Assembly: GCF_056746865.1 (NCBI RefSeq)
Contig: NZ_CM163382.1
DNA length: 64,000 nucleotides
Strand: one strand, 5' to 3'
Shown: in pieces, positions 1 through 64,000 of the stretch
How positions within the stretch are numbered: the stretch's first letter is position 1
How the letters are laid out: every line of letters begins with the position of its first letter
The notes under the pieces: model-generated
The model's database searches: none
What the model was told of the DNA's origin: nothing
Seen by the model: the letters and a program-made list of their open reading frames with translations, nothing else
Position numbers and translations under genes: made by a program

Positions 1-163
1 CGCGATTGATAAACTCACGCACTACCGGCAGAGCGACGTCCGCCTCCAGCAGCGCCATGCGCACTTCGCGCAGCGTATCTTTTACGTTGTCTTCAGTGAG
101 GCGTCCACGGCCACTGATATTGCGCAGCGTGCGCGACAAACGATCGGTTAAATTATCAAACAT
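1..163 (-). CDS. ffh: signal recognition particle protein Ffh, N-terminal 54 codons; the gene runs off the left edge
   Basis: Complement of 161-163 is ATG. The reverse translation reads MFDNLTDRLSRTLRNISGRGRLTEDNVKDTLREVRMALLEADVALPVVREFINR, the recognisable Ffh N-terminus, and the position upstream of ypjD is as expected. Confidence 0.85.
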   Translation of the reverse strand, partial: MFDNLTDRLSRTLRNISGRGRLTEDNVKDTLREVRMALLEADVALPVVREFINR

Positions 164-329
164 TGTCTCTCGCCTGGGGTGGAAACGGTTGGCCGCAATC
201 GCGACACATCATCAGTATATTGCCGCAGTATAACATGAAGGCGTCTTTGTTGTTATGCAACGGTTGGAGCAGCGTTCACCTAACGCTATACTGCTTCTCT
301 TTCTTATTGCTCAAACTGTCGACATTACT

Positions 330-1121
330 ATGCCCGTTTTTGCTCTGCTCGCGCTTGTCGCCTACTCCGTCAGTCTTGCGCTGATTGTTCCCGGTCTGCT
401 GCAAAAAAACGGCGGCTGGCGGCGCATGGCTATTATTTCTGCGGTCATCGCGCTGGTCTGCCACGCAATCGCTCTGGAAGCCCGCATCCTGCCCGACGGT
501 GATAGCGGACAAAACCTCAGCCTGCTGAACGTTGGTTCATTGGTCAGTTTGATGATCTGTACGGTAATGACCATTGTGGCTTCTCGCAATCGTGGCTGGT
601 TGCTGCTACCCATTGTCTATGCCTTTGCGCTTATCAACCTGGCGCTGGCGACCTTCATGCCCAATGAATACATCACTCATCTGGAAGCAACGCCTGGGAT
701 GCTGGTGCACATTGGCTTATCGCTCTTTTCCTATGCCACGCTGATTATCGCCGCCCTGTACGCGCTGCAACTGGCGTGGATTGATTACCAACTGAAGAAC
801 AAGAAGCTGGCGTTTAACCAGGAAATGCCGCCATTAATGAGTATCGAGCGTAAAATGTTCCACATCACGCAGATTGGCGTGGTGCTGCTAACGCTCACGC
901 TTTGCACTGGCCTGTTCTACATGCACAACTTATTTAGCATGGAAAATATCGACAAGGCCGTGCTCTCTATCGTGGCGTGGTTTGTCTATATTGTGCTGCT
1001 GTGGGGACATTATCATGAAGGATGGCGTGGACGCCGCGTCGTCTGGTTTAACGTTGCGGGTGCAGTCATCCTGACACTGGCCTACTTCGGCAGCCGAATT
1101 GTCCAGCAGTTAATCAGCTAA
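330..1121 (+). CDS. ypjD: cytochrome c assembly family inner membrane protein YpjD
   Basis: ORF 255-1121. The internal start MPVFALLALVAYSV gives the 263-aa protein I recognise as YpjD. It is a polytopic hydrophobic sequence. Confidence 0.85.
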   Translation: MPVFALLALVAYSVSLALIVPGLLQKNGGWRRMAIISAVIALVCHAIALEARILPDGDSGQNLSLLNVGSLVSLMICTVMTIVASRNRGWLLLPIVYAFALINLALATFMPNEYITHLEATPGMLVHIGLSLFSYATLIIAALYALQLAWIDYQLKNKKLAFNQEMPPLMSIERKMFHITQIGVVLLTLTLCTGLFYMHNLFSMENIDKAVLSIVAWFVYIVLLWGHYHEGWRGRRVVWFNVAGAVILTLAYFGSRIVQQLIS

Positions 1122-1141
1122 ACCCAGAAAAGGAGTTTCCC

Positions 1142-2428
1142 CTGGAACACATTTCTACTACTACGTTGATCATTATTCTGATCATCATGGTGGTCATTTC
1201 AGCCTATTTTTCCGGGTCCGAAACCGGAATGATGACCCTCAACCGCTATCGTCTGCGACATATGGCGAAACAGGGTAATCGCTCGGCCAAACGCGTCGAA
1301 AAATTGCTGCGTAAGCCAGACCGCCTGATTAGCCTGGTGTTAATCGGCAATAACCTGGTCAATATTCTTGCCTCCGCGCTCGGCACTATTGTTGGGATGC
1401 GTTTGTACGGCGATGCGGGCGTGGCAATTGCGACTGGTGTGCTGACTTTTGTCGTACTGGTTTTTGCTGAGGTATTGCCGAAAACCATTGCCGCGCTGTA
1501 CCCGGAAAAAGTCGCTTATCCGAGTAGTTTTCTGCTGGCTCCGCTGCAAATTTTGATGATGCCGCTGGTCTGGTTGCTGAATGCTATCACCCGTATGCTG
1601 ATGCGCATGATGGGTATCAAAACCGATATCGTGGTTAGCGGCTCTTTGAGCAAAGAAGAGTTGCGCACTATCGTGCACGAATCGCGCTCACAAATTTCCC
1701 GTCGCAATCAGGATATGCTGCTGTCGGTGCTCGATCTGGAAAAGATGACCGTTGATGACATCATGGTGCCGCGCAGTGAAATTATCGGTATTGATATCAA
1801 CGATGACTGGAAATCGATTCTGCGCCAACTCTCCCACTCACCTCACGGGCGCATCGTGCTCTACCGTGATTCGCTGGACGACGCCATCAGTATGCTGCGA
1901 GTACGTGAAGCCTGGCGGTTGATGTCGGAGAAAAAAGAGTTCACCAAAGAAACCATGCTGCGCGCCGCGGACGAGATCTATTTTGTCCCGGAAGGTACGC
2001 CCCTCAGCACGCAGTTGGTGAAGTTTCAGCGCAACAAAAAGAAAGTCGGCCTGGTCGTCAACGAGTATGGAGACATTCAAGGGCTGGTGACGGTTGAAGA
2101 TATTCTGGAAGAGATAGTTGGTGATTTCACCACGTCGATGTCGCCAACACTTGCCGAAGAAGTCACTCCGCAAAACGACGGTTCGGTGATTATTGATGGC
2201 ACCGCCAACGTGCGGGAAATCAACAAAGCCTTTAACTGGCATCTACCGGAAGATGATGCACGAACGGTTAATGGCGTCATTCTGGAAGCGCTGGAAGAGA
2301 TCCCTGTCGCAGGCACCCGCGTGCGTATTGGCGAGTACGATATTGATATTCTCGACGTACAGGACAATATGATTAAGCAGGTAAAAGTTTTTCCTGTGAA
2401 ACCGCTGCGCGAGAGTGTGGCGGAGTAA
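1142..2428 (+). CDS. yfjD: CNNM/CorC-family membrane protein with CBS pair (YfjD)
   Basis: ORF 1166-2428 extended 8 codons upstream to (M)EHISTTT, which gives 428 aa. An AAGGAG Shine-Dalgarno lies 6 nt upstream at 1130-1135. The start codon at 1142 is CTG, so the start is uncertain. Confidence 0.8.
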   Translation: MEHISTTTLIIILIIMVVISAYFSGSETGMMTLNRYRLRHMAKQGNRSAKRVEKLLRKPDRLISLVLIGNNLVNILASALGTIVGMRLYGDAGVAIATGVLTFVVLVFAEVLPKTIAALYPEKVAYPSSFLLAPLQILMMPLVWLLNAITRMLMRMMGIKTDIVVSGSLSKEELRTIVHESRSQISRRNQDMLLSVLDLEKMTVDDIMVPRSEIIGIDINDDWKSILRQLSHSPHGRIVLYRDSLDDAISMLRVREAWRLMSEKKEFTKETMLRAADEIYFVPEGTPLSTQLVKFQRNKKKVGLVVNEYGDIQGLVTVEDILEEIVGDFTTSMSPTLAEEVTPQNDGSVIIDGTANVREINKAFNWHLPEDDARTVNGVILEALEEIPVAGTRVRIGEYDIDILDVQDNMIKQVKVFPVKPLRESVAE

Positions 2429-2434
2429 CGAAAA

Positions 2435-2460
2435 CGGCCCTGCATTCGCATGCAGGGCCG
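2435..2460. terminator. bidirectional hairpin between convergent yfjD and grpE
   Basis: Perfect 11-bp stem CGGCCCTGCAT / ATGCAGGGCCG with a 4-nt loop, read directly. Confidence 0.7.
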
Positions 2461-2482
2461 TGATTTATTACGAAAGCAGAAA

Positions 2483-3109
<627 letters not shown>

Positions 3110-3121
3110 CTAACTTCGCTT

Positions 3122-3152
3122 ATTATGGGGATCAGTTTCAGGGTTTCAAGGG
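3122..3152 (-). promoter_or_regulatory. sigma-32 heat-shock promoter of grpE
   Basis: The minus strand reads CCCTTGAAAccctgaaactgatCCCCATAAT. This matches the sigma-32 consensus CTTGAAA-N13-15-CCCCATnT and lies about 45 nt upstream of the grpE ATG. Confidence 0.75.
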
Positions 3153-3198
3153 AAGCACTCACATTGTCATCAATCTTCGCAACAAGGACCTCGGAAAA

Positions 3199-4077
3199 AT
3201 GAATAATCATTTCAAGTGTATTGGCATTGTGGGACACCCACGGCACCCTACTGCACTGACAACACATGAAATGCTCTACCGCTGGCTGTGCACAAAAGGT
3301 TACGAGGTCATCGTTGAGCAACAAATCGCTCACGAACTGCAACTGAAGAATGTGAAAACTGGCACGCTCGCGGAGATTGGGCAACTGGCTGATCTCGCGG
3401 TAGTCGTTGGTGGCGACGGTAATATGCTGGGCGCGGCGCGCACGCTCGCCCGTTACGATATTAAAGTTATTGGAATCAACCGTGGCAACCTGGGTTTCCT
3501 GACTGACCTTGACCCCGATAACGCCCAGCAACAGTTAGCCGATGTGCTGGAAGGTCACTACATAAGCGAGAAACGTTTTTTGCTGGAAGCGCAAGTCTGT
3601 CAGCAAGATTGCCAAAAGCGCATCAGCACCGCGATAAATGAAGTGGTACTTCATCCAGGCAAAGTGGCGCATATGATAGAGTTCGAAGTGTATATCGACG
3701 AGATCTTTGCGTTTTCTCAGCGTTCTGATGGCCTGATTATTTCGACGCCAACAGGCTCCACCGCCTATTCCCTCTCTGCGGGCGGTCCTATTCTGACCCC
3801 CTCTCTGGATGCGATTACCCTGGTGCCCATGTTCCCGCATACGTTGTCAGCGCGACCGCTGGTGATAAACAGCAGCAGCACGATCCGTCTGCGTTTTTCG
3901 CATCGCCGTAACGACCTGGAAATCAGTTGCGACAGCCAGATAGCACTGCCGATTCAGGAAGGTGAAGATGTCCTGATTCGTCGCTGTGATTACCATCTGA
4001 ATCTGATTCATCCGAAAGATTACAGTTATTTCAATACATTAAGCACCAAGCTCGGCTGGTCAAAAAAATTATTCTAA
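3199..4077 (+). CDS. nadK: NAD kinase
   Basis: 292-aa [20 protein letters not shown] with the GGDGN motif ([14 protein letters not shown]). Confidence 0.95.
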
Positions 4078-4094
4078 TTTTACGCCAGCCTCTT

Positions 4095-4136
4095 TACTGT
4101 ATATAAAACCAGTTTATACTGTACACAATAACAGTA
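4095..4136 (+). promoter_or_regulatory. two LexA (SOS) boxes upstream of recN
   Basis: TACTGTATATAAAACCAGTT (4095-4114) and TACTGTACACAATAACAGTA (4117-4136). Both fit CTG-N10-CAG. Confidence 0.85.
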
Positions 4137-4162
4137 ATGGTTTTTCATACAGGAAAACAACT

Positions 4163-5824
4163 ATGTTGGCACAACTGACCATCAGCAACTTTGCTATCGT
4201 TCGTGAGCTTGAGATTGATTTTCATAGCGGCATGACCGTAATAACTGGCGAGACCGGCGCGGGTAAATCTATTGCAATAGATGCCCTCGGCCTTTGTCTC
4301 GGTGGTCGCGCTGAAGCCGACATGGTGCGTACCGGCGCTGCTCGTGCCGACCTGTGCGCCCGTTTTTCTCTGAAAGATACGCCAGCGGCCCTGCGCTGGC
4401 TGGAAGAAAACCAGCTTGAAGACGGGCATGAATGTTTGCTTCGTCGCGTAATCAGCAGCGATGGTCGCTCACGAGGTTTTATCAACGGTACAGCGGTTCC
4501 TCTGTCACAACTGCGCGAACTGGGTCAGTTGCTGATTCAGATCCATGGTCAGCACGCTCATCAGTTACTCACCAAACCCGAGCACCAAAAATTCCTGCTT
4601 GATGGCTATGCCAATGAAACCTCTCTACTCCAGGAAATGACCGCACGTTATCAGTTGTGGCATCAAAGCTGCCGTGACCTCGCGCATCATCAACAGTTAA
4701 GTCAGGAACGCGCTGCCCGTGCGGAACTGCTGCAATACCAATTAAAAGAACTTAACGAATTTAATCCGCAGCCCGGAGAGTTTGAGCAAATCGACGAAGA
4801 GTACAAACGTCTGGCGAACAGCGGTCAATTGCTGACCACCAGCCAGAATGCATTGGCATTAATGGCCGACGGTGAAGACGCAAACCTGCAAAGTCAGCTT
4901 TACACGGCTAAACAACTGGTGAGCGAATTGATTGGCATGGACAGCAAACTGTCCGGCGTACTTGATATGCTGGAAGAAGCTACCATCCAGATTGCTGAAG
5001 CCAGCGACGAACTGCGCCACTACTGCGATCGTTTGGATCTCGATCCCAACCGGCTGTTTGAACTTGAACAACGCATCTCAAAACAGATTTCGCTGGCACG
5101 TAAACATCACGTCAGCCCTGAGGCATTGCCACAGTATTACCAGTCGCTACTGGAAGAACAGCAGCAACTGGACGATCAGGCCGACTCACAAGAAACGCTC
5201 GCGCTGGCGGTAACGAAACATCATCAGCAGGCACTGGAAACGGCGCGCGCGTTACACCAGCAACGCCAGCACTATGCAGAAGAACTTGCACAGCTGATCA
5301 CCGACAGTATGCATGCACTCTCTATGCCGCATGGGCAGTTTACGATTGATGTTAAATTTGACGAGCATCACCTGGGCGCTGACGGCGCTGATCGTATTGA
5401 ATTTCGGGTAACCACCAACCCAGGTCAGCCAATGCAGCCTATTGCCAAAGTCGCATCCGGTGGTGAATTGTCCCGCATCGCACTGGCAATTCAGGTCATC
5501 ACGGCGCGTAAAATGGAAACCCCGGCACTGATTTTTGATGAAGTGGATGTAGGGATTAGCGGTCCAACAGCGGCAGTTGTCGGCAAACTGCTGCGTCAAC
5601 TCGGCGAATCAACTCAAGTGATGTGTGTTACCCACCTGCCACAAGTCGCGGGATGTGGTCATCAACACTATTTTGTCAGCAAAGAAACCGATGGTGCGAT
5701 GACAGAAACGCATATGCAATCCCTGGATAAAAAAGCGCGGTTACAAGAGCTGGCGCGCCTGCTTGGTGGCAGTGAAGTCACACGTAACACACTGGCGAAT
5801 GCGAAAGAACTGCTTGCGGCGTAA
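4163..5824 (+). CDS. recN: DNA repair protein RecN (SMC-like ATPase)
   Basis: 553-aa ORF with Walker A GETGAGKS, long coiled-coil-like middle and a C-terminal signature/Walker B region ([26 protein letters not shown]). Confidence 0.96.
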
Positions 5825-5972
5825 ACTTTTTTCCTGCTTCACGGTCAGAGTAAACAGCAAAACGCCGTAAGACCGGAAAGCAAAAGGTTTTAAAGTGATG
5901 AAAGGTCTATTATCATCGGCATATTACAGATGAGCCACGTACTGCTCGGGCCCGAAAAGGAATCAAATCACT

Positions 5973-6314
5973 ATGCGCTGTAAAACGCTGACTGCTGCAG
6001 CAGCAGTACTATTGATGTTGACCGCAGGCTGTTCCACTCTGGAGCGAGTGGTTTACCGTCCTGACATCAACCAGGGGAACTATCTGACCGCTAACGACGT
6101 ATCCAAAATACGTGTTGGCATGACGCAACAACAAGTTGCGTACGCATTGGGTACACCGCTGATGTCCGATCCATTTGGTACGAATACCTGGTTCTATGTC
6201 TTCCGCCAGCAACCAGGTCATGAAGGTGTAACGCAGCAAACGCTGACGCTGACCTTTAACAGTAGCGGAGTGTTGACCAACATTGATAACAAACCCGCGC
6301 TGAGTGGTAACTAA
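5973..6314 (+). CDS. bamE: outer membrane assembly lipoprotein BamE (SmpA)
   Basis: 113-aa ORF with the lipobox LTAGCS, recognised sequence. Confidence 0.93.
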
Positions 6315-6339
6315 TCATAAAGTTGCCCTCAAAGACGTT

Positions 6340-6369
6340 AAAAAAGGTGCTCAATGAGCACCTTTTTTC
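6340..6369. terminator. bidirectional rho-independent terminator between bamE and ratB
   Basis: AAAAAAGGTGCTC-aat-GAGCACCTTTTTT hairpin with A/T runs on both sides. Confidence 0.75.
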
Positions 6370-6375
6370 TGTCTG

Positions 6376-6666
6376 TTATTTATTCGCTGATTTTTCTGCT
6401 CGTTGCCTGCGCAGCTCTTTCGGATCGGCAATGAGAGGACGATAAATCTCCACCCGATCGCCATCATGCACGGTATCGCTGAGTTTTGCCGGACGGCTGT
6501 AAATGCCGACTTTGTTTTTAGTTAAATCGATATCGGTACGCAATTCCAGCAAGCCACTGGCGCGAATAGCTTCTTCAACCGTCGCGCCCTCCTGCAGCGT
6601 CACGCGCTGCAGGTACTGCTTCTCAGGTAGCGCATAAGCCACCTCAACGGCAATTTTACCTGGCAC
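6376..6666 (-). CDS. ratB: RatB / YfjF (RnfH family, ubiquitin-like fold)
   Basis: The ORF-track entry 6376-6750 contains (V)[25 protein letters not shown] start at 6666 gives the 96-aa protein and overlaps the ratA stop. Confidence 0.8.
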
Positions 6667-7132
6667 TGTAAACCTCTTTCGCACGAACCGTAAAAGCCTG
6701 GACCATATTAGCCGCCAGCTCTTTAAACACGCGACCAAAGGCGAGTTCAATCAACTTATTGGTAAACTCAAAGTCGAGATGAAACTCGATACGACACGCC
6801 TCCTGGCTCAGCGGCGTAAACTTCCATCCACCAATCAATTTCTTGAACGGCCCATCCACCAGATTCATAAGAATACTTTGGTTACTGGTCAACTGGTTGC
6901 GGGTAGTAAACGTTTTGCTGATCCCAGCCTTAGAGACATCTACCGCCGCAGTCATCTGCCCAGGAGTGGACTCCAGAATCCGACTTCCGGTACAACCCGG
7001 CAAAAACTGAGGATAAGACTGAACGTCATTCACTAACTGATACATTTGCTCCGCGCTGTAGGGTACCAGTGCGGTCCGGCTAATCTGAGGCATAACAATT
7101 TCCATCAACAAAAATCCAACAAATAATATCAT
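6656..7132 (-). CDS. ratA: ribosome association toxin RatA (SRPBCC/START fold, YfjG)
   Basis: 158-aa ORF containing [34 protein letters not shown]. Confidence 0.88.
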
Positions 7133-7263
7133 TTATCCTGCTGTAAAAAAAACGCTATCCCGGCGCTGGGTAACATCGGGTTCATGCTAAGATAGAGCCT
7201 TGTCCCCCGCAGGATTGATATGGGGTGTTTTCGATTTCAGATTACCGATGATTCACGACGCTT

Positions 7264-7746
7264 ATGACGAAGAAAAAAGCACATAAACCTGGTTCAGCGA
7301 CCATCGCGCTTAACAAGCGCGCCCGTCACGAATACTTTATCGAAGAAGAGTTCGAAGCGGGACTTGCCCTGCAAGGCTGGGAAGTTAAATCCCTGCGCGC
7401 AGGAAAAGCCAATATCAGCGACAGCTACGTCCTTCTGCGTGACGGAGAAGCGTTCCTGTTTGGCGCAAACATCACACCAATGGCAGTGGCCTCCACGCAT
7501 GTAGTGTGCGATCCTACCCGTACCCGCAAATTACTTCTCAACCAGCGCGAACTGGACTCATTGTACGGTCGCGTCAATCGAGAAGGCTATACCGTAGTGG
7601 CGCTCTCCCTGTACTGGAAAAATGCCTGGTGCAAAGTGAAAATCGGCGTCGCCAAAGGTAAGAAACAGCACGATAAACGTTCAGACATCAAAGAACGCGA
7701 ATGGCAGGTGGATAAAGCGCGTATCATGAAAAACGCCCACCGTTAA
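7264..7746 (+). CDS. smpB: SsrA-binding protein SmpB
   Basis: 160-aa [32 protein letters not shown], immediately upstream of the tmRNA gene. Confidence 0.97.
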
Positions 7747-7960
7747 ACCTGCACTCCAATTATTGACCAGTTCCTCACCGCGCCTCCCTCTCCGGCGGCG
7801 CGAATGAACATCTTATTGGCTATCACATCCGACACAAATGTTGCCATCCCATTGCTTAATCGAATAAAAATCAGGCTACATGGGTGCTAAATCTTTAACG
7901 ATAACGCCATTGAGGCTGGTCATGGCGCTCATAAATCTGGTATACTTACCATTACACATT

Positions 7961-8323
7961 GGGGCTGATTCTGGATTCGACGGGATTTGCGAAACCCAAG
8001 GTGCATGCCGAGGGGCGGTTGGCCTCGTAAAAAGCCGCAAAAAATAGTCGCAAACGACGAAAACTACGCTTTAGCAGCTTAATAACCTGCTTAGAGCCCT
8101 CTCTCCCTAGCCTCCGCTCTTAGGACGGGGATCAAGAGAGGTCAAACCCAAAAGAGATCGCGTGGAAGCCCTGCCTGGGGTTGAAGCGTTAAAACTTAAT
8201 CAGGCTAGTTTGTTAGTGGCGTGTCCGTCCGCAGCTGGCAAGCGAATGTAAAGACTGACTAAGCATGTAGTACCGAGGACGTAGGAATTTCGGACGCGGG
8301 TTCAACTCCCGCCAGCTCCACCA
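7961..8323 (+). ncRNA. ssrA: tmRNA (SsrA), 363 nt
   Basis: Starts GGGGCTGATTCTGGATTCGACGGG and ends GGTTCAACTCCCGCCAGCTCCACCA. The internal tag reading frame GCAAACGACGAAAACTACGCTTTAGCAGCTTAA encodes ANDENYALAA. Confidence 0.98.
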
Positions 8324-8353
8324 AACATTCATTCATGATGCATCATGAACCTT

Positions 8354-8391
8354 AAAAAAGCCTGTAACTTCAACGAGTTGCAGGCTTTTTT
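8354..8391 (+). terminator. rho-independent terminator downstream of ssrA
   Basis: AAAAAAGCCTGTAAC-loop-GTTGCAGGCTTTTTT. The stem has one G-U pair and is followed by a T-run. Confidence 0.7.
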
Positions 8392-8443
8392 GTTGCATGT
8401 GTGGTCATGATCTCTGTATGAATCTTGACCTTTTGGCACCATG

Positions 8444-8489
8444 TTTAGCACCACGGTATCGTGGGGCTAAAAAAGCGTGGTGCTAAAAC
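8444..8489. repeat. three copies of a 12-13 bp motif immediately upstream of the int start; candidate integrase arm-type or regulatory sites
   Basis: TTTAGCACCACG (8444-8455) is the exact reverse complement of CGTGGTGCTAAA (8476-8487). A near copy CGTGGGGCTAAAA lies at 8460-8472. Confidence 0.5.
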
Positions 8490-9737
8490 ATGCCTAAGCA
8501 ACTGAAACCCTTAACAAATGTGGAGATCGCTGGCGCGAAGCCCCGTAGCACGGATTATGAGCTACGGGACGGTGAAGGCCTGTACTTGCTGGTTAAGACT
8601 TCAGGGAGGAAGGCCTGGCATTTCGAGTATTATCATCCCGTCACCAAAAAGCGCACCAAAACCAGCCTTGGCCCTTACCCGGTCGTTACACTGGCCATGG
8701 CTCGCGAAACTCGCACGAAATACAGACGACTGCTCTGGCAGGGCATCGATCCCCGTCAACACTTAGCAGGAATAGCCGAAGAAAAACGCCTCCAGAATGA
8801 ATGCACGCTGGAAAAAGTTGCGGAACAGTGGCTCAAAGAGAAGAAACGGACCAGCGACCTTAGCGAAGATCACGCCAAAGATGTCTGGCGCTCGCTGGAG
8901 ATGCACGTCTTCCCTTCTCTGGGCAGTACGCCCGTCACCGAGATCCGCCCGAAGATGCTCAAGGAACACCTCACCCCGCTGGAAGAACAGGGCATCCTCG
9001 AAACGCTGCGCCGGGTTATCTCACGGCTCAATGAAATCTTCCGCTTCGCCATCTCCGAAGAGCTTATCGAGTTTAACCCAGCAGACAACCTGGTCGCCCG
9101 CTTCAAGAAACCGAAAAAGCAGAACATGCCCGCCCTTCCCCCCAGCGAACTGGGCAGACTAATGTTGGCACTACAAAACGCCTCTATCCGCAAGGAAACA
9201 CGCTGCCTTATCGAATGGGAGCTACTGACCTGGGTTCGCCCCGGCGAAGCCGTTAGCGCCCGCTGGTGCGACATCGATATGAAAAAAGCGGAATGGCGTA
9301 TCCCTGACACCTTTATGAAGATGAACCGTTCACACACGGTGCCGCTCAGCAAACAGGCGCTGCGTGTTCTTCAGATCATGGAGCCCGTCAGCCGCCATCG
9401 TCCGTGGGTCTTCCCCAGCATCCGCAAACCGCTGGAGCACATGCACCAGCAGACCGCGAACGCCGCGCTTATCCGCATGGGGTTCGGCGGTGAGCTGGTC
9501 GCCCACGGCATGCGCAGCATCGCCAGAACGGCGGGCGCAGGTCATTTTCCCCGTGAAGTTCTGGAATCTGCACTGGCACACCAGAAAGAAGACGAGATCG
9601 AAGCGGCCTACAATCGCAGCGACTATCTGGAACAAAGGCGACCGCTCATGCAGTGGTGGGGAAACTACGTTGATGCCGCCAGACGGCAGGCATTGCTCGG
9701 TGAAGAAGAACCGCTGCGGATCGTGGAAGGAGAATAA
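8490..9737 (+). CDS. P4-type tyrosine integrase (DUF4102 N-terminal arm-binding domain)
   Basis: 415-aa ORF. The N-terminus LTNVEIAGAKPRSTDYELRDGEGLYLLVKTSGRKAWHFEYY is typical of P4-family integrases. The C-terminus carries HGMRSIART and HQKEDEIEAAYNRSDY, which hold the catalytic H-x-x-R and Tyr. It sits directly next to the tmRNA 3' end. Confidence 0.93.
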   Translation: MPKQLKPLTNVEIAGAKPRSTDYELRDGEGLYLLVKTSGRKAWHFEYYHPVTKKRTKTSLGPYPVVTLAMARETRTKYRRLLWQGIDPRQHLAGIAEEKRLQNECTLEKVAEQWLKEKKRTSDLSEDHAKDVWRSLEMHVFPSLGSTPVTEIRPKMLKEHLTPLEEQGILETLRRVISRLNEIFRFAISEELIEFNPADNLVARFKKPKKQNMPALPPSELGRLMLALQNASIRKETRCLIEWELLTWVRPGEAVSARWCDIDMKKAEWRIPDTFMKMNRSHTVPLSKQALRVLQIMEPVSRHRPWVFPSIRKPLEHMHQQTANAALIRMGFGGELVAHGMRSIARTAGAGHFPREVLESALAHQKEDEIEAAYNRSDYLEQRRPLMQWWGNYVDAARRQALLGEEEPLRIVEGE

Positions 9738-9738
9738 T

Positions 9739-10383
9739 GTGACCAGTCCCATTCGTCAGAATCTGTTTGAACGGGAATGCGATATGCCGCTGCTGGAAGC
9801 GCGGCATCTCGCCCTTCTGCTTCTCGGCCTTGATGCTTCCCAACCTGCAAACGCCCTGCCGGAAGAACATCAGGAAAATTACCGTATCCTGCACGACGCC
9901 ATCAGTCGCACCATCAAAGCAACGGGCATGGTCAGCGCCCCGGCGAACAAACGCATGTTCTATGCCGATGAAATGTTCGCGCTGGCCTGGCGGCTTATTG
10001 ATGACGAACTCACGCCGCCAGAAATTAAGGCCCGGAGCCTGAAGGCAGTGATGAAACTGTCACGCAACAGCCGTGGCCGCAAGTGGCTGAAGACGCTCGG
10101 CGACGATGCGCTGCCGGATCTCACTGCTTCCACACAACCTTCCCTGCGTGGGATGCATAAGCGCGACAAAGCACGGGAGAATACTGCCAGGCTCTGCTGG
10201 TTACTGGTTCAGCTTCTGGTTGATGAGACTGACGGACGGTATGGCACGTCTGATAAACCGGCTTCGGATCGGATACTTCGGAAGCTGAAGGAGCTGGCGC
10301 AGGAGCGGGAATTACCGTCAGACGGGCTTGGGCGAGGGACGTTTTATGAGGTTTTGAAGATGGGAAGGGAGAAGGAAGTTTAG
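9739..10383 (+). CDS. hypothetical protein, possibly translationally coupled to int
   Basis: Open frame from GTG 9739, with AGGAG 8 nt upstream and 1 nt after the int stop. ATG 9784 (MPLLEARH) is an alternative start. No recognisable motifs. Confidence 0.55.
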   Translation: MTSPIRQNLFERECDMPLLEARHLALLLLGLDASQPANALPEEHQENYRILHDAISRTIKATGMVSAPANKRMFYADEMFALAWRLIDDELTPPEIKARSLKAVMKLSRNSRGRKWLKTLGDDALPDLTASTQPSLRGMHKRDKARENTARLCWLLVQLLVDETDGRYGTSDKPASDRILRKLKELAQERELPSDGLGRGTFYEVLKMGREKEV

Positions 10384-10732
10384 GTAATAACACTGCAGAT
10401 CGCACGTGAACACAGTGCCACTTTCCCTATGGAATGTGAAATTAATCGGTAATACCCCTCGAAAGAATGTGAACAGACACTCTCTTGCTTAACTGTTGAA
10501 ACTCTTCGAATTAAAGACAAGGTTCGCCATTTAATTATCTGACAGTTCGCCCCAGCACAACGTTAAAGTGATTTTTGATCAATCACCTACTCTGCTCTGG
10601 CAGAGCCAGAGCCGTTTTACTGACTAAAGCACAAGCTTCCAGCGAATGCACCTTTCCACACACCATAAGTCTTGTGTGATACCAGCACTGACGGTGTATG
10701 TTACATATCCTTAAAAAGTTCTCCAGACCGAC

Positions 10733-11905
10733 TTAGAGAACCTTAGACTGTTCTGGGAACCAGTTATTAATTATATGTCTTCGACAGACTTTAGATATTT
10801 CAAATACCTGTCGTGACACTAATGCACCATCAGGATGGCGCTGGTCAGGTATGTCATTTTCTATGTCATAAAAATTATGCGTTATTTCTGGGGGAAAGAA
10901 AACGTTTTTGTCTAAAGGCACGCTTGCATAGGGATTATAATACACATGCAAACCATCAAAATGAGTTTCCTTGTAGTCCCTTGTTCGGCACATTACAATA
11001 TCCGCGCCAACAACCTCATTGTTGTAGAATTGTCGCTTCGTAGTAACATAATGGTCAGGACCAAGTTTTCTCGTATGAGAACCTTCGTTCTTCATACCTT
11101 CATTGGCAATAAAAACATTCACATCAAGAGCTCGGAATCTCGTATATCGGACATATCGATCGACCCGACTCTGAACGATAGCCTTACCAAAAGTACCTGT
11201 CGTTGAAAACACGATAGCACTGATTTCTTTGTATGAGTCATTTGTAAAAATACCTAAAGGTATTTCAGTGTCTTCATTTTTTTTAATCGATAAAACCCTT
11301 CTTTGCCTACCATTTACTAAATCTCTCATCGTAGGTTCTTCAATGCCAAACAATACCCGGTTAATGATTGTATTATTCTGGGTTAAAGATAGATCTGAAT
11401 CAAATGGGGCCAATGCTAACACAAAAGGCTTACCGATTACATGTTCCATTGTTGAGTATGGGAACTTCTTACCATTAATTCCGGTAAAGAGATCGCGCTT
11501 ATCTTTAATTTTCCCAAGAAGTTTTAGCGTAGATTGATGCTTAAACTTAGCTTCACTGAAAATTTCACTGACTGGCGGTTTATGGGGCTTGTCAGAGACC
11601 ATAGCCTCTACGTTAAATTTATAACCTAATGGCGTGCTAACACAAAAATCAGGACTGTCTTTTGTATAGTCAACCGAATACCCCAAACGAATAAACATCT
11701 CATTTAGATATAATTCCCACATAGAAGAATTAAAGGTAGTCTGAAATTCGTTAATAAATTTAGTTTGTTCACCACTGCGTTCCAGTAATCCGCGTCCCCA
11801 TGATTGGATCACCGCCCTAACAGGAGCAAGTTTAGGATCTGTGTAGATTGTTTTAAAATTGTGATTTAGTTTATTTCTAGCTATTTTTGTTGAGAAGAGA
11901 TCCAT
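10733..11905 (-). CDS. uncharacterised protein, paralog A of the 33844-34866 product; possible PD-(D/E)xK-like core
   Basis: 390-aa ORF in a low-GC block. It shares the blocks FQTTFNSSMWELYLNEMF, SPDFCV..FNVEA, KPFVLALAPFD, IPLGIFT..EISAIVFS and DGLHVYYNPYA with the other ORF. Confidence 0.75.
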   Translation of the reverse strand: MDLFSTKIARNKLNHNFKTIYTDPKLAPVRAVIQSWGRGLLERSGEQTKFINEFQTTFNSSMWELYLNEMFIRLGYSVDYTKDSPDFCVSTPLGYKFNVEAMVSDKPHKPPVSEIFSEAKFKHQSTLKLLGKIKDKRDLFTGINGKKFPYSTMEHVIGKPFVLALAPFDSDLSLTQNNTIINRVLFGIEEPTMRDLVNGRQRRVLSIKKNEDTEIPLGIFTNDSYKEISAIVFSTTGTFGKAIVQSRVDRYVRYTRFRALDVNVFIANEGMKNEGSHTRKLGPDHYVTTKRQFYNNEVVGADIVMCRTRDYKETHFDGLHVYYNPYASVPLDKNVFFPPEITHNFYDIENDIPDQRHPDGALVSRQVFEISKVCRRHIINNWFPEQSKVL

Positions 11906-12356
11906 TATTTACCTCTATAAACACTTTGTAAAACTAAACATGTGTATTTTACTGCGCTGATTGTCGAACATATGCTTCAAATTGTAATGCGGTATTCTAC
12001 ATCAGAAAAACCTCTTTTATATTTTCCTCATTAAATTTATTTACACCGAAAAATAGCCGCATGAATCATGTCTGAACAGATGAACTTCTCTAATATAGCC
12101 TAAATACCTACGACTGCGCTATAAAGAGGGAACCTCAAGCACTAATAGCACAAAGAAAATATGCGAACACAAATTTGACGCGAAACTATGACTTAGATAG
12201 GATGAATCTAGGTGGTGATGGTCACCTGGCGCCTGTCTCGCAAAGCAATAGCCCATCGTTCAGAAGTATACCAAATACTTGGCCGCCATCCATTATGACG
12301 CTGCCCGGTTAGCAGGCTATCGGTATCCAAAGCGTTACTTTATTGGAGGTACAGCC

Positions 12357-12896
12357 ATGTCTGACTATTCATACCTAAGCATTCTTAAAACGTGCGCTAA
12401 AAAGCTGGCTCGCATTCAGAAAATTAAGCTTTCCAAAGCACTCGAAATCGTTGCCCGTGACGCGAAATTCACCAGCTACCATGAGCTGTCCGAAGTCGCA
12501 AAACGTGCCCCGCTAGAACAACGGCTGGTTTTCGCTGCAATAGGCGAAGATACTCAAGAGGATGTGATTTATCGCGATGAGATTTTTTATGCCATAGACC
12601 GCGAGGTGGAAGATATGCTCTCCGGCGACATAGCGGAAACAAACGCCTATGGTTTTAGCATAGAGAATCTGGAGGCAACAAGCATAAATTACGACCCAAA
12701 GCGAGGCATTCTGGTCGTCCAAGTCATATTTGATTATCAGGGTGAACAAGATTCTGAACGCCCTTTCTCTGGTTCGTCCTTTGAAATTGTTGCGAAAATG
12801 GAGCTACTTCTTCGCGACAATGTATGGAGCCTCGTAGAAAATAGTCTGGAATTGACCTCTGTTAATTCAAATGTCGATAATGACTGGTACGATTAA
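12357..12896 (+). CDS. hypothetical acidic protein
   Basis: ATG 12357 is preceded by GGAGGT 8 nt upstream. 179 aa, with a D/E-rich C-terminal two thirds. No recognised motifs. Confidence 0.6.
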   Translation: MSDYSYLSILKTCAKKLARIQKIKLSKALEIVARDAKFTSYHELSEVAKRAPLEQRLVFAAIGEDTQEDVIYRDEIFYAIDREVEDMLSGDIAETNAYGFSIENLEATSINYDPKRGILVVQVIFDYQGEQDSERPFSGSSFEIVAKMELLLRDNVWSLVENSLELTSVNSNVDNDWYD

Positions 12897-13497
12897 GACA
12901 TATAACAGTAGGAGGCATTCCAAATTTTTGGCGGAGTGCCTTTTTAGTAACTATATCCAGATGAAATCATCGAGTTATCACATGAGCATCCATCTTACGT
13001 GTACTCAAAACACTTATGGGCTTCTAAATTCAGGAAGTCCCTACTCCGCTTGCTGGCGCTTCTTTGAGCCTCGTGGCGTCCATATACACCAATTAGGCCA
13101 GACCATGCTCAAACAACTTGTCGAGAAATGCTATGTGCAAAAACCACTGGACATGTTCTCGATGACAGCAGGCAAACTAACTGGGCTTGATCAATCTGGG
13201 CCTAAACTGGCTTCCATCATATGCAGAGGGATAGAGCAGGCCAAAGATGTACAACTCGGAGAGTTACTTTTTGCCTGCGGTATCTATGGTGTGGAAGAAG
13301 AAGAAGCCTGGTTACTAGCTAAAAGATTCAGTAATCTTGAGGCCTTGTATGGTGCCAGCATAGATTCTCTGATGAGTTATAACCTTCTTAATGAGGCAGT
13401 AGCTGTCAATACGTATAACTTCTTCCGTCATCCGCTCAATGTGTCGGCTCTTAACGAGTTACAAACAGAAGGTGGATTGAAGGTGCGCCATGGATAG
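12871..13497 (+). CDS. protein derived from the helix-hairpin-helix region of NAD-dependent DNA ligase LigA; possibly a gene relic
   Basis: [86 protein letters not shown]...[20 protein letters not shown] is collinear with my recollection of the LigA HhH region ([35 protein letters not shown]...LYALGIREVGE...FGTLEALEAASIEEL...FFAEESNRNVISELLAEGV). No adenylation, OB, Zn-finger or BRCT parts are present. The start is uncertain. Confidence 0.5.
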   Translation: [208 protein letters not shown]

Positions 13498-13831
13498 AAT
13501 TAACACCAAGGCTGTGCCCGGCCTTTTATCTATGCAACGTAGCCGATGACAGTTAACGGTGAGACAGCAACACCTGTTGTAACATGTTTGTACTCGTGCA
13601 TTGCCATCCGTAGGCCTAAACATATCTGACTCCCACAGGATGGGGATAAAATACAACATTTGCATTTTCAATTTGTTATCGAAAAATCATTAGTCCTGAT
13701 GGGAAATAATATCTTCCCGGACTAATGATTTTCTATCCGGACTCCACTTTTTTATCCGGGCCTATACCTCCCCTCATCGTTCCGCGCTATAACCGCTCCG
13801 ACACTCTGTTCCCGTCCCGTGAGGTGCAATC

Positions 13832-14047
13832 ATGAAAACCAGTGCAGACAGTAACGATGCTTTTCCCGAAAGCGGCAACGTGCGTATGCGGCAGGTAGTC
13901 CAGTTTCTGGCGATGAGTGAATCGTCGGTTTACCGCCTGATTAAAAACACCGACTTTCCCCGCCCCGTCCACCTCTCTTCCCGACTGGTGGTCTTCGATG
14001 CTGCTGAAATCCGTCAGTGGCAACAGCGCCGCGCCGCCATCCGTTAA
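13832..14047 (+). CDS. AlpA-family (MerR-like HTH) transcriptional regulator / excisionase-like protein
   Basis: The 71-aa ORF contains MRQVVQFLAMSESSVYRLIKNTDFPRPVHLSSRLVVFDAAEIRQWQ, the typical AlpA/Phage_AlpA pattern, located just upstream of the replication gene. Confidence 0.85.
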   Translation: MKTSADSNDAFPESGNVRMRQVVQFLAMSESSVYRLIKNTDFPRPVHLSSRLVVFDAAEIRQWQQRRAAIR

Positions 14048-14082
14048 TCCACGCTCAGGGATGAGCCGACTGATACCCCGTC

Positions 14083-16152
14083 ATGAAACGCGCCCCTTTT
14101 CTCTGTAAGCAGTCTCCGGACCGCACGCTCGAAGTGGTGATCCTTGCCGGAAGCCTGGCATGGGAGACCTCACACGTGTGGCGAAAAGATCCCGACCGGG
14201 AAGATGATGTTCCCCCGATGGTACTCGGCCCGGATGAACTGGCCGATCTGAGCAATCTGACCATTATCAGGCCCGACACGCTCTACGTCCGGGTACTTCG
14301 CACCGGCGATATCAGTGAAGAAGAGCTGCTGAAAATTGCCGTAAAACTGGCGCACGCGGGCGTGCAGATGGCCCGGCTGATGACCCCTGACGGTGAGTTA
14401 CTGGAGAACTGGACCGGACAGCTTGAACGCCTGCGACAGGAAAGACCTTCTGACATCCTGCCGGATCACTTCCGCCTCGATGAAGAAGCACTGTGGTTTG
14501 ATAAGCTCACCGAACGGCGCGACGGTGAAAGCGATGTCCAGCCCCAGCGCATCTGTTCCCCTCTGCGCGTCACTGCCATCACCTGCGACAGCCATGACGG
14601 CAGCTATGGCCGCCTGCTGGAATGGCACACCACCACCGGGCAATTGCGGCGCTGGGCCATGCCGATGGCGATGCTCAGCGGCAACGGCGAGGAGCTGAGG
14701 CGCATTCTGCTGGAGAACGGCCTGACCTATATCTCCACCCGCCCTGCCCTGCGCAGTCTGCTGTGCGAATATATCTCGCGGTCACTCCCCGGACGCCGGG
14801 TCACCTGCGCGGAGAAAACCGGCTGGCACAACGGCGTGTACGTGCTGCCGGATGAGGTTATCGGTCCCGATGGCGACAACGTCATTCTCCAGGGCAGCCA
14901 CTACCTGACTGGCGGCTTTGCACAATCCGGTACGCTGGCAGAGTGGCAGGAGCAGGTCGCCGCGCTCTGTGCAGGCAATTCACGGCTGGTCTTTGCCGTC
15001 TGCTGTGCGCTGGCCGCCCCGCTGCTGCGCCTGACAGGAACGGGCGGCGGAGGCTTTCATCTGCGCGGTGAGTCCACTGACGGTAAGACCACGGTGATGA
15101 AAGTGGCCGCTTCCGTCTGTGGCGGGACGGATTACTGGCACTCCTGGCGGGCCACCGGGAATGCGCTGGAAGGAATTGCCAGCCGCCACAACGATGCCCT
15201 GCTGCCACTTGATGAACTGCGCGAAGTGGACCCGCGTGAGGCCGGGATGATTGCCTATATGCTGGCGAACGGACAGGGCAAGGGGCGCGCCCGCACCGAT
15301 GGCGAAGTGCGTAACCGCAGGCACTGGACGCTGCTGCTGTTCTCCACCGGGGAGCTGTCGCTGGCGGAACACACCGAATGCGCCGGGGAGCGCCTCTACG
15401 CCGGGATGGACGTGCGCATGGTACAAATCCCCAGCGACACCGGGCAGCATGGTTCGTTTGAGCAGTTGCACGGGTTTGCCAGCGGCCAGCAGTTCGCCGA
15501 TACTCTCTGCGACCGGGTGGCCCGCTTCCACGGCACCGCCTTTCGTGCCTGGCTGGCCTTCCTCACCAGCGACCTGGACGCCAGCACCACGCTGGCGAGA
15601 GAGTTACTTCGCCGCTACCAGACCGCCCTGATGCCGGACAACGCCGGAAACCAGGTGCAGCGCATCGTGGCCCGTTTTGCCCTGCTGGCGGTGGCCGGGG
15701 AGATAGCGACACTGAACGGTATCACGGGCTGGCAGGAAGGCTCGGCGTATGGGGCGGTGCAGATCTGCCTTCACGCCTGGCTGAACGAGCGCGGCCATAT
15801 TGCCAACCAGGAAGATGAAGGCGTGCTGGCGCAGATCAAGCGGTTCATTACCGCGCACCAGTACAGCCGCTTTGCCTCGTGGGATGGCCCGGACCGCCCG
15901 CTGAATATGGCAGGCTTTCGCCGGGTGGAAAAAGATCCGCTGACGGGCGAGGAACACACGCTGTTCTTCATCCTGCCTGAGGGCTGGCGGGAAATATGCC
16001 GGGGATTCAGTCCTGCCAGAGCGGCCAGATTATGCCAGGAAGCGGAATGCCTGCTGCCCGGCAGCGACGGGAAATACCAGTCGCAGGTTCGCCTGCCGGA
16101 GATCGGCAAAGCCAGAGTCTACCGCCTCACCTCCCGCATCCTCAGTATCTGA
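14083..16152 (+). CDS. DUF927-type replication protein (P-loop SF3-helicase-like) of an integrative satellite-like element
   Basis: 689-aa high-GC ORF. ICSPLRVTAITCDSHDGSYGRLLEWHTTTGQLRRWAMPMAML resembles DUF927. Walker A-like LRGESTDGKTTV. Position alpA - rep - iterons. Confidence 0.8.
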   Translation: MKRAPFLCKQSPDRTLEVVILAGSLAWETSHVWRKDPDREDDVPPMVLGPDELADLSNLTIIRPDTLYVRVLRTGDISEEELLKIAVKLAHAGVQMARLMTPDGELLENWTGQLERLRQERPSDILPDHFRLDEEALWFDKLTERRDGESDVQPQRICSPLRVTAITCDSHDGSYGRLLEWHTTTGQLRRWAMPMAMLSGNGEELRRILLENGLTYISTRPALRSLLCEYISRSLPGRRVTCAEKTGWHNGVYVLPDEVIGPDGDNVILQGSHYLTGGFAQSGTLAEWQEQVAALCAGNSRLVFAVCCALAAPLLRLTGTGGGGFHLRGESTDGKTTVMKVAASVCGGTDYWHSWRATGNALEGIASRHNDALLPLDELREVDPREAGMIAYMLANGQGKGRARTDGEVRNRRHWTLLLFSTGELSLAEHTECAGERLYAGMDVRMVQIPSDTGQHGSFEQLHGFASGQQFADTLCDRVARFHGTAFRAWLAFLTSDLDASTTLARELLRRYQTALMPDNAGNQVQRIVARFALLAVAGEIATLNGITGWQEGSAYGAVQICLHAWLNERGHIANQEDEGVLAQIKRFITAHQYSRFASWDGPDRPLNMAGFRRVEKDPLTGEEHTLFFILPEGWREICRGFSPARAARLCQEAECLLPGSDGKYQSQVRLPEIGKARVYRLTSRILSI

Positions 16153-16171
16153 GTGCCATCTCGCGTGTCTT

Positions 16172-16382
16172 AAAAAAAGGTGGTACAGGGTGGGACAAGT
16201 GGTACACGCAGAGCTGGCGCGGGTTTCAGCGTCCCACTTTAGATAATTTGGTTTAAAAAAAGTGGTACAGAGTGGGACAGCCGTTGCTGAATCTGTCCCA
16301 CTTTTCTGACTGGTATTTTTCAGGTGGTACAGCGCAAAGCCACGGCTGGCGCGGTTGTACCACTTGTCCCACCTGTACCACC
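16172..16382. repeat. iteron array: about 10 copies of the octamer GTGG(T/G)ACA in both orientations; putative replication origin or cis-replication region
   Basis: Forward copies at 16180, 16190, 16199, 16262, 16272 and 16324. Inverted copies TGT(A/C)CCAC at 16294, 16356, 16365 and 16374. The outer triplets (16179-16206 and 16356-16382) are near-perfect inverted repeats of each other. Confidence 0.7.
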
Positions 16383-16824
16383 TTAAAAACAGAAGAAATG
16401 AAAATGGCGAAAAGGGACTGCAAAAGCAAAGGCTGAAAGGAAGAGAGAATAAGGGGAACGGACTTACTCTTAAATGGATAACCTATATTTTTATATTCGT
16501 ACCATTTACATGATGGAGTGCAAAGTTACCATTCAACATGATTTGGATTAGATAGCAAAATTCTCTATAGAATGTTTTCTAGATTTCAGAGGGATTTAAC
16601 GATAGCTTATCTCACAAATCACAAATCGGTCAAAAAATATACAGAAAACCAAGTTTTGCCCAGAAATCCTTTTAAAATTTTTGAGTTAAAAATCATTGTG
16701 TTGTATTAATTTCAGGACGCCACATGTCAAATATCGACACCCAATATAGTGTATAAAAACACAGGAGGACTCATTGTGATTTATATAATAAAATAACCTT
16801 ATACATCTTTCTGGAAACCAAGTA

Positions 16825-17811
16825 ATGGTTAAAATTCACATTTTAGATGCCGGACATGGTGATTGCTTGTTAGTAGACTGCGATGGTGTCAAATTGTTAA
16901 TTGACGCTGGCCCAAGTACATTTAGGTATAGAAAAAAAATTTCAGCCAAGTTAGCTGAACTTCTGAATGGCGAGTCTGTTGATATCGCTTTTGTAACTCA
17001 CAATGATGATGACCATATCGGTGGTTTCAAATACCTAATTGAAAATAAAATAAACATCAAGAGATTTGTATTCAATAGTTTATCTAACATTAAACATGTA
17101 ATAAAGAATTCAAGCAATAAAATATCGACCAAACAAGATATAAATCTTGATAGAATAGTGAAAGATGGAAGTTTTGTCTTTTCGACACTAACTTCAGATG
17201 ACTCTCCTATTTTAATCAGAAATATAAAAATAACACCTATTACTCCTTCAAAAAATATCCTTTTAAAATATTTAGAACAACAAGAGCGTAAAAACACAGA
17301 AATTAAAATATCATCTTCATCTGAAAAATATAGTATTAAAGAAGCACTGCAGTTGCTAAGCAATGGAAATGATATGTTTGTAAAGGATCCATCGGCAACT
17401 AATAAAACCAGTTTATCATTTATGATTGAGTATGGGAATTTTTGTGGATTATTCCTTGGTGATGCACACGAAGAAGACATCTACTCATATATGGCTAATC
17501 ATTGTGCCAATAGAAAAATATCATTTAACGTTGTTAAGTTAGCACATCATGGTAGTGAAAAAAACACGAGTTCACGGTTATTGAAGTTAATTGGTACAAC
17601 AGAATATATCATATGTGCGAATAAAACCAAGCATAATCATCCAAATAATTTAACTCTTGCAAGAATTTTAATACATGAACAAGAACCTAAAATTCATATG
17701 AGTAGCAGCAATCAGGAGATAATAAATTTACTCAATCAAATAAATTTATTAGGCTTCGGCATTACTGCAACCCATTCTGAAAATGGAGTTAATACTTTAA
17801 TCTATGAGTAG
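16825..17811 (+). CDS. metallo-beta-lactamase-fold hydrolase, ComEC/Rec2-type (candidate nuclease)
   Basis: 328 aa with HILDAGHGDCLLVDCDGVKLLIDAG, THNDDDHIGG (a variant of HxHxDH) and KLAHHGSEKNTS (the ComEC-like HHGS motif). The stop overlaps the next start (ATGAGTAG). Confidence 0.8.
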   Translation: MVKIHILDAGHGDCLLVDCDGVKLLIDAGPSTFRYRKKISAKLAELLNGESVDIAFVTHNDDDHIGGFKYLIENKINIKRFVFNSLSNIKHVIKNSSNKISTKQDINLDRIVKDGSFVFSTLTSDDSPILIRNIKITPITPSKNILLKYLEQQERKNTEIKISSSSEKYSIKEALQLLSNGNDMFVKDPSATNKTSLSFMIEYGNFCGLFLGDAHEEDIYSYMANHCANRKISFNVVKLAHHGSEKNTSSRLLKLIGTTEYIICANKTKHNHPNNLTLARILIHEQEPKIHMSSSNQEIINLLNQINLLGFGITATHSENGVNTLIYE

Positions 17812-19027
17812 AAAAAATGCTGTAAAAATAAAAGTCAATGATTCGGAATCAAGTGGCTATTTTTTCAAAGCAAGCTCCAAGGATGATTCTTTTGTAATTT
17901 CATCCAAGCACGGCCTTTGTTCTAGACAGTCAGATTGTGAAGAATTTCTTGATAATGTTCAGAATTGTTGCCGTTTATGCACTCAAGATTTAAATATTGA
18001 CAATATATCTTTTGAAATTGAAGGAAATAAGAAGCTAAAGCCAATAAGTTATTTCAGTCTTGAAAACAAAGATATTGTCATCACCAAAGTGGATGGGGTA
18101 TCTAATTATCCTTTAAGGATAGGAAAGATAGAAAAAGAAAAGTATTATACTTATGGTTACAAGAGTAAATGTGATAAGCCTGGCAGAATTTTATTAAATG
18201 AGCCAGATTTATTAGATGGGATTTGTTATTTCAATATATGTTCCGATGCAACACCTGAGTTGATTGAGAAAAGTGAAGAATATTATGGAATTTCAGGTTC
18301 ATTAGTTTTTGATTCTCCAGAAAAAGATGTTTTAACCGCACATGCAGTAATAACAACTAATGAAACCAATAATGACTTAGGTTCAGAAATATTACATGAT
18401 ATTGATTTCAAAGAAATTAATAACTTTTTCGGCTGTGAAGTATTCTTGGGTAAAAAACTCCAATTTCAACTAGATGATACTTTTAGTAAAAATTTTTCAA
18501 AGATTGGAGAAGTGCTTGTTAGCGACAAACTCCAAATTGAAATATTTATTTCATCTTATAAAGGTATACCATATTTTAATTTGACACCAATTGCTGATGC
18601 ATTAATTCAAAGTAAGTTTTATTATGTTTTTGGAAATGTTAGTAGAAGTGATCATATAAATATAATCGCTGCATCAAACATTATACTCAACAAATCTCAT
18701 TTAGAACCAGCTAATAAATTATTAACTAGCAAATTAACTGAATCGATATTATCAGCACCTCATATTTATTCCACTAGCATTGATGATAATAATTATCATC
18801 ATATTCATTTTAAACAAATGACTTCTGGTGATATTGAGCTCATAATATCATGTTATGGTGGAGGAGATGATCTTCCTAAAGATATAAATGGCACTTTAAC
18901 TGAGTTGTTACACAATATAAATACTTATAACTTAAATAAAAATTCAATAATTGAGAGGTCTTTTCTTAATCAAAAATTTACAGATGCACAATGCGAAATT
19001 TTATATGAGATTTTTTTGAGCGATTAA
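17804..19027 (+). CDS. fusion protein: N-terminal trypsin-like serine protease domain plus an unrecognised C-terminal domain
   Basis: 407 aa. Candidate catalytic triad in SSKHGL, KDIVITKV and YGISGSLVFD. Cys-rich insert CSRQSDCEEFLDNVQNCCRLC. The ORF ends just after a T7 run, and one extra T would fuse it to the next ORF. Confidence 0.7.
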   Translation: MSRKNAVKIKVNDSESSGYFFKASSKDDSFVISSKHGLCSRQSDCEEFLDNVQNCCRLCTQDLNIDNISFEIEGNKKLKPISYFSLENKDIVITKVDGVSNYPLRIGKIEKEKYYTYGYKSKCDKPGRILLNEPDLLDGICYFNICSDATPELIEKSEEYYGISGSLVFDSPEKDVLTAHAVITTNETNNDLGSEILHDIDFKEINNFFGCEVFLGKKLQFQLDDTFSKNFSKIGEVLVSDKLQIEIFISSYKGIPYFNLTPIADALIQSKFYYVFGNVSRSDHINIIAASNIILNKSHLEPANKLLTSKLTESILSAPHIYSTSIDDNNYHHIHFKQMTSGDIELIISCYGGGDDLPKDINGTLTELLHNINTYNLNKNSIIERSFLNQKFTDAQCEILYEIFLSD

Positions 19028-19053
19028 CTGATTCAATCGACAGAATTTCATTA

Positions 19054-19269
19054 TTGCATGTAATTCCTTTGGACCATTATTTAATAAAAGATAAATCAGA
19101 AATTAAAAATGAAATTATTACCATTGTTGAGAAAGCGTGTCAAGAATTAGACAGCAACATTTTAGATTATCTTGAGCATGGAATATCTATAAATCTATTA
19201 ATATTTCCAACTAATAATAAAGATGAATTATCAGGGTTAATGCAAAGGTTGATAAATAATTATGAATGA
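19054..19269 (+). CDS. 71-aa ORF with a TTG start, probably the detached C-terminus of the preceding gene
   Basis: Its frame is open from 19009. An 8-T instead of 7-T run at 19011-19017 would join it to 17804-19027. Its stop overlaps the helicase start (ATGAATGA). Confidence 0.45.
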   Translation: MHVIPLDHYLIKDKSEIKNEIITIVEKACQELDSNILDYLEHGISINLLIFPTNNKDELSGLMQRLINNYE

Positions 19270-20464
19270 TGCTATTAATTATATCTGCAATAGAATAAAA
19301 AATAGTGACGGATTTAGTTACTGTTATGAAAAACTATTGATATCTATTTCAAAGAATCTATTCAATCCAACTAGCAGCAACCCCATTACTCAGCGTGAAT
19401 ATCAACAATTGCTAAAATTCAGCGATTTTTTATCTAATTCCGAAAAAGAAGAAGATCGAAACCTAGCGTTAAAAATAATATCTGCAATATATGATCTTTA
19501 TAAAGAAGATCATAGTTGCCAATTACTGACAAAATCCATCCTTAGCAAACTTGGACTTTTTGCCGCTGAGGAAGTATTTACTGATAGTGATATAAAACTA
19601 CCATTATCCTATGAAATTTCTAGCAAATACAGAAAAATAAAAAATCGTATAAATGGTTCTGAGTACATATTCACTAATCGACAATGTGATGTGTACAGTG
19701 AGATCATGCAGAATGATTATTTTAGTTTTTCTGGCCCGACATCCCTCGGCAAATCATTCTTGATTAAACATGCTGCCGTTGATCTTATTGAAAATAATAA
19801 ACTAATTATTTTCATCCTTCCAACAAAAGCTTTATTAGAAGAATATCTAATTGACTTAAAATCTATACTCAATGAAAAAGGCGTGAAAGATATAAATGTA
19901 AGTAAATCCGTATCACAAGTTGACAAAGAAAGTAAAAATATATTGGTGTTTACACAAGAAAGATATAACTCATTTTTATATGAAAAGTCTTATGATAATA
20001 TGGATGTTGACTTTTTATTTATTGATGAAGCTCATAAAGTACTTGACAAAAAGAATAATAGAGCTATAACCCTATATAAAGTAATAAATAACTCCATAGA
20101 AAAATATGGTAAATTAAAAGTCATTTTTTCCTGCCCAGTAATTTCCAATCCTGATGTGTTTTTCAAAACATTTAATATACCGAATAGCAAGAAAACAAGA
20201 AGTTTATGTATTAAAGAATCTCCGGTAAATCAAGATTTGTACTTTGCAAATTATCAAGATAATAATTTTGTCTATTTTGATTCTATTTTAAATAAAAAAA
20301 TTAATTTCAATGTAAATAATGCTTATCAAAATGACTTTGAAATAATCAGAGGATTAGCACAACAATCCAAGTCAAACCTTATCTACGTATCAAGTAAAAC
20401 AGAATGTATAAGGAAATGTAACGAATTTCTAGAGTATTTAATTCGGGAAAAAAAGTATCGATAA
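19262..20464 (+). CDS. SF2 DExH helicase, N-terminal part (RecA1 domain); gene split by a frameshift
   Basis: Walker A FSGPTSLGKSF, motif II FIDEAHKV, motif III-like VIFSCP. It ends 7 nt after an A7 run at 20448-20454. Confidence 0.8.
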   Translation: MNDAINYICNRIKNSDGFSYCYEKLLISISKNLFNPTSSNPITQREYQQLLKFSDFLSNSEKEEDRNLALKIISAIYDLYKEDHSCQLLTKSILSKLGLFAAEEVFTDSDIKLPLSYEISSKYRKIKNRINGSEYIFTNRQCDVYSEIMQNDYFSFSGPTSLGKSFLIKHAAVDLIENNKLIIFILPTKALLEEYLIDLKSILNEKGVKDINVSKSVSQVDKESKNILVFTQERYNSFLYEKSYDNMDVDFLFIDEAHKVLDKKNNRAITLYKVINNSIEKYGKLKVIFSCPVISNPDVFFKTFNIPNSKKTRSLCIKESPVNQDLYFANYQDNNFVYFDSILNKKINFNVNNAYQNDFEIIRGLAQQSKSNLIYVSSKTECIRKCNEFLEYLIREKKYR

Positions 20465-20502
20465 CAACAGACGATGAACTTATTTCCGAGTCAAAAATAA
20501 TC

Positions 20503-21786
20503 ATGGAGTATATTCATAAAGATTTTAACTTAGCTCATGTATTAAAATATGGTATAGCATTTCACCATGGTTCACTACCTCTATTTATAAGAAAAAGAAT
20601 AGAGGACTTATATTCCAAAAAGAAAATAAATTTTATCTTTTGCACATCAACTTTACTTGAAGGGGTAAACTTACCCACAAAGAATGTTTTTATTTATCCA
20701 TTCCCTAAAAAGACTGTTAACGATGAAAAAAAATGCCGATTAGATTTTTGGAATCTGGCGGGGCGAGCTGGAAGATACAGAAGTGAATTGACTGGTAACA
20801 TAGTATGCCTGAATACCGCTGATAATAACTGGAGCAATGCAGATGCTAAAATTAGCCTAGGTAATAATGTTATTATAGAGGATGAAATAAACTCAACATT
20901 ACTACGCCATCAAAAAATATTAAATTATTTTGATGGTAAAGTTAAATCTCCAACTAATGACATTATTCAACTCAGCTCACTTATTCTATCAGAAATATTA
21001 ACTTATTTAGATAAAGGTTATATAGGGCGAATTTTAAATACCTTTAATGAAAAGATTCGGTTTATGCTTATTGATTCAGGAAAAAAACATCTTGATCGTA
21101 ATAGAATTATTGAAATAGATAAAGTGACCTTTTCAGAAAATCATATATTCTCAACATCCATACACGCTAAAGCCCAACTCAATGCTAAAAATAAAGAAAA
21201 ATTATTGCGTTCTTATAGCAGAGAGGATGTTTTCAATTATTTGGAAACAATAAATGAAATATATGGCCTGCGTAACACCCCTGATTCATTAAACCAACTG
21301 TGCATTGTGACTTATTCGTGGCTCATGGGTAATACGCTGAATTTATTAATATCAAACGCTATTAAATATAGCAATTCAGTTAGAGATCCTATTAGCTATA
21401 GATGGGTTAAATTTGATAAAACCAATCCTGATCATATAAACGCAAAAATAATGGAGGCAATACAATGCATTGAATCTGAAGTTACTTTTAAACTTGAAAC
21501 ATGTATTGCTCATTTTTATCAGCTATGTCAATCAATTCACGGCGATGAAAATGCAGGCATTAATCTTTCACCTTATTTAGAATATGGAACATTAGATACT
21601 AACATCATAGAACTTCAAGAGTTTGGTTTCTCTCGTTTAGCCGCAATTGAAATTATAGCAAAGCACAAAGAGTGTGTTACATTCAAAACAAATGAGACAT
21701 CATTGCAAATAAACACTCAGAAATTAAGAGCTAAGATTGAAAAGCACAGTGTAATTGATAGAGAACTATCATGGTTGAATTTATAA
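20503..21786 (+). CDS. SF2 DExH helicase, C-terminal part (RecA2 domain plus C-terminal extension)
   Basis: GIAFHHGSLPLFIRKRIEDLY, FCTSTLLEGVNLPTKNVFI and NLAGRAGRY are Ski2/Hel308-like motifs IV-VI. The frame is open upstream back to 20422 and joins 19262-20464 if the A-run had 8 A. Confidence 0.8.
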   Translation: MEYIHKDFNLAHVLKYGIAFHHGSLPLFIRKRIEDLYSKKKINFIFCTSTLLEGVNLPTKNVFIYPFPKKTVNDEKKCRLDFWNLAGRAGRYRSELTGNIVCLNTADNNWSNADAKISLGNNVIIEDEINSTLLRHQKILNYFDGKVKSPTNDIIQLSSLILSEILTYLDKGYIGRILNTFNEKIRFMLIDSGKKHLDRNRIIEIDKVTFSENHIFSTSIHAKAQLNAKNKEKLLRSYSREDVFNYLETINEIYGLRNTPDSLNQLCIVTYSWLMGNTLNLLISNAIKYSNSVRDPISYRWVKFDKTNPDHINAKIMEAIQCIESEVTFKLETCIAHFYQLCQSIHGDENAGINLSPYLEYGTLDTNIIELQEFGFSRLAAIEIIAKHKECVTFKTNETSLQINTQKLRAKIEKHSVIDRELSWLNL

Positions 21787-21940
21787 TTCAGCCATGATAA
21801 ATAATAATTTGAAAGATAAATAGGTTGTAATGATATAACCTATTTATCTTCTCGTTACATGAATTTCATAAGGATTTTTATACGGGGTATAAAATATCAT
21901 TTTATATTTAACGCGGTATACTGGTAACCTAACCGAATGA

Positions 21941-22420
21941 TTAATCATCATCTAAATTATAATCATGGTAAATAGCCAGTTGCTTGTTGATTGGTAATTT
22001 ATTGATTTTTAAGGCCAACTCGATAGAGGATGCCGATAACATCTTTCTTTCTTCATCTGAAGTTCGTTCAACACCTTCAACTTGGTAGAGCAAAGCATTT
22101 AGCATCTTTTTTATAAATATACCTCGCTGTTCATCAGACAAATGTTCAGCCAAAGTCATTAGTAGACCTAATTCCCTTTTTACTCGTTCGCTATCTTGAG
22201 ATTGACCTGTTTCCTCACCTAGTAACCAAGCCGGACTAACTCCAGTAGCATGAGCGATCTTCTGAAGTTGCTCAATTCCATTCGGAAGCGAATCTCCGGC
22301 AACATATCCACGGATCGTAGAGTACGGGATATCACATTTTTGTGCCAGATCACGCATGGAATCGCCTGTCATAGCGAGAAGTTTCTCTAATCTGGCACTA
22401 AATTCACTCTTAATCATCAT
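21941..22420 (-). CDS. XRE-family helix-turn-helix transcriptional regulator
   Basis: 159 aa. The N-terminus LEKLLAMTGDSMRDLAQKCDIPYSTIRGYVAGDSLPNGIEQLQKIAHATGVSPAWLLGE is a classic Cro/CI-type HTH. Low GC, convergent with the helicase gene. Confidence 0.85.
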   Translation of the reverse strand: MMIKSEFSARLEKLLAMTGDSMRDLAQKCDIPYSTIRGYVAGDSLPNGIEQLQKIAHATGVSPAWLLGEETGQSQDSERVKRELGLLMTLAEHLSDEQRGIFIKKMLNALLYQVEGVERTSDEERKMLSASSIELALKINKLPINKQLAIYHDYNLDDD

Positions 22421-22466
22421 ACTCCGATTTTGTAACCATATGAATGATAAGAAAAACAGATGAACT

Positions 22467-22511
22467 ATCGAAAATTAGATATTTATCACTTTAATTTGTC
22501 TAATTTTCGAT
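22467..22511. promoter_or_regulatory. 13-bp inverted repeat upstream of the XRE gene; candidate operator
   Basis: ATCGAAAATTAGA (22467-22479) and TCTAATTTTCGAT (22499-22511) are exact reverse complements with a 19-bp spacer, about 50-90 bp upstream of the XRE start. Confidence 0.5.
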
Positions 22512-22780
22512 CTAATCTATCTGTACACATTGCAGACAATCACCCTCTGCAAACCCAACTGCTGAGCATCGCATACTCAGGGCAGAATTGCCACGCATCC
22601 GCTCGTCCTGAAAACCGCTCAGTTCACAAAAACACGCCACAAGCGGGGATAACAAAGAAAGCAGTATGAGCCATAGCTGTTTATCGCCATTACCGGAGCC
22701 CCAGACGCTTACGCCTGTCATGTCTTAACCTCTGTCCGATAAGTCTGTGCGCTCCGGGCCTTTTACCCGGAGGACTCCTT

Positions 22781-23302
22781 ATGTGGACAGTCAGCCTCGC
22801 TGAGGCGTTTATTCATGTATTCCAGGTCGCAGGCAAAATCTTCCTCGACATGATGACCGGGCTTATCCCGATGCTCATCTGCCTGCTGCTGGCCATCAAC
22901 TTCCTGATGAAGCTGGTTGGTACCGTGCGGATGGAGAAAGTTGCCGCCCTGCTCGGCCGCTCGCGCATTCTCACCTACGGCGTGCTGCCGGTGCTCGGCT
23001 GGTTCTTTATGAGCAGCCCCGGCGCGCTCACTTTAGGCAAACTCCTGCCCGAAAAGAGCAAGCCCGGCTATGAGGATGCGCTCGGCACCCCCGCCCATCC
23101 CCTCACCAGCCTGTTTCCCCACGTAGTGCCATCAGAGCTGTTTGTCTGGCTCGGCGTGGCTGCCGGGGTTAAGGCGCTCGGCCTGCCCGTCACCTCGCTG
23201 GCGCTGCGCTATATCGCCGCCGCCATGCTGATTGGTTTAATCCGCGGGATTATCACCGAGTACCTGTTCCTGCGGCTCAGCAAGCGGGGGAATGCGCCAT
23301 GA
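22781..23302 (+). CDS. PTS glucitol/sorbitol-family EIIC component (SrlA-like)
   Basis: 173 aa, collinear with my recollection of SrlA (..FLDMMTGLIPMLICLL.., LGKLLPEKSKPGY, LFPHVVPSELFVWLGVAAG). Confidence 0.85.
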   Translation: MWTVSLAEAFIHVFQVAGKIFLDMMTGLIPMLICLLLAINFLMKLVGTVRMEKVAALLGRSRILTYGVLPVLGWFFMSSPGALTLGKLLPEKSKPGYEDALGTPAHPLTSLFPHVVPSELFVWLGVAAGVKALGLPVTSLALRYIAAAMLIGLIRGIITEYLFLRLSKRGNAP

Positions 23303-23364
23303 TGATTTACTGAGCACGTATCGTCGCCATCGGGCTGTTTGTCGCCGATGGTCTCACCGACAAA

Positions 23365-23673
23365 ATGCTTATCACCTTCGACAGCAACGGGCCGAAGGAC
23401 TGTCTCGATTACTCGCTATCGCTGGAGCCGTCGTTCCGGGAAGAGAGCCTGATGATACTCCCCGGCGACCGCCTGCTGCTGGCGGGCCACGATTTTCTGG
23501 TGACTGCCGTCGGCAAAGGGGCACAGCAGGCGCTGTTTGAACTCGGCCACCTGACGCTGGTGTTCAATGGTGACCTGAATCCCTGCCATGTCGGCGCGGT
23601 TCATCTCTCCGGCCCGGTGCCGAACCTGCGCGACCTCCACGGCAATCTGGTGATTGAGGAGGGGCGGCCATGA
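23365..23673 (+). CDS. PTS glucitol-family EIIA component (SrlB-like), N-terminally truncated by an in-frame TGA
   Basis: MLITF...FLVTAVGKGAQQALFELGHLTLVFNG...VHLSGPVP parallels SrlB. The homologous frame actually starts at ATG 23299 (MMIY) but has TGA at 23311-23313. Confidence 0.7.
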   Translation: MLITFDSNGPKDCLDYSLSLEPSFREESLMILPGDRLLLAGHDFLVTAVGKGAQQALFELGHLTLVFNGDLNPCHVGAVHLSGPVPNLRDLHGNLVIEEGRP

Positions 23674-24650
23674 ACACGGTGCTCATTCCCCCCGGTCCCG
23701 GCGGCTATGGTAAGGGGCTTTGGCTACCCACAGGGAGCGGCAAAAAGGTACTGTCGCTGACCGGGCGCGAGATTCATCCGGTGGCGATAGAAATCGGCGC
23801 ACTTACCGAATCGGAAGTGGTGAATGGCTTTGCCGATATCCCGCCGGATAACGACATCCTGTGCGTGGTGATTAACTGTGCCGGGTCCCTGCGCTGCGGC
23901 CTGTATCCGCAGAAGGGTATCCCGACCATCAACGTGCTGCCTACCTGGCGGGCCGGACCGCTGGCGCACTTTATTAGCGAAGAGAACTACGTCTCCGGTG
24001 TGACGATAGAGCAACTGGTTCTGGTGGATACCGCCGAAGCGCCGGACTGTCAGCCTGAGTCAGTTCCAGCTCCGGAGCCAGTCATTACCACCGCTCCTCC
24101 ACCTCCGCGCGGTGCGGAGAAACTGGTGCGCATGGTCGAGCAGACCGGCACCGCCGTCGGCCACGTTATCGCCCTGCTGTTCGCCGCCAGCCGTGAGGCG
24201 GTGGACGTGTCGCTGCGCAACGTTATCCCGTTTATGGCCTTTGTCTCGCTGCTGATTGCCCTGGTGCAGGAGACCGCGCTCGGCAGCCTGATTGCCCACG
24301 CCCTGACGCCGCTGGCGAACTCACTGTGGGGACTGGTGCTGCTGTCGCTCATCCGCGGCATTCCGTTTCTCTCCCCGGTGCTAGGGCCGGGTGCGGCTAT
24401 CTCGCAGGTGATTGGCGTGATGATTGGCACACAGATTGGCGCAGGGGCGATATCTCCGGCCTTCGCCCTGCCCGCCCTGTTTGCGATCAATGTGCAGGTC
24501 GGCTGCGACTTCGTGCCTGTTGGCCTTTCGATGCAGGAGGCAAAGCCGGAGACCATCGCAAAAGGTGTACCCGCCTTTCTGCTGTCGAGACAACTGACCG
24601 GACCGCTTGCGGTAATAGTCGGCTGGCTGTTTTCCCTGGGCTTATTCTGA
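23670..24650 (+). CDS. PTS glucitol-family EIIBC component (SrlE-like)
   Basis: 326 aa with VVINCAGSLRCGLYPQKGIPTINV, ILPFMAFVSLLIAL and ALPALFAINVQVGCDFVPVGLSMQEA, matching the SrlE pattern. Confidence 0.88.
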   Translation: MNTVLIPPGPGGYGKGLWLPTGSGKKVLSLTGREIHPVAIEIGALTESEVVNGFADIPPDNDILCVVINCAGSLRCGLYPQKGIPTINVLPTWRAGPLAHFISEENYVSGVTIEQLVLVDTAEAPDCQPESVPAPEPVITTAPPPPRGAEKLVRMVEQTGTAVGHVIALLFAASREAVDVSLRNVIPFMAFVSLLIALVQETALGSLIAHALTPLANSLWGLVLLSLIRGIPFLSPVLGPGAAISQVIGVMIGTQIGAGAISPAFALPALFAINVQVGCDFVPVGLSMQEAKPETIAKGVPAFLLSRQLTGPLAVIVGWLFSLGLF

Positions 24651-24660
24651 GGACATAACG

Positions 24661-25674
24661 ATGAACAAAATCAGAGCCGCCGTGGTCGGCGCAGGTATCT
24701 ACGGCAAACACCATATGAATGCGTACCTCCATAACCCGGACACCGTGCTGGTCGCCATCTGCGACACCGATACAGAACGCTGCGACGACCTCGCCATGAC
24801 CTGTGGCGTGATGGGTTATACCCGGCTGGATGTCCTGTTACAGGAGGAAGCCATCGACGTGGTCTCGGTGGCGACACCTGACCCGTACCACACTGAATCC
24901 ATCCTCACCGCCCTGCGCCACGGCAAACATGTGCTGGCGGAGAAACCGCTCGCCACCTCAGTACGCGAGTGCGAGCTTATCGTGGAGATGGCGCAACAGC
25001 GCGGCCTGCTGGTCGGCGTCGATTTCCACAAACGCTGGGACCCGGCGGTGATGCGCATCAAAGCCGAACTGGAGAAACCGGAGACCGGGCGGATCCTGCG
25101 CGGCCATATCAGTATGGACGACGTGATTACCGTGCCGACGGACTGGCTGGACTGGGCGGGCGCAAGCTCCCCTGTGTGGTTTCTCGGCTCACACTGCTTT
25201 GACCTGGTGCGCCACCTTTCCGGTCAGGAAGTGGTGTCGGTGTATGCCGCCGGGCAGAAACGGCTGATGACCGAATGCGGCCTCGACACCTTCGACAGCG
25301 TGCAGAGCCTTCTGACGATGGCCGACGGCAGTTCGTGGGTGGTGGAAAACTCGTGGGTGCTGCCGGAGGGCTTCCCGAAGGACAACGACGGGCGCATTGA
25401 TATTCTCTGTGAGGCAACGTATATCCGCAGCACCTCGCAGCATCGCGGGCTGGAAATCACCACGCCAGGCATGACGCTCACGCCCAACAGCTACTTCATC
25501 AACTACCGCAACGGTGTCGCCAGCGGTTTCGGTATCGATCCGATAAACGACTTTGTTCGCGCGGTCAGGAACCGTTCGCCGTACCCGGTGACGGCAGAGG
25601 ACGGGCTGGCGGTCAGCCGGATTTGCGAGGCGGTGCACCGCAGTCTGGAGAGCGGGAAACCTGAAGATGTTTAA
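24661..25674 (+). CDS. Gfo/Idh/MocA-family NAD(P)-dependent oxidoreductase
   Basis: 337 aa. N-terminal Rossmann IRAAVVGAGIYGKHH and the EKP motif HVLAEKPLATS. Confidence 0.85.
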   Translation: MNKIRAAVVGAGIYGKHHMNAYLHNPDTVLVAICDTDTERCDDLAMTCGVMGYTRLDVLLQEEAIDVVSVATPDPYHTESILTALRHGKHVLAEKPLATSVRECELIVEMAQQRGLLVGVDFHKRWDPAVMRIKAELEKPETGRILRGHISMDDVITVPTDWLDWAGASSPVWFLGSHCFDLVRHLSGQEVVSVYAAGQKRLMTECGLDTFDSVQSLLTMADGSSWVVENSWVLPEGFPKDNDGRIDILCEATYIRSTSQHRGLEITTPGMTLTPNSYFINYRNGVASGFGIDPINDFVRAVRNRSPYPVTAEDGLAVSRICEAVHRSLESGKPEDV

Positions 25675-26018
25675 ACAAACGGCGCAGGGTAGCTCCCTGT
25701 GCCAGTTCCATATGATTTTGCTAATTCTACTCACTGGTATATTCACTCGTTAGGCTTTGGCCCGCAGATATATTAATGTTTTCCATCCTGCCGCAACAAA
25801 ACCCCACACACGATTGTATGTTTTTTAGTCATCAAGGTGAATAGAGGTATTTTATGGCTATGACCTTTTTCACCTCCCTGCCAATAGTATCATGCTAAAC
25901 CTCTCATCTATGTTTATTGCGCCATAATAGTCAACAAGTATTTCAAAAAAGTCCCAAGCAAATTATAATGCTGGAGTTTCATAATGTCCCTTTAAAAACC
26001 ATTTTAAGAAGAGCTATT

Positions 26019-27170
26019 ATGTCCCTCCCTACAAATTTTAATGATATTCTTCGTCTTTTTGAAAAAGATTACGATACAGCCAAAGAAGATAATGCCTTAA
26101 GTGCACGCGGACAATTTCTGCAACTTTACCCCCTTAATCGCCTAAAAAAAATGACGCTTGATGACTATGTCATCGGCAAAGGCACGGCCTCATTTTGTGC
26201 TTGTGTTGAAGTAAAAACCAGAACATGGGCAAATATGCAAGGTGCGACGGCGCTCAAATTTGGTATTTATTATGGAAAATCAAAATCAGATCCAGCCGTC
26301 CGCTATCGTTTTACTCAGAAATTTGGCGATGATGATAGTACTAATAAAGAAGTTTTCGCTAATGTTAAAGACGCTTTACTAGACCTAATACAGTCAGGGA
26401 AAGAATTAGATTTTAGAGCGATTGACGAGAACCCCCTATCCCAAATGTTTAAGGCTAAAATATTGAGCCTTTACTTTCCAGAACACTTTATAAACATTTG
26501 CAGCAAAGATCATCTTAAAGAAATTGCTATGAAAATGGGTATAAAAGAGCAACAGTTTATTAGTAAATATCAACATTTGTTATTCAAGAAAAAACTAGAG
26601 CATAAAATCACCCGAAACTGGAGCAATCCAAAATATATGTCCTTCCTTTATGCCCAGTTCATACGTAAGGATCTTAGCAGCGCTCCTGCTGTGATAGTTA
26701 AAAAACCACAAAAAAGAAACCATCCCGAAGTCAATTTCGAAGAAATAACGGACAATCGTGATTTAATAGGCAAAAAAAGCGAAGAATATGCATTAAACTG
26801 GGAAAAAAACCGCCTAATCGGTCTCGGCTATTCAAAACTAGCTGAGGAAATAGATGATCGCCGTAATCGTCCAACTTATGGTTACGACTTTCTTTCTTTT
26901 AATGCCCCAGGTGATGAGCGATACATCGAAGTAAAATCAATTGGCCGAGATGGAAAAGAGGGAGCATTCCGTTTTTTCCTCTCAGGAAATGAACTCACCG
27001 TTTCTAATTTAAGTAACCACCGTAAAAACTATTATTTTTATCTTGTACAGTATGGGAAAGATGGAGAGCCATGCAATCTATATGTAAAACATGCTCAAGA
27101 TCTTTACACTAATAGTGAAATGACCCCTTGTGCTTACGTTGTTAGGTTCGATCTGGAAGAACCTGCTTAA
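26019..27170 (+). CDS. fusion protein with a C-terminal DUF3883-type restriction-endonuclease-fold domain
   Basis: The C-terminus EEYALNWEKNRLIGLGY...YGYDFLSFNAPGDERYIEVKSIGRDGKEGAFRFFLSGNELTVS...YYFYLV fits the DUF3883 GYD..S/..IEVK signature. ATG 26019 has only a purine-rich AAGAAGAG stretch upstream and no clear Shine-Dalgarno. The ORF track starts at 25917. Confidence 0.7.
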   Translation: MSLPTNFNDILRLFEKDYDTAKEDNALSARGQFLQLYPLNRLKKMTLDDYVIGKGTASFCACVEVKTRTWANMQGATALKFGIYYGKSKSDPAVRYRFTQKFGDDDSTNKEVFANVKDALLDLIQSGKELDFRAIDENPLSQMFKAKILSLYFPEHFINICSKDHLKEIAMKMGIKEQQFISKYQHLLFKKKLEHKITRNWSNPKYMSFLYAQFIRKDLSSAPAVIVKKPQKRNHPEVNFEEITDNRDLIGKKSEEYALNWEKNRLIGLGYSKLAEEIDDRRNRPTYGYDFLSFNAPGDERYIEVKSIGRDGKEGAFRFFLSGNELTVSNLSNHRKNYYFYLVQYGKDGEPCNLYVKHAQDLYTNSEMTPCAYVVRFDLEEPA

Positions 27171-27241
27171 TAGTTTCGACAACCTCCGACTCATAACTTT
27201 AAAAGTGTGAAATCAGGCGCAGAGTCACCTGAGCCTTCATC

Positions 27242-27877
27242 TCAGTGATACTGCAACAACACCTGCGAAATCTTCCTCGCTTCATCAGCAGGATCCGCTG
27301 CATGCGTGATCGCTGATCCCACAATCACCACATCCGGGCCTAACAGCGCATAGTCTTTCACCGTCTGGCTACTGATGCCGCCTGCTACGGCAATCCGTGC
27401 TTTCCGGCGCGCCTTCAGCATTGTTATCAAATCATCAATCGGCTTGCGCCCTGCCGCCTGCTGGTCGGTGCCTGTGTGTACCGCCAGCATATCCGCGCCC
27501 GCCTCTTCCAGGAGGCGGACCCGCGCAGGGAGATCGTCGACGCAGATCATATCCACCACCACCTGCTTTCCAGCCTCCTTCGCCGCACAGATGCATGACT
27601 GGATCGTCAGCAGGTCGGTCACACCTAACACCGTGACATAGTCTGCTCCGGCGTCGAAAAGCAGCTGCGATTCAAAATGGCCGCCATCCATAATTTTCGC
27701 ATCCACCAGTACTTCCTTATGCGGGTATTTCTCTTTAATGACTTTAATCGCGTTCACGCCTTCCCGAATAAGAAAAGGTGTACCCACTTCAATAATATCA
27801 ACGTCGTCAACCACCTTATCGATAAATACCAGCGCTTCAGGCAGGGTTAACTCGTCCAGGGCAAGCTGTAATTTCAT
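27242..27877 (-). CDS. 3-hexulose-6-phosphate synthase / 3-keto-L-gulonate-6-P decarboxylase family (OMP decarboxylase fold)
   Basis: 211 aa starting MKLQLALDELTLPEALVFIDKV..DIIEVGTPFL, with VDAKIMDGG and AVAGGIS, the typical HPS/UlaD/SgbH pattern. Confidence 0.85.
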   Translation of the reverse strand: MKLQLALDELTLPEALVFIDKVVDDVDIIEVGTPFLIREGVNAIKVIKEKYPHKEVLVDAKIMDGGHFESQLLFDAGADYVTVLGVTDLLTIQSCICAAKEAGKQVVVDMICVDDLPARVRLLEEAGADMLAVHTGTDQQAAGRKPIDDLITMLKARRKARIAVAGGISSQTVKDYALLGPDVVIVGSAITHAADPADEARKISQVLLQYH

Positions 27878-27900
27878 GTTGGTTTCCTTGTGTCGAATGA

Positions 27901-28467
27901 CTATTCGAGGTTGGCGTGTAGCGCAAAACCTTTGGTTAAGCGATATCCCGTCGACTGCGCCAGATTCACAATCATGGCATCGCCCAGCACCATGACCGCC
28001 TCTTCAAACAGGCTGCCGCCGGGCAGAATGCCTTTCACGTTATCGAGTCCATCCGGCAGTTTGTCGGTATAGGCCGGGATCCTGACCACTACCTCCGCCA
28101 GATTCCCCAGCGTGGACTCGGGGAAAATGGTCAGCAAGGCCACAGTGCCACCCAGTTGCTTCGCTTTCGTTGCCACATTCACCAGCGAAGCCGTTTCACC
28201 CGATGCGCTGGCCAGTAACAGCAGGTCGCCATTTTTCAGCGCAGGCGTGACCACATCGCCGACCACATGCACCTTCAGGCCGATATGCATCAGGCGCATC
28301 GCAAAAGCTTTCAGCATTAATAGCGAACGCCCTGCGCCAAAAACAAACACCGTGTTCGCTTCAGCGATGGCCTGCTCCAGACGTGCCAGCGCAGCGCCAT
28401 CAATCCGCGACATCGCCTGATGCAGGTCAGTACAGGCGACACCTGCAACAGATTGCGTTTCCATCAT
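27901..28467 (-). CDS. 6-phospho-3-hexuloisomerase (SIS domain)
   Basis: 188 aa with VFVFGAGRSLLMLKAFAMRLMHIG and LLLLASASGET, SIS/PHI-type motifs. Confidence 0.8.
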   Translation of the reverse strand: MMETQSVAGVACTDLHQAMSRIDGAALARLEQAIAEANTVFVFGAGRSLLMLKAFAMRLMHIGLKVHVVGDVVTPALKNGDLLLLASASGETASLVNVATKAKQLGGTVALLTIFPESTLGNLAEVVVRIPAYTDKLPDGLDNVKGILPGGSLFEEAVMVLGDAMIVNLAQSTGYRLTKGFALHANLE

Positions 28468-29306
28468 GCGTCCTCCTGACAGAGCGGGAATAAATCATCC
28501 TCATACTGGAGCATCCCCATGATTTCCCGGACATAGTTATCGACATGCCCCAGAAAGTGAAAACGTTCCGGTGCGGCGCGATAGCGTTGATAAAGCGGCG
28601 TATCGAAGGTGATGCCAAGATGCGGGTTCCCTTTGACGGTGGCGAATTTGATGCGCGGAATATGCGGGTAGTAATGATTCTTGCGCACGCAGAGCTGCCC
28701 GTTCTCTTCCACGATGTAGCAGGCCATACCGTGATAAAACTGCACCGTGTCGTAGTGAACCGCGCAGGGTTTATAGGCCAGATTGCTGAACACCAGCGGC
28801 CCGTCGCCAATATTGATGGAGCAGTGGCCGTAATTCGGCGGCACGATAATGCTTTCCCCCTCCTTCACCACCGCCACGATAAGATCGTCCACCAGCAGAT
28901 CTTTTGGCGCGACTGCAAAATCCGGCGACTTTTGCAGGATATATGCCGCAGTCCCCTTAATCACTTCATATAATTCCGGATGGGTGTTGCGCCGCGTGTC
29001 GTTATAGCCGTGATAATGACCGCTGGTTTTCTTGCGCTCCCTACCAATCGTTCCCGACATGATGATGGTGATGTCGTACTGATACTGGTCGGCAGCAAGC
29101 CGTTCCTGATCCTCCGCAAAACTGAGCCCGCGATAAACATCGTAAGCCGGTTCATCACGCTGCGCTTCGGTGAACTCCGGTAAGACCACCGCCATCTGCC
29201 CGGCGCTTTTGCGGCCAAAGCCGAGATAGTTCAGCGGGGGTTTCAGCACCATCACGCCGTCGTCATCGAGATACAGCGGTAAGCCGCTGTGGTGTAGCTG
29301 TTTCAT
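28464..29306 (-). CDS. cupin-type glucose-6-phosphate isomerase family protein
   Basis: 280 aa with TSGHYHGY, HPELYEVIKGTAAYILQ and IIVPPNYGHCSINIG, cupin PGI-like metal-binding motifs. Confidence 0.7.
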   Translation of the reverse strand: MKQLHHSGLPLYLDDDGVMVLKPPLNYLGFGRKSAGQMAVVLPEFTEAQRDEPAYDVYRGLSFAEDQERLAADQYQYDITIIMSGTIGRERKKTSGHYHGYNDTRRNTHPELYEVIKGTAAYILQKSPDFAVAPKDLLVDDLIVAVVKEGESIIVPPNYGHCSINIGDGPLVFSNLAYKPCAVHYDTVQFYHGMACYIVEENGQLCVRKNHYYPHIPRIKFATVKGNPHLGITFDTPLYQRYRAAPERFHFLGHVDNYVREIMGMLQYEDDLFPLCQEDA

Positions 29307-30829
29307 TTTGCCTCCTGTGTATACGCGTTAGCTGCGCGGATCGCCTCTTTCAGCCGATCGGATTTCATGCCAAAGACGCTTTGAATGTTGTTCCCGACCT
29401 CGACGACACCCGCCGCACCAAGCTGTTTCAGCAGCGCTTTGTCCACCAGCGACTTATCCGTCACGTCAATGCGCAGACGCGACATGCAGGCTTCGATGCG
29501 GGTCATATTCCCCAGCCCGCCATAGGCCAGAATGATGCCGCTCACCAGGTCGTTCTGTTCGTTTTCCTGCGCCACAGTGCTTTCTTCGACTTCACACCCC
29601 GGCGTCAGCAAATTCCAGCGGCGGATGGCAAAGGTAAACAGGGCGTAGTACACCGCTCCCATCACCAGCCCGACCGGGAACACCATGTACCAGTGAGGCG
29701 CGCGCGGCAGGACGCCAAAGAACAAATAGTCGATAAGCCCGCCGGAGAAAGAGAGCCCGATGTGCACGCTGAACCACTCCATCAGCAGGAACACCAGCCC
29801 CGCCAGGACGGCGTGAATGCCATATAGCACGGGCGCAACAAACAGGAAGGAGAACTCAATCGGCTCGGTGATGCCGCAGACGATGGAGGTGATCGCGCCA
29901 GAGAGCATAATGCCCTTCACCCGCGCTTTGTTTTCCGGGCTGGCGCAGCGGTAGATCGCCACCGCAATCGCCGGAATGCAGAACATCTTGATCGGCGTCA
30001 GCCCGGCCATAAAGGTTCCGGCGGTAATCGGCACCTGATCTTTCAACTGGGCAAAGAAGATAAGCTGGTCGCCATGCACCACCTGCCCGGCTTTGTTCAC
30101 GTACTCGCCAAACTGCAGCCAGAACGTCGGCCACCAGACATGGTTAAGACCAAACGGAATCAGCAGCCGCTCGACAAAACCGAACAGGAAGGCGGACACG
30201 CCCGGCCCCTGCACCGTCATAGTATTCGACAGGCCATTAATCAGATGCTGAACCGGCGGCCAGACCACCGTCATCACCAGCCCGACAAACAGCGCGGCGA
30301 AGGAGGTCACTATCGGCACAAATCGCTTGCCGGAGAAGAACTCCAGCCATGAAGGAAGCTGGATGCGGTAATAGCGTTTATACAGCCAGGCGGCGATAAT
30401 CCCGATAATGATGCCGCCAAACACGCCGGTCTGGAGCGAAGGGATGCCCAGCACCATCGTGTAGTCACGTACCTGCGCCACCGACTCGGGCGTGATCCCC
30501 AGAAACTGGCCGATGGTGACGTTCATAATCAGAAAACCGGCGATCGCCGACAACCCGGCAATCCCCTGATCGTCACTCAGTCCTACCGCCACGCCGACCG
30601 CAAACAGCAGCGGCAGGTTAGCGAAAATCGCACTGCCCGCTTCAGCCATCAGCTTCAGCACGTGAACCAGCCAGTCAGCGCCGAGAAACGGCAGGCTGGC
30701 GACAATATTGGGATCCTGAAAGCTGACGCCGAAGGCCAGCAAAATACCGGCGGCAGGCAGCATGGCAATGGGGATCATTAACGATCGCCCGATGCTTTGT
30801 AACATTTGCAGAAGGTTGAATCTTTTCAT
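29303..30829 (-). CDS. PTS glucose-family EIICB transporter
   Basis: 508 aa. A polytopic EIIC domain (PtsG/MalX/NagE-like) is followed by EIIB ILAYGGLGNMTRIEACMSRLRIDV containing the active-site Cys. Confidence 0.88.
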   Translation of the reverse strand: MKRFNLLQMLQSIGRSLMIPIAMLPAAGILLAFGVSFQDPNIVASLPFLGADWLVHVLKLMAEAGSAIFANLPLLFAVGVAVGLSDDQGIAGLSAIAGFLIMNVTIGQFLGITPESVAQVRDYTMVLGIPSLQTGVFGGIIIGIIAAWLYKRYYRIQLPSWLEFFSGKRFVPIVTSFAALFVGLVMTVVWPPVQHLINGLSNTMTVQGPGVSAFLFGFVERLLIPFGLNHVWWPTFWLQFGEYVNKAGQVVHGDQLIFFAQLKDQVPITAGTFMAGLTPIKMFCIPAIAVAIYRCASPENKARVKGIMLSGAITSIVCGITEPIEFSFLFVAPVLYGIHAVLAGLVFLLMEWFSVHIGLSFSGGLIDYLFFGVLPRAPHWYMVFPVGLVMGAVYYALFTFAIRRWNLLTPGCEVEESTVAQENEQNDLVSGIILAYGGLGNMTRIEACMSRLRIDVTDKSLVDKALLKQLGAAGVVEVGNNIQSVFGMKSDRLKEAIRAANAYTQEAK

Positions 30830-31051
30830 CTCGATCTCCTGAGCGCGTCTTTATGACAGGGATTCGCACAACAGCAGGTTCTGCTCCGAACACCTTCAGT
30901 ATCCGAACCGGAGATGATTAAAAAAACAGCAACCGACAACGAAAGTTATTTCCGGTTTTCGCTTAAAACCGGAAAATTTATGAGGACAATCACGCCGGAA
31001 ACCGTGAGAAAGGGATAAAAGAGGAAATCGCGTTCGGTGGGAGGCCATCAT

Positions 31052-32731
31052 ATGAGTATCTTCGAGGCGCATTTTCGCAGGCTGCACGCCCGCTACGGCG
31101 CAGGTCAGACGCACGAATTACAGATGCAGGAGATCGCCGCCATCTTCGGCTGTTCAGTGCGTAATTGCCGGATTGCTTTGAAAAAGATGCATCAGGAAAA
31201 ATGGCTCGACTGGCAGCCCCAGCGCGGGCGTGGCAAGCGCTCACGGCTCCACCTGTTAACCTCGCCGGAAAAGCTGTTCAGCCAGAACGTCAATAAGCTA
31301 CTGGAGAAGCAGGATTACGGCAACGTGCTGCGGTTTATCGGCAACGACAAGTATCTGCTGGATCGCCTGAGCCTGTGGCGCTTTGGGGTACAGGATAAAA
31401 GCAGTGAAACGCGGGTGCGCATCCCCTACTATCGCAATCTGGATCCGCTTAACCCGCTCGTCCCCCTGCGGCGGACCGAACGACATCTCCTGCGACAGTG
31501 CCTCAGCGGGCTGACGCGCTATGACGCCGTTCAGGGCAGGATCATCCCCGATATCGCCCACTACTGGACCCACAACGACGACTTTACCCGCTGGGAGTTC
31601 TGGCTGAAATCCACCGCCCGCTTTGCCGATGGCAGCGAACTGAATGCCAGCGCCGTTCAGCGCTGCCTGCTCGCCGCCAGCCAGAGCCCGCAGTTCGCGC
31701 CGCTTTTCAGCCCAATCAAAACCATCACCGCTGACGCCCCCTGGCATCTGGTGATTGAAACGTACCATCCGGTCAGACGGCTCGACTGCCTGCTCGCCAC
31801 TCAGCCGACGATGCTGTTCGATTACCAGCACGGACACATCCGCTGTACCGGCGCTTTCCACCTGCAGGAACACAGTGACAACTTTATGGTTTTGCGGCGC
31901 AATCAACACTGGCACCAGGCGAGGCCCGGACTGGATGAGATCACCATTTTCACCTGGGCTCCGGAGCATATCAGCATGAGCTTTATTCCCCTGCTGCGGG
32001 GCGAAGAGGCGCAGGATGACCGCCCGCTCAACGAGCGTAGTCTGGAGCAGGGCTGCTGTTTTGTGCTGCTCGACGGTGAAGGTGCCTTTGCGGATGAGGC
32101 CGGAAGACGGTTTATCAATTACCTGCTGCAACCTGTCGAACTCCTCAGCCAGACGCAGCTTCCTGACGAATACGCACGCATCCTCTCCGTTGCTCAGGGC
32201 ATGCTGCCGCAGTGGAATCACCGCCCGGTGGATTTCGGCGGGATCACCGCGCCGTTTAACCTGCGTCAGCCGGTTATCATCAGCACCTTTCAGCAGCCGG
32301 AACTGGTGGAGCTTGCCGGAGCGATTCGCATCCTGCTTGAACGCTGGCATATTCGCGCCGAGATACGGATCGACGCATTTGACAGCTTCAACAGCCAGCC
32401 GCGCCCTCCTGCGGATATCTGGCTCAGCAACTTTATGCTCGATACCCTTTCGGTTCCGGCTTTTCTGGAATGGCTGGCTTCCACCACGCTGTTTACGCGA
32501 CTGCCTGAAACCCAGCGACAAAACCTGAACGCCCTGCTGCCGACCATTCTGAACAGCGATAATGAACAGGCGTTCGCAACCATTGCCGCCTTTTTCCATG
32601 AGATGACCCACCAGCGATATGTCATTCCTTTGCTACATCACTGGATGGAATTTGCGACCGAGAAGTCATTTACCTGGCGCGATTTAAATACGCTGGGATG
32701 GCCGGATTTTAGCCAACTTTGGCTCGAATAA
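31052..32731 (+). CDS. SgrR-family transcriptional regulator (wHTH plus solute-binding-protein domain)
   Basis: MSIFEAHFRRL...LQMQEIAAIFGCSVRNCRIALKKMHQEKWLDWQPQRGRGKRSRLHLL parallels the SgrR N-terminus. ATG 31052 has a GGAGG 7 nt upstream. Divergent from the PTS operon. Confidence 0.85.
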   Translation: MSIFEAHFRRLHARYGAGQTHELQMQEIAAIFGCSVRNCRIALKKMHQEKWLDWQPQRGRGKRSRLHLLTSPEKLFSQNVNKLLEKQDYGNVLRFIGNDKYLLDRLSLWRFGVQDKSSETRVRIPYYRNLDPLNPLVPLRRTERHLLRQCLSGLTRYDAVQGRIIPDIAHYWTHNDDFTRWEFWLKSTARFADGSELNASAVQRCLLAASQSPQFAPLFSPIKTITADAPWHLVIETYHPVRRLDCLLATQPTMLFDYQHGHIRCTGAFHLQEHSDNFMVLRRNQHWHQARPGLDEITIFTWAPEHISMSFIPLLRGEEAQDDRPLNERSLEQGCCFVLLDGEGAFADEAGRRFINYLLQPVELLSQTQLPDEYARILSVAQGMLPQWNHRPVDFGGITAPFNLRQPVIISTFQQPELVELAGAIRILLERWHIRAEIRIDAFDSFNSQPRPPADIWLSNFMLDTLSVPAFLEWLASTTLFTRLPETQRQNLNALLPTILNSDNEQAFATIAAFFHEMTHQRYVIPLLHHWMEFATEKSFTWRDLNTLGWPDFSQLWLE

Positions 32732-32835
32732 TGCTACGCCCGCAAAAGCTCGCTAAAGGGCCTTTAAAGGCCTTTAAGGGTAAGGGAGGGAAGTGCGGGA
32801 TTTGGGGCGGGGAACGGTAGACAAATTCAGTCCTC

Positions 32836-33010
32836 ACGACGGAGACTGTTCAAATGTCTCTGTACTGACGCCCCAATATGGCTTTACCACCGTCTCCGAT
32901 TGTTGAACACGTCAATGTCATCGAAGATATCTGCACGATCCAGATCCTGGGTTTTGTAGGCCCGTTTTCTGATGCACTGCTTTTTCAGCGAACTGAAGCA
33001 AGGCCATAGA
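32836..33010 (-). pseudogene. IS3-family transposase (OrfB) C-terminal remnant
   Basis: The minus strand translates to FSSLKKQCIRKRAYKTQDLDRADIFDDIDVFNNRRRW*SHIGGVSTETFEQ. This resembles the conserved IS3-family C-terminus (..SLK.E.I......R....IF.YIE.FYNR.RRHS.LGG.SPEQFE) but carries an internal stop. Confidence 0.6.
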
Positions 33011-33082
33011 AGTAAAACAGTACCGCTGGCAACTGGGCATTTTCTCGCTTTAGCGGAGACCAACAGTATGCTTAGATTCAGT

Positions 33083-33622
33083 TTATGCCGTCAGCCGATA
33101 GTGCGACTGCACCAGACCCGAAGGGAAGCTGCGGCTGGATAATAGCGTCAAATCGATATCATGGGGTAATACTCCGAATAGCGGTTTTCCCGAACCGAGC
33201 AGAACAGGAACAGTTGTGATAACGATATCGGCAACCAGACCTTCGCGCAGGAACGACTGTATTAACTGCCCGCCATCGATATAAACCCGGTGCACGTTCT
33301 TCTCCATAAGGTCAGCAAGAGCCTCCCTTGGCGTGCGGCATGAAAACTGTACTTTACCCTTCAGCGCCTTGGGCACGGGGGTATCGGTTAGCTGCCGGGA
33401 AAGCACCAGCACGGGCCGATCATAAGGCCATTCGTCAAAAGTCAGCACCTTCTCATAGGTGCCTCGTCCCATAATGATCCAATCTTTGTCCGCGATGAAT
33501 GCGGCATAGCCATGATCTTCTGTCGGGTCATCGCGCTTTAACAGCCAGTCGATATCGCCATCCTGTCGGGCGATATAACCATCAAGACTGACCGCGATGA
33601 AAACATGTGTGGTGACCATCAA
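33083..33622 (-). CDS. RibD_C / dihydrofolate-reductase-like family protein
   Basis: 179 aa with HVFIAVSLDGYIARQDGDIDWL, IIMGRGTYE and VYIDGGQLIQSFLREGLVADIVITTVPVLLGSGKPLF. Confidence 0.8.
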   Translation of the reverse strand: MMVTTHVFIAVSLDGYIARQDGDIDWLLKRDDPTEDHGYAAFIADKDWIIMGRGTYEKVLTFDEWPYDRPVLVLSRQLTDTPVPKALKGKVQFSCRTPREALADLMEKNVHRVYIDGGQLIQSFLREGLVADIVITTVPVLLGSGKPLFGVLPHDIDLTLLSSRSFPSGLVQSHYRLTA

Positions 33623-33678
33623 GTGCTCCGTTTTCAGGTTGCATATATCTCGTTGAGTTTAGCAATGTTCGCTCCAGG

Positions 33679-33736
33679 CACGAAGCGAGCAAGTTACCTA
33701 AGTTGAAGGTCCGCAGGGAGCGAGGAGCAGAAGTTC
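33679..33736. repeat. left copy of a 58-bp imperfect direct repeat flanking the 33844-34866 gene
   Basis: CACGAAGCGAGCAAGTTACCTAAGTTGAAGGTCCGCAGGGAGCGAGGAGCAGAAGTTC matches 35066-35123 at 44 of 58 positions in an ungapped alignment done by hand. Confidence 0.65.
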
Positions 33737-33843
33737 GAAGCACATCATGAAGTAAGTTTTAAAATGGGAGATAACTTGCTTTTACATATTTTCCAATGCA
33801 ATATCATACCCTTTTAAAAATAAATCAGATATATGAGGTGAAA

Positions 33844-34866
33844 ATGTCTAGTCTTAATTTATTCGATGATGTCGTACCTTTAGAAAAACAGCATCCAATA
33901 TATATAATGATGAAAAAGGAACGCTATGAACCGGAGAGAGAAGTAATTAACCAATGGGCAAAAGGATTTCTAGACAGGGATAATAAGTTTACAAAAGAAT
34001 TTCAAACAAGTTTTGAACCTTGCCTATGGGAGTTATATCTTTTTGCTTATCTTAAAGAATTGGGTTTAAGGAACGACTTTTCATACGATGCACCTGACTT
34101 CATCGTCAATGAACCTGGGTTTTGCATTGAGGCAACCATAGCCCTTCCGGCACAAGGAGCCCCTGGAGCGCATGGTTTCAGTACGGAAGATATGCCAAGA
34201 GATTTTAATAAGTTTAATTCTGAGGCATCTATTCGACTTAGCAATAGTTTTATATCAAAGGTAAAAAAATTAAGATCGAGATATTCTCAACTTCCTCAAT
34301 GTAAAGAAAAACCTTTTGTTATCGCCATAGCTTCCTTCGACCGACCTTTTGCGCACTTTGCCGCAGCCAGACCCATACTTGCAACATTATATGGTTTATA
34401 TCATGATGAAGAAGCAACCATTGAATCAGGATCAAAGAGCATAATTTCTTATAACGTTGAGGCTGCGGTAAAAAAAGAAAATGTTAATATAGCCATGGGG
34501 TTATTTTGCACGCCTGATTATTCGGATGTAAGTGCTGTGATTTATAGTAGTTTAGCTACTTGGGGAAAAGTAAGAGCTTTGGCGGACAATCCTTCAGCTC
34601 TAACAATTTATACAACCTTTACCCCAAGAGAAAATTCATTATATCCTAAAGTTCATCAAGCCAAAAAAAATGATTATATAGAGCATCTGGCAGATGGATT
34701 GTATATTTTACATAACCCATTTGCCAAGTATCCGTTGCCTAAAGAGACGCTAAGCCACCCTAGAGTAGCACAAGGTTATGTTGAATCTGATGGATACGTC
34801 AATTTTGTAGCGCCAGAGGATTTTCTTTTATTGCGTTTTTTACAATCATTCAATCTTAAAGATTAG
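33844..34866 (+). CDS. uncharacterised protein, paralog B of the 10733-11905 product
   Basis: ATG 33844 is preceded by GAGGTG. 340 aa with FQTSFEPCLWELYLFAYL, APDFIV..FCIEAT, KPFVIAIASFD, IAMGLFC..DVSAVIYS and DGLYILHNPFA. Confidence 0.75.
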   Translation: MSSLNLFDDVVPLEKQHPIYIMMKKERYEPEREVINQWAKGFLDRDNKFTKEFQTSFEPCLWELYLFAYLKELGLRNDFSYDAPDFIVNEPGFCIEATIALPAQGAPGAHGFSTEDMPRDFNKFNSEASIRLSNSFISKVKKLRSRYSQLPQCKEKPFVIAIASFDRPFAHFAAARPILATLYGLYHDEEATIESGSKSIISYNVEAAVKKENVNIAMGLFCTPDYSDVSAVIYSSLATWGKVRALADNPSALTIYTTFTPRENSLYPKVHQAKKNDYIEHLADGLYILHNPFAKYPLPKETLSHPRVAQGYVESDGYVNFVAPEDFLLLRFLQSFNLKD

Positions 34867-35065
34867 TAAATATGGTCATATTTATTTACTTTACATAGAT
34901 AAAGTCTAAAGATGGCACTTCCTTTAAACTCAACTACCTATGATTTAGAGTGGTTGTCCGGCCTGCTTCCGTAACCGTTAGTTCGACTGACGAGATTCCT
35001 GTTTCCCTCTAAAAGACTTGGTTGATTAAAACAGGTCACCGAATAGCCATTTAGTCCACTTTGAC

Positions 35066-35123
35066 CACGAAGCGACCGAACTAACTGAGCAGAAGGTCCG
35101 TTATGAGCGAGGAACGGAAGTTC
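35066..35123. repeat. right copy of the 58-bp imperfect direct repeat
   Basis: CACGAAGCGACCGAACTAACTGAGCAGAAGGTCCGTTATGAGCGAGGAACGGAAGTTC, same orientation as the left copy. Confidence 0.65.
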
Positions 35124-35196
35124 ACAGTTGATCTCACACCCAAATAGTCGCATTACTAACATTGCTGCGTGTTAATCAACAGGCAGCAGGTCACTC

Positions 35197-36294
35197 TTAT
35201 TTTCTTGATAGGCTTTGTATAGTATGAATAAACCTTACAAAGTTATGAAGAAGCTCGTGATTTTCCTCTGATATACCATCTGGGTCAAAGTGCATCACGT
35301 CGTTACGAATTATTCTGACCTTGTCGAGCTCTTTAGTAAATATTTTCTTATCTATTTGAAGTTCGGTTTTTTTCCACAATTCTGGATTTTCAAAAAGTCG
35401 TATATATTCCCCAAAGGTTAAATCTGCGACCGACTCTATAACCCGTTCGCTGTCAAATGGATTAACGATGCTAACAAGCTCATCTTTCGTAAATTTTCCA
35501 TCTATCAGCTTACGAATATGATTTTCGATTTCAGATAGTAAAAGAAAAGGTTCTGACAACTGTCTGAACTGAGAACTAAGATCGGTAGTAGTTATAATCC
35601 CACTAATTCTTTGATCAGAAGATCGCACTAATACGTAAGCATACTCAATAATTCTAGGTAGTGCAGAAAAAATAGAGTCACTGGCGTTTATTTCCCTGTG
35701 TGGCTTCATATAATCACGCACAACCGCAGATTCTGATTGGGTCAACGCTAGTATTGGAGCAATGCTTTCCCAACTAATAACACCTTTAACATCTCGCTCG
35801 CTGGTCATAACGGGTAGTTGAGAGTAGTCATGCCGCAACATCAATGTGATGGCTTCTGTTAATGTAGCGTCAGGTTTCACGGTCACTAGTTTAACATCCG
35901 ATGCTTCGAGTCGACTAACACGGAAGGCTGGCTCGGAAACTGCACCGGAAATTAGTTCATCATGCGGCTGAAATACTGTTTCAGGTGTAGCCAATTCGGC
36001 GTTACTTGATTCGGTTTCTTCATGTAAACATTCACCTGCTTCATGGGGCGTTGCGTCATTCCCCGGAGGTGCATAGATAGTAATTTTTGCATCCAGCGGC
36101 ACACTATCAAAATCAGGTTCGGTTTTAACTCCTAAGCTTTCTAATGCTTTGCGAATTTTGTACGCAACCATGTAGCCTCGACGCTCTGCGCCAAACCAGC
36201 TTATGAATTCTCGCACTGATACTGGGTTTGAGGACATACCGTCTTTTAGTTCACGAAGGATTTCGTTAAGTCTTTCTCGATTTTCTACTGCCAT
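35197..36294 (-). CDS. CBS-pair protein with a C-terminal HEPN-like domain (Rx4H motif)
   Basis: 365 aa. Two CBS-like segments (VKLVTVKPDATLTEAITLMLRHDYSQLPVM..VKGVISWESI and VRDYMKPHREINASDSIFSALPRIIEYAYVLVRSSDQRISGIITTTDL). The C-terminal helical region contains IIRNDVMHF (RNDVMH encoded at 35290-35307). Confidence 0.7.
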   Translation of the reverse strand: MAVENRERLNEILRELKDGMSSNPVSVREFISWFGAERRGYMVAYKIRKALESLGVKTEPDFDSVPLDAKITIYAPPGNDATPHEAGECLHEETESSNAELATPETVFQPHDELISGAVSEPAFRVSRLEASDVKLVTVKPDATLTEAITLMLRHDYSQLPVMTSERDVKGVISWESIAPILALTQSESAVVRDYMKPHREINASDSIFSALPRIIEYAYVLVRSSDQRISGIITTTDLSSQFRQLSEPFLLLSEIENHIRKLIDGKFTKDELVSIVNPFDSERVIESVADLTFGEYIRLFENPELWKKTELQIDKKIFTKELDKVRIIRNDVMHFDPDGISEENHELLHNFVRFIHTIQSLSRK

Positions 36295-36940
36295 AAAATT
36301 TTCTCCATGTAGGTTGTCGGCTACTGTTAGGTTTCAATCTTGATTCAGGCTTCTCACGCTTTTTTTAAAATCTGGACAACGAGGCTGCACTGACTTTTTC
36401 AGCTCACCTCAGATTGCACCATCCCATACACATAGCTCAGATTCCTAATGTTCAGTATAAGGAGGCCAGAATACGAATTGCCCTTACCGCTAGTGCCAGC
36501 GCGTTGAGTTTAGTAGATGCCTTATTCATTTAGAATTTGATAAAAATACAAGACTCGGACAACAAGCTGCAATATTAATCGTTATTTTTCCACTCGAGGC
36601 CCACCGTCCGTTTCTGGCACAGGGCTGCTGTTGCAGCCCTGAAAACCTTAGACTTCAATCGATTCAAAGATCTCTAATGCATCATCTACTTCAATACCCA
36701 GATAACGGACTGTGCTTTCCAGTTTCTTATGGCCCAACAGAAGTTGGATCACCCGAAGATTCTTAGTTTTCTTGTAGATAAAGTAGGGTTTTGTTCTTCT
36801 CATGGAACGTGTGCTGTAAAGCGAATCTTCGAGACCAAGCTTTCCTGCCCACCCATGAAAGATTCGGTTGTATTGTAGGGTTGATATGAACCGCCCCGGA
36901 AATCCTGGAGACTAAACTCCCTGAGAAAGAGGTAAACAGG

Positions 36941-37267
36941 ATGACTAAAAATACTCGTTTTTCCCCCGAAGTCCGTCAGCGGGCGATTCGTATGGTTCTG
37001 GAAAGTCAGGATGAATATGACTCACAGTGGGCGGCAATTTGTTCCATTGCCCCAAAGATTGGCTGTACGCCGGAGACTCTGCGTGTCTGGGTTCGCCAGC
37101 ATGAGCGGGATACCGGGGGCGGTGATGGTGGGCTCACCAGCGCTGAACGTCAGCGTCTGAAAGAGCTGGAACGTGAAAATCGTGAACTGCGCCGCAGTAA
37201 CGATATCCTTCGCCAGGCTTCCGCTTATTTTGCGAAGGCGGAGTTCGACCGCCTCTGGAAAAAATGA
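36941..37267 (+). CDS. IS629 OrfA (HTH transposase subunit)
   Basis: 108-aa ORF inside the IS. It overlaps orfB at AAAAAATGATG, the frameshift region. Confidence 0.9.
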
Positions 37268-38154
37268 TGCCACTGCTGGATAAGCTGCGTGAGCAGTACG
37301 GGGTCGGACCGGTATGCAGCGAACTGCATATTGCCCCGTCAACGTATTACCATTGTCAGCAACAGCGACATCATCCGGATAAACGCAGTGCCCGTGCGCA
37401 GCACGACGACTGGCTGAAGAGAGAGATACAGCGCGTATACGATGAAAATCATCAGGTGTACGGTGTGCGTAAAGTCTGGCGTCAGTTGTTACGGGAAGGA
37501 ATCAGGGTGGCCAGATGTACAGTGGCACGTCTCATGGCGGTTATGGGACTTGCCGGTGTTCTCCGGGGTAAAAAGGTCCGTACGACCATCAGCCGGAAAG
37601 CCGTTGCCGCAGGCGACCGCGTAAACCGTCAGTTCGTGGCAGAACGACCTGACCAGCTGTGGGTGGCTGATTTTACTTACGTCAGCACATGGCAGGGCTT
37701 CGTCTATGTGGCGTTTATCATTGATGTGTTTGCCGGATACATCGTGGGGTGGCGGGTCTCATCGTCTATGGAAACGACATTCGTGCTGGATGCGCTGGAG
37801 CAGGCGTTGTGGGCCCGTCGTCCGTCTGGCACCATCCATCACAGCGATAAAGGCTCTCAGTATGTGTCACTGGCCTATACGGAGCGACTAAAAGAAGCCG
37901 GATTACTGGCATCAACAGGGAGTACAGGCGACTCGTATGACAACGCGATGGCTGAGAGCATCAATGGTCTTTACAAAGCGGAGGTAATACACCGTAAGAG
38001 CTGGAAAAACCGTGCAGAAGTGGAACTGGCCACACTAACGTGGGTGGACTGGTATAACAATCGACGATTGCTGGGAAGGCTGGGCCATACTCCTCCGGCA
38101 GAAGCAGAAAAAGCTTATTATGCTTCCATCGGAAACGATGATCTGGCAGCCTGA
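37264..38154 (+). CDS. IS629 OrfB (DDE integrase-fold transposase)
   Basis: 296-aa ORF with [17 protein letters not shown] and the [11 protein letters not shown] region. Confidence 0.9.
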
Positions 38155-38923
38155 GTTCACAGATAAAACACTCTCCAGGAAACCCGGGGCGGTTCAATAT
38201 GTGCTGATTAGTTCCGATACGAGACCGGAACAAGAAGTCTTTATTGTGCAAATAATCAAGCTTTATCAATGCAGCAATAGCTTCTCTTGTTCCTTTGGTT
38301 ATCTCAAATTGCACAGGGCTACCGGTTTTCTGTTGCAACACCGTTGCTCTGCTTGAAACCAAGCGACCATATGCCACATCAGATACTTTGAGTTTGACCA
38401 GATCACAGCCTCGAAGCTTACTGTCCAGGGCCATATTGAACAGAGCTAAATCGCGCGTTTTGCCTTCCAGTTCAAGCCGGATTCGGGTCCCCCAGATATG
38501 AGATATCTGAAGTGGTCTTTTTTGGCCGATGATACGGTCTTTGTTCCACGGTGACGTGTTCATACTCAAATCTCCTGCAATGTGGGAGATTTGAGTATGG
38601 TTGTCCCTTATGAGCGCAGGCTGTGTGAAAACACTCACCAAATACTAAAATGTATGAGGTTATGCAAAATCTGGAATCAATCAGCTGATTATCAGAGTCG
38701 AATTTTACGTAGGGAAGATATTTTCAGCTCTGTTTTAGGCCATTTCTGCACTCAAAAACGTTTTCACACAGCCGCGGTCAGATCGCAATCTTGCACCACA
38801 ATCTGGTACGAGTCAGGCAAGCATTTGGGGTGAAAGCCTGTCCTGAGTGAGAATCTAACCAAGCATTGTGTTATGTTTAACAACTGGAGTAGACTACAAA
38901 ATCAATTAATTAAGGATCTTGAG

Positions 38924-39799
38924 ATGACTATAGCCGCAGCTTGGGTAAGAACTTTAAGAAATTGCAAAGAATTGATTGTAGTATCAGATAGTAGATTAAA
39001 TGGTGGTATGAAAATGGATTGTGGGCAGAAGATAATAACTCTGCCTCGTTCAGATGCTTTCATATGTTTCGCAGGTGATACTAGTTGGGCATATCCTTTG
39101 ATGCATCAAGTGGCATCAGCAATTGATATATATGATCGTTGCTCCTCACGAGCCCAAGATATTAAAGAACTCAAAACCCATATTCTTAAAATTTTTGAAC
39201 GACTGAGAGAGCAAATTCACGATGCCATAGGTGACATGGATATACCCGATGCAAAATTCATATTCGGGGGATATTCATGGATAAGAAAAAAATTCATGAT
39301 TTGGCACATCACCTACCAAAAGAGTACCAACTCTTTTCGTGCGGATCCTGCACGTGAAATATATGGATCACCTGTTGTATTTACTGGTGATGAAGAACAT
39401 GTAATTGTAGCTAATGCTATGCTTCGTGAAAAATTAAAATCAAGAGGGAAGCTGGATAATTTAGAAAAAGGCATGAAAAATACTGTTAAATTTGAATGAG
39501 AACCATTTGAAGTTATTCGAGACATGTTTTACAAAGTTAATGAAAGTTCTTATGAATTTAAAAACTCATCAATTGGAGGCGCGCCCCAAATCCTAAAAAT
39601 CTATGAACATTTATCAAGTCAAAAACTTGGTGTTCTGTGGAAGAACAGGATGGATAGTGAACCGAACATATATTTATCTGGCCGGAGGCTTACTAATTAT
39701 GGTCCGCGAGATATGTGGATACTAGACCCTGAAAAACTGATAACGTACAATCCATTGAAAAGTAATCCTGATAAGGAGGTAATTAATCAATTCATTTAA
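38924..39799 (+). pseudogene. HslV/proteasome-beta-like Ntn-hydrolase family protein with an in-frame TGA (39497-39499)
   Basis: MTIAAAWVRTLRNCKELIVVSDSRLNGGMKMDCGQKIITLPRSDAFICFAGDTSWAYPLMHQV parallels the HslV/proteasome pattern (N-terminal Thr after Met, then ..vvia.D.r.t.g......Ki..l.....i.faG...da). ORFs 38873-39499 and 39524-39799 are in the same frame and separated only by TGA. Confidence 0.55.
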
Positions 39800-40131
39800 T
39801 CCTTCGGGCATTTAATTATACTTTATTAAAGATACAATTATTATATTTGCATTTTTAATTTTTATGACAGTTGTAAACAAAACTGTTAAGCATTGTGAAG
39901 AGAACGGGGCAATGAAAAAAAGCCGAGCTGTATTTCGTAGCCCCATCCCCTGACCAATATTTTGAAATCAGGATATTTCGATAGCTAAAACTCGTACAGG
40001 TACGTCTTTGGTGTTTTGTACTGAGCGACTAAGAGCAAATTCGGCAACAGAAATTTTTTGAATATCCTCGAAGCTTGTCAGTGTTATTATTACCCCTTGC
40101 TCAAAAACCAGTTATTTCTCGTGTCCTGTAT

Positions 40132-40470
40132 CTATATCTTCACTGTTAAAGAAAAAACTTTTGAATGTGGTTCACTAACCCGAAGTACAAATAGTTCAAT
40201 TGCATTATTACGATATGCCCTATCATGCCACTGTGGAACTCCCATCGCGATATTGGGACATAATGTTGTTGACAATGGCCGAGTGGTTTCAAACATAGCG
40301 CCGTATTTATATTCAGCGGGCCACTTTCCGCCATGAAATAGATATTGACCTGGCATCATCGGCCTACCACTTAAGCGAATTGCTTCTGATACTGCCTTTA
40401 GATCACAGCAATAAGTATCTCCTTGATATTCTGCAATCGGCTTAGGTGTAGTTTCTGGCATGTAAGACAA
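40132..40470 (-). CDS. hypothetical 112-aa protein
   Basis: ORF in a low-GC block. It contains YLFHGG and PLSTTL, a weak resemblance to ADP-ribosyltransferase motifs 1 and 2, but no clear third motif. The start is uncertain (TTG 40470 or ATG 40461). Confidence 0.35.
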   Translation of the reverse strand: MSYMPETTPKPIAEYQGDTYCCDLKAVSEAIRLSGRPMMPGQYLFHGGKWPAEYKYGAMFETTRPLSTTLCPNIAMGVPQWHDRAYRNNAIELFVLRVSEPHSKVFSLTVKI

Positions 40471-40941
40471 CCACGAAGGGTGTTGCTTTATAGCGTCTTC
40501 GATACCGGTATCGCCTTCGGTTGTTAGTGTGTATTAGATAAGCATGTTTTTCCGCCCGGAAATTTAAAGAGAGTGAATTATTCGACAGAAACGCTCACTT
40601 CTGGAAACGAACGACAAGCATATAACGTCCACCAAAGCCTCAACCAACACGCAAAACCCAGCCCCCAACAATCAACTTAAAAATCAATCGGATATTAAAA
40701 TCCCTTCCATATCAACTTCATCACCACTCTTTTTGCGCCTTCCCCTTCGCGCAAAAAATCAAAATCCTCAACAAACCCAATCACCTACCCCACCAATTAC
40801 AAGGACGCCAGCCAATCATGATTGGACGGTGCAAGGACAACACCAACAAAAACAGGAAGTTAGCAGTCTCAGCAAGACACCGACCAGACGGTGAGGAGAC
40901 ATAAAAGGATACGCAAAGGAGCCGCGGCTCCTGGTGATATG

Positions 40942-40966
40942 AAAGCCCACAGATGTGGGCTTTTTC
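40942..40966. terminator. hairpin with a T5 run on the plus strand, directly after the autotransporter stop on the minus strand
   Basis: AAGCCCAC-aga-GTGGGCTT followed by TTTTC at 40961-40965 (the first T is shared with the stem). On the minus strand the stem is followed by TTTCATAT. Confidence 0.55.
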
Positions 40967-40974
40967 GTTGATGG

Positions 40975-43900
40975 TCAGAACGACCAGTTCACACCAGCCA
41001 CCGCGTTCCACGGGGATTCCACACCGGCACCATGGCTATACCCCACCCCGAGATGTCCGCTTAACGTACTGCTGAATGAGGCTTTAATACCTGCCTGGTA
41101 TATTCCACGTCTGCCCGACAAATCATTGACGAAATTACCGTCATTATTCACCTTCACCCGGTTATCATCGACAAATTCTTTGCGCACAGCCGCCTTCAGC
41201 CACGGCTCAATTTCCATACCGTTCCCCAGACGCATGTTGTAACTCAGCGTTGCGCCCAGTTCACGATATATACTGCGGGTATCGACTGATTTCGATTCCA
41301 TGCCATTGGATAAATGATATTCGGGGTTATCAGCGGTGAACCCCGTTAACGATGCATACGGCGTCAGGTTCCAGTTACCATCCGTAAATCGCATCCCGGT
41401 TTCAATGTGACCGCCCAGCCCGTTGCTGCGATAACTGCCGTTGGCGGCTCCACCGCTGCTCATTTTACCGGCTACGTTACTTTCAAAGCGGTTCAGCTTC
41501 ACGATACCGTCCAGATAGAAACCACTTTCATGTTCCCAGCTGGCATAGCCCCCCAGAGAATAACTGCCCACACTGCCATGTCCTCCACGATCAAAACCAA
41601 TATGTGAATGGGAATAACCCATAAAAGCGCCCAGCGTCGCAATCCCCTCAGGAATATCATTACGGCTATCGATCCCCACCGTCATTCCGGTCAGCGTCTG
41701 CTCAAACCCGGCACCCGCATCGGTGGTGACATTATTACGGGTGTTATACGTCGTCCCCCAGACATTATTGTTGTGTGGACTCGCTTTCATTATGTTCAAC
41801 CGCTCGCGAATACTGTTTAGCTCAGCATCAAAGACCAACGGTAATGTTGCTGCCATATTGAGTACGGCTGCTGTAGAAGGCGTGATGCGATTCTCCGGGA
41901 CGGGTGTCGGCGTTGGAGCGGGAGTCGGGTCTGGTTTCGGATCCGGTTTTGGGTCTGGTTTTGGATCCGGTTTCGGATTTGGGTTGGGGTCCGGGTTGGG
42001 TTTGACATCATTGGTCAGGTTCCAGTTGCTGTTGCCGTCGCTTTTCAGGACATACTCATAGGTCCCAAGATCAACGAAACCGCCGGTATTACCCAGCGTA
42101 AACGAAGCATCCCCTCCCCCTGTTTTCACCAGCGTCATCGCGTCGTCAGACTGAGGGCTGACGCCGGTATCCTGAACAAAGATTTTAAAATTGCCAGTGG
42201 CGTTGTTGTTGACGACCAGTTGATCGCCCCGGGAGTCTGCAACGTTGGTATGCAGGTAGAAATTACCGCTGCCGGAAAGTTCACTGGTGGTCAGCGTATT
42301 GTAGATACCGTTAGTTGTGGCAGGCGCTGCTGTTTGTGCTGATAAATAAACATCACCGTCGTTGAGGAGTAAACTGTTTACTCTATATTCGCAGTTGCTG
42401 GTGCCTGCACAGGAATTATTGCTGTTAAGCCAGACACTGCCCCGACTGGCAGCCGTCAGGTCGGCAAGCGTCGTATCGACGCCATTTCCGATAGTTAATG
42501 TCGCGCTATCGGTAATCCGGACCACCCCTTCAAGTTTAACTGGCGTAACATTATCCCGTGGCGTCATTAACGACAGGCTTCCTGTCGCGCCACTGACCGA
42601 TGCATCCGCCAGCGTACCTGCGTAGACGATTGCCGTCCCGCCAGCGATCAGTAGATCTTCTGCCCGGGCCAGAGCCTGAAACTCATCTTTTGACCGACCG
42701 AGGGTATATTGCCCACCGGAATTAACCTTTGTGGCGAAGTCCTGACCCAGGTTTTGCATTGCCCCACCGTTGCCAACCGTGGAATCGCGAGCTTCGGTAC
42801 CTGCTAATACCAATAAATTACCGCCATTTTCCAGCAGCACATTGGTCGCTAAATTTCCGGCAATGGAAAAGGTGCCGTACTGGTGAGTACCGCTGATTTC
42901 AATACCGTTAGCCGTGCTCGTCTGGAGAGCGGCACCGCTGTTCTGGATGATATCTGTCGCTTTGCCATTATCGTTGACTGTCAGCGTACCGCCTTCATTA
43001 ATCGTTGTTTTTACTGCCTCACCGTTAGCCGAAACTGTTTGTATTCCGCCGTCGTTAATCGTTGTCTCATTCGCCACCCCCTCGACGATTTGTTCGCCGC
43101 CGGTGAGCGTCGTGCCTGTCGCAGTGGCTTTTGTTTTGACGATCTCCCGCCCGCCCGCATTGACCTGTGTTTTGGCGGAAGTGGTGTCTGACTCCACGGT
43201 TAACACGCCGCCATTTGCCAGCAGGATATTGTTCGCCGCATCCTGCTCAATGCTGAACGCGACGCCATCAGCGCGTGTCCCTGTGACCCGCGTCGCTCTG
43301 GTGGTTGCAACCAACGCGCCCTGGCTACTTTGCTGTATCCCCGTTGCGCTGCCTTTCTCCCGCACATCGAGAGTGCCGCCTTCATTAAGCACCGAGTTTT
43401 CAGCCAGACCGCCCTCATTAACTACCTGTGAACCGCCATTAATAATGGAACCTTCCGCTGTCCCGTTTACCATAATTTGTTGTAGGCCTGAGACGATATC
43501 GGTATTGATCGCCTTACCATAATTCTGAACGGTTTGCGTACCGCCATTGATGTGCGTTTTGTCTGTTGACCCACCATCAACAATTTGTTCACCACTTTCG
43601 ATATTTGCCTCAGTGGCTAAACCATATACCGTTTGCTTGCCACCTTTGATATTTGCTTTTTCAGAAGTGGCACTGGCATATATTGTTTGGGTACCAGCAC
43701 TATTAAGTACAGTACCAACATCTTTTCCATAAACATCCATTTTGCCGTTGGCATTAATAATCGTGTCAACTGCCCGGGAACCAGTGACGACTGTTAATGA
43801 GCCAGCGTTTTCCAGCACTACATTTTTAGCTTCTGAATTCCTGATGTAGAAAGCATCACCATAACTGTTGGTTCCTTCGATAAGTGTTCCGGAGGTCGTG

Positions 43901-45558
43901 GAAGCAATTAATGCGCCGCCGGATTGTTGCTCAACATGCTTAGCCTCACCACCGTCCTGAACCTCCAGAACGCCACCATTATTAAGTCTGGTGCTATCTG
44001 TTTTAGCCTCCTTCTGGACAATCAGCTTACCGCCAGCATCAATGGTAGTATTTTTCGCCGAGGTTTTAGCCATTACCGTCAGTTCGCCGGTATTTTCCAG
44101 CACAACATAATTAGCCTCTCCTCCGGTAATAGTGAAGTGAGAGAGCTTGTTGTATCCTTCGATATCAGTCCCTGCGCCCGTGTTGGCAACTAAAGCACTG
44201 CCCGTCTCCTGGTTAACCCCATGTGCAATACCGCCGGTATAGACAATCAGCGAGCCTCCGGCGCTAATATTGCTGCCAGTTGCCGTACCATCTTTCTCAA
44301 CAACCTGCCGGCTCCCAGAGGATATATTTGTCGTGTCAGCTTTCCCGCCGCTCTTGATATTTTGCGTTCCACTGTTGATATTGGTGCCCGTGGCAATACC
44401 ATGATTATTAATATTCTGTGTGCCACCATTAATTATGGTATTTGTCGCGTTTCCGGCAACATCCATAACGCCGCCATTATCTATTCGGGTCGCATCAGCT
44501 TTAGCATTCGTTAAAACTGACATTGTTCCTTTATCTTTAATAATCGTCTTATTTGCCGAACCATATGCGTTTATGTCTAAATGACCACCGTTTTCCAGCA
44601 ACACATTCTCTGCCACGTTATTGTGGATGGAGAATGCCCCTTCACTATTCGTACCGCTCACCGTCAAATCGTAAGTCGTTACTTTTAAAGCGGCTCCATC
44701 GTGCTGAGTAATATTAGTTGCCGTACCACCTCTAACATCAAGCACGCCGCCGGAATAAACTTCAATAACATCCGAGGAGCTCGTGTTATCAACAATTTGC
44801 GTACCACCAGAATAGATCTGCGTATTTTTTGCCGTTGACTTACTATTCAGAGACTGAGTTCCGCCTTCAATCGTCGTGTCCAGCGCACGGCTCTCATATA
44901 CTCTTTGCTCACCGCCATTTTTAATGGCGGTTGTTTCTACTGTGCTCTGTTCAACATACTGTCGCCCACCATTTATGGTTGTGTTCGTCGCCAGACTTCC
45001 TTGCGTGATGTCCTGATAACCAGACTTATTTATCGTCGTACCGTCAACATGCCCCTGAGTTGATACTGACTGGCCTCCACCATCAATGATTGTTCCATTT
45101 GCAGTCCCCCCCTCTATGCGTGAAGTACCGCCCTTAATTGTCGTGTCATTGCTGGTACCACCTTTATAAACATATTGATTGCCACTTTCGATTATCGTGC
45201 CAGTAGAAATTCCTCCGTACTCAATTGACTGTCTGCCTCCATTAATGGTTGTATTATTAGCTTGCCCGTTAATATCGGCATGGATTGATACTAGTTGCTC
45301 GCCACCAGTTTCAATAATACTACTATTAGATATCCCACCATAGACCTCCTGCCGGCCATGGTTGATAATATGTGTGTTATTTGTTGTACCTCGTTCATCT
45401 ACTCGTTGGTTGCCATCTACAGTCTCATCGTTTACCACACCAATAACATTAGTAGTGAAGGCCGCCATCCCGGGCTGGGCATATATTAAGGCAGATATCA
45501 ATAAGGAAAGTACTGAGCGGCGAAAATAATAGGGACTGGTCCTGTTCATAAATTTCAT
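40975..45558 (-). CDS. ypjA: AIDA-I/Ag43-family autotransporter adhesin (YpjA-like)
   Basis: Start chosen at MKFMNRTSPYYFRRSVLSLLISALIYAQPGMA (signal peptide); the ORF track extends to 45678. The long passenger carries degenerate about 19-aa beta-helix repeats (..TINGGxQxV..G.A..T.I..GG.), then a PDPK-rich linker, then a C-terminal beta-barrel ending AVAGVNWSF. Confidence 0.88.
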   Translation of the reverse strand: MKFMNRTSPYYFRRSVLSLLISALIYAQPGMAAFTTNVIGVVNDETVDGNQRVDERGTTNNTHIINHGRQEVYGGISNSSIIETGGEQLVSIHADINGQANNTTINGGRQSIEYGGISTGTIIESGNQYVYKGGTSNDTTIKGGTSRIEGGTANGTIIDGGGQSVSTQGHVDGTTINKSGYQDITQGSLATNTTINGGRQYVEQSTVETTAIKNGGEQRVYESRALDTTIEGGTQSLNSKSTAKNTQIYSGGTQIVDNTSSSDVIEVYSGGVLDVRGGTATNITQHDGAALKVTTYDLTVSGTNSEGAFSIHNNVAENVLLENGGHLDINAYGSANKTIIKDKGTMSVLTNAKADATRIDNGGVMDVAGNATNTIINGGTQNINNHGIATGTNINSGTQNIKSGGKADTTNISSGSRQVVEKDGTATGSNISAGGSLIVYTGGIAHGVNQETGSALVANTGAGTDIEGYNKLSHFTITGGEANYVVLENTGELTVMAKTSAKNTTIDAGGKLIVQKEAKTDSTRLNNGGVLEVQDGGEAKHVEQQSGGALIASTTSGTLIEGTNSYGDAFYIRNSEAKNVVLENAGSLTVVTGSRAVDTIINANGKMDVYGKDVGTVLNSAGTQTIYASATSEKANIKGGKQTVYGLATEANIESGEQIVDGGSTDKTHINGGTQTVQNYGKAINTDIVSGLQQIMVNGTAEGSIINGGSQVVNEGGLAENSVLNEGGTLDVREKGSATGIQQSSQGALVATTRATRVTGTRADGVAFSIEQDAANNILLANGGVLTVESDTTSAKTQVNAGGREIVKTKATATGTTLTGGEQIVEGVANETTINDGGIQTVSANGEAVKTTINEGGTLTVNDNGKATDIIQNSGAALQTSTANGIEISGTHQYGTFSIAGNLATNVLLENGGNLLVLAGTEARDSTVGNGGAMQNLGQDFATKVNSGGQYTLGRSKDEFQALARAEDLLIAGGTAIVYAGTLADASVSGATGSLSLMTPRDNVTPVKLEGVVRITDSATLTIGNGVDTTLADLTAASRGSVWLNSNNSCAGTSNCEYRVNSLLLNDGDVYLSAQTAAPATTNGIYNTLTTSELSGSGNFYLHTNVADSRGDQLVVNNNATGNFKIFVQDTGVSPQSDDAMTLVKTGGGDASFTLGNTGGFVDLGTYEYVLKSDGNSNWNLTNDVKPNPDPNPNPKPDPKPDPKPDPKPDPTPAPTPTPVPENRITPSTAAVLNMAATLPLVFDAELNSIRERLNIMKASPHNNNVWGTTYNTRNNVTTDAGAGFEQTLTGMTVGIDSRNDIPEGIATLGAFMGYSHSHIGFDRGGHGSVGSYSLGGYASWEHESGFYLDGIVKLNRFESNVAGKMSSGGAANGSYRSNGLGGHIETGMRFTDGNWNLTPYASLTGFTADNPEYHLSNGMESKSVDTRSIYRELGATLSYNMRLGNGMEIEPWLKAAVRKEFVDDNRVKVNNDGNFVNDLSGRRGIYQAGIKASFSSTLSGHLGVGYSHGAGVESPWNAVAGVNWSF
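41921..42003. repeat. short tandem repeat encoding the Pro-rich linker PNPDPNPNPKPDPKPDPKPDPKPDP of the autotransporter
   Basis: Reiterated GGATCCGGTTTTGGGTCTGGTTTT-type 12-bp units read directly. They also create a spurious plus-strand GSGFGSGFG ORF. Confidence 0.7.
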
Positions 45559-45957
45559 CCTCTGAAAAGTGAATACTGAGTAGCGTTTAAGCGACCTTAG
45601 CTTTGCTGCAACATCAGCCCACAGGCACCAGACCAGGGGATTCATCCTGAAGAGACAGCGCAAGTGTATTGTGTTCACCGCTCATCAAAGACATCATGAT
45701 GAAATGATGATATTCCGCATAAGAATGAGGCATTTTTTTAAGACATTGTGCTGAAGGATGATTGGATAAAAAAGTCAATCTTTTCAGGAAATACGGCGTA
45801 TTCTTTTCTTTCGACATTGAAGCCATCGGAAAAATAAAATGATTTACATAATCGTTTCTGATGAATATCTTCTGCTCACATAAAAATCACACAATAACAT
45901 TGAGATTGCAGATTGTTTTACTTTTACAGCTTTCGTCCCCTCATTGTTGGGCAAATA

Positions 45958-46072
45958 TTGGTAGAGTCAGAGCACGAAAGTTAATACCACGTTCGCACAG
46001 CTCCTCCAACAGCACGGCAAGATGCCGCATACTGCGCCCCAGTAGGTTCAGTTTGCAGACAACCAGTGTGTC
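45958..46072 (-). pseudogene. pinH: serine invertase/resolvase (Pin-like) fragment
   Basis: The minus strand translates DTLVVCKLNLLGRSMRHLAVLLEELCERGINFRALT. This matches Pin residues about 57-93 ([37 protein letters not shown]). No N-terminus or C-terminus is present. Confidence 0.7.
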
Positions 46073-46215
46073 ACCTACCGATAATGTCCTGAGCCGTTTG
46101 TTCAGTCCGGCCCTGCTGCCACGGTTTTACGTTGAAGTGGTAACCCTGAGCACGCAGTTCATCAGTCAGGCATGGTGCACCATAACGCTGTTGTTGCTGG
46201 GTAAGATCAAAAAAC
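46073..46215 (-). pseudogene. IS3 OrfB fragment
   Basis: The minus strand translates [23 protein letters not shown], then loses frame. This matches IS3 Ins[29 protein letters not shown]. Confidence 0.65.
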
Positions 46216-46482
46216 TTTCAGGCAGCTAAGGAAAGTTGAATCAGACATTAGATGAAATATTTCAACCAATTACAGCACCAATTTAAACTCAGTAAATCAC
46301 AGCGCAGATCAAGGGGTTACGTGAAAGCGTAGCCCCTTTTTCTTTGGTAGTAGCAGCAAAATGGTTGTAGTGTAAAAAATAATCCCGTTTAATCAATCAA
46401 TAATACATATTGTTTCAATCTACGTTATTATCTCTTTGTAAAACCTGCAGTTTATTTATCATTGAAAACTGCTTTTAGAACT

Positions 46483-47937
46483 TTATACAAGGGGACGATT
46501 CTCAATGGGACTATCCTCAGGGGAATTTTCCTCAGAGGAACTATCATCAAAGTCATCATCCATAGATGAAATACCATCGAATGGTGCCACGCCCGTGATT
46601 AGTTTTATTTTATTATTACGATCAGTCAAGACTCCATTTAAACCATTTTCGCTGACGGATTTTAATAATTTATCATAACTCTTATTGTCATCAGGCACAT
46701 TAAAAATACACGGAGTATCAACATCAAACAATGACGTTCCCCAGTTCACATATTGAATATCATAGTTACTGAAGTTCTGTCCAGAAAAGAAGCATCCCTT
46801 AAAATCCAATCCACGTAAATTATATAAACTACCCTCTTCTTTTGGGAGAGCAATTTTAATTCTGGCTATCTCCCAGACAAAATTGCCATTTTTGTATTTG
46901 AATACCGTTTCAAGCTCTCCTCCAGACAACTTGACTTCTGGAAATAATTTGAAATTAAACCCTACATTATTATGTGTCAACGTAGATGAACAAAAGATGG
47001 AAAAAGCTTGCAGTGCTGAATTATAGCTATCGATTTTATCTTGAGGCTGCGCTCTTGGTAAAAACTTATAGCAACACTCATAAAAATTAAGTAGAAACTC
47101 TGATGACCTTCCATTTTTATCAAATAATACCCGCTGAAAATGCTGCACAAACTTATTCGTTTTTTCTTGAATATCTATGGTGTGTTCCTTTGACTCTAAC
47201 AAAGATGAATCCTGTTGAAGTGCATTGCTCATCTGGTTGAGGAACAACTGCATTTCTTTCAACTTATCTCCATAGTGACCTTTAACTTGCTGAGAATTTT
47301 TAGTTACAGTTGAAACCTTATCTGTGTGGTTTTCATATAAATTATGTGATTCCATACAGTCATTTGGCGGCGTTTCTGAAATAACACTACGCGTTCTACC
47401 TGGCTGAAGTGAAGCAACATGAAAATCACTTTTTCTTATATTGCCGAATAGGGTCTGTTCATTTCTCTTAGCGCATTCAATAAACTGATCAACATTATTT
47501 TTATTAGATGACAGGTTAATTTCAGAAACCGCATTTTCTTTGTTCTCCAGCTTTAGTTTAACGAGAAGGTCTTCCCACACCGTTTTTTTTAAAAATACTA
47601 CGTCAGGCTCACCATCAGCAACTAACTCTTGATTATTATCAAAGTGTACGTTGTATACTTTTAATTTATTTTCATTAGCATCATATTTAATACGTTTTAA
47701 TTGTTCTCCGGCTCCCATAATGACAAAAGCATTGCCTTCATGATATTTACATTCAGACATCATTTTTTGTAAAATTTCAAGAGCACCGTTATACGTCCCT
47801 GAGGCAGCTTCTTTACAAATTAATTTTATAATACTATAAGCTAGTAACTCCATGGATTTAGAAGATTTTCTTTCATTACAATTTCCACTATTTATAAATG
47901 TGCTAGTGTTAATTTCGTTGCTTTTACTAACTAACAT
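46483..47937 (-). CDS. hypothetical 484-aa protein (ypjB/ypjC-region homolog) with a short pentapeptide-repeat-like stretch and an acidic tail
   Basis: Long low-GC ORF. NLRGLDFKGCFFSGQNFSNYDIQYVNWGTSLF is pentapeptide-like. Position between the pinH relic and ileY. Confidence 0.65.
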   Translation of the reverse strand: MLVSKSNEINTSTFINSGNCNERKSSKSMELLAYSIIKLICKEAASGTYNGALEILQKMMSECKYHEGNAFVIMGAGEQLKRIKYDANENKLKVYNVHFDNNQELVADGEPDVVFLKKTVWEDLLVKLKLENKENAVSEINLSSNKNNVDQFIECAKRNEQTLFGNIRKSDFHVASLQPGRTRSVISETPPNDCMESHNLYENHTDKVSTVTKNSQQVKGHYGDKLKEMQLFLNQMSNALQQDSSLLESKEHTIDIQEKTNKFVQHFQRVLFDKNGRSSEFLLNFYECCYKFLPRAQPQDKIDSYNSALQAFSIFCSSTLTHNNVGFNFKLFPEVKLSGGELETVFKYKNGNFVWEIARIKIALPKEEGSLYNLRGLDFKGCFFSGQNFSNYDIQYVNWGTSLFDVDTPCIFNVPDDNKSYDKLLKSVSENGLNGVLTDRNNKIKLITGVAPFDGISSMDDDFDDSSSEENSPEDSPIENRPLV

Positions 47938-48693
47938 TGTCTTTTCCTCAGTTAATGTCTACATGGCTATTTTTAATGTTATTATTGTTTGTCACTATAA
48001 AAAATCGCTCATTTGAGACAATTGCTGGCATTAACAGCTTCATATGCTATACATGGTACTTTTAATTAATTTAGCACAAGAATGTTAAATTTAATAAGCA
48101 AAAGGTTATTTCACTGTATGATAAAAACCACCCGTTATAATTTATTCGTGAGAATCGTTTTTTGAGTGTTAGAAATTTATATCTAAATAGCGTTGATTAA
48201 TGACCAAAGCCAGACTCCTGTAATGCTCACAAGACTCTTCTGCATTCGACGGCGGTTCTAGTCAGTAGTAGATGTTTAAGGCGTGGCAGAGACATTTCAT
48301 CCTTACTCTACAGCATTGGTCCACATACAAATCGTGGTTGTGACACTTCACTTATCATCAGTGAGCGAACAGAGAATAGTTCAGTGATTTGAGTAATTAA
48401 CCTGATTAAATGAAGAGGCATGATAAATGATAATACTCTGGCTTTATCGTTAATTACTTAATTCCACATGTAAGCAATTTGCCCGCTTGGCATAGCGGGC
48501 ATTTTTTCCAGGTACTTTTGAATGAGTACTGATGGATAAATACATTGCAGTGGCGTGCCACGTACCAAAACACCAGCCCTCATTCGAAACTACCTACCGC
48601 ACTGCTTCTTTAAAATGGCGTTAGTCGTGAAATATTGACCGCCATCGAGTCCCCCTTGTAACCTTAACTCTTCCTGATACGTGAATAATGATT

Positions 48694-48769
48694 TGGTGGC
48701 CCTTGCTGGACTTGAACCAGCGACCGGACGATTATGAGTCGTCTGCTCTAACCACTGAGCTAAAGGGCC
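48694..48769 (-). tRNA. ileY: tRNA-Ile2 type with CAU anticodon (lysidine-modified in ileX/ileY)
   Basis: The reverse complement GGCCCTTTAGCTCAGTGGTTAGAGCAGACGACTCATAATCGTCCGGTCGCTGGTTCAAGTCCAGCAAGGGCCACCA is 76 nt. It has a cloverleaf, anticodon loop CT-CAT-AA and a CCA end, and is near-identical to my recollection of ileX. Confidence 0.9.
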
Positions 48770-49328
48770 TTGAGTATGCAATAACAATACTTATATACCA
48801 CGCAATAAACATGATGATCTTATGATGTAAATAACAGATTTTTATACGTTCTCATTCATCCTGGGTCGTCATTACCTGCGACATAAAACCCGACACCGAT
48901 TCCATTCACAAAGTCGATACTCTCAGTCAACAAGCAAATGCTAATACTTAGCACTATTTATAGTTACCATCGATTCAATGATAGTTTGTAATGATTTTGT
49001 ATCTAATAATATAACTTTATTACATTAACTGAAGAGTTTTCGCATCATTATGATATCTGTTACTTTTCACCCCATAAAAATAAACTTCATATAGCAATAT
49101 ATTCTTTCATAGATCTTATTCTGCTAATCATTAGTTTCGTATGAGCGATTTTTGACAGTTGCCTCTCCAGACCACATCGATAATTAAAAAAACAGATTTA
49201 AGCATTATCCTTTTCCATATAAATATTGGATAAAAGTAGGACATCTGTTTGCAATTACTTTCACAACAATTAAACATTTTTATGTTTCCGTATACACCAT
49301 ATTACTCTACCATTAGAGGAACTTTATT

Positions 49329-51581
49329 ATGTTTTCTATAAAACCAGGACCAAGAAATTTACCTATCGACAACCCCACATTGTTATCATGGAACATTACT
49401 GACGGGGATCTAAATTCCAAATTAAATACATTAGAATATCTAAACTGTATAACAAATATTATTAATTCTTGTGGAGTTTATCCTCAGGATTTAAAAGACA
49501 GAGAAATTATATCAACTTTTCACGCAGAAAAAGTTATTAATGATCTGTTAAAAAACAATTATAAAATTTCCCTTTTTCCAGATACAACTTACCGAGAGTT
49601 GAATAAAGCAGCACAGCGTAGCATTACAGCGCCAGACAGGATAGGAGAAGGAAAAACATGGGTTTATCAACGAGATACAATGGTTGAAAGAGGTGATAAC
49701 AGCGGTGTTCATCAGTATGGTCCAGCTGAACATTTTACTCACATTATATCTGACAAACCGTCCCCAAAAGATAAGTATGTTGCATATGCTATTAACATTC
49801 CTGACTATGAACTGGCAGCTGATGTATATAATATTAACGTAACGTCACCTACCGGCCAGCAAGAAACATTTAAAATATTAATCAATCCAGAACATCTACG
49901 GCAAACACTTGAGCGTAAATCTCTTACTGCTGTTCAGAAATCACAATGTGAAATCATCACCCCCAAAAAACCTGGCGAAGCGATTCTTCATGCTTTTAAT
50001 GCCACCTATCAACAAATCAGGAAAAATATATCTGAGTTTGCACGTTGTCATTATGGGTATATACAAATCCCTCCCGTAACCACTTTCCGCGCCGACGGAC
50101 CAGAAACTCCCGAAGAAGAAAAAGGTTACTGGTTTCACGCTTATCAACCCGAAGATCTTTGTACTATCCATAATCCAATGGGAGATTTGCAGGATTTTAT
50201 CGCATTGGTTAAAGATGCCAAAAAATTTGGTATCGATATCATCCCTGATTATACATTTAACTTTATGGGAATCGGGGGTAGTGGTAAAAATGATCTGGAT
50301 TATCCCTCTGCCGATATACGAGCGAAGATCAGTAAAGATATAGAAAGTGGTATCCCTGGCTATTGGCAAGGTCAGGTCTTGATTCCCTTTATTATAGATC
50401 CAGTAACAAAAGAACGTGACCAAATCCATCCAGAAGATATACATCTCACTGCAAAAGACTTCGAAGCAAGTAAAGATAATATTTCTAAGGATGAATGGGA
50501 AAACCTCCATGCATTAAAAGAAAAGCGTTTAAATGGAATGCCTAAAACAACCCCCAAAAGTGACCAGGTTATTATGTTGCAAAATCAATACGTTCGTGAA
50601 ATGCGAAAATATGGCGTACGAGGTTTACGTTATGATGCAGCAAAACACTCAAAACATGAACAAATAGAGAGGTCGATAACCCCACCGCTTAAAAATTATA
50701 ATGAGCGGTTGCACAATACAAATTTATTTAATCCAAAATATCAAAAAAAAGCTGTTATGAATTACATGGAATACCTGGTAACTTGTCCGTTAGATGAACA
50801 ACAAATGTCATCGCTGCTTTATGAAAGAGATGATTTAAGCGCCATTGATTTTTCATTGCTCATGAAGACGATAAAAGCCTTTTCATTCGGTGGAGATCTC
50901 CAAGCCCTTGCATCAAAACCGGGCTCCACAATCTCAAGCATCCCATCAGAAAGACGGATATTGATTAACATCAACCACGATTTCCCTAACAATGGTAATC
51001 TTTTCAATGACTTTTTATTTAACCATCAGCAAGATGAACAATTAGCAATGGCATATATGGCCGCTCTCCCGTTCAGCAGGCCTTTAGTTTACTGGGATGG
51101 TCAGGTATTAAAATCAACGACTGAGATTAAAAATGATGATGGGTCCACTCGTGTCGGCGGTGAAGCGTGGCTTAATAAAGGTTGCTCTACCTATCAGCAG
51201 CTCTACAATGAATTCCACGCATTATATATAGATAAAGAAGGAATATGGAGCGCATTTGAGGGTGTATTTGCAACTAAAAATGTTCTGGCCTTTAGTCGTG
51301 GGGATTCTGTGAACATTAATCACTCTCCTCATGATGGACTAGTTATAATAAATAAAGGAAACGAAGAAGTTGAAGGTACCTGGCCTAACAAATTGCAACC
51401 AGGAATATATAAAAACATGGGGAGTAATAGCGTTACCATTATTAATAATAATACACGCAAAAGTATTCCCCCTGGTAAAGTATTTACGCTTAGAGGTGGA
51501 GCTCTAAATATCAATATTCCTGGGCGCAGCGCTCTTCTTTTAGGGAAAACAGGAGAACCGCCGAACTATTTCTATTTGTAA
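49329..51581 (+). CDS. ygaQ: GH13 alpha-amylase-family protein (YgaQ-like), apparently intact
   Basis: 750 aa with GH13 conserved regions GIDIIPDYTFNFMG (region I-like) and GVRGLRYDAAKH (region II, catalytic Asp). Position between ileY and csiD. Confidence 0.8.
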   Translation: MFSIKPGPRNLPIDNPTLLSWNITDGDLNSKLNTLEYLNCITNIINSCGVYPQDLKDREIISTFHAEKVINDLLKNNYKISLFPDTTYRELNKAAQRSITAPDRIGEGKTWVYQRDTMVERGDNSGVHQYGPAEHFTHIISDKPSPKDKYVAYAINIPDYELAADVYNINVTSPTGQQETFKILINPEHLRQTLERKSLTAVQKSQCEIITPKKPGEAILHAFNATYQQIRKNISEFARCHYGYIQIPPVTTFRADGPETPEEEKGYWFHAYQPEDLCTIHNPMGDLQDFIALVKDAKKFGIDIIPDYTFNFMGIGGSGKNDLDYPSADIRAKISKDIESGIPGYWQGQVLIPFIIDPVTKERDQIHPEDIHLTAKDFEASKDNISKDEWENLHALKEKRLNGMPKTTPKSDQVIMLQNQYVREMRKYGVRGLRYDAAKHSKHEQIERSITPPLKNYNERLHNTNLFNPKYQKKAVMNYMEYLVTCPLDEQQMSSLLYERDDLSAIDFSLLMKTIKAFSFGGDLQALASKPGSTISSIPSERRILININHDFPNNGNLFNDFLFNHQQDEQLAMAYMAALPFSRPLVYWDGQVLKSTTEIKNDDGSTRVGGEAWLNKGCSTYQQLYNEFHALYIDKEGIWSAFEGVFATKNVLAFSRGDSVNINHSPHDGLVIINKGNEEVEGTWPNKLQPGIYKNMGSNSVTIINNNTRKSIPPGKVFTLRGGALNINIPGRSALLLGKTGEPPNYFYL

Positions 51582-51591
51582 TTTAATGTTA

Positions 51592-51619
51592 TATCTGCCC
51601 CGCTAAAACGGGGCAGATA
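51592..51619 (+). terminator. hairpin downstream of the amylase-family gene
   Basis: TATCTGCCCCG-ctaaaa-CGGGGCAGATA, a perfect 11-bp stem. The downstream T-run is weak. Confidence 0.5.
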
Positions 51620-51802
51620 ATATGTTTAGTTTACTAACGGTCATTTTGCAGTGAAGCCATTTACTGTTTTTTATCGACCAGATAATCTGTTCTCTGATGG
51701 TAGCTCCCCCTAACCTGTTGCTTTAGTTATTCATTTCCTGTCTCACTTTGCCTTAATACCCCACATTAAATGTTACTAATTTGTTGTCTTTGATCACAAT
51801 AA

Positions 51803-52894
<1,092 letters not shown>

Positions 52895-52913
52895 GCGCAA
52901 AGGAATTGAGCGG

Positions 52914-54182
52914 ATGTATGATTTTGTGATTATTGGCGGCGGCATCATCGGCATGTCGACCGCCATGCAACTGATTGATGTTTATCCGGATGCCCGCATT
53001 GCGTTGCTGGAAAAAGAGTCCGGCCCGGCCTGTCACCAGACGGGCCACAACAGTGGCGTGATCCATGCCGGGGTCTATTACACGCCCGGTAGCCTGAAGG
53101 CACAGTTTTGCCTGGCGGGAAACCGCGCCACCAAAGCCTTTTGCGATCAAAACGGCATTCGCTATGACAACTGCGGAAAGATGCTGGTCGCCACCTCTGA
53201 ACTCGAAATGGAACGGATGCGCGCGTTGTGGGAACGCACGGCGGCTAACGGGATCGAGCGCGAGTGGTTAAACGCTGAGGAACTGCGAGAGCGCGAACCG
53301 AATATCACCGGGCTCGGCGGTATTTTTGTGCCGTCCAGCGGCATTGTCAGCTACCGCGAAGTGACAGCGGCAATGGCAAAAATCTTCCAGGCCAGAGGCG
53401 GTGAGATTATCTATAACGCCGAAGTCAGCGGCCTTAGTGAGCATAAAAACGGTGTGGTGATACGTACCCGACAAGGCGGCGAATATGAAGCATCGACGCT
53501 GATTAGCTGTTCCGGGCTGATGGCTGACCGGCTGGTGAAAATGCTCGGCCTCGAGCCGGGCTTTATTATCTGCCCGTTCCGCGGCGAGTATTTCCGCCTT
53601 GCGCCGGAGCATAACCAGATTGTTAACCACCTGATTTACCCCATTCCCGACCCCGCGATGCCATTTTTGGGCGTGCATCTCACCCGCATGATCGACGGCA
53701 GCGTGACCGTCGGGCCAAACGCGGTGCTGGCTTTCAAACGCGAAGGCTATCGCAAGCGCGACTTCTCATTTAGCGACACGCTGGAAATTTTGGGCTCGTC
53801 GGGGATTCGCCGGGTGCTGCAAAACCATCTACGCTCAGGACTGGGCGAGATGAAAAACTCGCTGTGCAAAAGCGGCTATCTGCGGCTGGTGCAAAAGTAT
53901 TGTCCCCGGCTTTCGTTAAGCGATCTCCAGCCCTGGCCCGCCGGTGTGCGGGCGCAGGCAGTATCGCCGGACGGCAAGCTGATTGACGATTTTCTGTTTG
54001 TCACCACCCCACGCACGATCCACACCTGCAATGCGCCCTCCCCGGCAGCGACATCAGCAATTCCTATTGGTGCGCATATTGTCAGCAAGGTACAAACGCT
54101 GTTGGCAAGCCAGAGTAACCCCGGACGCACGCTGCGAGCGGCACGTAGTGTGGATGCCTTACACGCCGCATTTAATCAATAA
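52914..54182 (+). CDS. lhgO: L-2-hydroxyglutarate oxidase/dehydrogenase (YgaF)
   Basis: MYDFVIIGGGIIGMSTA, an FAD-binding GxGxxG motif. 422 aa. Confidence 0.92.
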   Translation: MYDFVIIGGGIIGMSTAMQLIDVYPDARIALLEKESGPACHQTGHNSGVIHAGVYYTPGSLKAQFCLAGNRATKAFCDQNGIRYDNCGKMLVATSELEMERMRALWERTAANGIEREWLNAEELREREPNITGLGGIFVPSSGIVSYREVTAAMAKIFQARGGEIIYNAEVSGLSEHKNGVVIRTRQGGEYEASTLISCSGLMADRLVKMLGLEPGFIICPFRGEYFRLAPEHNQIVNHLIYPIPDPAMPFLGVHLTRMIDGSVTVGPNAVLAFKREGYRKRDFSFSDTLEILGSSGIRRVLQNHLRSGLGEMKNSLCKSGYLRLVQKYCPRLSLSDLQPWPAGVRAQAVSPDGKLIDDFLFVTTPRTIHTCNAPSPAATSAIPIGAHIVSKVQTLLASQSNPGRTLRAARSVDALHAAFNQ

Positions 54183-54204
54183 CCTTTGAAAACAGGACGT
54201 AACA

Positions 54205-55653
54205 ATGAAACTTAACGACAGTAACTTATTCCGCCAGCAGGCGTTGATTAACGGGGAATGGCTGGACGCCAACAATGGCGAGGTCATCGACGTCACCAAT
54301 CCGGCGAACGGCGACAAGCTGGGTAGCGTGCCGAAAATGGGCGCTGATGAAACCCGCGCCGCTATCGACGCCGCCAACCGCGCCCTGCCCGCCTGGCGTG
54401 CGCTCACCGCCAAAGAACGCGCCAACATTCTGCGCAACTGGTTCAATTTGATGATGGAGCATCAGGACGATTTAGCGCGCCTGATGACCCTCGAACAGGG
54501 CAAACCACTGGCCGAAGCGAAAGGCGAAATCAGCTACGCTGCCTCTTTTATTGAGTGGTTTGCCGAAGAAGGCAAACGTATTTATGGCGACACCATTCCC
54601 GGTCATCAGGCCGACAAACGCCTGATTGTTATCAAACAGCCGATTGGCGTTACCGCCGCCATCACGCCGTGGAACTTCCCGGCGGCGATGATTACCCGTA
54701 AAGCCGGTCCGGCGCTGGCGGCAGGCTGCACGATGGTGCTGAAACCTGCCAGTCAGACGCCGTTCTCTGCGCTGGCGCTGGCGGAACTGGCGATTCGCGC
54801 AGGCGTTCCGGCTGGCGTATTTAACGTGGTCACCGGTTCGGCGGGCGCGGTCGGTAACGAACTGACCAGCAATCCGCTGGTGCGCAAGCTGTCGTTTACC
54901 GGCTCGACCGAAATTGGTCGCCAGTTAATGGAACAGTGCGCGAAAGATATTAAAAAAGTGTCGCTGGAGCTGGGCGGCAACGCGCCATTTATCGTCTTTG
55001 AGGATGCCGACCTCGACAAAGCCGTGGAAGGCGCGCTGGCCTCGAAATTCCGCAACGCCGGGCAAACCTGCGTCTGCGCCAACCGTTTATACGTGCAGGA
55101 CGGCGTGTATGACCGCTTTGCCGAAAAATTACAGCAGGCGGTGAGCAAACTGCACATCGGCGACGGGCTGGAGAATGGCGTCACCATCGGGCCGCTGATC
55201 GATGAAAAAGCGGTAGCAAAAGTGGAAGAGCATATTGCCGATGCGCTGGAGAGAGGTGCGCGTGTGGTTTGCGGCGGTAAAGCGGATGACCGCGGCGGCA
55301 ACTTCTTCCAGCCGACCATTCTGGTGGACGTTCCGGCCAACGCCAAAGTGTCGAAAGAAGAGACGTTCGGCCCCCTTGCCCCGCTATTCCGCTTTAAAGA
55401 TGAAGCCGATGTGATTGCGCAGGCCAATGACACCGAGTTTGGCCTTGCCGCCTATTTCTACGCCCGTGATTTAAGCCGCGTCTTCCGCGTGGGCGAGGCG
55501 CTGGAGTACGGCATCGTCGGCATTAATACTGGCATTATTTCCAATGAAGTGGCCCCGTTCGGCGGCATTAAAGCCTCGGGTCTGGGTCGTGAAGGTTCGA
55601 AGTATGGCATCGAAGATTACTTAGAAATCAAATATATGTGCATCGGTCTTTAA
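54205..55653 (+). CDS. gabD: succinate-semialdehyde dehydrogenase (NADP+)
   Basis: 482 aa, aldehyde dehydrogenase motifs (ELGGNAP, catalytic Cys in GQTCVCANR). Confidence 0.96.
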   Translation: MKLNDSNLFRQQALINGEWLDANNGEVIDVTNPANGDKLGSVPKMGADETRAAIDAANRALPAWRALTAKERANILRNWFNLMMEHQDDLARLMTLEQGKPLAEAKGEISYAASFIEWFAEEGKRIYGDTIPGHQADKRLIVIKQPIGVTAAITPWNFPAAMITRKAGPALAAGCTMVLKPASQTPFSALALAELAIRAGVPAGVFNVVTGSAGAVGNELTSNPLVRKLSFTGSTEIGRQLMEQCAKDIKKVSLELGGNAPFIVFEDADLDKAVEGALASKFRNAGQTCVCANRLYVQDGVYDRFAEKLQQAVSKLHIGDGLENGVTIGPLIDEKAVAKVEEHIADALERGARVVCGGKADDRGGNFFQPTILVDVPANAKVSKEETFGPLAPLFRFKDEADVIAQANDTEFGLAAYFYARDLSRVFRVGEALEYGIVGINTGIISNEVAPFGGIKASGLGREGSKYGIEDYLEIKYMCIGL

Positions 55654-55666
55654 CTGGAGAACGCGA

Positions 55667-56947
55667 ATGAGCAGCAATAAAGAATTAATGCAGCGCCGCA
55701 GTCAGGCAGTTCCTCGTGGCGTTGGGCAAATTCACCCCATTTTCGCTGATCGCGCGGAAAACTGCCGGGTGTGGGACGTTGAAGGCCGTGAGTATCTTGA
55801 TTTCGCGGGCGGCATTGCAGTGCTCAATACCGGGCACCTGCATCCGAAAGTGGTTGCGGCGGTGGAAGCGCAGTTGAAAAAGCTGTCGCACACCTGCTTC
55901 CAGGTGCTGGCCTACGAGCCGTATCTGGAGCTGTGCGAAATAATGAATCAGAAGGTGCCGGGCGATTTTGCCAAAAAAACGCTGCTGGTAACGACCGGTT
56001 CTGAAGCGGTGGAGAACGCGGTGAAAATCGCCCGCGCCGCCACCAAACGCAGCGGGACCATCGCCTTTAGCGGCGCGTATCACGGGCGCACGCATTACAC
56101 GCTGGCGCTGACCGGCAAGGTGAATCCTTACTCTGCGGGCATGGGCCTGATGCCAGGGCATGTTTATCGCGCACTTTATCCGTGTCCACTGCACGGCATA
56201 AGCGAGGATGACGCTATCGCCAGCATCCACCGGATCTTCAAAAATGACGCCGCGCCGGAAGATATCGCCGCCATCGTGATTGAGCCGGTTCAGGGTGAAG
56301 GCGGTTTCTACGCCGCGACGCCAGCCTTTATGCAGCGTTTACGCGCGTTGTGTGACGAGCACGGGATCATGCTGATTGCCGATGAAGTGCAGAGCGGCGC
56401 GGGGCGTACCGGCACGCTGTTTGCGATGGAGCAGATGGGCGTTGCGCCGGATCTTACCACCTTTGCGAAATCGATCGCAGGCGGCTTCCCGCTGGCGGGC
56501 GTCACCGGGCGCGCGGAAGTGATGGATGCCGTCGCTCCAGGCGGTCTGGGCGGCACCTATGCGGGTAACCCGATTGCCTGCGTGGCTGCGCTGGAAGTGT
56601 TGAAGGTGTTTGAGCAGGAAAATCTGCTGCAAAAAGCCAACGATCTGGGGCAGAAACTGAAAGACGGATTGCTGGCGATAGCCGAAAAACATACTGAGAT
56701 CGGCGACGTACGCGGGCTGGGAGCGATGATTGCCATCGAGCTGTTTGAAGATGGCGATCACAGCAAACCAGACGCAAAACTCACCGCCGAGATCGTGGCG
56801 CGTGCTCGCGATAAGGGCTTGATTCTTCTCTCCTGCGGCCCGTATTACAACGTGCTGCGCATCCTTGTACCGCTCACCATTGAAGACGCTCAGATCCGTC
56901 AGGGTCTGGAGATCATCAGCCAGTGTTTTGCAGAGGCGAAGCAGTAG
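55667..56947 (+). CDS. gabT: 4-aminobutyrate aminotransferase
   Basis: 426 aa, class-III aminotransferase with LIADEVQSGAGRTG and TFAKSIAGG (PLP Lys). Confidence 0.96.
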   Translation: MSSNKELMQRRSQAVPRGVGQIHPIFADRAENCRVWDVEGREYLDFAGGIAVLNTGHLHPKVVAAVEAQLKKLSHTCFQVLAYEPYLELCEIMNQKVPGDFAKKTLLVTTGSEAVENAVKIARAATKRSGTIAFSGAYHGRTHYTLALTGKVNPYSAGMGLMPGHVYRALYPCPLHGISEDDAIASIHRIFKNDAAPEDIAAIVIEPVQGEGGFYAATPAFMQRLRALCDEHGIMLIADEVQSGAGRTGTLFAMEQMGVAPDLTTFAKSIAGGFPLAGVTGRAEVMDAVAPGGLGGTYAGNPIACVAALEVLKVFEQENLLQKANDLGQKLKDGLLAIAEKHTEIGDVRGLGAMIAIELFEDGDHSKPDAKLTAEIVARARDKGLILLSCGPYYNVLRILVPLTIEDAQIRQGLEIISQCFAEAKQ

Positions 56948-57052
56948 TCATGTCCGTTCGTAAGAGTTAACCGTTGCTAAGGGAATGATAACGATGCAGT
57001 AAAAAATAATAACGATGAGGCGAACGACAAAGTTAAAAACGACTGCGGACAG

Positions 57053-57145
57053 TCCCCTCGCCCCTCTGGGGAGAGGGTTAGGGTGAGGGGTAAAAAACGC
57101 GACTAACCCCTCCCCCGGCCCTATCCCTGAGGGAGAAGGAGAAAA
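57053..57145. repeat. GC-rich intergenic palindromic repeat, boxC-like
   Basis: TCCCCTCGCCCCTCTGGGGAGAGGGTTAGGGTGAGGGG and CCCCTCCCCCGGCCCTATCCCTGAGGGAGAAGGAG. This CCCTC/GAGGG-type element is one I recall as dispersed in E. coli intergenic regions. Confidence 0.5.
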
Positions 57146-57257
57146 CCATCCCGCTTTCGTTTTTAAGATTTTGTTGACCGTCTCAATTACACGCGTGACC
57201 CGACGCGGGAAATGTCGGGGCGCTCTCCCAAGTGACACACTTTCGAGAGGATTCAGG

Positions 57258-58658
57258 ATGGGGCAATCATCGCAACCACATGAGTTAGGCGGCGGGCTGA
57301 AGTCACGCCACGTCACCATGTTGTCTATTGCCGGTGTTATCGGCGCAAGTCTGTTTGTCGGTTCCAGCGTCGCCATCGCCGAAGCGGGCCCGGCGGTATT
57401 ACTGGCCTATCTGTTCGCCGGATTACTGGTGGTTATGATTATGCGGATGTTGGCGGAAATGGCGGTTGCCACGCCCGACACGGGTTCGTTTTCCACCTAT
57501 GCAGATAAAGCTATTGGTCGTTGGGCGGGCTATACCATCGGCTGGTTGTACTGGTGGTTTTGGGTACTGGTTATCCCGCTGGAAGCCAACATCGCCGCCA
57601 TGATCCTGCACTCGTGGGTTCCAGGCATTCCCATCTGGTTATTTTCCCTCGTCATTACCCTCGCCTTAACTGGCAGTAATTTATTAAGCGTTAAAAACTA
57701 CGGCGAATTTGAGTTCTGGCTGGCGCTGTGCAAAGTCATCGCTATCCTGGCCTTTATTTTCCTTGGTGCAGTCGCAATTAGCGGTTTTTACCCTTATGCC
57801 GAAGTGAGCGGGATCTCAAGATTGTGGGATAGCGGCGGCTTTATGCCCAACGGCTTCGGCGCAGTATTAACCGCGATGTTGATCACCATGTTCTCGTTTA
57901 TGGGCGCAGAAATTGTCACCATTGCCGCCGCGGAATCTGACACGCCGGAAAAACATATTGTCCGCGCCACCAACTCGGTTATCTGGCGTATTTCTATCTT
58001 CTATTTGTGCTCTATTTTTGTCGTCGTGGCATTAATACCGTGGAATATGCCGGGGCTGAAAGCCGTTGGATCTTATCGCTCGGTTCTGGAGTTGCTCAAT
58101 ATTCCCCATGCGAAATTAATCATGGACTGCGTGATATTACTTTCCGTAACCAGTTGCCTGAACTCGGCGCTGTATACCGCTTCCAGAATGCTCTACTCCT
58201 TAAGCCGTCGCGGTGATGCTCCCGCGGTAATGGGTAAAATCAACCGCAGTAAAACCCCGTATGTGGCGGTATTACTCTCGACCGGTGCGGCATTTTTAAC
58301 GGTGGTGGTGAATTATTACGCGCCTGCGAAAGTGTTTAAATTTCTGATCGACAGCTCCGGCGCTATCGCCCTGCTGGTTTATTTAGTCATCGCCGTTTCA
58401 CAATTGCGGATGCGCAAAATTCTGCGAGCAGAAGGAAGCGAAATTCGCCTGCGGATGTGGCTTTATCCGTGGCTCACCTGGCTGGTCATCGGCTTTATTA
58501 CCTTTGTGTTGGTAGTGATGCTATTCCGCCCGGCGCAACAGTTAGAAGTGATCTCCACCGGCTTATTAGCGATAGGGATTATCTGTACCGTGCCAATTAT
58601 GGCTCGCTGGAAAAAGCTGGTATTGTGGCAAAAAACACCCGTTCATAATACGCGCTGA
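57258..58658 (+). CDS. gabP: GABA permease (APC family)
   Basis: The start MGQSSQPHELGGGLKSRHVTMLSIAGVIG gives 466 aa. Confidence 0.94.
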   Translation: MGQSSQPHELGGGLKSRHVTMLSIAGVIGASLFVGSSVAIAEAGPAVLLAYLFAGLLVVMIMRMLAEMAVATPDTGSFSTYADKAIGRWAGYTIGWLYWWFWVLVIPLEANIAAMILHSWVPGIPIWLFSLVITLALTGSNLLSVKNYGEFEFWLALCKVIAILAFIFLGAVAISGFYPYAEVSGISRLWDSGGFMPNGFGAVLTAMLITMFSFMGAEIVTIAAAESDTPEKHIVRATNSVIWRISIFYLCSIFVVVALIPWNMPGLKAVGSYRSVLELLNIPHAKLIMDCVILLSVTSCLNSALYTASRMLYSLSRRGDAPAVMGKINRSKTPYVAVLLSTGAAFLTVVVNYYAPAKVFKFLIDSSGAIALLVYLVIAVSQLRMRKILRAEGSEIRLRMWLYPWLTWLVIGFITFVLVVMLFRPAQQLEVISTGLLAIGIICTVPIMARWKKLVLWQKTPVHNTR

Positions 58659-58678
58659 TAATGATCAGGAGTCACACC

Positions 58679-59341
58679 ATGACCATTACGTCTCTGGATG
58701 GCTATCGCTGGCTGAAGAACGATATTATTCGCGGTAATTTTCAACCGGATGAAAAATTACGGATGAGTTTGCTTACATCGCGTTATGCACTTGGCGTTGG
58801 GCCGTTACGGGAAGCTCTTTCGCAACTGGTGGCGGAACGGCTGGTCACGGTGGTGAATCAAAAAGGGTATCGGGTGGCGTCTATGTCAGAGCAGGAGCTG
58901 CTCGATATTTTCGACGCCCGCGCCAATATGGAAGCGATGCTGGTCAGTCTGGCGATTGCCCGCGGTGGCGATGAATGGGAGGCAGACGTTCTCGCAAAAG
59001 CGCATCTGCTCAGTAAGCTGGAGGCCTGTGACGCCAGTGAGAAAATGCTTGATGAGTGGGATCTGCGTCATCAGGCGTTTCATACGGCAATTGTGGCGGG
59101 CTGTGGTTCTCACTATTTGCTGCAAATGCGTGAACGGTTGTTTGATCTGGCGGCGCGCTATCGATTTATCTGGCTGCGGCGAACAGTGCTTTCGGTGGAG
59201 ATGCTGGAGGATAAACACGATCAGCACCAGACCCTGACAGCGGCGGTACTGGCGCGAGATACCGCGCGCGCCAGTGAGTTAATGCGCCAGCATTTACTGA
59301 CGCCAATTCCCATTATCCAGCAGGCGATGGCTGGCAATTAA
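58679..59341 (+). CDS. csiR: GntR/FadR-family repressor CsiR
   Basis: The start MTITSLDGYRWLKNDIIRGNF gives 220 aa. Confidence 0.9.
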   Translation: MTITSLDGYRWLKNDIIRGNFQPDEKLRMSLLTSRYALGVGPLREALSQLVAERLVTVVNQKGYRVASMSEQELLDIFDARANMEAMLVSLAIARGGDEWEADVLAKAHLLSKLEACDASEKMLDEWDLRHQAFHTAIVAGCGSHYLLQMRERLFDLAARYRFIWLRRTVLSVEMLEDKHDQHQTLTAAVLARDTARASELMRQHLLTPIPIIQQAMAGN

Positions 59342-59791
59342 CTACTCTTCAGGAATACGCAACACTTGCCCCGGGTAAATTTTATCCGGGCTTTTGAGCA
59401 TCGGTTTATTCGCTTCGAAGATTTTATTGTACAGATTGGCGTTACCGTAGACCTGTTTGGAAATGGCACTCAGAGTGTCGCCAGACTTAACGGTATAAAA
59501 CTGGCTGGCAGCGGCTGGTGTCGCCGTTTTCACCTGATCATCGACACTGGCAATACCGGAAATATTCCCCACCGCAACAAGGATTTTCTCCTTCGCCTCC
59601 TGACTCAGGCCATCACCCGTGACCGTCGCTTTGCCGTCGGCGATTTGAATGTTCACTTTATCGGCATCAGGTATACCGGTTTTGTTCAGATGCTCCTGCA
59701 CCTTCTTCGCCTGATCGTCTTTATCGTGCTGACCTGTAACCGCGTCCCAGAGTTTTTCTCCGGCATCTTTCACAAAATTGAACAGACCCAT
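59342..59791 (-). CDS. ygaU: BON-LysM potassium-binding protein YgaU (Kbp)
   Basis: The start [18 protein letters not shown] gives 149 aa. C-terminal Lys[32 protein letters not shown]. Confidence 0.92.
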
Positions 59792-59874
59792 AGCTACCTC
59801 ATTCGTTAACGGAAACACTCAGAAAGTGTAGCAGAGGAACGCGGCGCGTTAACGCCGCGGGGGTGAGGACAGGT

Positions 59875-60033
59875 TTAATCGCGGGTTTGCACCCAGAAAG
59901 CGTGAATCAAACCGGGGATATATCCAAGCAGTGTCAGCAGAATATTAATAATGAACGCCCAACCGAACCCTTTACCGAGCAGCACGCCGAGCGGCGGCAG
60001 AATGATGGTGATGACGATTCTCCAGAAACCCAT
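59875..60033 (-). CDS. yqaE: small Pmp3/YqaE-family membrane protein
   Basis: The minus strand reads MGFWRIVITIILPPLGVLLGKGFGWAFIINILLTLLGYIPGLIHAFWVQTRD (52 aa). It is too short for the ORF track, which shows only the spurious plus-strand ORF 59863-60048. Confidence 0.88.
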   Translation of the reverse strand: MGFWRIVITIILPPLGVLLGKGFGWAFIINILLTLLGYIPGLIHAFWVQTRD

Positions 60034-60215
60034 ATGTACTCCCTATAAGAAAATTACTCATTGTTTAAAAAGAGATTTTATCTCTTAAGCGTAGTAATTT
60101 TAGCGGAGCCTGCCAGTTTCAGCTTACGCTTTTACTCTCATTTACGCTGCTGATGCTGGCATATGTTATATTTTTAGTTTAGAGTTTACTTAATTTAGAA
60201 AATGCTTAAATAACT

Positions 60216-60515
60216 ATGACTGAACTCGCGCAATTACAGGCCAGTGCCGAACAGGCAGCGGCCTTATTGAAAGCAATGAGCCACCCTAAACGGTTGCTGA
60301 TTCTGTGCATGCTTAGCGGTTCCCCCGGCACCAGCGCGGGAGAGCTGACGCGCATTACCGGACTGAGTGCCTCTGCGACATCACAGCATCTCGCTCGTAT
60401 GCGGGACGAAGGGCTTATCGACAGCCAACGGGATGCCCAACGCATTCTATATTCCATTAAAAATGAGGCGGTAAATGCCATTATCGCCACCCTGAAAAAT
60501 GTCTATTGTCCGTAA
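60216..60515 (+). CDS. ygaV: ArsR-family transcriptional regulator YgaV
   Basis: 99 aa with LLKAMSHPKRLLILCML, an ArsR-type HTH. Confidence 0.92.
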   Translation: MTELAQLQASAEQAAALLKAMSHPKRLLILCMLSGSPGTSAGELTRITGLSASATSQHLARMRDEGLIDSQRDAQRILYSIKNEAVNAIIATLKNVYCP

Positions 60516-60524
60516 GGAGTCACT

Positions 60525-61049
60525 ATGGCTTTGACAACCATTTCGCCGCATGATGCACAAGAATTAATCGCACGCGGCGCAAAGTTAATCGATATTCGTG
60601 ACGCTGATGAATATCTTCGTGAACATATTCCTGAAGCAGATCTGGCTCCATTATCCGTGCTGGAACAGTCAGGTCTTCCGGCTAAATTACGTCGCGAGCA
60701 AATTATATTCCACTGCCAGGCAGGTAAACGCACCAGTAATAACGCCGATAAATTAGCAGCGATTGCCGCCCCCGCAGAAATCTTTTTACTCGAAGATGGG
60801 ATTGATGGCTGGAAAAAAGCAGGATTACCAGTAGCGGTAAATAAATCTCAACCCTTGCCGTTAATGCGCCAGGTGCAGATCGCTGCGGGTGGTTTAATAT
60901 TAATCGGCGTTATACTGGGCTATACCGTAAATAGCGGTTTCTTCTTATTAAGCGGCTTTGTTGGTGCCGGGTTACTGTTTGCAGGAATTAGCGGTTTTTG
61001 TGGGATGGCAAGGTTGTTAGATAAGATGCCGTGGAACCAACGAGCTTGA
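60525..61049 (+). CDS. ygaP: membrane-anchored rhodanese YgaP
   Basis: 174 aa with the rhodanese active-site loop FHCQAGKRT and two C-terminal TM helices. Confidence 0.92.
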
Positions 61050-61055
61050 GAAGCG

Positions 61056-61092
61056 ACGCCGGACGCGCCATAGCGGCGGCATCCGGCCTCAG
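61056..61092. repeat. REP (palindromic unit) element
   Basis: GACGCCGGACGCGCCATAGCGGCGGCATCCGGCCTCA, a typical GCCGGA..TCCGGC REP palindrome between convergent genes. Confidence 0.6.
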
Positions 61093-61095
61093 TAA

Positions 61096-61500
61096 TTAGA
61101 TCAGGAAATCGTCGAGAGATTTACCTTCTGCCAGCGCCTGAGCGATTGGCTTCGGTGTACGGCCCTGACCGGTCCAGGTTTTAGTTTCACCGTTAACATC
61201 AGTGAATTTATATTTCGCCGGACGCGGCTGGCGTTTTTTACCAGCGCGTGGTGCAGCAGCAGAGCTATTACCCAATAACTCTTCCGGGTTAATTCCGTCA
61301 GCTTTCATCAGCTCCAGCCAGGTGCTAATTTTTTCCTGACGCTCAGCCAGTTCACGCTGCTGCTGTTCTTCTTCTTCACGTCTTTCTTTAGTGACAACCC
61401 TGAATTTTTCGAGCATTTCTTCAAGAACGTCAATGGAGAATTCGCGAGCCATCGCACGGAGAGTGCGAATGTTATTTAAACTTTGTAACATTACGGACAT
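61096..61500 (-). CDS. stpA: H-NS paralog StpA
   Basis: 134 aa starting [36 protein letters not shown]. Confidence 0.96.
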
Positions 61501-62167
61501 AATAAAGAAAACCTTTTAACGCCAAAACAAAAAAGTATTTCGTCGCGTAGTGTAAGCGATCACTTATTATATTTCCACAAAATTTAATCTATTTACAGTC
61601 CTGCACGAGATTATTTCAGCTGTTATTTTCTGAAACTCTCAGAATAATTTCAAGATTATATATTAGCCATTTTGATGAGTAATTTCGGTTATTGGTGAAC
61701 AGAGCGGCGCTCTCTGCTCGCTAATTCCGCAAGCCTGACAAAACCAAAGTGAATAAAAATGCAATTTAACCGAATAAATGAAAACACCCCTCACTGGTGC
61801 TTTCTGCTGTCAATGTACATTTTCTGGCATAAAAAATGCTGAAAATGACCCGGTCACGACATACACCGAATTCTCTACGCTTATAGCGTTACCTCACCCC
61901 CAAACTTTCATTAGTGTAATTAAAGGCAGGATCATATCTAATTGATTCAATTGAAAATAAACCATATCGGCATGTAAAAATCCACAATGTACAAAAAACG
62001 CGCCGTTACGGAATATTTTATCTACAAAAACAGTTTAAATAAAAATTTTTCACTAATTGATTAGTCATAGCCAGCGATATACGCTATGCGAAAATGCAGA
62101 TGGCAATGAGATCCACTGCTTTCATCTCCATTCACATCCCATTACGCTTTTATTAAGGAGCATTAGC

Positions 62168-62617
62168 ATGTTCTCACCGCAGTCACGCTTGCGTCATGCA
62201 GTTGCAGATACGTTCGCGATGGTTGTTTACTGTTCTGTCGTGAACATGTGTATTGAAGTTTTCCTCTCCGGAATGAGCTTCGAACAGTCTTTTTATTCCA
62301 GATTGGTAGCGATTCCGGTGAACATCTTAATTGCATGGCCATACGGTATGTACCGCGATCTGTTTATGCGCGCAGCACGCAAAGTTAGCCCGTCGGGCTG
62401 GATAAAAAATCTGGCGGATATCATGGCTTATGTGACGTTCCAGTCACCGGTGTATGTGGCGATCTTGTTAGTGGTGGGCGCAGACTGGCATCAGATTATG
62501 GCGGCGGTCAGTTCAAACATCGTTGTTTCGATGTTGATGGGGGCGGTTTATGGCTACTTCCTCGATTATTGCCGCCGACTGTTTAAAGTTAGCCGTTACC
62601 AGCAGGTAAAAGCCTGA
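62168..62617 (+). CDS. alaE: L-alanine exporter AlaE (YgaW)
   Basis: The internal start [25 protein letters not shown] gives 149 aa. Confidence 0.9.
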
Positions 62618-62653
62618 CCCTTCTTTTCGCGACTGGCATCGCCAGTCGCGTCT

Positions 62654-62998
62654 TTAACTGGCTTCGCCAAATAAACCATTCAAATAACGTTCAAGCGCAA
62701 CACGCGAACTAAAGCCATGCGGGATACCGTAATGCTCATGACGTTCACCCGCTAAATAGAGCGGAAATTGTTGATAATGATCGCAAGTTTTAATATCGGA
62801 AGCGGGTTCAGCCAGTGTTGAACTACGTTCTTTTAATGTTGGATGAATCACCAGGGCGGTACGTCCCATTCGCGCTTCGCGATTAACATAGACATAATTT
62901 TCCCCACGGCGGTAACCATAAGCTTTCTGGGTTACCACATCGACAGTAAAACCGACTTTTTCAAGTACGCGCGCCACCTCGTCTGGTCGTAAATACAT
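62654..62998 (-). CDS. ygaC: YgaC (DUF2002 family)
   Basis: 114 aa starting [22 protein letters not shown]. Confidence 0.88.
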
Positions 62999-63149
62999 AT
63001 TTGATCCTCGTTATTATCAACCGCGGGCCTACCTTACCTGATTGCGCATTCACAACGCTTTCAGAAAAGTCCATAAAGCCGCGATGAACCTCAGTTAAGA
63101 AAATTATGGTCTACACTGAAAATTACATCGAATTCTAATGGGGGATCAT

Positions 63150-63479
63150 ATGTTTAACCGACCGAACCGCAACGACGTTGATGATGGCGTGCAGGATATC
63201 CAGAATGATGTCAATCAATTAGCTGACAGCCTCGAGTCTGTGTTGAAGTCCTGGGGCAGCGACGCCAAAGGGGAAGCAGAAGCCGCTCGCAGTAAAGCGC
63301 AGGCTCTACTGAAAGAAACCAGGGCGCGAATGCATGGTCGTACTCGCGTCCAGCAAGCCGCACGCGATGCCGTTGGCTGCGCGGATTCTTTTGTTCGTGA
63401 AAGACCCTGGTGTAGCGTGGGTACAGCAGCTGCGGTAGGTATTTTTATCGGCGCACTGTTAAGCATGCGCAAATCGTAG
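63150..63479 (+). CDS. ygaM: ElaB/YqjD/YgaM-family ribosome-associated tail-anchored protein
   Basis: The start MFNRPNRNDVDDGVQDIQNDVNQLADSLE gives 109 aa. C-terminal TM segment VGTAAAVGIFIGALL. Confidence 0.88.
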   Translation: MFNRPNRNDVDDGVQDIQNDVNQLADSLESVLKSWGSDAKGEAEAARSKAQALLKETRARMHGRTRVQQAARDAVGCADSFVRERPWCSVGTAAAVGIFIGALLSMRKS

Positions 63480-63509
63480 TGCAAAAATGATAATAAATAC
63501 GCGTCTTTG

Positions 63510-63537
63510 ACCCCGAAGCCTGGCTTCGGGGTTTTTT
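63510..63537. terminator. bidirectional rho-independent terminator
   Basis: ACCCCGAAGCC-t-GGCTTCGGGGT followed by TTTTT, between convergent ygaM and the MocR-like gene. Confidence 0.75.
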
Positions 63538-64000
63538 AGCTTAAGGCTTTACGTAATTGTTGTGCTACCTGTCGCGCCATACCTTCGTTAACGATATTAG
63601 TAAACGAGAGCAGTAATCCACCTTCCCCACTTGAACGGATACGCCAGTCGCTAAGTGCCTGCACCGCAAGGCCTGCAGCATTGGCTTTACGCGCATGGGC
63701 AATATCATCGCCTATCATTCTGATCACCATCTGGATACCACCTTTCTGCGGCACAACCTGAAATCCTTGCTGCGTCAACGCTTGCTCAATCCATTGCCGA
63801 CGTTGAGCATAATGCTGACGCATTTTCTTCAGATGCCGCCAGAAATGCCCCTCGCGAAGAAAGTCTGCCAGTGTGTTCTGCCATAGAACAGGTACCGCAC
63901 ATGGAGCCAGTGACGCCTGGTGGCGGAATTGTGCAATTTGCTTCACCGGCAACACCAGCCACGCACAGCGCAATGCAGGAAATAGCGCTTTGCTGAATGT
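63536..64000 (-). CDS. MocR/GntR-type PLP-dependent regulator, C-terminal aminotransferase-fold part; the gene runs off the right edge
   Basis: The frame is open to the window end. LADFLREGHFWRHLKKMRQHYAQRRQWIEQALTQQGFQV..GGIQMV is typical of the aminotransferase class I/II C-terminal region of MocR-family regulators. Confidence 0.65.
   Translation of the reverse strand, partial: TFSKALFPALRCAWLVLPVKQIAQFRHQASLAPCAVPVLWQNTLADFLREGHFWRHLKKMRQHYAQRRQWIEQALTQQGFQVVPQKGGIQMVIRMIGDDIAHARKANAAGLAVQALSDWRIRSSGEGGLLLSFTNIVNEGMARQVAQQLRKALS

Follow-up and report, generated by a model that had tools for sequence, protein, structure and literature searches.

Known anti-phage systems related to the locus

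PD-T7-5 is one of the anti-phage systems reported by Vassallo et al. (2022, Nat Microbiol, PMC9519451). It was discovered by functional selection against phage T7 and is listed as validated in their Table S1. Each system of that study, tested in MG1655 on a low-copy vector with its native promoter, lowered the EOP of the selecting phage and left adsorption unchanged. The source of PD-T7-5 is E. coli UMB0934 (contig RRWJ01000050; protein RRM82777.1), where the ORF occupies positions 27110-28283 within a cloned region of 26967-28402 (Table S2); the cloning primers are given in Table S8, and the vector is described as promoterless. The authors labelled PD-T7-5 as 'Nuclease' on the basis of weak HHpred matches at residues 63-107, i.e., Hjc (77.9%), FokI_C (63%), Vsr (59%), PDDEXK_5 (43%), and RmuC (41%).

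The same study described PD-T7-1 (PADLOC PDLC04073), which is exemplified here by the 449-aa protein of the lambdoid phage mEp460 (locus L009, 3656-5005). This protein scores 521 bits against the PADLOC PD-T7-1 model and is thus a true member of that system. In reviews, PD-T7-1 and PD-T7-5 are only listed, as single-gene systems of predicted PD-(D/E)xK type, and no mechanistic study of either of them came up in our literature search.

The DNA analyzed in this work, hereafter the window, is a stretch of 64,000 nucleotides (assembly GCF_056746865.1, contig NZ_CM163382.1) that belongs to the E. coli chromosome and is identical to NZ_CP030768.1, from position ~460536 there, up to ~36.9 kb of the window. 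It contains two homologous genes, A and B, located within a genomic island. The features discussed below are collected in Table 1.

Table 1. Position of the genes, cloned fragments, and predicted protein regions in the window.
Feature	Position	Strand	Description
ssrA (tmRNA)	7961-8323	plus	Left island end; ARAGORN
Integrase next to ssrA	8490-9737	plus	Left island end; NCBIfam PRK09692, 459 bits; RefSeq
Cloned fragment pCV1-PD-T7-5 (Vassallo et al., 2022)	10589-12024		1436 bp; gene A as sole gene, with flanks of 144 bp (downstream) and 119 bp (upstream)
Gene A, PD-T7-5 CDS	10733-11905	minus	Single-gene anti-phage system; 1173-nt ORF, 390 aa; RefSeq WP_000362947.1, 'hypothetical protein'
A-clade-specific insertion, A residues 264-295	11021-11116	minus	32 residues, mostly predicted beta strands; absent from B-type proteins (alignment, gap map)
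Predicted restriction-endonuclease-like core of A, residues 58-170	11396-11734	minus	Helix, three strands, helix, strand
K136 of A	11498-11500	minus	Core residue
E100 of A	11606-11608	minus	Core residue
D86 of A	11648-11650	minus	Core residue, in P85-D86
E64 of A	11714-11716	minus	Core residue
Upstream region of gene A, putatively holding the native PD-T7-5 promoter	11906-12024	minus	119 bp; PD-T7-5 works when the cloned fragment is placed in a low-copy vector that has no promoter
PD-T4-1 (DUF3883 protein)	25968-27170	plus	Second validated system of Vassallo et al.; PADLOC PD-T4-1, E=1.3e-204
Gene B, PD-T7-5 family by PADLOC model	33844-34866	plus	340 aa; RefSeq WP_001376998.1, 'hypothetical protein'
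Predicted nuclease-like core of B, residues 57-167	34012-34344	plus	E63, D85, E96, K139
CBS-domain anti-phage protein DS-11	35197-36294	minus	NCBIfam NF053863 DS11_antiphage equivalog, 404.9 bits (cutoff 260)
tRNA-Met, CAT anticodon	48694-48769	minus	ARAGORN; between ypjA and the glaH region

Gene A and the PD-T7-5 locus

The initial annotation had taken gene A for an uncharacterised gene. A primer search of the window located PD-T7-5-F at 10589-10606 on the plus strand and PD-T7-5-R at 11991-12024 on the minus strand, with 0 mismatches each, and the resulting amplicon has the length of the published insert (1436 bp). The ORF offsets inside this amplicon are 144 and 119 bp, vs 143 and 119 bp in the published description. 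Given the exact primer matches, the insert length, the ORF length, and the matching offsets, this comparison of coordinates and sequences identifies gene A, with near certainty, as the type locus of PD-T7-5. Thus, gene A is already known as a validated anti-phage gene that was published in 2022. In agreement with this, PD-T7-5 is its best match among the defence models of PADLOC (PDLC04110; 455.7 bits, E=2.4e-137, profile positions 1-342 of 346), the runner-up being PD-T7-1 (137 bits, E=1.5e-40). Gene A also matches PHROG 8571 (E=1e-101).

PD-T7-5 is a single-gene system that has no obligatory partner, as the validated insert contains gene A only and the neighbours of its homologues vary among species. 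Moreover, no methyltransferase gene flanks gene A or gene B, as would be found in a restriction-modification system. The observation that both genes stand alone in low-GC cassettes was correct: their GC contents are 0.376 (A) and 0.369 (B), compared with 0.473 for the whole window, and both are monocistronic. Gene A is convergent with the ORF 9739-10383 and divergent from 12357-12896, and gene B has a divergent neighbour, 33083-33619, and a convergent one, the gene encoding DS-11. Since the vector is promoterless and the systems were cloned with their native promoters, a working promoter should lie in the 119 bp upstream of gene A. The scans for consensus promoters and terminators around genes A and B gave nothing above shuffled controls, and the gene A promoter was not located in this way.

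Gene B as a second member of the family

Gene B matches the PADLOC PD-T7-5 model with 338.6 bits (E=9.8e-102) along profile positions 1-340 of 346, and its second-best model is PD-T7-1 (172 bits, E=5.2e-51). Therefore, both genes give full-length PD-T7-5 matches, which bears out the proposal that they are paralogues from a defence family, and the assignment of gene B to the PD-T7-5 family is very probably right. By sequence relationship, gene B would be a phage defence gene too, and a literature search retrieved no report of a phage test of this gene. An alternative upstream ATG at 33796 would extend its product to 356 aa; the homologues start at the M-x-LF position, which favours the start at 33844. 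PADLOC-type defence annotators would label both gene A and gene B, so there is little new in the assignments themselves.

The two proteins share 26% identity (94/366; BLASTP 108 bits, E=2e-31) between residues 1-351 of A and 4-316 of B. The homology that had been proposed from the sequence is therefore far beyond chance, the real identity being a bit lower than the ~30% estimated by eye. Every one of the ordered blocks listed for the two ORFs is present in the alignment, i.e., FQTTF..WELYL, SPDFCV/APDFIV, VEA/IEA, KPFVLALAPFD/KPFVIAIASFD, ISAIVFS/VSAVIYS, and DGLHVYYNPYA/DGLYILHNPFA. In contrast to A, protein B lacks the segment corresponding to residues 264-295 of A as well as the 16 C-terminal residues of A. 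In the AF2 model of A, the strands of this insertion span residues 275-282 and 285-294.

Both A and B belong to the same superfamily as PD-T7-1, with which they share 23-26% identity over ~340 residues and the ELYL, PDF, EA, and helix-K motifs. However, PD-T7-1 has an additional N-terminal region of ~100 residues (profile positions 1-103) and forms a separate clade. Accordingly, A and B align to the PD-T7-1 profile only from position 104/108 on, with 137-172 bits, and are not members of that system.

The relatives of A and B fall into two clades. The A-type proteins, which share 47-85% identity with A, occur in Cronobacter, Enterobacter, Proteus, Yersinia, Pseudomonas, and rhizobia. The B-type proteins, which share 54-98% identity with B, occur in Klebsiella, Citrobacter, Pectobacterium, Vibrio, Herbaspirillum, and others. 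The identity between both clades is only 25-34%. A, B, and the mEp460 representative of PD-T7-1 are about equidistant (pairwise 23-26%), and thus represent three old branches of one superfamily. The B-type clade thus offers a natural, apparently untried variant to study differences of specificity within the family. A scan of species-representative genomes yielded 155 family relatives distributed among Proteobacteria, Cyanobacteria, Bacilli, Treponema, Planctomycetes, Myxococcota, Campylobacterota, and Bacteroidota. In the phage collection, the relatives of A and B are only distant (23-27%), and the mEp460 copy examined is a PD-T7-1. One database match that is 90% identical to B bears the source name of a metagenomic Caudoviricetes assembly. 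Many entries of the family are named 'glycosaminoglycan attachment site' in UniRef/NCBI. This name is apparently a spurious annotation, derived from a motif, which has spread through the databases and masks the link with PD-T7-5.

Distribution in E. coli and neighbourhoods of the homologues

Among 5426 complete E. coli genomes, gene A is present in 134 and gene B in 128, always in the chromosome and with an identity of at least 99%. Genes A and B lie ~23 kb apart in the genomes common to both match tables. The island bearing A and B is therefore inherited as a unit.

A second family member within 10 kb was found in only two of the 80 loci from other species. Pseudomonas sp. TH10 (locus L011) carries an A-type and a B-type gene (10001-11164 and 16836-17870) that are 5.7 kb apart, with PDC-M65 between them and Lamassu LmuB nearby. 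Archangium violaceum (locus L057) carries a PD-T7-5-like and a PD-T7-1-like gene in tandem (9998-11404 and 11340-12440). The co-residence of divergent members is thus recurrent, yet it is not the rule.

In Klebsiella, a B-type homologue lies in the interval from the replication gene GPA to the portal gene of a P2-like prophage, and in Serratia an A-type homologue lies beside the P2-type portal and terminase genes of a P2-like remnant. According to the passage of Vassallo et al. that cites Rousset et al. (2022), the gpA-portal interval is a defence hotspot of P2 prophages (old, tin, and others). Unlike this hotspot cargo, genes A and B of the window reside in a mosaic ssrA island with a PRK09692-type integrase, AlpA, and a DUF927 protein, and not in a P2 prophage.

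Next to the Klebsiella homologue there is another gene that also encodes 390 aa (L005:9532-10704). It was considered as an A-type partner because of its equal length and was rejected as unrelated (BLASTP E=3.7). This gene matches the PADLOC candidate PDC-S31 (E=7e-23), so that the Klebsiella gpA-portal hotspot carries two putative defence genes.

Predicted fold and putative active site

The AF2 models built from the family alignments are of high confidence for both A (pLDDT 90.7, pTM 0.90) and B (pLDDT 90.4, pTM 0.91), and they display the same order of elements. In A numbering, the N-terminal helices are followed by a long helix bearing E64, a short strand, a strand that begins directly after P85-D86, the strand of E100-A101, a long helix bearing K136, a strand at residues 161-166, and finally a larger alpha/beta region. 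Both models thus contain a restriction-endonuclease-like alpha/beta core. The suggestion that the PDF...xEA segment could be a PD-(D/E)xK-type core finds support in this topology, and the segment is the same one that gave the published HHpred matches. A and B each consist of three parts, i.e., an N-terminal helical segment, the restriction-endonuclease-like (PD-(D/E)xK) core, and a C-terminal alpha/beta region whose conservation is restricted to the family.

The core can be compared with those of the PD-(D/E)xK superfamily, such as the XisH-like protein 2okf, the CdiA-CT toxins 4g6v/4g6u, VRR-NUC, Hjc, NucC, Cfr10I, NgoMIV, and Bse634I. A and B share with them the helix-three-strand-helix-strand arrangement, the acidic residue in the first helix, the PD opening the second strand, and the E in the third one. 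However, they differ from the superfamily in two aspects, since they lack the Lys two residues past the Glu and show no significant match to its sequence profiles. The catalytic signature D...(D/E)-x-K is in fact incomplete: D86 and E100 are in place, and position 102 is M in A and T in B. The absence of an obvious Lys after the Glu had been remarked before, and it extends to the displayed rows of the alignment, where this position is M, V, I, or T, and to the PD-T7-1 representative. Concerning the sequence profiles, searches with gene A, gene B, and the family alignment for known nuclease families gave no match in Pfam (E<=1), in NCBIfam, or in PDB by phmmer or profile (E<=10). Foldseek found no significant match in the PDB, the best one being FokI (E=0.044), and the ~220 residues outside the core gave no informative structural match.

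In an alignment of 64 sequences from the three clades and many phyla, no variation occurs at Q55, E64, P85, D86, K136, or Y150, and 98% of the sequences have E100. The proteins would probably cleave nucleic acids in a metal-dependent manner during phage infection. The acidic residues E64, D86, and E100 would coordinate the metal, and the catalytic Lys would be supplied by the next helix (K136 in A, K139 in B) rather than by the canonical site two residues after the Glu. We favour, with a probability of about 0.6, the overall reading that A is a stand-alone PD-T7-5 defence gene, that B is an old relative that entered the island separately, and that the family comprises nucleases with a relocated Lys. 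It is somewhat more probable that A and B are active metal-dependent nucleases than that they are not. Residues E64, D86, E100, and K136, together with the confident models, provide concrete targets for mutagenesis.

Alternative explanations

The initial annotation had proposed that two diverged copies in one island reflect diversifying selection, that is, that A and B arose by a local duplication followed by rapid divergence. Such an origin would account for the presence of two homologous low-GC genes 23 kb apart in the same island. However, A is far closer to the A-type proteins of other genera (47-85%) than to any B-type protein (25-34%), B resembles B-type proteins in the same way (54-98%), and A, B, and PD-T7-1 are about equally distant from each other. 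In addition, the A-type and B-type pair of Pseudomonas sp. TH10 shows the same clade split. Because the two genes represent old clades, each with its own orthologues in many genera, the pair does not derive from a local duplication, and since the copies of each gene show at least 99% identity across all E. coli carrier genomes (134 for A and 128 for B), there is no sign of diversifying selection. This origin is hardly credible, and, judging from the clade structure, A and B are separate acquisitions into a mosaic defence island. The two genes might also be thought to encode a two-component system, e.g., a hetero-oligomeric nuclease, as they co-occur in 127-134 E. coli genomes and as pairs of divergent members are found in Pseudomonas sp. 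TH10 and, in tandem, in Archangium. Nevertheless, the inheritance of the whole island accounts for the co-occurrence in E. coli, a second member is within 10 kb in only 2/80 of the loci from other species, and A and B are encoded on opposite strands 23 kb apart with unrelated genes between them. In addition, gene A alone protects E. coli K-12 from the 1436-bp fragment, so that we read A and B as independent systems and consider a two-component one very improbable. Also improbable, to a lesser degree, is the idea that the recurrent co-residence of divergent members in E. coli, Pseudomonas sp. TH10, and Archangium would be due to cooperation or complementary specificities rather than to chance, and that the family would have a previously undescribed active site with a Lys from helix 2 (K136).

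The other alternatives concern the activity of the proteins. Some CdiA-CT toxins of the PD-(D/E)xK type act on RNA or tRNA, and A and B could similarly be abortive-infection toxins that cut RNA or tRNA instead of DNA and remain inactive until a phage product triggers them, a possibility that we regard as rather unlikely. A further alternative is that the endonuclease-like fold is catalytically dead after the loss of the motif Lys, and that the proteins defend the cell by binding a phage nucleic acid or protein, by sequestering it, or by recruiting a host factor. The lack of the canonical Lys in the displayed A-type and B-type rows and in the PD-T7-1 representative would fit with it, as would the lack of any nuclease profile match, and inactive PD-(D/E)xK folds do exist. 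Relocated catalytic residues are also known in PD-(D/E)xK enzymes, e.g., Cfr10I and NgoMIV, and K136 is among the invariant residues of the family. We find a dead fold distinctly unlikely, and our preferred reading is still that of nucleases whose catalytic Lys would be provided by the next helix.

The ssrA island

The region from ssrA to ypjA constitutes a variable mosaic island at the E. coli ssrA hotspot, with strong GC swings, which includes genes A and B. A right-hand attachment site was sought with the 25-mer of the ssrA 3'-end, which gave no second match with up to 3 mismatches; with a 16-mer and 2 mismatches, the only match falls inside the SgrR-family gene, and no such site was identified. 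Three small ORFs, 9739-10383, 12357-12896, and 13135-13497, are located between the integrase and the AlpA/DUF927 genes and outside the PD-T7-5 insert. Two of them have no match in any library, and the third one matches only a helix-hairpin-helix motif (HHH_2).

The cloning primers of PD-T4-1 also match the window exactly, at 25775-25792 and 27184-27204, delimiting the published 1430-bp insert (25775-27204). PD-T4-1 likewise comes from UMB0934, from a different contig of its draft genome than PD-T7-5 (Vassallo et al., 2022, PMC9519451). The exact primer matches of both systems in the window place PD-T7-5 and PD-T4-1 only 14 kb apart in a single island. The window thus shows the full native context of these two validated systems in one ssrA island, together with a Hachiman-like cluster and the gene for DS-11. 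The CBS-domain protein assigned to DS-11 is not matched by any model of PADLOC-DB v2.0.

The Hachiman-like cluster is a block of 28-30% GC (16825-21786) with four ORFs on the plus strand. The first ORF encodes an MBL-fold protein similar to LmuA/RTasMBL/Avs1a (E=3e-61), and the second one a 407-aa protein that has no match in Pfam, PADLOC, or NCBIfam. The ORFs 19262-20464 and 20503-21786 jointly cover the HamB (Hachiman) helicase, at profile positions 4-400 and 413-842 of 845, and no match to the HamA model was detected among the ORFs scanned. This block could be a Hachiman helicase that is split or pseudogenised, or else an unusual system made up of an MBL protein and a helicase.

Among the low-GC defence cassettes there is a cargo of sugar-metabolism genes with a GC content of 0.55-0.61 (22781-32731), encoding a glucitol/sorbitol-type PTS, a Gfo/Idh/MocA oxidoreductase, hxlA/hxlB, a ptsG-like protein, and the SgrR-family regulator. 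The island is, therefore, a mosaic of metabolic and defence modules.

An IS3-family element is found at 36941-38154 (ORFs 36941-37267 and 37264-38154; rve, HTH_21). It is absent at that point in NZ_CP030768.1, which has a partial tyrosine recombinase annotated there, and only a few genomes match this stretch fully. Insertions of IS2, IS5, or IS21 occur in other strains within the queried interval 8000-14500, and one strain has an interrupted gene B and an IS5 annotation in the same stretch. Finally, the tRNA with the CAT anticodon beyond ypjA, which ARAGORN names tRNA-Met, is presumably ileY, judging from the K-12 gene order, i.e., a tRNA-Ile2, in which lysidine modification causes the CAT anticodon to be read as Ile.

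Follow-up and report, generated by a model that had tools for sequence, protein, structure and literature searches.

The three-component architecture discussed here, together with its mechanism, was published in 2025, as HamMAB in Pseudomonas fluorescens (Tuck et al., Science 2025, PMC12799240) and as Hachiman-MBL, or trypsin-HamAB, in Klebsiella pneumoniae (Huang et al., bioRxiv 10.1101/2025.09.03.673762; PDB 9WH1, the structure of the K. pneumoniae trypsin-HamAB). Anti-phage activity, dependent on the nuclease, the protease and the helicase, was demonstrated by experiment for both trios (PMC12799240; bioRxiv 10.1101/2025.09.03.673762), and both systems are toxic when expressed. We analysed a stretch of DNA of 64,000 nucleotides (RefSeq assembly GCF_056746865.1, contig NZ_CM163382.1; hereafter the window) and found that a three-gene block at positions 16825-21786 is very probably an Escherichia coli representative of HamMAB, located in an ssrA defence island and inactivated in the copy at hand. 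An earlier note on this DNA had proposed a candidate undescribed, possibly Hachiman-related system. The relationship to Hachiman stands, while the locus is not undescribed, its architecture and mechanism being already known from the two studies above.

The three genes lie on the plus strand and are joined by 8-nt start/stop overlaps, ATGAGTAG at 17804-17811 between genes 1 and 2 and ATGAATGA at 19262-19269 between genes 2 and 3. As they stand, their open reading frames span 16825-17811 (328 aa) for gene 1, 17804-19027 and 19054-19269 for gene 2, and 19262-20464 and 20503-21786 for gene 3. The low GC content noticed earlier is equally clear, 0.293 for the operon against 0.63 for the DUF927 replicase gene upstream (E 1.4e-106); along the window it is 0.28-0.30 at 17-22 kb and 0.61-0.65 at 14-16 kb. 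Directly after the replicase gene, iteron-like repeats in both orientations (GGTGGTACA / GTGGGACA, 16170-16385) presumably constitute the origin of the island's replication module. The operon sits in a defence-rich island at ssrA, with PD-T7-5 on one side and PD-T4-1 on the other, in line with the original reading of a Hachiman-family anti-phage operon. On the minus strand, a convergent XRE/CI-type HTH gene (21941-22420; Pfam HTH_3 and Phage_CI_repr) had been taken as a regulator closing the block. We did not find a homologue of this gene in the seven homologous loci compared, and it is a neighbour outside the conserved HamMAB system rather than a part of it. In RefSeq the three operon genes are named "ComEC/Rec2 competence protein", "hypothetical protein" and "DEAD/DEAH box helicase".

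The last gene, hamB (19262-21786), encodes a Ski2/Hel308-like SF2 helicase of 841 aa if intact, with Walker A (GPTSLGKS) at 19733-19756, DEAH at 20024-20035, motif VI (GRAGR) at 20761-20775, and TSTLLEGVN; all the motifs quoted in the earlier note could be located in genes 1-3. The PADLOC model HamB1 (PDLC00176) matches the repaired protein over residues 5-837 of 841 (E 5.2e-187), so that its kinship with Hachiman HamB, suspected from the motifs, is borne out. HamB also matches 9WH1_B (E 1.5e-94) and shares 49-57% identity over its full length with the HamB proteins of seven syntenic loci.

The first gene, hamM (16825-17811), is intact and encodes a ComEC-like MBL-fold pro-nuclease, as PADLOC, Pfam (Lactamase_B) and PDB matches (the ComEC nuclease domain, 9ic4_A) agree with the note's assignment. 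The motifs HGD, HNDDDH (16999-17016, the metal motif) and AHHGS (17542-17556) are all present. Among the PADLOC models, HamM matches those of MBL proteins with a protease partner, namely LmuA-type (E 2.9e-61), RTasMBL (1.3e-48) and Avs1a (2.4e-35), which are the MBL partners in Lamassu, DRT and Avs1, respectively. The identical RefSeq protein, WP_000238828.1, bears the name "ComEC/Rec2 family competence protein". We did not retain gene 1 as a ComEC/Rec2 competence protein: only the MBL domain was matched (ComEC residues 535-780 of 801), and the rest of ComEC, the multi-pass competence channel, found no match in the 328 aa.

Relative to the ComEC nuclease domain, HamM carries about 50 inserted residues between residues 73 and 175, and this region holds two candidate cleavage sites. 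Loop 1 (N-K-I-S-T, 17116-17130, plus strand) contains the motif [K/Q]-I-S-x-x-Q-D, kept in 10/10 aligned HamM family members, with K-I-S at residues 99-101; loop 2 (I-K-I-S-S, 17302-17316, plus strand) contains [K/Q/R]-I-S at residues 161-163, found in 9/10 of them. Based on this conservation and by analogy with PflHamM I118 and the K. pneumoniae site K-S/S, the slash marking the cut (PMC12799240; bioRxiv 10.1101/2025.09.03.673762), we predict that the protease would cleave HamM in both loops, after Ile100 and Ile162, 62 residues apart.

Gene 2, hamA (17804-19269), encodes a trypsin-like protease (about aa 1-195) followed by a HamA/DUF1837 domain (about aa 196-488), and is frameshifted in the window. 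The repaired protein is identical to a natural one, WP_000087768.1. The His, Asp and Ser candidates of the earlier note proved well chosen: His36 (SKHG, 17903-17914), Asp90 (KDIV, 18068-18079) and G-x-S164-G (GISGS, 18287-18301) are invariant or at least 90% conserved across 21 sequences and form the predicted catalytic triad. A conserved Cys cluster is encoded at 17918-17980. Pfam Trypsin_2 is matched by 6/21 family members, and the full gene 2 model matches chymotrypsin-fold proteases in its N-terminal domain.

The remaining 290 or so residues, which the note could not place but compared with HamA, do belong to the HamA/DUF1837 fold. The gene 2 family profile matches the K. pneumoniae trypsin-HamA 9WH1_A across both domains (E 4.6e-18), the protease part aligning with residues 9-189 and the HamA part with residues 307-522 (E 1.1e-8 for this stretch). 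The C-terminal model (pLDDT 86) has E. coli HamA 8zue_A as its sole significant PDB match (E 5.8e-6, TM 0.53), and one family member is named a DUF1837 protein by NCBI. Owing to the strong divergence of this HamA, a search with the gene 2 protein as single sequence did not retrieve 9WH1_A; the E. coli protein by itself matched no PADLOC or Pfam HamA model, and Pfam HamA was reached by 1/21 family members (E 0.0084).

The note had cast this domain as the effector, which does not fit its conservation pattern. In the aligned family we found no invariant Asp or Lys within the HamA domain (residues 196-488), and the strands expected to bear D-GExK read Y-H-H-x-H and S-x-Y-G-G-[EG]-[GD]-x-L. Judging by these alignments, the domain lacks the D-GExK nuclease motif and is predicted to be nuclease-dead; loss of the invariant Asp/Lys has likewise been published for protease-HamA fusions. 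By analogy with the homologous systems, the effector would be the MBL protein HamM and not the HamA-like domain.

The synteny of homologues, also raised in the earlier note, is conserved: the order MBL, protease-HamA, HamB and the tight spacing are kept in nine other independent loci, from Vibrio, Aliivibrio, Aeromonas, Morganella, Erwinia, Klebsiella and a MAG, and the arrangement is therefore not a chance pattern. These loci also bear on whether the MBL protein and the helicase might instead serve DNA uptake, conjugation or mobile-element replication, as the RefSeq "competence" name of gene 1 and the replication module preceding the operon could suggest. We regard such a role as extremely improbable. 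The MBL protein comes without the ComEC membrane and OB domains and finds its best matches among defence-associated MBL models, the trio moves as a cassette to unrelated contexts without a replication module (in Aeromonas it lies between transporter genes and cysS), and homologous trios are anti-phage in experiments.

Assuming that an intact E. coli copy operates like its homologues, its steps may be taken from the two 2025 studies. HamB would bind HamA by the C-terminal DUF1837 domain of the latter, and ATP binding would keep the trypsin-like protease at the N-terminus of HamA sequestered. DNA with 3' overhangs, whether damaged or derived from a phage, would then raise ATP hydrolysis, so that the protease is released and oligomerised. 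HamM would in turn be cut once in each of the two loops that occlude its active site, within the conserved K-I-S motifs. The DNase thus unmasked would degrade DNA indiscriminately and stop both the phage and the infected cell, i.e. abortive infection.

The copy in the window differs from this scheme in that two genes are interrupted. On the plus strand, hamA carries a T7 tract (19011-19017) and hamB an A7 tract between the two RecA lobes (20448-20454); genome comparison shows that each has lost one base relative to an intact allele with T8 and A8. Adding one base per site restores proteins of 488 and 841 aa, which can be aligned over their whole length with intact homologues (482-493 and 839-846 aa). 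As it stands, hamA encodes a 407-aa product ending at 19027. The change from T8 to T7 would cut HamA off at residue 405, with the last 83 residues of the HamB-binding domain gone, and that from A8 to A7 would split HamB between its RecA lobes. In K. pneumoniae, the triple mutant Y350A/D408A/Y439A of the HamA-HamB interface abolishes defence (bioRxiv 10.1101/2025.09.03.673762), and by profile alignment Y439 maps to the part absent from the truncated HamA of the window. With both deletions, sensor and activator have most likely lost their function, as has the HamMAB copy as a whole, and HamM would be left over as a harmless uncleaved proenzyme.

One-base deletions in homopolymers are a classic long-read error, and such errors abound in some assemblies of this locus, so that the frameshifts might be sequencing or assembly artefacts in a strain that is in truth intact. 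We consider this highly improbable. The state of the window is shared at site 1 (hamA) by at least 123/131 and at site 2 (hamB) by at least 126/131 of the complete E. coli genomes that carry the locus, which come from many different hosts and laboratories; the genomes are 100% identical over 6 kb, and the split products are listed in RefSeq as recurrent proteins (WP_000087769.1, WP_001323186.1, WP_001323185.1). Homopolymer errors were abundant in the two deviating assemblies that we inspected. Conversely, T8/A8 occurs in 4 E. coli genomes, as opposed to T7/A7 in about 123-127; three of the four encode the intact 488-aa and 841-aa proteins, and an intact 841-aa hamB is annotated in strains A10, 2021CK-01784 and LSC52. 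Based on these findings, we conclude that the frameshifts are genuine and inherited and most likely inactivate the allele, and that other E. coli carry an intact one.

Since both states occur within E. coli and both lesions are homopolymeric, the locus could also be imagined as phase-variable, a contingency locus whose A and T tracts would drive frequent ON/OFF switching through slipped-strand mispairing. This is very unlikely. No mixed states of the two sites were seen in clean assemblies, and T8/A8 is linked to the SNPs 17073T and 22688T in 4/4 genomes, which form a separate haplotype; tract length therefore behaves as a haplotype marker and not as a switch. Moreover, for phase variation to be efficient, 7-8 nt is a short tract.

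The two indels are the only damage to the operon genes, and far more genomes carry the frameshifted allele than T8/A8, which leaves room for some retained function. The window allele might still work by recoding, with -1 frameshifting or transcriptional slippage yielding small amounts of full-length HamA and HamB. Slippery heptamers of the type X XXY YYZ are indeed present in the zero frame at both sites, T TTT TTG (19012-19018) and A AAA AAG (20449-20455), and a -1 shift at both would restore the natural 488-aa and 841-aa sequences exactly; as the heptamers are exact and in the right phase, some full-length protein may be made. A AAA AAG is given as the dnaX slippery sequence in PMC1851650 and PMC9307594. 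The toxicity of both published homologous systems, in an operon otherwise undamaged, would be compatible with such an arrangement. Against it, a downstream stimulatory structure is absent at both sites (z -0.56 and +1.06), and two independent events would be required at an in vivo spontaneous frameshifting rate of about 1e-4 to 1e-5 (PMC9307594). Furthermore, the loss of one base from an 8-mer run yields such a heptamer automatically in 1/3 of phases, and A/T runs of 7 nt or more, which are mutational hot spots of the ordinary kind, occur seven times in the operon. We thus view recoding as quite unlikely, and give just as little probability to the related idea that the "broken" allele is a low-dose or reversible form of a toxic system, selected for a lower cost of autoimmunity with some protection. 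An inactivated copy accounts better for the locus.

With this allele included, native HamMAB is present in about 2.4% of complete E. coli genomes (131/5426), at the ssrA hot spot. Of these carriers, about 97% have the doubly frameshifted allele and about 3% (the 4 genomes above) T8/A8. This skew is in keeping with the toxicity known for the system, and the two alleles provide a natural intact/broken pair for addressing its fitness cost. The PADLOC models of 2023 see HamB and miss this HamA, and such loci therefore go uncalled; the RefSeq genes could now be labelled HamM, protease-HamA and HamB.

Among the described systems, HamMAB of P. fluorescens resembles this locus in that the conserved Ile in each of the two predicted MBL loops here corresponds to the PflHamM I118/I218 cuts. 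PflHamM, of about 42 kDa, is larger than the 328-aa HamM, and its sites are 100 residues apart versus 62 for the candidate sites here, as compared by published description. Unlike P. fluorescens HamMAB, the copy in the window carries frameshifts in two genes, hamA and hamB. The Hachiman-MBL of K. pneumoniae (PDB 9WH1, 9WHK, 9WHU) has an architecture identical to that of the window operon: the two HamB proteins are homologues along their entire length, and a profile comparison extends the homology to both domains of HamA, the Cys-rich stretch that follows the catalytic His among them. The MBL cleavage sites lie 63 residues apart in K. pneumoniae, and the candidate sites here 62, with Lys/Gln at P2 in both, whereas P1 is Ser (K-S-S) in the former and Ile (K-I-S) in the latter. 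The E. coli-type family therefore pairs short, K. pneumoniae-like putative gating loops with an Ile-type candidate site, a small addition to the picture of protease-substrate co-evolution.

Canonical Hachiman (ECOR31 HamAB, 8VX9; E. coli AbpAB-type, 8ZUE) also combines a HamB sensor helicase with a HamA of DUF1837 fold, and it probably senses DNA ends or damage, as this system would. In canonical Hachiman, HamA is the nuclease effector through D-GExK, whereas here that role would have moved to a protease-activated MBL nuclease; since the D-GExK residues are not conserved in the gene 2 family, the locus does not belong under canonical type I Hachiman. Finally, the Avs1, Lamassu and DRT variants, whose MBL partners HamM resembles, contain the same trypsin-MBL module and follow the same published logic, in which a protease cuts a gated nuclease, but in place of HamB they have a STAND NTPase, an SMC-like protein or a reverse transcriptase as sensor.

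We found that the operon at 16825-21786 had been read correctly at the level of its motifs, and that it is a real member of an already published system type: the trio of MBL-fold protein, protease-HamA and HamB, whose mechanism was published in 2025. The earlier note had presented the combination as a candidate undescribed system, which was not borne out, since the exact trio is described in two studies of that year (PMC12799240; bioRxiv 10.1101/2025.09.03.673762). Tuck et al. (Science 2025, PMC12799240) named it HamMAB and report that this form accounts for about 5% of Hachiman systems and that its defence requires all three activities.

The low-GC three-gene block with its 8-nt overlaps was as described in the earlier note, judging from the ORF list, the GC content and the overlap sequences, and the motifs quoted there were all located where expected. 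In the mechanical ORF list, gene 1 (hamM) is a single frame on the + strand (16825-17811, 328 aa), while gene 2 (hamA; 17804-19027 plus 19054-19269) and gene 3 (hamB; 19262-20464 plus 20503-21786) each lie on the same strand in two pieces. Genes 1 and 2 overlap by 8 nt at 17804-17811 (ATGAGTAG), as do genes 2 and 3 at 19262-19269 (ATGAATGA). The GC content is 0.28-0.30 per kb from 17 to 22 kb as compared to 0.61-0.65 in the preceding two kb, and 0.293 over the operon as compared to 0.63 in the upstream DUF927 gene. Scanning the block for promoters and terminators was uninformative, with fewer promoter-like sites than in shuffled sequences and no terminator found after hamB. Genes 2 and 3 are each interrupted by the loss of one base from a homopolymer, which leaves T7 at 19011-19017 and A7 at 20448-20454. 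Inserting one base per tract yields products of 488 aa and 841 aa, or 56 kDa and 97 kDa, respectively, whose numbering is used here.

Running PADLOC on the repaired proteins, as the earlier note had proposed, gave an end-to-end match of gene 3 to the HamB1 model (E 5.2e-187, residues 5-837); the same protein matched chain B of PDB 9WH1, the K. pneumoniae trypsin-HamAB structure, with an E of 1.5e-94. Gene 2 alone gave no match in PADLOC and Pfam searches and only noise in a single-sequence phmmer search of the PDB, and its assignment therefore needed a profile of 21 homologues. These were the only relatives found in a search of 5.8 billion proteins; nearly all measure 482-497 aa, they occur in Vibrio, Aeromonas, Salinivibrio, Morganella and metagenomes, and one carries the NCBI name DUF1837 protein. 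The family profile matched 9WH1 chain A ("HamA C-terminal domain-containing protein") with an E of 4.6e-18, aligning over two separate stretches that correspond to the protease at the N terminus and the domain at the C terminus. The PDB matches of these HamA and HamB searches fall on entries deposited by Huang et al. (9WH1, 9WHK and 9WHU; bioRxiv 10.1101/2025.09.03.673762).

In the alignment of the 21 relatives, Ser164 is invariant inside an invariant G-x-S-G motif, and conservation is 90% or higher for His36 and Asp90. The same holds for five cysteines (C39, C45, C55, C56 and C59; window 17918-17980) that immediately follow the catalytic His. A comparable Cys-rich stretch is present in the K. 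pneumoniae trypsin-HamA (9WH1_A). AlphaFold confidence over this stretch (residues 39-59) was moderate (pLDDT about 62), and the portions of the literature consulted describe no role for it, such as metal binding or disulfides. The full-length AlphaFold model (pLDDT 76) matches chymotrypsin-fold proteases, and since these dominated the fold search, the C-terminal domain was modelled separately to test for a HamA fold. Modelled alone (pLDDT 86), residues 196-488 gave a sole significant PDB match, 8zue_A, the HamA of the E. coli Hachiman complex (E 5.8e-6, TM 0.53). No Asp or Lys of this domain is invariant in the family alignment, and the D-GExK nuclease motif is therefore not kept; according to Tuck et al., virtually all systems of the HamMAB form have lost it (PMC12799240).

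By its sequence, gene 1 encodes an MBL-fold protein, with a match to Pfam Lactamase_B. Its alignment to the ComEC nuclease domain falls into two blocks, and about 50 residues between positions 73 and 175 are additional to that domain. In PADLOC, it scored best against the MBL partners of Lamassu, DRT and Avs1, and the metal motifs are invariant across 10 aligned HamM proteins.

The conserved three-gene synteny that the earlier note had suggested looking for was found in nine further loci, where the genes run in the order MBL, protease-HamA, HamB and overlap or abut one another. These loci belong to Vibrio splendidus, Aeromonas veronii, a Pseudomonadota MAG, Aliivibrio sifiae, Vibrio bivalvicida, two strains of Morganella morganii, an Erwinia MAG and Klebsiella variicola. 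Over their full length, the repaired E. coli proteins share 41-52% (HamM), 37-42% (HamA) and 49-57% (HamB) identity with related loci, the closest relative being a Morganella operon (HamA 59%, HamB 64%). An apparent N-terminal truncation of a Morganella HamA (P0003, 378 aa) was dismissed as a gene-calling artefact, the reading frame being open over the full length. The XRE gene was likewise rejected as a system component, since none of the seven related loci compared contains a homologue of it. The surroundings of the nine loci are unrelated to each other; this movement of the cassette into unrelated contexts, together with the experimental work on homologues, disfavours a role of the operon in competence or replication. 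About 3 kb upstream of the Vibrio splendidus operon, at 1744-4019 of that locus, sit a reverse transcriptase (RVT_1) and a PRTase-CE gene, a pairing suggestive of a retron- or DRT-like neighbour and hence of a defence-island setting for this copy as well.

Among 5426 complete E. coli genomes, 133 contain the 6-kb block, chromosomal in every case, and in 132 of these it is at least 99% identical. Of 131 complete E. coli genomes, at least 123 show the T7 state and at least 126 the A7 state, which excludes sequencing error as the origin of the frameshifts. The SCU-313 and SCU-482 assemblies deviate but are uninformative, with dozens of homopolymer errors each. T8 and A8 occur together in four genomes, A10, 2021CK-01784, CH4796 and LSC52. 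RefSeq annotates intact genes of 1467 nt and 2526 nt in A10, 2021CK-01784 and LSC52; the 488-aa WP_000087768.1, annotated in A10, 2021CK-01784 and CH4796, is the repaired gene 2 (checked in A10 and 2021CK-01784), and the LSC52 HamA is a variant of it. The 841-aa HamB proteins of A10 and 2021CK-01784 differ from repaired gene 3 by one residue apiece. For the intact allele, the RefSeq accessions are WP_039720360.1 or WP_240751370.1 for HamB and WP_000238828.1 for HamM. In CH4796, a further one-base deletion at window-equivalent 20048 (A5 to A4) splits hamB, and reflects either a separate inactivating event or an error in the assembly. Two SNPs, 17073T and 22688T, set all four T8/A8 genomes apart from the window; the indel state therefore marks a haplotype rather than a fast switch, and phase variation at the T and A tracts is disfavoured on that ground.

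Alternatively, recoding by a -1 shift at both lesions would restore the natural proteins, and each lesion indeed forms a zero-frame X XXY YYZ heptamer (T TTT TTG and A AAA AAG). However, the RNA 3' of the sites showed no stronger folding than shuffled sequence, frameshifting seldom occurs spontaneously (PMC9307594) and it would have to happen twice. Moreover, A/T runs of 7 nt or more occur seven times in the operon, so that the contraction of two 8-mers can be regarded as ordinary mutation.

The allele in the window is thus the common one, with both frameshifts. Its HamA ends after residue 405 plus two out-of-frame codons, and its HamB is interrupted between the RecA lobes. Aligned to 9WH1_A, the lost part of HamA spans the region with the HamB-contact residue Y439, and in the K. 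pneumoniae system the triple interface mutant Y350A/D408A/Y439A is reported to abolish defence (bioRxiv 10.1101/2025.09.03.673762). Because of these two lesions, we consider that the window copy is most likely inactivated. Tuck et al. (PMC12799240) reported that the protease is not toxic when it lacks the HamA domain, which fits with a truncated allele carried harmlessly.

The operon lies in an island whose integration site is marked by the tmRNA gene (ssrA, tag ANDENYALAA; 7961-8323, +), followed, by correspondence with strain 118UI, by an integrase. Upstream of the alpA-replicase module, the same island carries a low-GC 390-aa ORF (10733-11905, -), hypothetical in RefSeq, which is a full-length PADLOC match to PD-T7-5 (E 2.4e-137). 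Two + strand ORFs (12279-12896 and 12871-13497) separate it from alpA; one has a helix-hairpin-helix motif (HHH_2, E 2.4e-7) and the other no family match. AlpA (13832-14047), the DUF927 replicase (14083-16152) and iterons (16170-16385) are followed by the HamMAB operon, the XRE gene, a PTS/sugar cluster and PD-T4-1 (25917-27170, +), a DUF3883/NOV_C protein (PADLOC E 1.7e-204). PD-T4-1 is the third defence gene of the island, separated from HamMAB by the sorbitol-type PTS and oxidoreductase cluster. Since the Klebsiella variicola operon adjoins an integrase beside smpB, the ssrA hot spot has received the HamMAB cassette in two genera. Further low-GC blocks (0.33-0.41) lie downstream at 34-36, 39-40 and 45-52 kb, with a tRNA-Met gene at 48694-48769 (-). 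The corresponding part of 118UI has another length and content (IS5 copies, an AIDA fragment, ypjCB), and this region is therefore variable between strains.

In the published HamMAB model, two insertions block the active site of the pro-nuclease and the protease cuts after one conserved Ile in each, activation being inhibited by ATP and triggered by DNA-stimulated ATP hydrolysis (PMC12799240). Huang et al. propose the same model for the K. pneumoniae system, with cleavage at two K-S|S sites, and recognise two groups, one with short loops (KSS) and one with long loops (I-S(G)-N) (bioRxiv 10.1101/2025.09.03.673762). A [K/Q]-I-S-x-x-Q-D motif (E. coli residues 99-101) is found in all 10 aligned HamM proteins and a [K/Q/R]-I-S motif (residues 161-163) in nine of them, and we predict, by analogy, that E. 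coli HamM would be cut after Ile100 and Ile162. The predicted sites resemble the K. pneumoniae short form in their spacing (62 residues vs 63) and the P. fluorescens system, compared by its published description, in having Ile at P1. If these predicted sites are used, short-form spacing combined with Ile at P1 would represent a small variation on the known systems.

Follow-up and report, generated by a model that had tools for sequence, protein, structure and literature searches.

Gene Content of the Operon

Two genes of one putative defense operon in Escherichia coli stop within a few nucleotides of a 7-nt homopolymer, and in each case a single extra base restores a full-length frame. The question is whether these interruptions are sequencing errors, reversible switches, or a real loss of the system. 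The operon lies in a window of 64,000 nucleotides (contig NZ_CM163382.1, assembly GCF_056746865.1; the window here means this whole stretch), in which the low-GC block at 16.8–21.8 kb is, judging by homology, a HamMAB operon, a Hachiman variant with a trypsin-MBL effector module. The block is carried on an island integrated beside ssrA, and its genes, all on the + strand, run in the order HamM (MBL pronuclease), trypsin-HamA, and HamB helicase. HamM is intact in the window, and both trypsin-HamA and HamB are broken.

HamM (16825..17811; 328 aa) has an MBL fold matched by Pfam Lactamase_B, and its best PADLOC matches are MBL effector models (LmuA, 2.9e-61; RTasMBL, 1.3e-48; Avs1a, 2.4e-35); its RefSeq label is ComEC/Rec2 family. 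The stop codon of HamM overlaps the start of the trypsin-HamA gene. An MBL first gene in the same arrangement is also found in a Morganella locus (L007) and on a metagenome contig (L008).

As a single sequence, trypsin-HamA has no match in Pfam, PADLOC, or PDB searches, and its HamA relationship was found only by a family profile. That profile matches PDB 9wh1_A (“HamA C-terminal domain-containing protein”) over positions 5–173 and 280–485 (whole-sequence E 1.2e-17); the segment 5–173 aligns to the N-terminus of 9wh1_A and also gives a weak match to the serine protease SplD. The putative triad H36 (in SKHG), D90, and S164 (in GxSG) is invariant in 20 homologs, one homolog carrying the NCBI name DUF1837. 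Repaired HamB contains the Pfam domains DEAD (139–276) and Helicase_C (422–506) and matches the PADLOC HamB model PDLC00176 end to end (5–837 on 4–842 of 845, E 5e-187), and intact HamB aligns to PDB 9wh1_B (6–831 on 6–844, E 2e-93). The initial annotation, made from the window alone, was thus right to call the middle gene a protease fusion and the last a helicase.

Homopolymer Tracts and Reading Frames

The truncated trypsin-HamA ORF (17804..19027; 407 aa, made up of 404 native residues and then 3 out-of-frame ones) ends at a TAA codon (19025–19027) 8 nt past a T7 tract (19011..19017; zero-frame phasing T.TTT.TTG). The break, at codon 405 of 488, strands the C-terminal 83 codons in the -1 frame (19018..19269), where a 71-aa ORF is found at 19054..19269. 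The stranded stretch corresponds to the C-terminus of 9wh1_A and holds the family-invariant residues P469, N471, and E475.

The N-terminal fragment of HamB (19262..20464; 400 aa), which comprises the RecA1/DEAD half and matches Pfam DEAD and ResIII as well as PADLOC HamB, ends at a TAA codon (20462–20464) after an A7 tract (20448..20454; zero-frame phasing A.AAA.AAG). Here the break is at codon 397 of 841, and given the positions of the DEAD and Helicase_C domains it splits HamB between its two RecA-like halves. The remainder, with Helicase_C and the C-terminal domains, is stranded in the -1 frame (20455..21786) and includes an annotated ORF of 427 aa (20503..21786). RefSeq names the 400-aa piece “DEAD/DEAH box helicase” (WP_001323186.1) and the 427-aa piece “helicase-related protein” (WP_001323185.1).

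One T added to the first tract gives a protein of 488 aa reading ...EILYEIFFERLTDSIDRISLLHVIPLDHYL..., and one A added to the second gives a protein of 841 aa reading ...IREKKVSITTDDELISESKIIMEYIHKDF.... Both repairs had been predicted in the initial annotation, with lengths of about 488 and about 841 aa, and both are borne out by natural alleles: those with T8 encode 488 aa and those with A8 encode 841 aa. Because alleles with both 8-nt runs carry intact genes of exactly these lengths, the attribution of the breaks to tract loss is direct rather than statistical.

The ancestral operon had four 8-nt runs (window positions 16932, 19011, 20448, and 20726), and the two of the four that contracted are among the longest runs in the operon. 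The others are an A8 run inside HamM (16932..16939), in frame here and a further slippage hotspot, and an A8 run in the C-terminal part of HamB (20726..20733), unchanged in the window. With eight 8-nt runs in the 37.5-kb region, the clustering of two contractions in the operon (P ~0.1–0.2) is not significant evidence for selection.

Homologs in Other Genera

Homologs in other genera (37–64% identity; 43–64% for the closest HamB homologs found) are almost all single ORFs, of 482–497 aa for trypsin-HamA and 829–848 aa for HamB, with 97–100% coverage of the repaired proteins; shorter homologs are few, and most of them come from partial records. The initial annotation had named split ORFs shared by homologs as a sign of a fixed pseudogene or a genuine multi-ORF organization. 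The E. coli split ORFs occur in none of the other-genus homologs returned, and single ORFs prevail there. When the Morganella locus and the metagenome contig are aligned with the window by codons, their frames read straight through both sites, and the T and A runs are absent at the aligned codons in both loci. Conserved recoding was rejected on this basis, the codon-aligned loci having neither a frameshift nor the homopolymers. The length of 378 aa given for the Morganella homolog reflects a gene-calling choice; its ORF is open from an MSRK start, and N-terminal truncation of this protein was accordingly rejected.

Tract Alleles and Further Decay in E. coli

The locus is carried by 131 of 5426 complete E. 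coli genomes, about 115 of which share one T7/A7 sequence throughout a 1571-nt segment that includes both tracts. The blocks of a wider protein collection come from NCBI, ENA, and Logan assemblies. Exact copies of the three products (407, 400, and 427 aa) each occur there on 1000 or more contigs, and the 400-aa HamB fragment is found in far more blocks than the intact 488-aa protein (12,241 vs. 413). Three complete genomes carry the T8/A8 allele, with intact coding sequences for 488 and 841 aa, as do 240 contigs of the wider collection. T8 was read in A10, 2021CK-01784, and LSC52 and in loci L017–L022 and L025–L030, and A8 accompanies it in every T8 locus except L020 (GCA_000243195.1), a suspect assembly.

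Over 1573 nt, the two indels are the sole differences between T8/A8 and T7/A7, and inside the whole operon the intact and broken alleles are separated by one third-codon-position SNP in the MBL gene and by no other substitution. This near-absence of substitutions makes the event too recent for dN/dS to reveal relaxed constraint. Across 37.5 kb, four SNPs distinguish the three strains with T8/A8 from six with T7/A7 or T6/A7, and the SNP at L012:16124 matches the tract state in all 20 loci scored. Single-tract intermediates (T8/A7 or T7/A8) were found neither among the 131 complete genomes nor in the 82 contig places read, these places covering a small part of the 12,241 and 413 blocks in the collection. 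The comparison of tract lengths among strains that the initial annotation had recommended thus reveals T6, T7, and T8 and A7 and A8, with the state linked to haplotype.

Lesions at the locus extend beyond the two tract losses. A further contraction from T7 to T6 (33 contigs; strains EC1 and FCI48) creates an immediate TGA, and in EC1 (L003/L015) the HamM run at 16932 has become A9, which shortens the annotated MBL gene. Insertion elements are also found (IS5 in trypsin-HamA, IS1 at the end of HamB, and IS1 in the MBL gene). Within the T8/A8 lineage, about 11 of 24 contigs carry the nonsense change E475* at an invariant residue, which is an independent lesion. All told, this one operon has collected two frameshifts, a further contraction, four IS or run changes, and, in the sister lineage, a nonsense change. 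These repeated lesions fit the reported toxicity of the system and suggest that E. coli repeatedly sheds it.

Probable Inactivation and Its Alternatives

We consider it very probable that heritable one-base losses have inactivated HamMAB and that the window holds an ordinary dead defense operon. In a working system, HamB would sense DNA and then release the trypsin domain fused to HamA, and the freed protease would cut the HamM pronuclease to yield an active DNase and abortive infection; this mechanism, and toxicity on over-expression, have been described for related systems (Tuck et al., 2025, bioRxiv 10.1101/2025.07.28.667249; Huang et al., 2025, bioRxiv 10.1101/2025.09.03.673762). Replication slippage would have shortened two 8-nt runs by a base each (T8 to T7 and A8 to A7). 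Both contractions are real and heritable, and they are fixed in a haplotype that is very common in E. coli. They cut off conserved C-terminal parts of trypsin-HamA and HamB, with the gene for the self-inhibited pronuclease alone left intact. Given the loss of these conserved parts, the system is most likely dead, and from its sequence the T7/A7 allele, with two of three genes frameshifted, would be expected to provide no defense. The loss may have been favored or tolerated owing to the toxicity of the expressed system.

The observations behind this reading are the tracts and frames themselves, the intact natural allele, the single-ORF norm elsewhere, the haplotype linkage, and the further decay. 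Among the options listed in the initial annotation, genuine inactivation of a costly system is the one supported, by the intact T8/A8 sister alleles, the single ORFs in other genera, and the additional lesions. A tract state that follows haplotype, together with the lack of intermediates in the genomes and contig places read, points to one origin and argues against switching. Two contractions with no sampled intermediate seem more than one would roughly expect under neutrality, given normal indel rates in E. coli, and this pattern hints at selection or a mutator episode.

Homopolymer error in sequencing or assembly, with a true genome of T8 and A8 and intact genes, is virtually impossible for this haplotype. 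Miscalled homopolymers do turn up at the locus in poor assemblies: SCU-482 (L006) has A9 and A10 runs and many other indels, and in GCA_000243195.1 (L020) three A8 runs are all shortened to A7. However, the identical T7/A7 sequence is shared by genomes from unrelated projects and many laboratories (about 115 of 131), its products recur across the protein collection, and flanking SNPs go with the tract state, a link that errors would not produce; on the genome census, the collection, and this linkage, the error proposed in the initial annotation is rejected. The same annotation had suggested slipped-strand switching, in which both tracts would act as reversible on/off switches for a costly abortive-infection system. 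Tract lengths do differ among strains, and toxicity on over-expression would make an off state useful, but we regard switching as very improbable. The state follows haplotype without exception (20 of 20 loci), no single-tract revertants occur among the genomes and contig places read, and a return from T7/A7 to the on state needs two simultaneous +1 events. Moreover, the later change from T7 to T6 goes away from the intact frame, and neither of the two homologous loci in the codon alignments has the runs. For a contingency locus in a species with proficient mismatch repair, runs of 7–8 A or T are also short.

It is quite improbable that the operon is attenuated rather than dead, with a little full-length protein supplied by -1 ribosomal slippage or by RNA polymerase slippage. 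Each downstream frame lies at -1, and the heptamers T TTT TTG and A AAA AAG stand in the X XXY YYZ phase; given stimulators, few heptamers work as efficiently in E. coli as A AAA AAG (PMC4066793), and slippage during transcription can compensate for indels in long A/T runs (PMC1088944). This phase, however, is the automatic result of deleting one base from in-frame ancestral runs. Folds of 60 nt downstream gave z of -0.56 and +1.06 vs. shuffles, with neither site beyond controls, and 60-nt and 101-nt folds around each site revealed nothing beyond shuffles (best z -1.9, for the 101-nt window including the A-run); no Shine-Dalgarno-like (AGGAGG-like) element was apparent by visual reading 10–14 nt upstream. 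With no frameshift-stimulating structure at either site, any read-through should be less than about 1%, and heptamers without stimulators reach only 2–10 times a background of ~0.055% (PMC4066793). Selection against slippage-prone runs is evident at ~9 nt in many genomes (PMC1088944), the slippery signal is not conserved in homologs, the T6 derivative destroys the heptamer and stops at once, and a complete system would need both rare events. A trace of full-length protein may nevertheless arise by -1 slippage. It is decidedly improbable that the T7/A7 allele is thereby throttled, so that traces of full-length trypsin-HamA and HamB would keep a toxic system at a tolerable dose in a globally successful lineage; were this the case, rare T8/A8 revertants would be available under phage pressure. 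Finally, the 407- and 71-aa pieces and the 400- and 427-aa pieces could be translated separately and assemble into a working split system, which we judge extremely unlikely. RefSeq does give the 400-aa and the 427-aa piece a CDS each, neither marked as pseudo, and the helicase break separates RecA1 from RecA2, a point at which a split helicase can be imagined. However, none of the other-genus homologs returned is split, and split and intact alleles differ at the breaks by just two indels and hence show no adaptation. The 427-aa ORF lacks 16 linker residues and, on reading the sequence, has no evident ribosome-binding site upstream of its ATG at 20503; the 71-aa ORF has its TTG start deep within the lost domain, and further lesions keep accumulating.

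Comparison With Known Systems and Use of the Alleles

The operon resembles HamMAB, or Hachiman-trypsin-MBL (Tuck et al., 2025; Huang et al., 2025), in its three-gene order and protein lengths (328, about 488, and about 841 aa), in the match of the middle and helicase proteins to chains A and B of PDB 9wh1, and in the conserved protease triad; it differs in that the trypsin-HamA and HamB genes of the window are each frameshifted. HamMAB has been characterized from Pseudomonas fluorescens and Klebsiella pneumoniae. Further marks of HamMAB are a pair of inhibitory insertion loops in HamM with sites for protease cleavage, and phage defense that depends on all three activities. With canonical Hachiman HamAB (DUF1837 nuclease and helicase; PMC12278908, PMC11914072) the operon shares a clear HamB member and a middle protein with a HamA C-terminal domain. 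Trypsin-HamA fusions are reported to lack the D-GExK nuclease motif of HamA (Tuck et al., 2025; Huang et al., 2025).

Single-base contractions in A/T runs also break ORFs in homopolymer-slippage pseudogenes and “rescuable” indels (Baranov et al., 2005, PMC1088944; Atkins et al., 2016, PMC5009743), but the runs here have 7 nt vs. the ~9 nt typical for productive transcriptional slippage, and the split arrangement is not conserved. The HamB break has the identical A AAA AAG heptamer of the dnaX and IS911/IS3 -1 frameshift sites, in the right phase and with the downstream ORF at -1. Unlike those sites, it has no stimulatory hairpin or pseudoknot and, by visual reading, no apparent Shine-Dalgarno-like element, and its heptamer is unconserved, having come from a recent deletion in an in-frame A8 run. 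As in the contingency loci of Haemophilus, Neisseria, and Campylobacter, a coding homopolymer sets the frame and its length varies among strains; in contrast to them, these are short tracts in a clonal rather than intermixed state, and two of them would have to switch together. E. coli is not known for contingency-locus switching in defense genes.

The value of the result lies mostly in annotation and in the choice of experimental material, and it opens no new biological question. RefSeq enters the pieces of the broken genes as ordinary CDS without a pseudogene mark, and with four fragments listed as ordinary proteins, defense counts for this common E. coli lineage would wrongly score a Hachiman helicase or give confusing partial matches; the four fragments should carry pseudogene marks. 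T8/A8 and T7/A7 form a natural matched pair that differs by the two tract bases within the broken genes and the one third-position SNP in the MBL gene, and a pair differing so little is convenient for measuring the cost and benefit of a trypsin-MBL Hachiman system in its native host.

The Operon and Its Two Frameshifts

The block at 16.5–21.9 kb has a G+C content of 26–33%, vs. 51–66% in the flanking 1.5 kb at each end, and the island carrying the operon adjoins ssrA and also encodes an integrase, AlpA, and a DUF927 protein. Gene 1 (16825..17811) encodes an MBL-fold protein that scores best in PADLOC against the MBL effector models LmuA, RTasMBL, and Avs1a. The repaired helicase aligns end-to-end with the PADLOC HamB model (E 5e-187) and also matches chain B of PDB 9wh1 (E 2e-93). 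Neither Pfam nor PADLOC recognizes the middle protein as a single sequence; a profile of 20 of its homologues matches 9wh1 chain A, titled “HamA C-terminal domain-containing protein,” over 5–173 and 280–485 (E 1.2e-17). H36, D90, and S164 (in GxSG context) are invariant in the middle-protein alignment and form a serine-protease triad. By sequence, the operon is HamMAB (Hachiman-trypsin-MBL), known from two preprints of 2025 (bioRxiv 10.1101/2025.07.28.667249, 10.1101/2025.09.03.673762). According to these, DNA sensing by HamB leads to release of the HamA trypsin domain, which converts the MBL pronuclease to an active DNase by cleavage; each of the three activities is needed, and expression is toxic. 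In Morganella morganii and one metagenome contig, all genes of this three-gene operon are intact.

The truncated trypsin-HamA ORF (17804..19027; stop TAA at 19025–19027) contains the T7 tract at 19011–19017, with zero-frame phasing T.TTT.TTG, and the HamB N-fragment ORF (19262..20464; stop TAA at 20462–20464) contains the A7 tract at 20448–20454, phased A.AAA.AAG; the segments 3′ of both tracts are in the -1 frame. Computed on the window sequence, one added T yields a 488-aa protein and one added A an 841-aa protein, so that the tracts, stops, one-base repairs, and junction sequences of the initial annotation were all reproduced. The T7 frameshift costs trypsin-HamA 84 residues, including the invariant P469, N471, and E475; the lost segment aligns to the C-terminal region of the HamA chain in the solved structure. 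With the A7 frameshift, the DEAD half of HamB is no longer joined to the Helicase_C half or to any C-terminal domain. We infer loss of function of both broken genes.

In RefSeq (e.g., NZ_CP032515.1), WP_000087769.1, WP_001323186.1, and WP_001323185.1 (window 17804–21786) are normal CDS with no pseudogene flag, and the HamB fragments go under the name “histidine kinase” in some sources. Annotation correction and a natural intact/broken allele pair are the main uses of the present results.

Distribution and Origin of the Broken Allele

Three explanations had been offered for the tracts: homopolymer sequencing error, genuine inactivation of a costly system, and slipped-strand on/off switching. 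The locus is carried by 131 of 5426 complete E. coli genomes, and about 115 of these carriers (estimated from a ranked, evenly sampled listing of the 131) are identical over 1571 nt covering both T7 and A7. The exact 407-, 400-, and 427-aa products each occur on at least 1000 contigs in a collection of 15 billion proteins, and the 400-aa fragment appears in 12,241 blocks, which draw on NCBI, ENA, and Logan assemblies. Sequencing error is rejected on these counts, and true homopolymer artefacts at the locus were found only in SCU-482 and GCA_000243195.1, both evidently poor assemblies. The latter (JH594555.1), in which the operon genes are fragmented, has T8, yet its three A8 runs (in the MBL gene, at the HamB site, and in the C-terminal part of HamB) are all A7, which looks like systematic homopolymer under-calling, not biology. 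Switching finds no support, since tract state is linked to haplotype and single-tract genotypes are absent from the sets examined. A SNP at position 16124 of locus L012 tracks tract state in 20/20 loci scored, and neither T8/A7 nor T7/A8 was found among 131 complete genomes, 24 contigs with the intact 488-aa protein, 24 with the intact 841-aa protein, or 34 with the 400-aa fragment. Genuine inactivation is supported by an intact allele in other strains, single-ORF homologues, and repeated further lesions: the double frameshift is real, lineage-fixed, and pseudogenises a known defence system.

Phase variation and programmed recoding are unsupported. The X XXY YYZ phasing at both sites is the automatic result of deleting one base from the in-frame runs GAA AAA AAA GTA and ATT TTT TTT GAG. 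Folds of the 60 nt 3′ of each site were no better than shuffled controls (z -0.56, +1.06), and no Shine-Dalgarno-like element was seen by eye at the usual upstream distance. E. coli heptamers without stimulators give 2–10x a background of ~0.055% (PMC4066793), and in many genomes selection against slippage-prone A/T runs is evident from ~9 nt (PMC1088944). Read-through at trace level may occur in each gene; both rare events would be required for a complete system from the T7/A7 allele. In strains EC1 and FCI48 T7 has become T6, with a matching 404-aa product on 33 contigs; in T6 a TGA stop follows at once and the T TTT TTG heptamer is lost, which shows no selection to retain the slippery site.

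Tract lengths compared across strains, as the initial annotation had proposed, were T8/A8, T7/A7, and T6/A7. Strains A10, 2021CK-01784, and LSC52 have T8 and A8 with annotated 488-aa and 841-aa genes, and the intact 488-aa protein occurs on 240 contigs (413 blocks). The two tract indels are the sole differences between intact and broken alleles over 1573 nt. Homologues from other genera (37–64% identity) are nearly all 482–497 aa and 829–848 aa, spanning 97–100% of the repaired proteins; most of the few shorter records carry a partial flag. Codon alignments with the Morganella and metagenome loci stay open across both sites, and neither homopolymer is conserved in these two loci. The intact natural alleles, single-ORF homologues, and open codon alignments together indicate T8/A8 as the ancestral state. 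Two of the four 8-nt runs in the ancestral operon have contracted.

In a 37.5-kb alignment of nine strains, four SNPs set the T8/A8 group (three strains) apart from the T7/A7 or T6/A7 group (six strains), and the region is otherwise almost invariant; at least one carrier bears an ST69 label. The pattern matches one clonally inherited double-mutant haplotype and not reversible switching. A pair of contractions, lacking any sampled intermediate and accompanied by almost no substitutions, looks like more than a rough neutral expectation at normal E. coli indel rates; selection for inactivation and a transient mutator state are both plausible candidate explanations. The 37.5-kb region has eight 8-nt runs, and a simple test for clustering of the two hits among them was not significant (p ~0.1–0.2).

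Continuing and Independent Decay

Further lesions were found in both lineages. In EC1, the A8 run of the MBL gene (window 16932–16939) is A9, shifting the annotated MBL start, and IS5 is inserted upstream in the island. IS5 interrupts trypsin-HamA in GN02270, and IS1 lies at the HamB 3′ end in NMBU-W13E19; on other contigs, IS1 sits within the MBL gene or there are additional breaks. In the T8/A8 lineage, about 11 of 24 contigs, otherwise T8/A8 with intact HamB, carry a G-to-T change (GAA to TAA; position 2964 of loci L026 and L028) at E475, a family-invariant residue, leaving a 474-aa trypsin-HamA. This nonsense change is independent of the tract contractions. Recurrent damage of this kind, arising independently, is what a dispensable or costly system in E. 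coli would be expected to show, in agreement with the toxicity reported in the two preprints.

Other Features of the Island

A 1313-bp insertion at window 36884–38196 is bounded by terminal inverted repeats (TGAACCGCCCCGG...CCGGGGCGGTTCA), contains two transposase-like ORFs that overlap, and resembles an IS3-family element. It is present in the window only, being absent from eight compared strains, in which the insertion site lies inside an annotated tyrosine recombinase gene. The gene for a “CBS domain-containing anti-phage protein” has a T7 run at 35367–35373 that is T6 in 2021CK-01784 and LSC52 (near 34418 in both loci), where the CDS is annotated as 942 nt vs. 1098 nt. Here a homopolymer has also contracted in a second gene of defence type on the island, within the HamMAB-intact lineage. 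A second low-GC patch (25917–27170; 37–38% G+C) lies between sugar-transport genes of the same island and encodes a 417-aa protein, with a DUF3883/NO VEIN domain in matching RefSeq records, which may be another defence-type gene product. Just downstream of HamB, the helix-turn-helix gene at 21941–22420 (- strand) is annotated as 138, 158, or 159 aa, depending on the strain.

Follow-up and report, generated by a model that had tools for sequence, protein, structure and literature searches.

Gene organization of the locus and of its island

The window, which is the whole stretch of 64,000 nucleotides analysed and belongs to an E. coli chromosome, contains an intact ORF encoding 383 amino acids at 26019-27170 on the plus strand, stop codon included. 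This gene encodes the anti-phage protein PD-T4-1 and is placed between two sugar-utilisation modules: an srl-like PTS/Gfo-Idh-MocA module upstream (22781-25674) and an hxlA-hxlB-pgi-ptsG module downstream (27242-30829). The gene shows a GC content of 0.374, versus 0.612 in the upstream and 0.561 in the downstream module, and so agrees with the original prediction, made from the sequence alone, of a lone low-GC gene between two high-GC sugar modules. The whole window shows a GC content of 0.47, and both sugar modules seem to have been imported. The island combines at least three compositional classes in a mosaic.

The encoded protein matches the PADLOC model of PD-T4-1 (PDLC04021) end to end, with residues 2-382 on positions 5-382 of the 383 in the profile (E 3e-204, 676 bits). 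PD-T4-1 is one of the 21 systems obtained by functional selection by Vassallo et al. (2022, Nat Microbiol; PMC9519451), where it is listed as "DUF3883" and validated (Table S1) and corresponds to protein RRM93940.1 of strain UMB0934, encoded by an ORF of 1,203 nt (Table S2). The published clone reaches 34 nt past one end of this ORF and 193 nt past the other (PMC9519451). The published primer PD-T4-1-F is found at 27184-27204 of the window (minus strand) with no mismatches, which places the published ORF at 25968-27170 and the cloned fragment at 25775-27204, and the window gene is collinear to the base with this fragment, validated against T4 by Vassallo et al. (2022). The same gene is present with at least 99% identity in 131 of 5,426 complete E. 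coli genomes, always adjoining hxlA, and the 90%-identity cluster of the protein comprises 1,788 E. coli and Salmonella members. The identity with RRM93940.1 rests on the coordinates, the primer, the HMM and the identity across the population. The gene is PD-T4-1, the published single-protein anti-phage nuclease of E. coli, and not a new one: it is the same gene, in the same species, as PADLOC PDLC04021 and EcPD-T4-1 (Ragucci et al., 2025), and the only difference from the PD-T4-1 record is the annotated start, with 400 amino acids in GenBank/RefSeq versus 383 backed by the homologues. The novelty supposed by the original prediction, which depended on the protein falling outside the known systems, does not survive this assignment.

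The open frame on the plus strand spans 25917-27170 from a TTG codon and contains in-frame ATG codons at 25968 and 26019. The ORF of 400 amino acids in Table S2 of Vassallo et al. (2022) and the RefSeq CDS WP_000889014.1 both start at 25968, with an N-terminal extension of 17 codons (25968-26018, plus strand). Among the 560 homologues found, most are 375-383 amino acids long and there is no counterpart to this extension. In an alignment of 55 sequences with 52-68% identity, all the homologues (54 aligned) begin at the residue encoded at 26019. The best promoter-like site, a candidate sigma-70 promoter found by consensus scan only (TTCAAA-16 nt-TATAAT, 10/12 consensus; 25942-25969, plus strand), has its -10 element overlapping the ATG at 25968. 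This candidate promoter is inside the cloned fragment, which gave defence from its native promoter. The lengths and starts of the homologues, together with the -10 element over the upstream ATG, point to the 383-aa form as the likely product and to 26019 as its likely true start, and the 17-codon extension is probably not translated. The start at 26019 used in the original prediction is preferred over the RefSeq start because all the homologues begin there. Public annotation is inconsistent, since forms of 400 and 383 amino acids coexist. In the 90% cluster of this protein, a number of partial entries from Salmonella bear the name "hexulose-6-phosphate synthase", apparently borrowed from the adjoining hxlA as a mis-annotation by proximity. 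No Rfam match was found within 25400-27500, and the upstream small ORFs are unremarkable. Neither half of the protein shows a meaningful match to PHROGs, so the gene is not typically phage-borne.

Comparison by blastn with E. coli E04 shows a variable cargo slot at 25666-27238, bounded by the stop codons of the Gfo/Idh/MocA gene (25674) and of hxlA (27242). Identity in the two flanks is 88% and 95%, homology ends at 25665 and starts again at 27239, where the two flanking genes end, and the E04 slot contains two unrelated hypothetical genes instead of PD-T4-1. Since the flanks are homologous and the genes between them unrelated, PD-T4-1 occupies a defined cargo slot. The single-gene cassette proposed for it has exact limits in these breaks. 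A search for repeats around the cassette gave no direct ones on its two sides and only two inverted pairs, at chance level. The two slot genes of E04 (NZ_CM143912), at 7111-7743 (plus strand) and 8023-8823 (minus strand) of the region compared, encode proteins of 210 and 266 amino acids. Neither of them shows a PADLOC match and one shows a weak nucleotidyltransferase match (E 0.0036); because of the slot, they are candidates for unknown defence genes.

In an annotated sister genome, the island shows the order ssrA, an integrase, further genes including those of an AlpA-family regulator and a DUF927 protein, a low-GC block, the srl-like PTS/Gfo module, PD-T4-1 and the hxlAB-pgi-ptsG module. PADLOC places PD-T7-5 and a HamB-type helicase locus 4-15 kb upstream of PD-T4-1 in the same island. 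The solitary character attributed to the gene consequently holds for the cassette and not for isolation from other defence genes. PD-T7-5, a second system of Vassallo et al. (2022), is an ORF of 390 amino acids at 10736-11905 on the minus strand (PADLOC, E 2.4e-137) with no Pfam match. The HamB helicase is present as two ORFs on the plus strand, at 19262-20461 and 20503-21783, which cover profile positions 4-400 and 413-842 of 845. They belong to a block of four ORFs (16825-21786, plus strand) with a GC content of 0.29, where the first ORF (16825-17808, plus strand) encodes a metallo-beta-lactamase-fold protein with LmuA/RTasMBL/Avs1a-like PADLOC matches and the second encodes 407 amino acids with no match. 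HamA was not recognised in this block, which could represent either a variant of Hachiman whose helicase is split and whose effector differs, or a gene that has been broken. A gene encoding a CI/Cro-type HTH protein (21944-22420, minus strand) with a weak CapH-like PADLOC match (E 2.6e-5) separates the HamB block from the sugar module, and this protein may regulate the adjacent defence genes.

An E. coli allele with 63% identity is directly after an integrase by smpB, with PRTase-CE and reverse-transcriptase genes after it. The E. coli metagenome contig which holds this allele, at its positions 7001-11199, shows it at smpB in the ssrA region, and its island resembles a variant, rich in defence genes, of the integration hotspot used here. 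The homologues of Serratia and Pectobacterium show unrelated neighbours, and no conserved partner gene was found among the neighbourhoods of the E. coli, Serratia and Pectobacterium homologues. These neighbourhoods bear on the possibility that the gene is not a defence gene at all and encodes a regulator or an enzyme of the flanking sugar operons, as its position between two sugar modules and the synthase names of some cluster entries could suggest. Such a role has a negligible probability: the GC content of the gene (0.37, versus about 0.6 in the flanks) argues against it, the slot holds other genes in the sister island of E04, the homologues are in unrelated neighbourhoods, and the synthase names are apparently mis-annotations. 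Moreover, the protein combines a nuclease domain with a published anti-phage phenotype, and this phenotype already refutes the sugar-operon role.

The C-terminal nuclease domain

The C-terminal region of the protein (residues 240-383; 26736-27167, plus strand) is a PD-(D/E)XK nuclease domain which matches Pfam NOV_C (PF13020, formerly DUF3883) at residues 255-348 (E 1.3e-14, 54.5 bits versus a cut-off of 22.1). Both peptide strings quoted in the original prediction are found in the translation, and the D and E-x-K residues which it had assigned to a DUF3883 domain correspond to a catalytic motif at 26886-26936 of the plus strand, formed by D290 (26886-26888), E304 (26928-26930) and K306 (26934-26936). 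These three residues are invariant in the 55 homologues of 52-68% identity, and in the wider homologue set E304 reaches a conservation of at least 90%. E255, E262 and R265, on the helix ahead of the catalytic strands, are also invariant in the 55-sequence alignment. The full-length AF2 model (pLDDT 81.9) shows the canonical order of helix, three strands, helix and strand: a helix at 240-268, strands at 291-296, 299-311 and 316-320, a helix at 323-329 and a strand at 338-345. In this model, D290 opens the first strand, and E304-x-K306 is on the second.

Foldseek of the full-length model versus the PDB gave weak matches to the nuclease domain only: Eco15I-N/NhoI, Hjc, I-Ssp6803I, EcoRV and SPARDA. 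The best of them, the archaeal Holliday-junction resolvase Hjc, I-Ssp6803I and the N-terminal nuclease of NhoI/Eco15I, have the minimal PD-(D/E)XK fold in common with the C-terminal domain of PD-T4-1, at E values of 0.013 or worse and 10-18% identity, but none of them has its N-terminal domain. Similarly, HHpred gave DUF3883 and weak PDDEXK_5 and Hjc matches at the C-terminus, with the rest of the protein unassigned (Table S3 of Vassallo et al., 2022; PMC9519451). In PADLOC, TmtA and PDC-S36 match residues 228-380 and 232-341, respectively, and have a NOV_C-type nuclease domain in common with PD-T4-1, but they are much larger or differently built and show no match to its N-terminal domain.

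NCBIfam shows no match anywhere in the protein, and no NTPase family was found for it in Pfam or NCBIfam. A P-loop considered at GIYYGKS (residues 82-88) was rejected, since the translation contains no GxxxxGK[ST], the spacing is wrong, conservation is poor and the segment is on a beta-strand in the model. Ragucci et al. (2025) use a grouping of nuclease-NTPase systems, and their list of P-loop-containing systems omits PD-T4-1 (bioRxiv 10.1101/2025.07.10.664194).

The N-terminal domain and its nuclease partners

The N-terminal domain (residues 1-225; 26019-26693, plus strand) is mostly helical, with a beta-hairpin at residues 83-98. Modelled alone by AF2 with a more diverse alignment, it shows a pLDDT of 95.4 and a pTM of 0.91. 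The most conserved stretch contains residues 50-86 (YVIGKGTASFCACVEVKTRTWANMQGATALKFGIYYG; 26166-26276, plus strand) and is the segment quoted in the original prediction. The pLDDT of residues 54-56 and 65-76 is low in the full-length model and high when the domain is modelled alone. The residues conserved across the family are F33, Y50, G53, F59, C60, E64, G75, K80, F81, G82, Y84, K147, L149, Y152 and P154. A zinc site formed by C60, C161, H165 and C371 was considered and dropped, since most of the wider family has Phe or Tyr at position 161.

No Pfam or NCBIfam model is found on residues 1-250, so the domain is indeed unplaced, as had been proposed. In 103 members of the family the domain shows no Pfam match at E≤10 among the matches listed (25 of 74 weak families). 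When residues 1-230 were compared by phmmer with 1.84 billion cluster representatives, 1,426 proteins matched at E≤0.001, 572 of them at E≤1e-10. Domain partners were checked in the 102 representatives of at least 330 amino acids contained in the best 150 of these 1,426 matches: NOV_C is present in 70, HNH in 19 and HNH_2 in seven. Only NOV_C, HNH, HNH_2, DUF3427 and WG_beta_rep were found at E≤0.001 among these 102 proteins. The likeness to the domains in front of McrB-type ATPases, which had been suggested, finds no backing, with no McrB-type Pfam match among the matches listed and no ATPase domain at E≤0.001 among the same 102 representatives. The HNH proteins P0199, P0264, P0207 and P0255 contain an N-terminal domain 33-40% identical to that of PD-T4-1 followed by a C-terminal nuclease, but the nuclease fold is HNH or HNH_2 and not PD-(D/E)XK. 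The fusion to an HNH nuclease is also present in P0245 and P0212, and some of these six proteins have long N-terminal extensions. No experimental work on the HNH relatives was found. Judged from these domain architectures, the N-terminal domain is a portable module paired with two unrelated nuclease folds, as expected of a targeting or sensing module and not of a scaffold specific to one enzyme. It is most likely a nucleic-acid recognition or regulatory module, which would select the substrate or gate the nuclease.

Structure searches with the N-terminal domain gave weak but recurrent matches to HhH-GPD glycosylases. On this basis the domain could be an active HhH-GPD-type DNA glycosylase/lyase which excises a phage base, after which the nuclease cuts the abasic site. 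This is very improbable. Foldseek of the domain versus solved structures gave nothing significant (best E 0.33), the hhalign comparison of the family with E. coli EndoIII was negative, and no conserved catalytic Asp was found after a helix-hairpin-helix, positions 163 and 164 being acidic in about 38% and about 50% of the 103 members, respectively. A PDB sequence-profile search with the family alignment gave a chance match only, to chalcone synthase (E 1.3). A broader proposal, put forward tentatively and with less than even confidence, considers the domain as a nucleic-acid sensor, possibly a catalytically degenerate HhH-GPD offshoot, shuffled between NOV_C and HNH nucleases and sometimes placed behind DUF3427 or EVE-like readers. 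It would define a broad family of single-protein sensor-nuclease defence enzymes, of about 1,400 clusters at 50% identity, and would confer specificity for ssDNA or for the phage.

Mode of action and significance

The E. coli PD-T4-1 protein was validated for protection versus T4, and the systems selected on T4 generally protect versus T2 and T6 as well (PMC9519451). EcPD-T4-1 defends against T4 and Bas21, other phages of the panel being less affected; mass photometry shows that it is a dimer, and the PD-(D/E)XK domains are predicted to form its core (bioRxiv 10.1101/2025.07.10.664194). In assays on naked virion DNA, ssDNA is all that the purified protein cuts. It also nicks plasmid, and about 50 nM or less is enough for activity. 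It cuts the unmodified ssDNA of M13 and of a second ssDNA phage and leaves all dsDNA uncut, including T4 genomic DNA (Ragucci et al., 2025; bioRxiv 10.1101/2025.07.10.664194). A nuclease mutant leaves M13 ssDNA uncut in vitro, and the authors suggest that the protein recognises long ssDNA in viral replication intermediates (bioRxiv 10.1101/2025.07.10.664194). The one-protein nuclease proposed from the sequence is borne out by the validation against T4, the inactivity in vitro of the nuclease-site mutant and the lack of a conserved partner.

The best-supported mechanism is that of a dimeric PD-(D/E)XK nuclease acting on single-stranded or nicked phage DNA. The NOV_C/DUF3883 domain is a metal-dependent nuclease with D290, E304 and K306 as catalytic residues, and, according to the literature, it forms the core of the homodimer. 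The N-terminal domain, of about 225 amino acids, would select the substrate or gate the nuclease. Most likely, the dimer would attack single-stranded or nicked phage DNA produced by replication or recombination, its presumed target in vivo, and would spare the intact duplex DNA of the host. T-even phages make such single-stranded or nicked intermediates in large amounts. The explanation as a whole, with PD-T4-1 in an island slot by ssrA, a dimer which most likely attacks single-stranded or nicked phage DNA and an N-terminal domain which would select the substrate or gate the nuclease, is considered with high confidence. What the present analysis contributes is the identity of the gene, its start codon, the conserved catalytic triad, the lack of any conserved partner and the modular nature of the N-terminal domain, paired with two unrelated nuclease folds.

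A modification-dependent (type IV) restriction enzyme, with an N-terminal domain which recognises a modified base (for instance glucosyl-hmC) and guides the DUF3883 nuclease to phage DNA that contains it, is an unlikely alternative, although several observations are in line with it. DUF3883 is the catalytic domain of the modification-dependent YenY4I and of McaZI-like DUF3427-DUF3883 fusions, and PD-T4-1 was selected on T4, whose DNA is hypermodified. Bas21, presumably a member of the BASEL group with 7-deazaguanine-modified DNA, was counted in its favour. Among the relatives of the N-terminal domain, P0207 shows a DUF3427 domain ahead of it (41 bits versus a cut-off of 27.7), and in P0167 an EVE domain is found below threshold (E 0.001); the N-terminal extensions of the long relatives show only this sub-threshold EVE match and an unrelated short SeqA_N match. 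However, these relatives carry the reader in addition to the N-terminal domain, which suggests that this domain does a different job. No modified-base reader (PUA, EVE, SRA or DUF3427) was found in PD-T4-1 at E≤1, nor on the N-terminal domain of 103 relatives at E≤10 among the matches listed. Furthermore, the modification dependence which the original prediction had considered is not backed by the purified protein, which cuts unmodified phage ssDNA and leaves T4 genomic DNA and other dsDNA intact. YenY4I and the McaZI-like enzymes have the same C-terminal DUF3883/NOV_C PD-(D/E)XK nuclease as PD-T4-1 and, like it, are single polypeptides which need no ATPase, but their front domains are PUA-superfamily and DUF3427 readers, whereas the front domain of PD-T4-1 shows no Pfam match (Lutz et al., 2019, NAR). 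YenY4I shows weak cutting of modified dsDNA and does not restrict wild-type T4 (Lutz et al., 2019, NAR), unlike PD-T4-1, which cuts ssDNA and restricts T4.

Abortive infection is used by 12 of the 21 systems of Vassallo et al. (PMC9519451), and PD-T4-1 could be a triggered nuclease of this type, restrained by its N-terminal domain until a phage protein or another signal of infection releases it to degrade host and phage nucleic acid, with death of the cell. The nicking of plasmid DNA in vitro agrees with this, and so do the linker (residues 217-239) and the N-terminal domain loops (54-76), which are of low confidence when the full-length protein is modelled but not when the domain is modelled alone. 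Nevertheless, it has a low probability, similar to that of type IV restriction. Even at low concentration, the purified protein cuts ssDNA with no phage factor present, and PD-T4-1, expressed at levels adjusted to keep toxicity minimal, was not described as especially toxic (bioRxiv 10.1101/2025.07.10.664194). Seven of the 11 DNA-binding or DNA-cleaving systems of the selection by Vassallo et al. act by direct immunity (PMC9519451).

No new system is added by this locus, because the discovery and validation of PD-T4-1 date from 2022 and part of its biochemistry was described in 2025. The fact that a defence gene was picked from its sequence alone speaks well for the scan. The added value is the correction of the start codon to 26019, the description of a bounded, swappable slot, and the recognition of the N-terminal domain family with its two nuclease partners. 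If the sensor-nuclease proposal is true, PD-T4-1 would be the only tested member of a family of about 1,400 clusters. The N-terminal domain, because it belongs to a large family which pairs with two unrelated nuclease folds, is the natural target for learning how PD-T4-1 chooses its substrate.

What the first reader, a model, noticed from the sequence alone, without database searches (positions are those of the whole stretch)
33679..35123. Paralog-B gene is bracketed by 58-bp imperfect direct repeats, giving a cassette-like structure
CACGAAGCGAGCAAGTTACC...GAGCGAGGAGCAGAAGTTC (33679-33736) and CACGAAGCGACCGAACTAAC...GAGCGAGGAACGGAAGTTC (35066-35123) match at 44 of 58 positions without gaps, in the same orientation. 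Weaker similarity extends about 25 bp further upstream. They flank the 33844-34866 gene exactly. The conserved cores are CACGAAGCGA, GAAGGTCCG and GAGCGAGGA.C.GAAGTTC. They could be recombination sites of a cassette system, which matters because a small tyrosine recombinase gene lies 1.5 kb away. They could also be ends of a degraded mobile element, or copies of a structured RNA. I could not match them to any element I know.
Basis: seen in the sequence. Interest (0 to 1): 0.45.

Follow-up and report, generated by a model that had tools for sequence, protein, structure and literature searches.

The report
Recombination sites bracketing a defence-gene cassette
The two repeats are decayed copies of a widespread, unannotated 66-bp double recombination site that separates swappable gene cassettes (many of them anti-phage genes) in phages, islands and plasmids of enterobacteria, and a small recombinase gene sits in the same array, which suggests a testable mechanism for how defence genes are exchanged.

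Summary
The repeat is real (44/58 identical). Each copy is really 66 bp: 33667-33732 and 35054-35119. Both belong to a dispersed family found in at least 1311 of 5426 E. coli genomes, on 662 plasmids, in P2-like and lambdoid prophages and across Enterobacterales. It is never annotated, except as 'inverted repeats' in 2003-04 GenBank records of the P2 Z/fun region.

Each element holds two sites with the same 7-bp inverted arms (GTCCGCT/AGCGGAC) and different 6-bp cores (TGGCAC, GAGCGA). Copies lie in one orientation (82/83 neighbouring pairs). Arrays follow a strict order: site 2, cassette, [site 1 + site 2], cassette, site 1.

Where loci share one flank only, homology ends at the 6-bp cores. 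A conserved 200-aa tyrosine recombinase always sits between a site-1 core and a site-2 core, in E. coli, Proteus and marine bacteria.

My best reading is a natural cassette-exchange system, integron-like in effect but with heterospecific lox-like sites. The bracketed gene is the anti-phage gene PD-T7-5.

In this window the sites are decayed, and the recombinase carries H148R and is split by an IS3-family element, so this array is probably a fossil. Recombinase activity is inferred, not shown.

The parts
33667..33732 (+). Element copy 1 (full double site). Site 1 (HP1) is 33667-33690, GTTCGCT-CCAGGCACGA-AGCGAGC. The 18-nt spacer is 33691-33708. Site 2 (HP2) is 33709-33732, GTCCGCA-GGGAGCGAGG-AGCAGAA. 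Arms and the HP1 core are degenerate.
35054..35119 (+). Element copy 2 (full double site). HP1 is 35054-35077, GTCCACT-TTGACCACGA-AGCGACC. The spacer is 35078-35095. HP2 is 35096-35119, GTCCGTT-ATGAGCGAGG-AACGGAA. It is more decayed than copy 1.
33844..34866 (+). Cassette gene between the two elements (the cassette spans 33733-35053). It is a single-gene anti-phage system, PD-T7-5 (340 aa).
   Evidence: PADLOC PD-T7-5 E=8e-102. It occurs in this context only, in 128 E. coli genomes.
33083..33622 (-). Neighbouring cassette gene to the left, a RibD_C/dihydrofolate-reductase-family protein. Homology to the same cassette in Phytobacter ends at 33672, inside the left arm of HP1.
32884..33063 (-). 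IS3-family transposase remnant. It has replaced the left (site-2) end of the DHFR cassette.
35197..36294 (-). Neighbouring cassette gene to the right, the CBS-domain anti-phage protein DS-11.
   Evidence: NCBIfam NF053863 E=2e-121
35152..35193 (+). Accessory conserved module ATTACTAAC...AACAGGCAGCAGGTCA downstream of HP2. It is present after about 11% of HP2 sites at fixed offsets and never upstream. Its function is unknown.
36606..36622 (+). Site-1 half-site (left arm + core, GTCCGTT-TC-TGGCAC-AG). It abuts the terminator and stop codon of the small recombinase gene.
36648..38563 (-). Small (200-aa) tyrosine recombinase gene. Codons 122-200 lie at 36651-36887 and codons 1-122 at 38198-38563. 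It is split by an IS3-family element and carries H148R at a catalytic histidine that is near-invariant in the family.
36887..38196 (+). IS3-family insertion sequence interrupting the recombinase gene. Its inverted repeats are 36887-36911 and 38172-38196, and the frameshift pseudoknot is at 37222-37338.
   Evidence: (I20)
38564..38596 (-). Palindrome ACTCAAATCTCC...GGAGATTTGAGT directly upstream of the recombinase start codon. On the mRNA it would pair across the Shine-Dalgarno sequence. It is conserved in E. coli, Proteus and marine homologues.
   Evidence: regulatory role inferred
38603..38619 (+). Site-2 half-site next to the recombinase 5' end (GTCCCTT-AT-GAGCGC...). Its right arm has been lost in this strain.

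Best explanation
The two repeats are copies of a 66-bp composite recombination site. Each copy holds two lox/FRT-like core sites. These share the same 7-bp inverted arms (GTCCGCT ... AGCGGAC) but have different asymmetric 6-bp central cores: TGGCAC in site 1 and GAGCGA in site 2. Every cassette runs from a site-2 core to a site-1 core. Everything else runs from a site-1 core to a site-2 core; this can be a 42-nt linker, the small recombinase gene, or a whole P2, lambdoid, island or plasmid backbone. Because the two cores differ, a cassette cannot be deleted by its own two sites. It can be swapped by one site-1 x site-1 and one site-2 x site-2 crossover, a natural form of recombinase-mediated cassette exchange. 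It can also be excised or inserted together with a linker by recombination between like sites in an array. The likely enzyme is the conserved 200-aa tyrosine recombinase encoded between a site-1 core and a site-2 core, acting in cis and in trans. In this window the array reads: DHFR-like cassette, element 1, PD-T7-5 cassette, element 2, DS-11 cassette, site-1 half-site, recombinase, site-2 half-site. The array looks fossilised. Shown here: family membership, site architecture, array order, breakpoint positions, and linkage of the recombinase gene to the sites. Inferred: that recombination is conservative and site-specific, and that this recombinase catalyses it.
For: (1) The family is dispersed. 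It occurs in 1123-1311 of 5426 E. coli genomes, always in unannotated DNA between accessory genes. It is on 662 plasmids, in P2-like and lambdoid prophages and in many Enterobacterales genera.
(2) The consensus of 101-126 unique copies shows two sites with identical arms and distinct, highly conserved cores.
(3) 82 of 83 neighbouring copies share one orientation, with a median spacing of 1353 nt. The longest ORF of a cassette lies on either strand (73 vs 55).
(4) Array order is strict. 142 of 148 classified site-to-site transitions fit it (FF 67, F1 49, 21 14, 2F 11, 12 1), against 1F 5, 22 1, F2 0 and 11 0.
(5) Breakpoints map to the cores. For pairs that share only the left flank, divergence starts right after the core (position 16-17) or after the conserved arm, and never in the variable spacer (0/21 vs 26% under a uniform null). 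For pairs that share only the right flank, divergence ends just before or inside the core (37/39 at or before position 13).
(6) In P2-like phages, about 18 distinct left junctions all begin after ...GTCTGCTTTGAGCGA, and 24 distinct right junctions all end before TGGCACAGAGCGGACTGTCAGATTAG. One cassette end is joined to three different partners, always right after TGGCAC.
(7) The 200-aa PF00589 protein has the same flanks in E. coli, Proteus and marine contigs at 80-92% identity: a site-1 left arm plus core at its 3' end and a site-2 core plus right arm at its 5' end. The residues I identify as the catalytic R, K, HxxR, H and Y are conserved in the family.
(8) The arms show no compensatory covariation, which fits protein recognition of duplex DNA rather than a folded strand.
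(9) GenBank AJ512683 annotates the same sequences as left and right inverted repeats of the P2-EC58 Z region. A review states that such repeats enable site-specific exchange of fun (PMC8987985).
Against: There is no experimental recombination and no excision circle. No pair of loci in my sample differs by one precise cassette. The recombinase gene lies within the fetched flanks of only about 10 of 218 element-bearing loci, and is in 800 E. coli genomes against at least 1311 with elements. It would therefore have to act in trans or only sporadically. The sites next to the recombinase lack their inner arms. The breakpoint counts are cluster-based, not phylogenetically independent. Invariant arms limit resolution, and some breakpoints fall at positions 12-13, 51 or elsewhere. 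The outer flanks of the P2 sites are complementary to each other (AATCTGACA / TGTCAGATT), which the two-site model does not require. The window copies are too decayed to be informative on their own.
Confidence: 0.7

Rival explanations
1. The repeats are only short conserved 'linker' homologies. General or phage-encoded relaxed homologous recombination (RecA, Red/Rad52-like) swaps neighbouring genes at them. No dedicated recombinase is involved, and the nearby small recombinase is unrelated cargo.
For: The repeats are 75-85% alike over about 66 bp. Many arrays lie in prophages that encode recombinases. Most arrays have no small recombinase nearby. A 2026 survey lists homologous and illegitimate recombination among the open possibilities (PMC13586616).
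Against: Breakpoints cluster at two 6-bp cores and avoid the 18-nt spacer. Terminal sites offer only 24 bp of homology. The strict 2...1 polarity and the single orientation are not needed for homologous exchange. The recombinase gene is precisely framed by the two cores across bacterial orders.
Confidence: 0.12
2. The palindromes act as folded single-strand hairpins. They could be integron-attC-like substrates, nick sites in a hairpin loop for an HUH-type enzyme, or cruciforms cut by SbcCD. In any of these cases cassettes would move as single-strand or rolling-circle units bounded by hairpin loops.
For: Each site is a perfect 7-bp palindrome around a 10-nt 'loop', and junctions fall inside that loop. 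In P2 the outer flanks extend the palindrome to about 16 bp, as if one long hairpin had been split by an insertion.
Against: There is no compensatory covariation in 126 unique copies, and arm changes are one-sided. Folding energies of the window copies are no better than shuffles. No HUH gene was seen in the annotated loci I inspected (not searched systematically), whereas a tyrosine recombinase is embedded in the sites. Insertion into a loop would leave one hairpin between cassettes, not site 1, an 18-nt spacer and site 2.
Confidence: 0.08
3. The repeats are regulatory or structural punctuation between horizontally acquired genes (terminator, insulator, RNA processing site, small RNA) or copies of a REP/MITE-like selfish repeat. 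Their position at cassette borders would be a by-product.
For: They are intergenic, palindromic and GC-richer than the AT-rich cassettes. A subset carries an extra conserved downstream module.
Against: There is no Rfam match, no significant fold and no T-run. Orientation is independent of gene strand. The ordered 2/1 arrangement and the core-centred homology breakpoints are not expected of terminators or MITEs. No transposase was seen in the inspected loci, and target duplications were not checked.
Confidence: 0.04

Closest known systems
Inverted repeats flanking the Z/fun-region genes of P2-like coliphages (Nilsson, Karlsson & Haggard-Ljungquist 2004, Mol Biol Evol 21:1; GenBank AJ512683)
   Same: It is the same sequence family. 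My site 1 lies inside the annotated 'left inverted repeat' of P2-EC58. P2 itself has site 2 next to gene FI and site 1 next to gene G. The same proposal was made: site-specific exchange between phages and enterobacterial chromosomes (as summarised in PMC8987985).
   Different: I could not read the 2004 paper. Several points are absent from the accessible literature: the two-core architecture, the array order, the embedded 200-aa recombinase, and the spread to lambdoid prophages, plasmids, Proteus and marine elements. Two hotspot papers say the exchange mechanism is unknown (PMC9122126; PMC13586616).
Integrons (IntI, attI, attC gene cassettes)
   Same: Both have arrays of mostly single-gene, promoter-independent cassettes separated by repeated recombination sites in one orientation. 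Both involve a tyrosine recombinase. Cargo is rich in anti-phage genes. Many arrays lack a neighbouring integrase, like CALINs.
   Different: There is no GTTRRRY core and no R''/L''/L'/R' hairpin with extrahelical bases. There are two heterospecific duplex-type sites per junction instead of one folded attC. The recombinase has 200 aa, with no N-terminal DNA-binding domain and no room for an IntI-type insertion. It sits between cassettes rather than at one end, cassette genes lie on either strand, and arrays sit inside phages, islands and plasmids.
Recombinase-mediated cassette exchange with heterospecific lox or FRT sites (engineered Cre/Flp systems)
   Same: Sites have identical inverted arms and a different asymmetric spacer. 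A cassette flanked by two incompatible sites can be exchanged but not deleted. Crossovers occur within the spacer.
   Different: The engineered system has 13-bp arms and an 8-bp spacer. This is a natural system with 7-bp conserved arms, a 6-bp core flanked by 2 variable bp, and an unrelated small recombinase. Activity is untested.
R64 shufflon (Rci recombinase, sfx sites)
   Same: It is a tyrosine-recombinase system with many sites. The sfx 7-bp core 5'-GTGCCAA-3' (PMC4176322) is the reverse complement of the TTGGCAC found at the centre of many site-1 copies.
   Different: The sfx arms (TCCGGTNNNTGG, with a variable left arm) are unrelated. Rci is much larger (about 380 aa, from memory) and promotes inversion only. 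The sites here are in direct orientation. The core identity may be coincidence.
FimB/FimE and related 200-aa tyrosine DNA invertases
   Same: The size is the same (about 200 aa) and the protein is a catalytic domain only. There are weak NCBIfam hits to 'tyrosine-type DNA invertase' (E=2e-4).
   Different: Scores are far below the family cut-offs (21 vs 222 bits). The sites are unrelated to the fim 9-bp repeats. The inferred outcome is exchange or excision, not inversion.
Enterobacterial intergenic repeats (REP/BIME, ERIC/IRU, MITEs)
   Same: They are short, palindromic, intergenic and dispersed in Enterobacterales.
   Different: There is no Rfam or sequence match. This family is confined to accessory DNA, and shows ordered arrays, a single orientation and homology breakpoints at the cores.

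Membership tests
P2 Z/fun-type inverted-repeat cassette sites (Nilsson 2004) | Sequence homology to the repeats that flank Z-region genes in P2-like phages | tested here: met
   A profile built without the window copies scores them 56 and 40 bits. The same profile hits P2 (L011) and P2-EC58 (L010) inside the annotated repeat.
P2 Z/fun-type inverted-repeat cassette sites (Nilsson 2004) | The sites bracket an accessory (non-backbone) gene | tested here: met
   The sites flank the PD-T7-5 gene, and the neighbours are DS-11 and a DHFR-like gene.
P2 Z/fun-type inverted-repeat cassette sites (Nilsson 2004) | The sites mediate site-specific exchange | tested here: inconclusive
   Comparative breakpoints centre on the cores, but there is no experiment and no precise single-cassette polymorphism.
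Tyrosine-recombinase core-type site (lox/FRT/dif-like) | Two inverted binding arms around a short asymmetric central region | tested here: met
   The family consensus is GTCCGCT-nn-TGGCAC-nn-AGCGGAC and GTCCGCT-nn-GAGCGA-nn-AGCGGAC. The window copies have 1-2 mismatches per arm.
Tyrosine-recombinase core-type site (lox/FRT/dif-like) | Strand exchange within the central region | tested here: inconclusive
   Junctions are bracketed by positions 9-16 of both sites. This is an inference from sequence comparison only.
Tyrosine-recombinase core-type site (lox/FRT/dif-like) | A cognate recombinase binds and cleaves the site | not testable with these tools
   This needs EMSA or in vivo recombination assays.
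Integron (IntI/attI/attC) | attC with R''/L''...L'/R' pairing and a GTTRRRY core | tested here: not met
   The consensus lacks GTTRRRY. There is no fold signal or covariation.
Integron (IntI/attI/attC) | An IntI-type integrase (about 320 aa with the IntI-specific insertion) at one end of the array | tested here: not met
   The recombinase has 200 aa and only a PF00589 match, with weak sub-threshold Xer/XerA hits. It lies between cassettes.
Integron (IntI/attI/attC) | Cassettes are co-oriented with the array | tested here: not met
   The longest ORF is on the minus strand in 73 cassettes and on the plus strand in 55, relative to the sites.
Tyrosine recombinase superfamily (for the 200-aa protein) | Phage_integrase catalytic domain with R, K, HxxR, H/W and Y | tested here: met
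   PF00589 E=1.6e-14. R51, K79, H148, R151, H174 and Y183 are conserved in the family alignment (my assignment by eye to the canonical catalytic motif). The window allele has R148. The structure model was too poor to use (pLDDT 50).
FimB/FimE tyrosine DNA invertases | Score above the NCBIfam family cut-off | tested here: not met
   PRK09871 gives 20.8 bits against a cut-off of 222.
Structured RNA / Rfam family | Covariance-model match, or a stable fold with covariation | tested here: not met
   There is no Rfam hit at E<=1. Folding z-scores run from -1.15 to +1.05. Compensatory changes number 0-1 per pair in 126 sequences.
IS / MITE terminal repeats | Terminal inverted repeats with target duplications, related to the ends of a transposase-bearing element | tested here: inconclusive
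   No related transposase was seen in the loci whose annotation I inspected. The ordered 2...1 arrays, with a conserved 18-nt spacer between units, argue against it. Target duplications were not examined systematically.

The most novel reading that the evidence does not exclude
This is a so-far uncharacterised, integron-like but mechanistically distinct cassette-exchange system of Gammaproteobacteria. A 200-aa catalytic-domain-only tyrosine recombinase acts on two heterospecific palindromic core sites. It shuttles single-gene cargo, largely anti-phage defence genes but also transporters and enzymes, between P2-like phages, lambdoid prophages, genomic islands and plasmids (and perhaps ICE-like elements, where I saw only the recombinase with its half-sites). 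It would be the missing mechanism behind the rapid swapping of defence systems at some phage and island hotspots.
Probability: 0.5. Interest if true: 0.88.

Novelty: new variant of a known kind. Interest (0 to 1): 0.74.

Why it matters
Two large studies of defence hotspots in P2-like phages say that the mechanism moving defence systems between phages, cryptic islands and plasmids is unknown (PMC9122126, 2022; PMC13586616, 2026). The sites described here sit at the borders of the swapped genes in the P2 Z/fun hotspot. The same sites are in lambdoid prophages, chromosomal islands like the one in this window, and hundreds of plasmids. A conserved candidate enzyme is physically built into the site architecture.

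If it is confirmed, three things follow:
- It would explain how unrelated mobile elements share defence genes without flanking homology.
- The sites would serve as a sequence tag for finding new defence genes. In my sample, 128 unique cassettes held 113 protein families, most of them unannotated.
- It would supply a compact natural two-site cassette-exchange recombinase of possible use in engineering.

For annotation, a 66-bp feature present in about a quarter of complete E. coli genomes currently has no name.

Tried and rejected
- **Relic of a coding sequence.** Both copies are open in one frame and end at a nearby stop. However, the 14 mismatches are not biased to third codon positions (7/3/4), and an open 19-codon frame is expected by chance. 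Rejected.
- **Structured RNA.** No Rfam hit, no fold signal and no covariation. Rejected.
- **Sigma-54 promoter.** TGGCAC suggested one, but the -12 element is absent (by eye). Rejected.
- **Same cassette elsewhere in E. coli.** I looked for the PD-T7-5 cassette in another context to map its own breakpoints. It occurs only in this context. Strain 118UI differs only by an IS5-linked deletion.
- **Precise single-cassette polymorphisms.** I searched for presence/absence differences between loci and found none in 299 loci.
- **Structure of the recombinase.** The model had pLDDT 49.8, too poor for a fold search. phmmer against PDB sequences found nothing.
- **Literature.** The Nilsson 2004 and Odegrip 2006 papers are not held. 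Seven keyword searches found no description of the sites or of the small recombinase. A further search led only to the one-sentence review summary read.
- **Genome-wide pattern scan.** It also returned chance matches in GC-rich genomes such as Streptomyces. The profile step discarded these.
- **PADLOC scan of cassette proteins.** It covered 36 of 60 sampled proteins. I left out 24 that looked like transporters or enzymes, so the result is only a lower bound: roughly a dozen of 60 match defence families at E<=1e-10.
Full report
**Observation.** The window is E. coli chromosome, 100% identical to many strains over the 4-kb segment searched (32800-36800). The reported repeat exists: 33679-33736 vs 35066-35123, 44/58 identical, same orientation. 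Its conserved 19-mer occurs only at these two places, against 0.06 expected by chance. The repeats bracket the ORF 33844-34866. That ORF is the single-gene anti-phage system PD-T7-5 (PADLOC E=8e-102). The neighbours are a RibD_C/DHFR-like gene and the CBS-domain anti-phage gene DS-11. Next comes a 200-aa tyrosine recombinase, which an IS3-family element splits in this window.

**The repeat is a dispersed family, not a local duplication.** A sensitive BLAST of copy 1 finds related sequences at 74-85% identity in 1123 of 5426 complete E. coli genomes, always under 'no annotated feature'. A near-consensus copy finds 1311 genomes and 662 plasmids of Klebsiella, Enterobacter, Pantoea, Citrobacter and Salmonella. 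The annotated contexts I inspected were:
- a lambdoid prophage, between AbiH, SIR2 and hypothetical genes;
- the tail-fibre-assembly/tail-sheath hotspot of a P2-like prophage;
- CP4-57-like islands;
- an IS1 composite carrying a NACHT gene;
- a plasmid, next to McrBC.

Pattern scans added 49 and then 120 viral contigs, plus many Enterobacterales genera. A profile built without the window copies scores them 56 and 40 bits.

**Anatomy.** The consensus of 101-126 unique copies is:

GTCCGCT nc TGGCAC nn AGCGGAC / nAgnTaACTGAGCTGAAG / GTCCGCT gt GAGCGA nn AGCGGAC

This is two 24-bp palindromic sites with identical 7-bp arms and different, highly conserved, asymmetric 6-bp cores. I call them site 1 (HP1) and site 2 (HP2). 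An 18-nt spacer separates them. In the window the units are 33667-33732 and 35054-35119, with 1-2 mismatches per arm and a damaged site-1 core. The arms show essentially no compensatory change (0-1 of 126 per pair). The window copies fold no better than shuffled sequence, and Rfam finds nothing. The conservation is therefore of sequence, as for a protein-binding duplex site, not of a hairpin.

**Array order.** Neighbouring copies share one orientation in 82 of 83 cases, with a median spacing of 1353 nt. Cassette genes lie on either strand (73 vs 55). In the orientation of the sites, arrays read: site 2 alone, cassette, [site 1 + site 2], cassette ..., site 1 alone. Of 148 classified transitions 142 obey this order, and 'full then 2' and '1 then 1' never occur. 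P2 itself has site 2 next to gene FI and site 1 next to gene G, around the fun/Z genes. Every cassette thus runs from a site-2 core to a site-1 core.

**Breakpoints.** I compared loci that share only one flank. Positions are numbered from the first base of a site, so the core occupies 10-15.
- When only the left flank is shared, divergence begins right after the core (position 16-17) or after the invariant arm. It never begins in the variable spacer: 0 of 21 events, against 26% expected if junctions were uniform.
- When only the right flank is shared, the last difference lies at or before position 9 (27 of 39) or inside the core (10 of 39). Only 2 of 39 lie further right.
- In P2-like phages, about 18 distinct left junctions all follow the constant backbone ...CTGACAGTCTGCTTTGAGCGA. 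On the right, 24 distinct junctions all precede TGGCACAGAGCGGACTGTCAGATTAG.
- One cassette end is joined to three different partners, always right after TGGCAC.

These are cluster-based counts, not phylogenetically independent events. Still, the pattern is what crossover within a 6-bp overlap region predicts. It is not what homology-driven exchange across 66 bp predicts.

**The recombinase.** The 200-aa protein matches only the catalytic domain PF00589, and scores far below the Xer and FimB/E family cut-offs. It belongs to a very large family: 7999 hits at E<=1e-5, the 120 best of them 74-99% identical. That family spans Enterobacterales and marine Gammaproteobacteria. I assign the invariant or near-invariant residues R51, K79, H148-x-x-R151, H174 and Y183 to the canonical catalytic motif; this is my assignment by eye.

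In E. coli, Proteus and marine ICE-like contigs the gene always has the same flanks. At its 3' end are a site-1 left arm and core, followed by a terminator. At its 5' end are a palindrome across the ribosome-binding site, then a site-2 core and right arm. The gene therefore occupies the inter-cassette 'linker' position, as the 42-nt linker and the whole phage backbones do. I take this framing, conserved across bacterial orders, as the strongest sign that enzyme and sites belong together. Against it, the gene is in only 800 E. coli genomes and near few arrays, so it would have to act in trans.

**Model.** Two sites with the same arms but incompatible cores make a cassette exchangeable but not self-deleting. 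Exchange takes one 1x1 crossover plus one 2x2 crossover. Like sites in an array allow excision or insertion of a linker plus a cassette. Integration of such a circle at a terminal site reproduces the observed array order. Rivals are homologous exchange at linker homology, hairpin or single-strand mechanisms, and regulatory or MITE-like repeats. The data disfavour them but do not exclude them.

**This window.** The array reads as follows:

| Position | Feature |
|---|---|
| 32884-33063 | IS3 remnant that removed the left end of the DHFR cassette |
| 33083-33622 | DHFR-like cassette gene |
| 33667-33732 | Element 1 |
| 33844-34866 | PD-T7-5 gene |
| 35054-35119 | Element 2 |
| 35197-36294 | DS-11 gene |
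| 36606-36622 | Site-1 half-site |
| 36648-38563 | Recombinase gene, carrying H148R and split by IS3 |
| 38603-38619 | Site-2 half-site |

The sites are decayed, and the array is identical in 128 genomes. It is most likely a fossil.

**Prior knowledge.** GenBank AJ512683 (P2-EC58 Z region) annotates these sequences as left and right inverted repeats. A review says such repeats enable site-specific exchange of fun, citing Nilsson et al. 2004. I could not obtain that paper. Two hotspot studies, from 2022 and 2026, do not mention the sites and call the exchange mechanism unknown. I found no description of the two-core design, the array order or the small recombinase.

**Cargo.** The 128 unique cassettes have a median length of about 1.4 kb and 41% GC, and hold 113 protein families. 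Roughly a dozen of 60 sampled proteins match defence families such as ThsB, DarT, PifA, QatA, PD-T4-5, PD-T7-1/5 and HEC-08. This is a lower bound, because I scanned only 36 of the 60.

Noticed in passing
window 36887-38196: An IS3-family element is inserted at codon 122 of the small recombinase gene. Its inverted repeats are 36887-36911 and 38172-38196, and the ALIL frameshift pseudoknot is at 37222-37338 (121 bits). Other strains with the same array have the gene intact.
   Followed up: partly
window 36648-38563 (codon 148 of the recombinase): The E. coli allele of this array has Arg where at least 90% of aligned family members have His. I take this His to be the first His of the catalytic HxxR motif. 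The change may have inactivated the enzyme even before the IS insertion.
   Followed up: partly
window 38564-38596; also L006, L009, L019, L305-L307: A conserved palindrome, ACTCAAATCTCC-N8-GGAGATTTGAGT, lies directly upstream of the recombinase start codon. On the mRNA it would pair across the Shine-Dalgarno sequence. This suggests translational silencing of read-through transcripts, as in some insertion sequences.
   Followed up: no
site 1 core, e.g. L002 6003-6026, L011 2504-2527: The central TTGGCAC of many site-1 copies is the reverse complement of the 7-bp core GTGCCAA of the R64 shufflon sfx sites (PMC4176322). The arms are unrelated, so this may be coincidence or a shared crossover preference.
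   Followed up: partly
window 35152-35193; L002, L003, L011, L013, L014, L019, L034, L165: A roughly 42-nt module, ATTACTAACAGC...AACAGGGAGCAGGTCA, follows site 2 at fixed offsets (26 or about 56-58 nt) in 17 of 161 unique sites. It never occurs upstream and its presence is independent of gene strand. It may be an accessory binding site. Unexplained.
   Followed up: partly
L011 895-930 and 2504-2540 (phage P2); L010: In P2-like phages the backbone sequences just outside site 2 and site 1 are complementary to each other (AATCTGACA|GTCTGCT ... AGCGGAC|TGTCAGATT). It looks as if one long (about 16-bp stem) palindrome had been split by the first cassette. The same TGTCAGATTAG follows terminal site 1 in chromosomal islands (L006, L008, L009). 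The two-site model does not explain this.
   Followed up: partly
L014 3950-5099 (E. coli plasmid NZ_CP073625.1): An IS110-family transposase gene ends about 55 nt before an element copy. IS110/IS1111 elements often target palindromic repeats, so the sites may also be insertion targets.
   Followed up: no
No element copies flank it.
   Followed up: partly
L299-L304 (marine metagenome and genome contigs, Cycloclasticus-type): An 80%-identical recombinase with the same half-sites sits between arsenic- and copper-resistance modules of an ICE-like element. The cargo handled by this system is therefore not limited to phage defence.
   Followed up: partly
window 16000-22500, 26000-27000 and 45000-52000: There are further blocks of low GC content (28-40%) in the window besides the array, indicating other horizontally acquired segments. 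I did not examine them.
   Followed up: no
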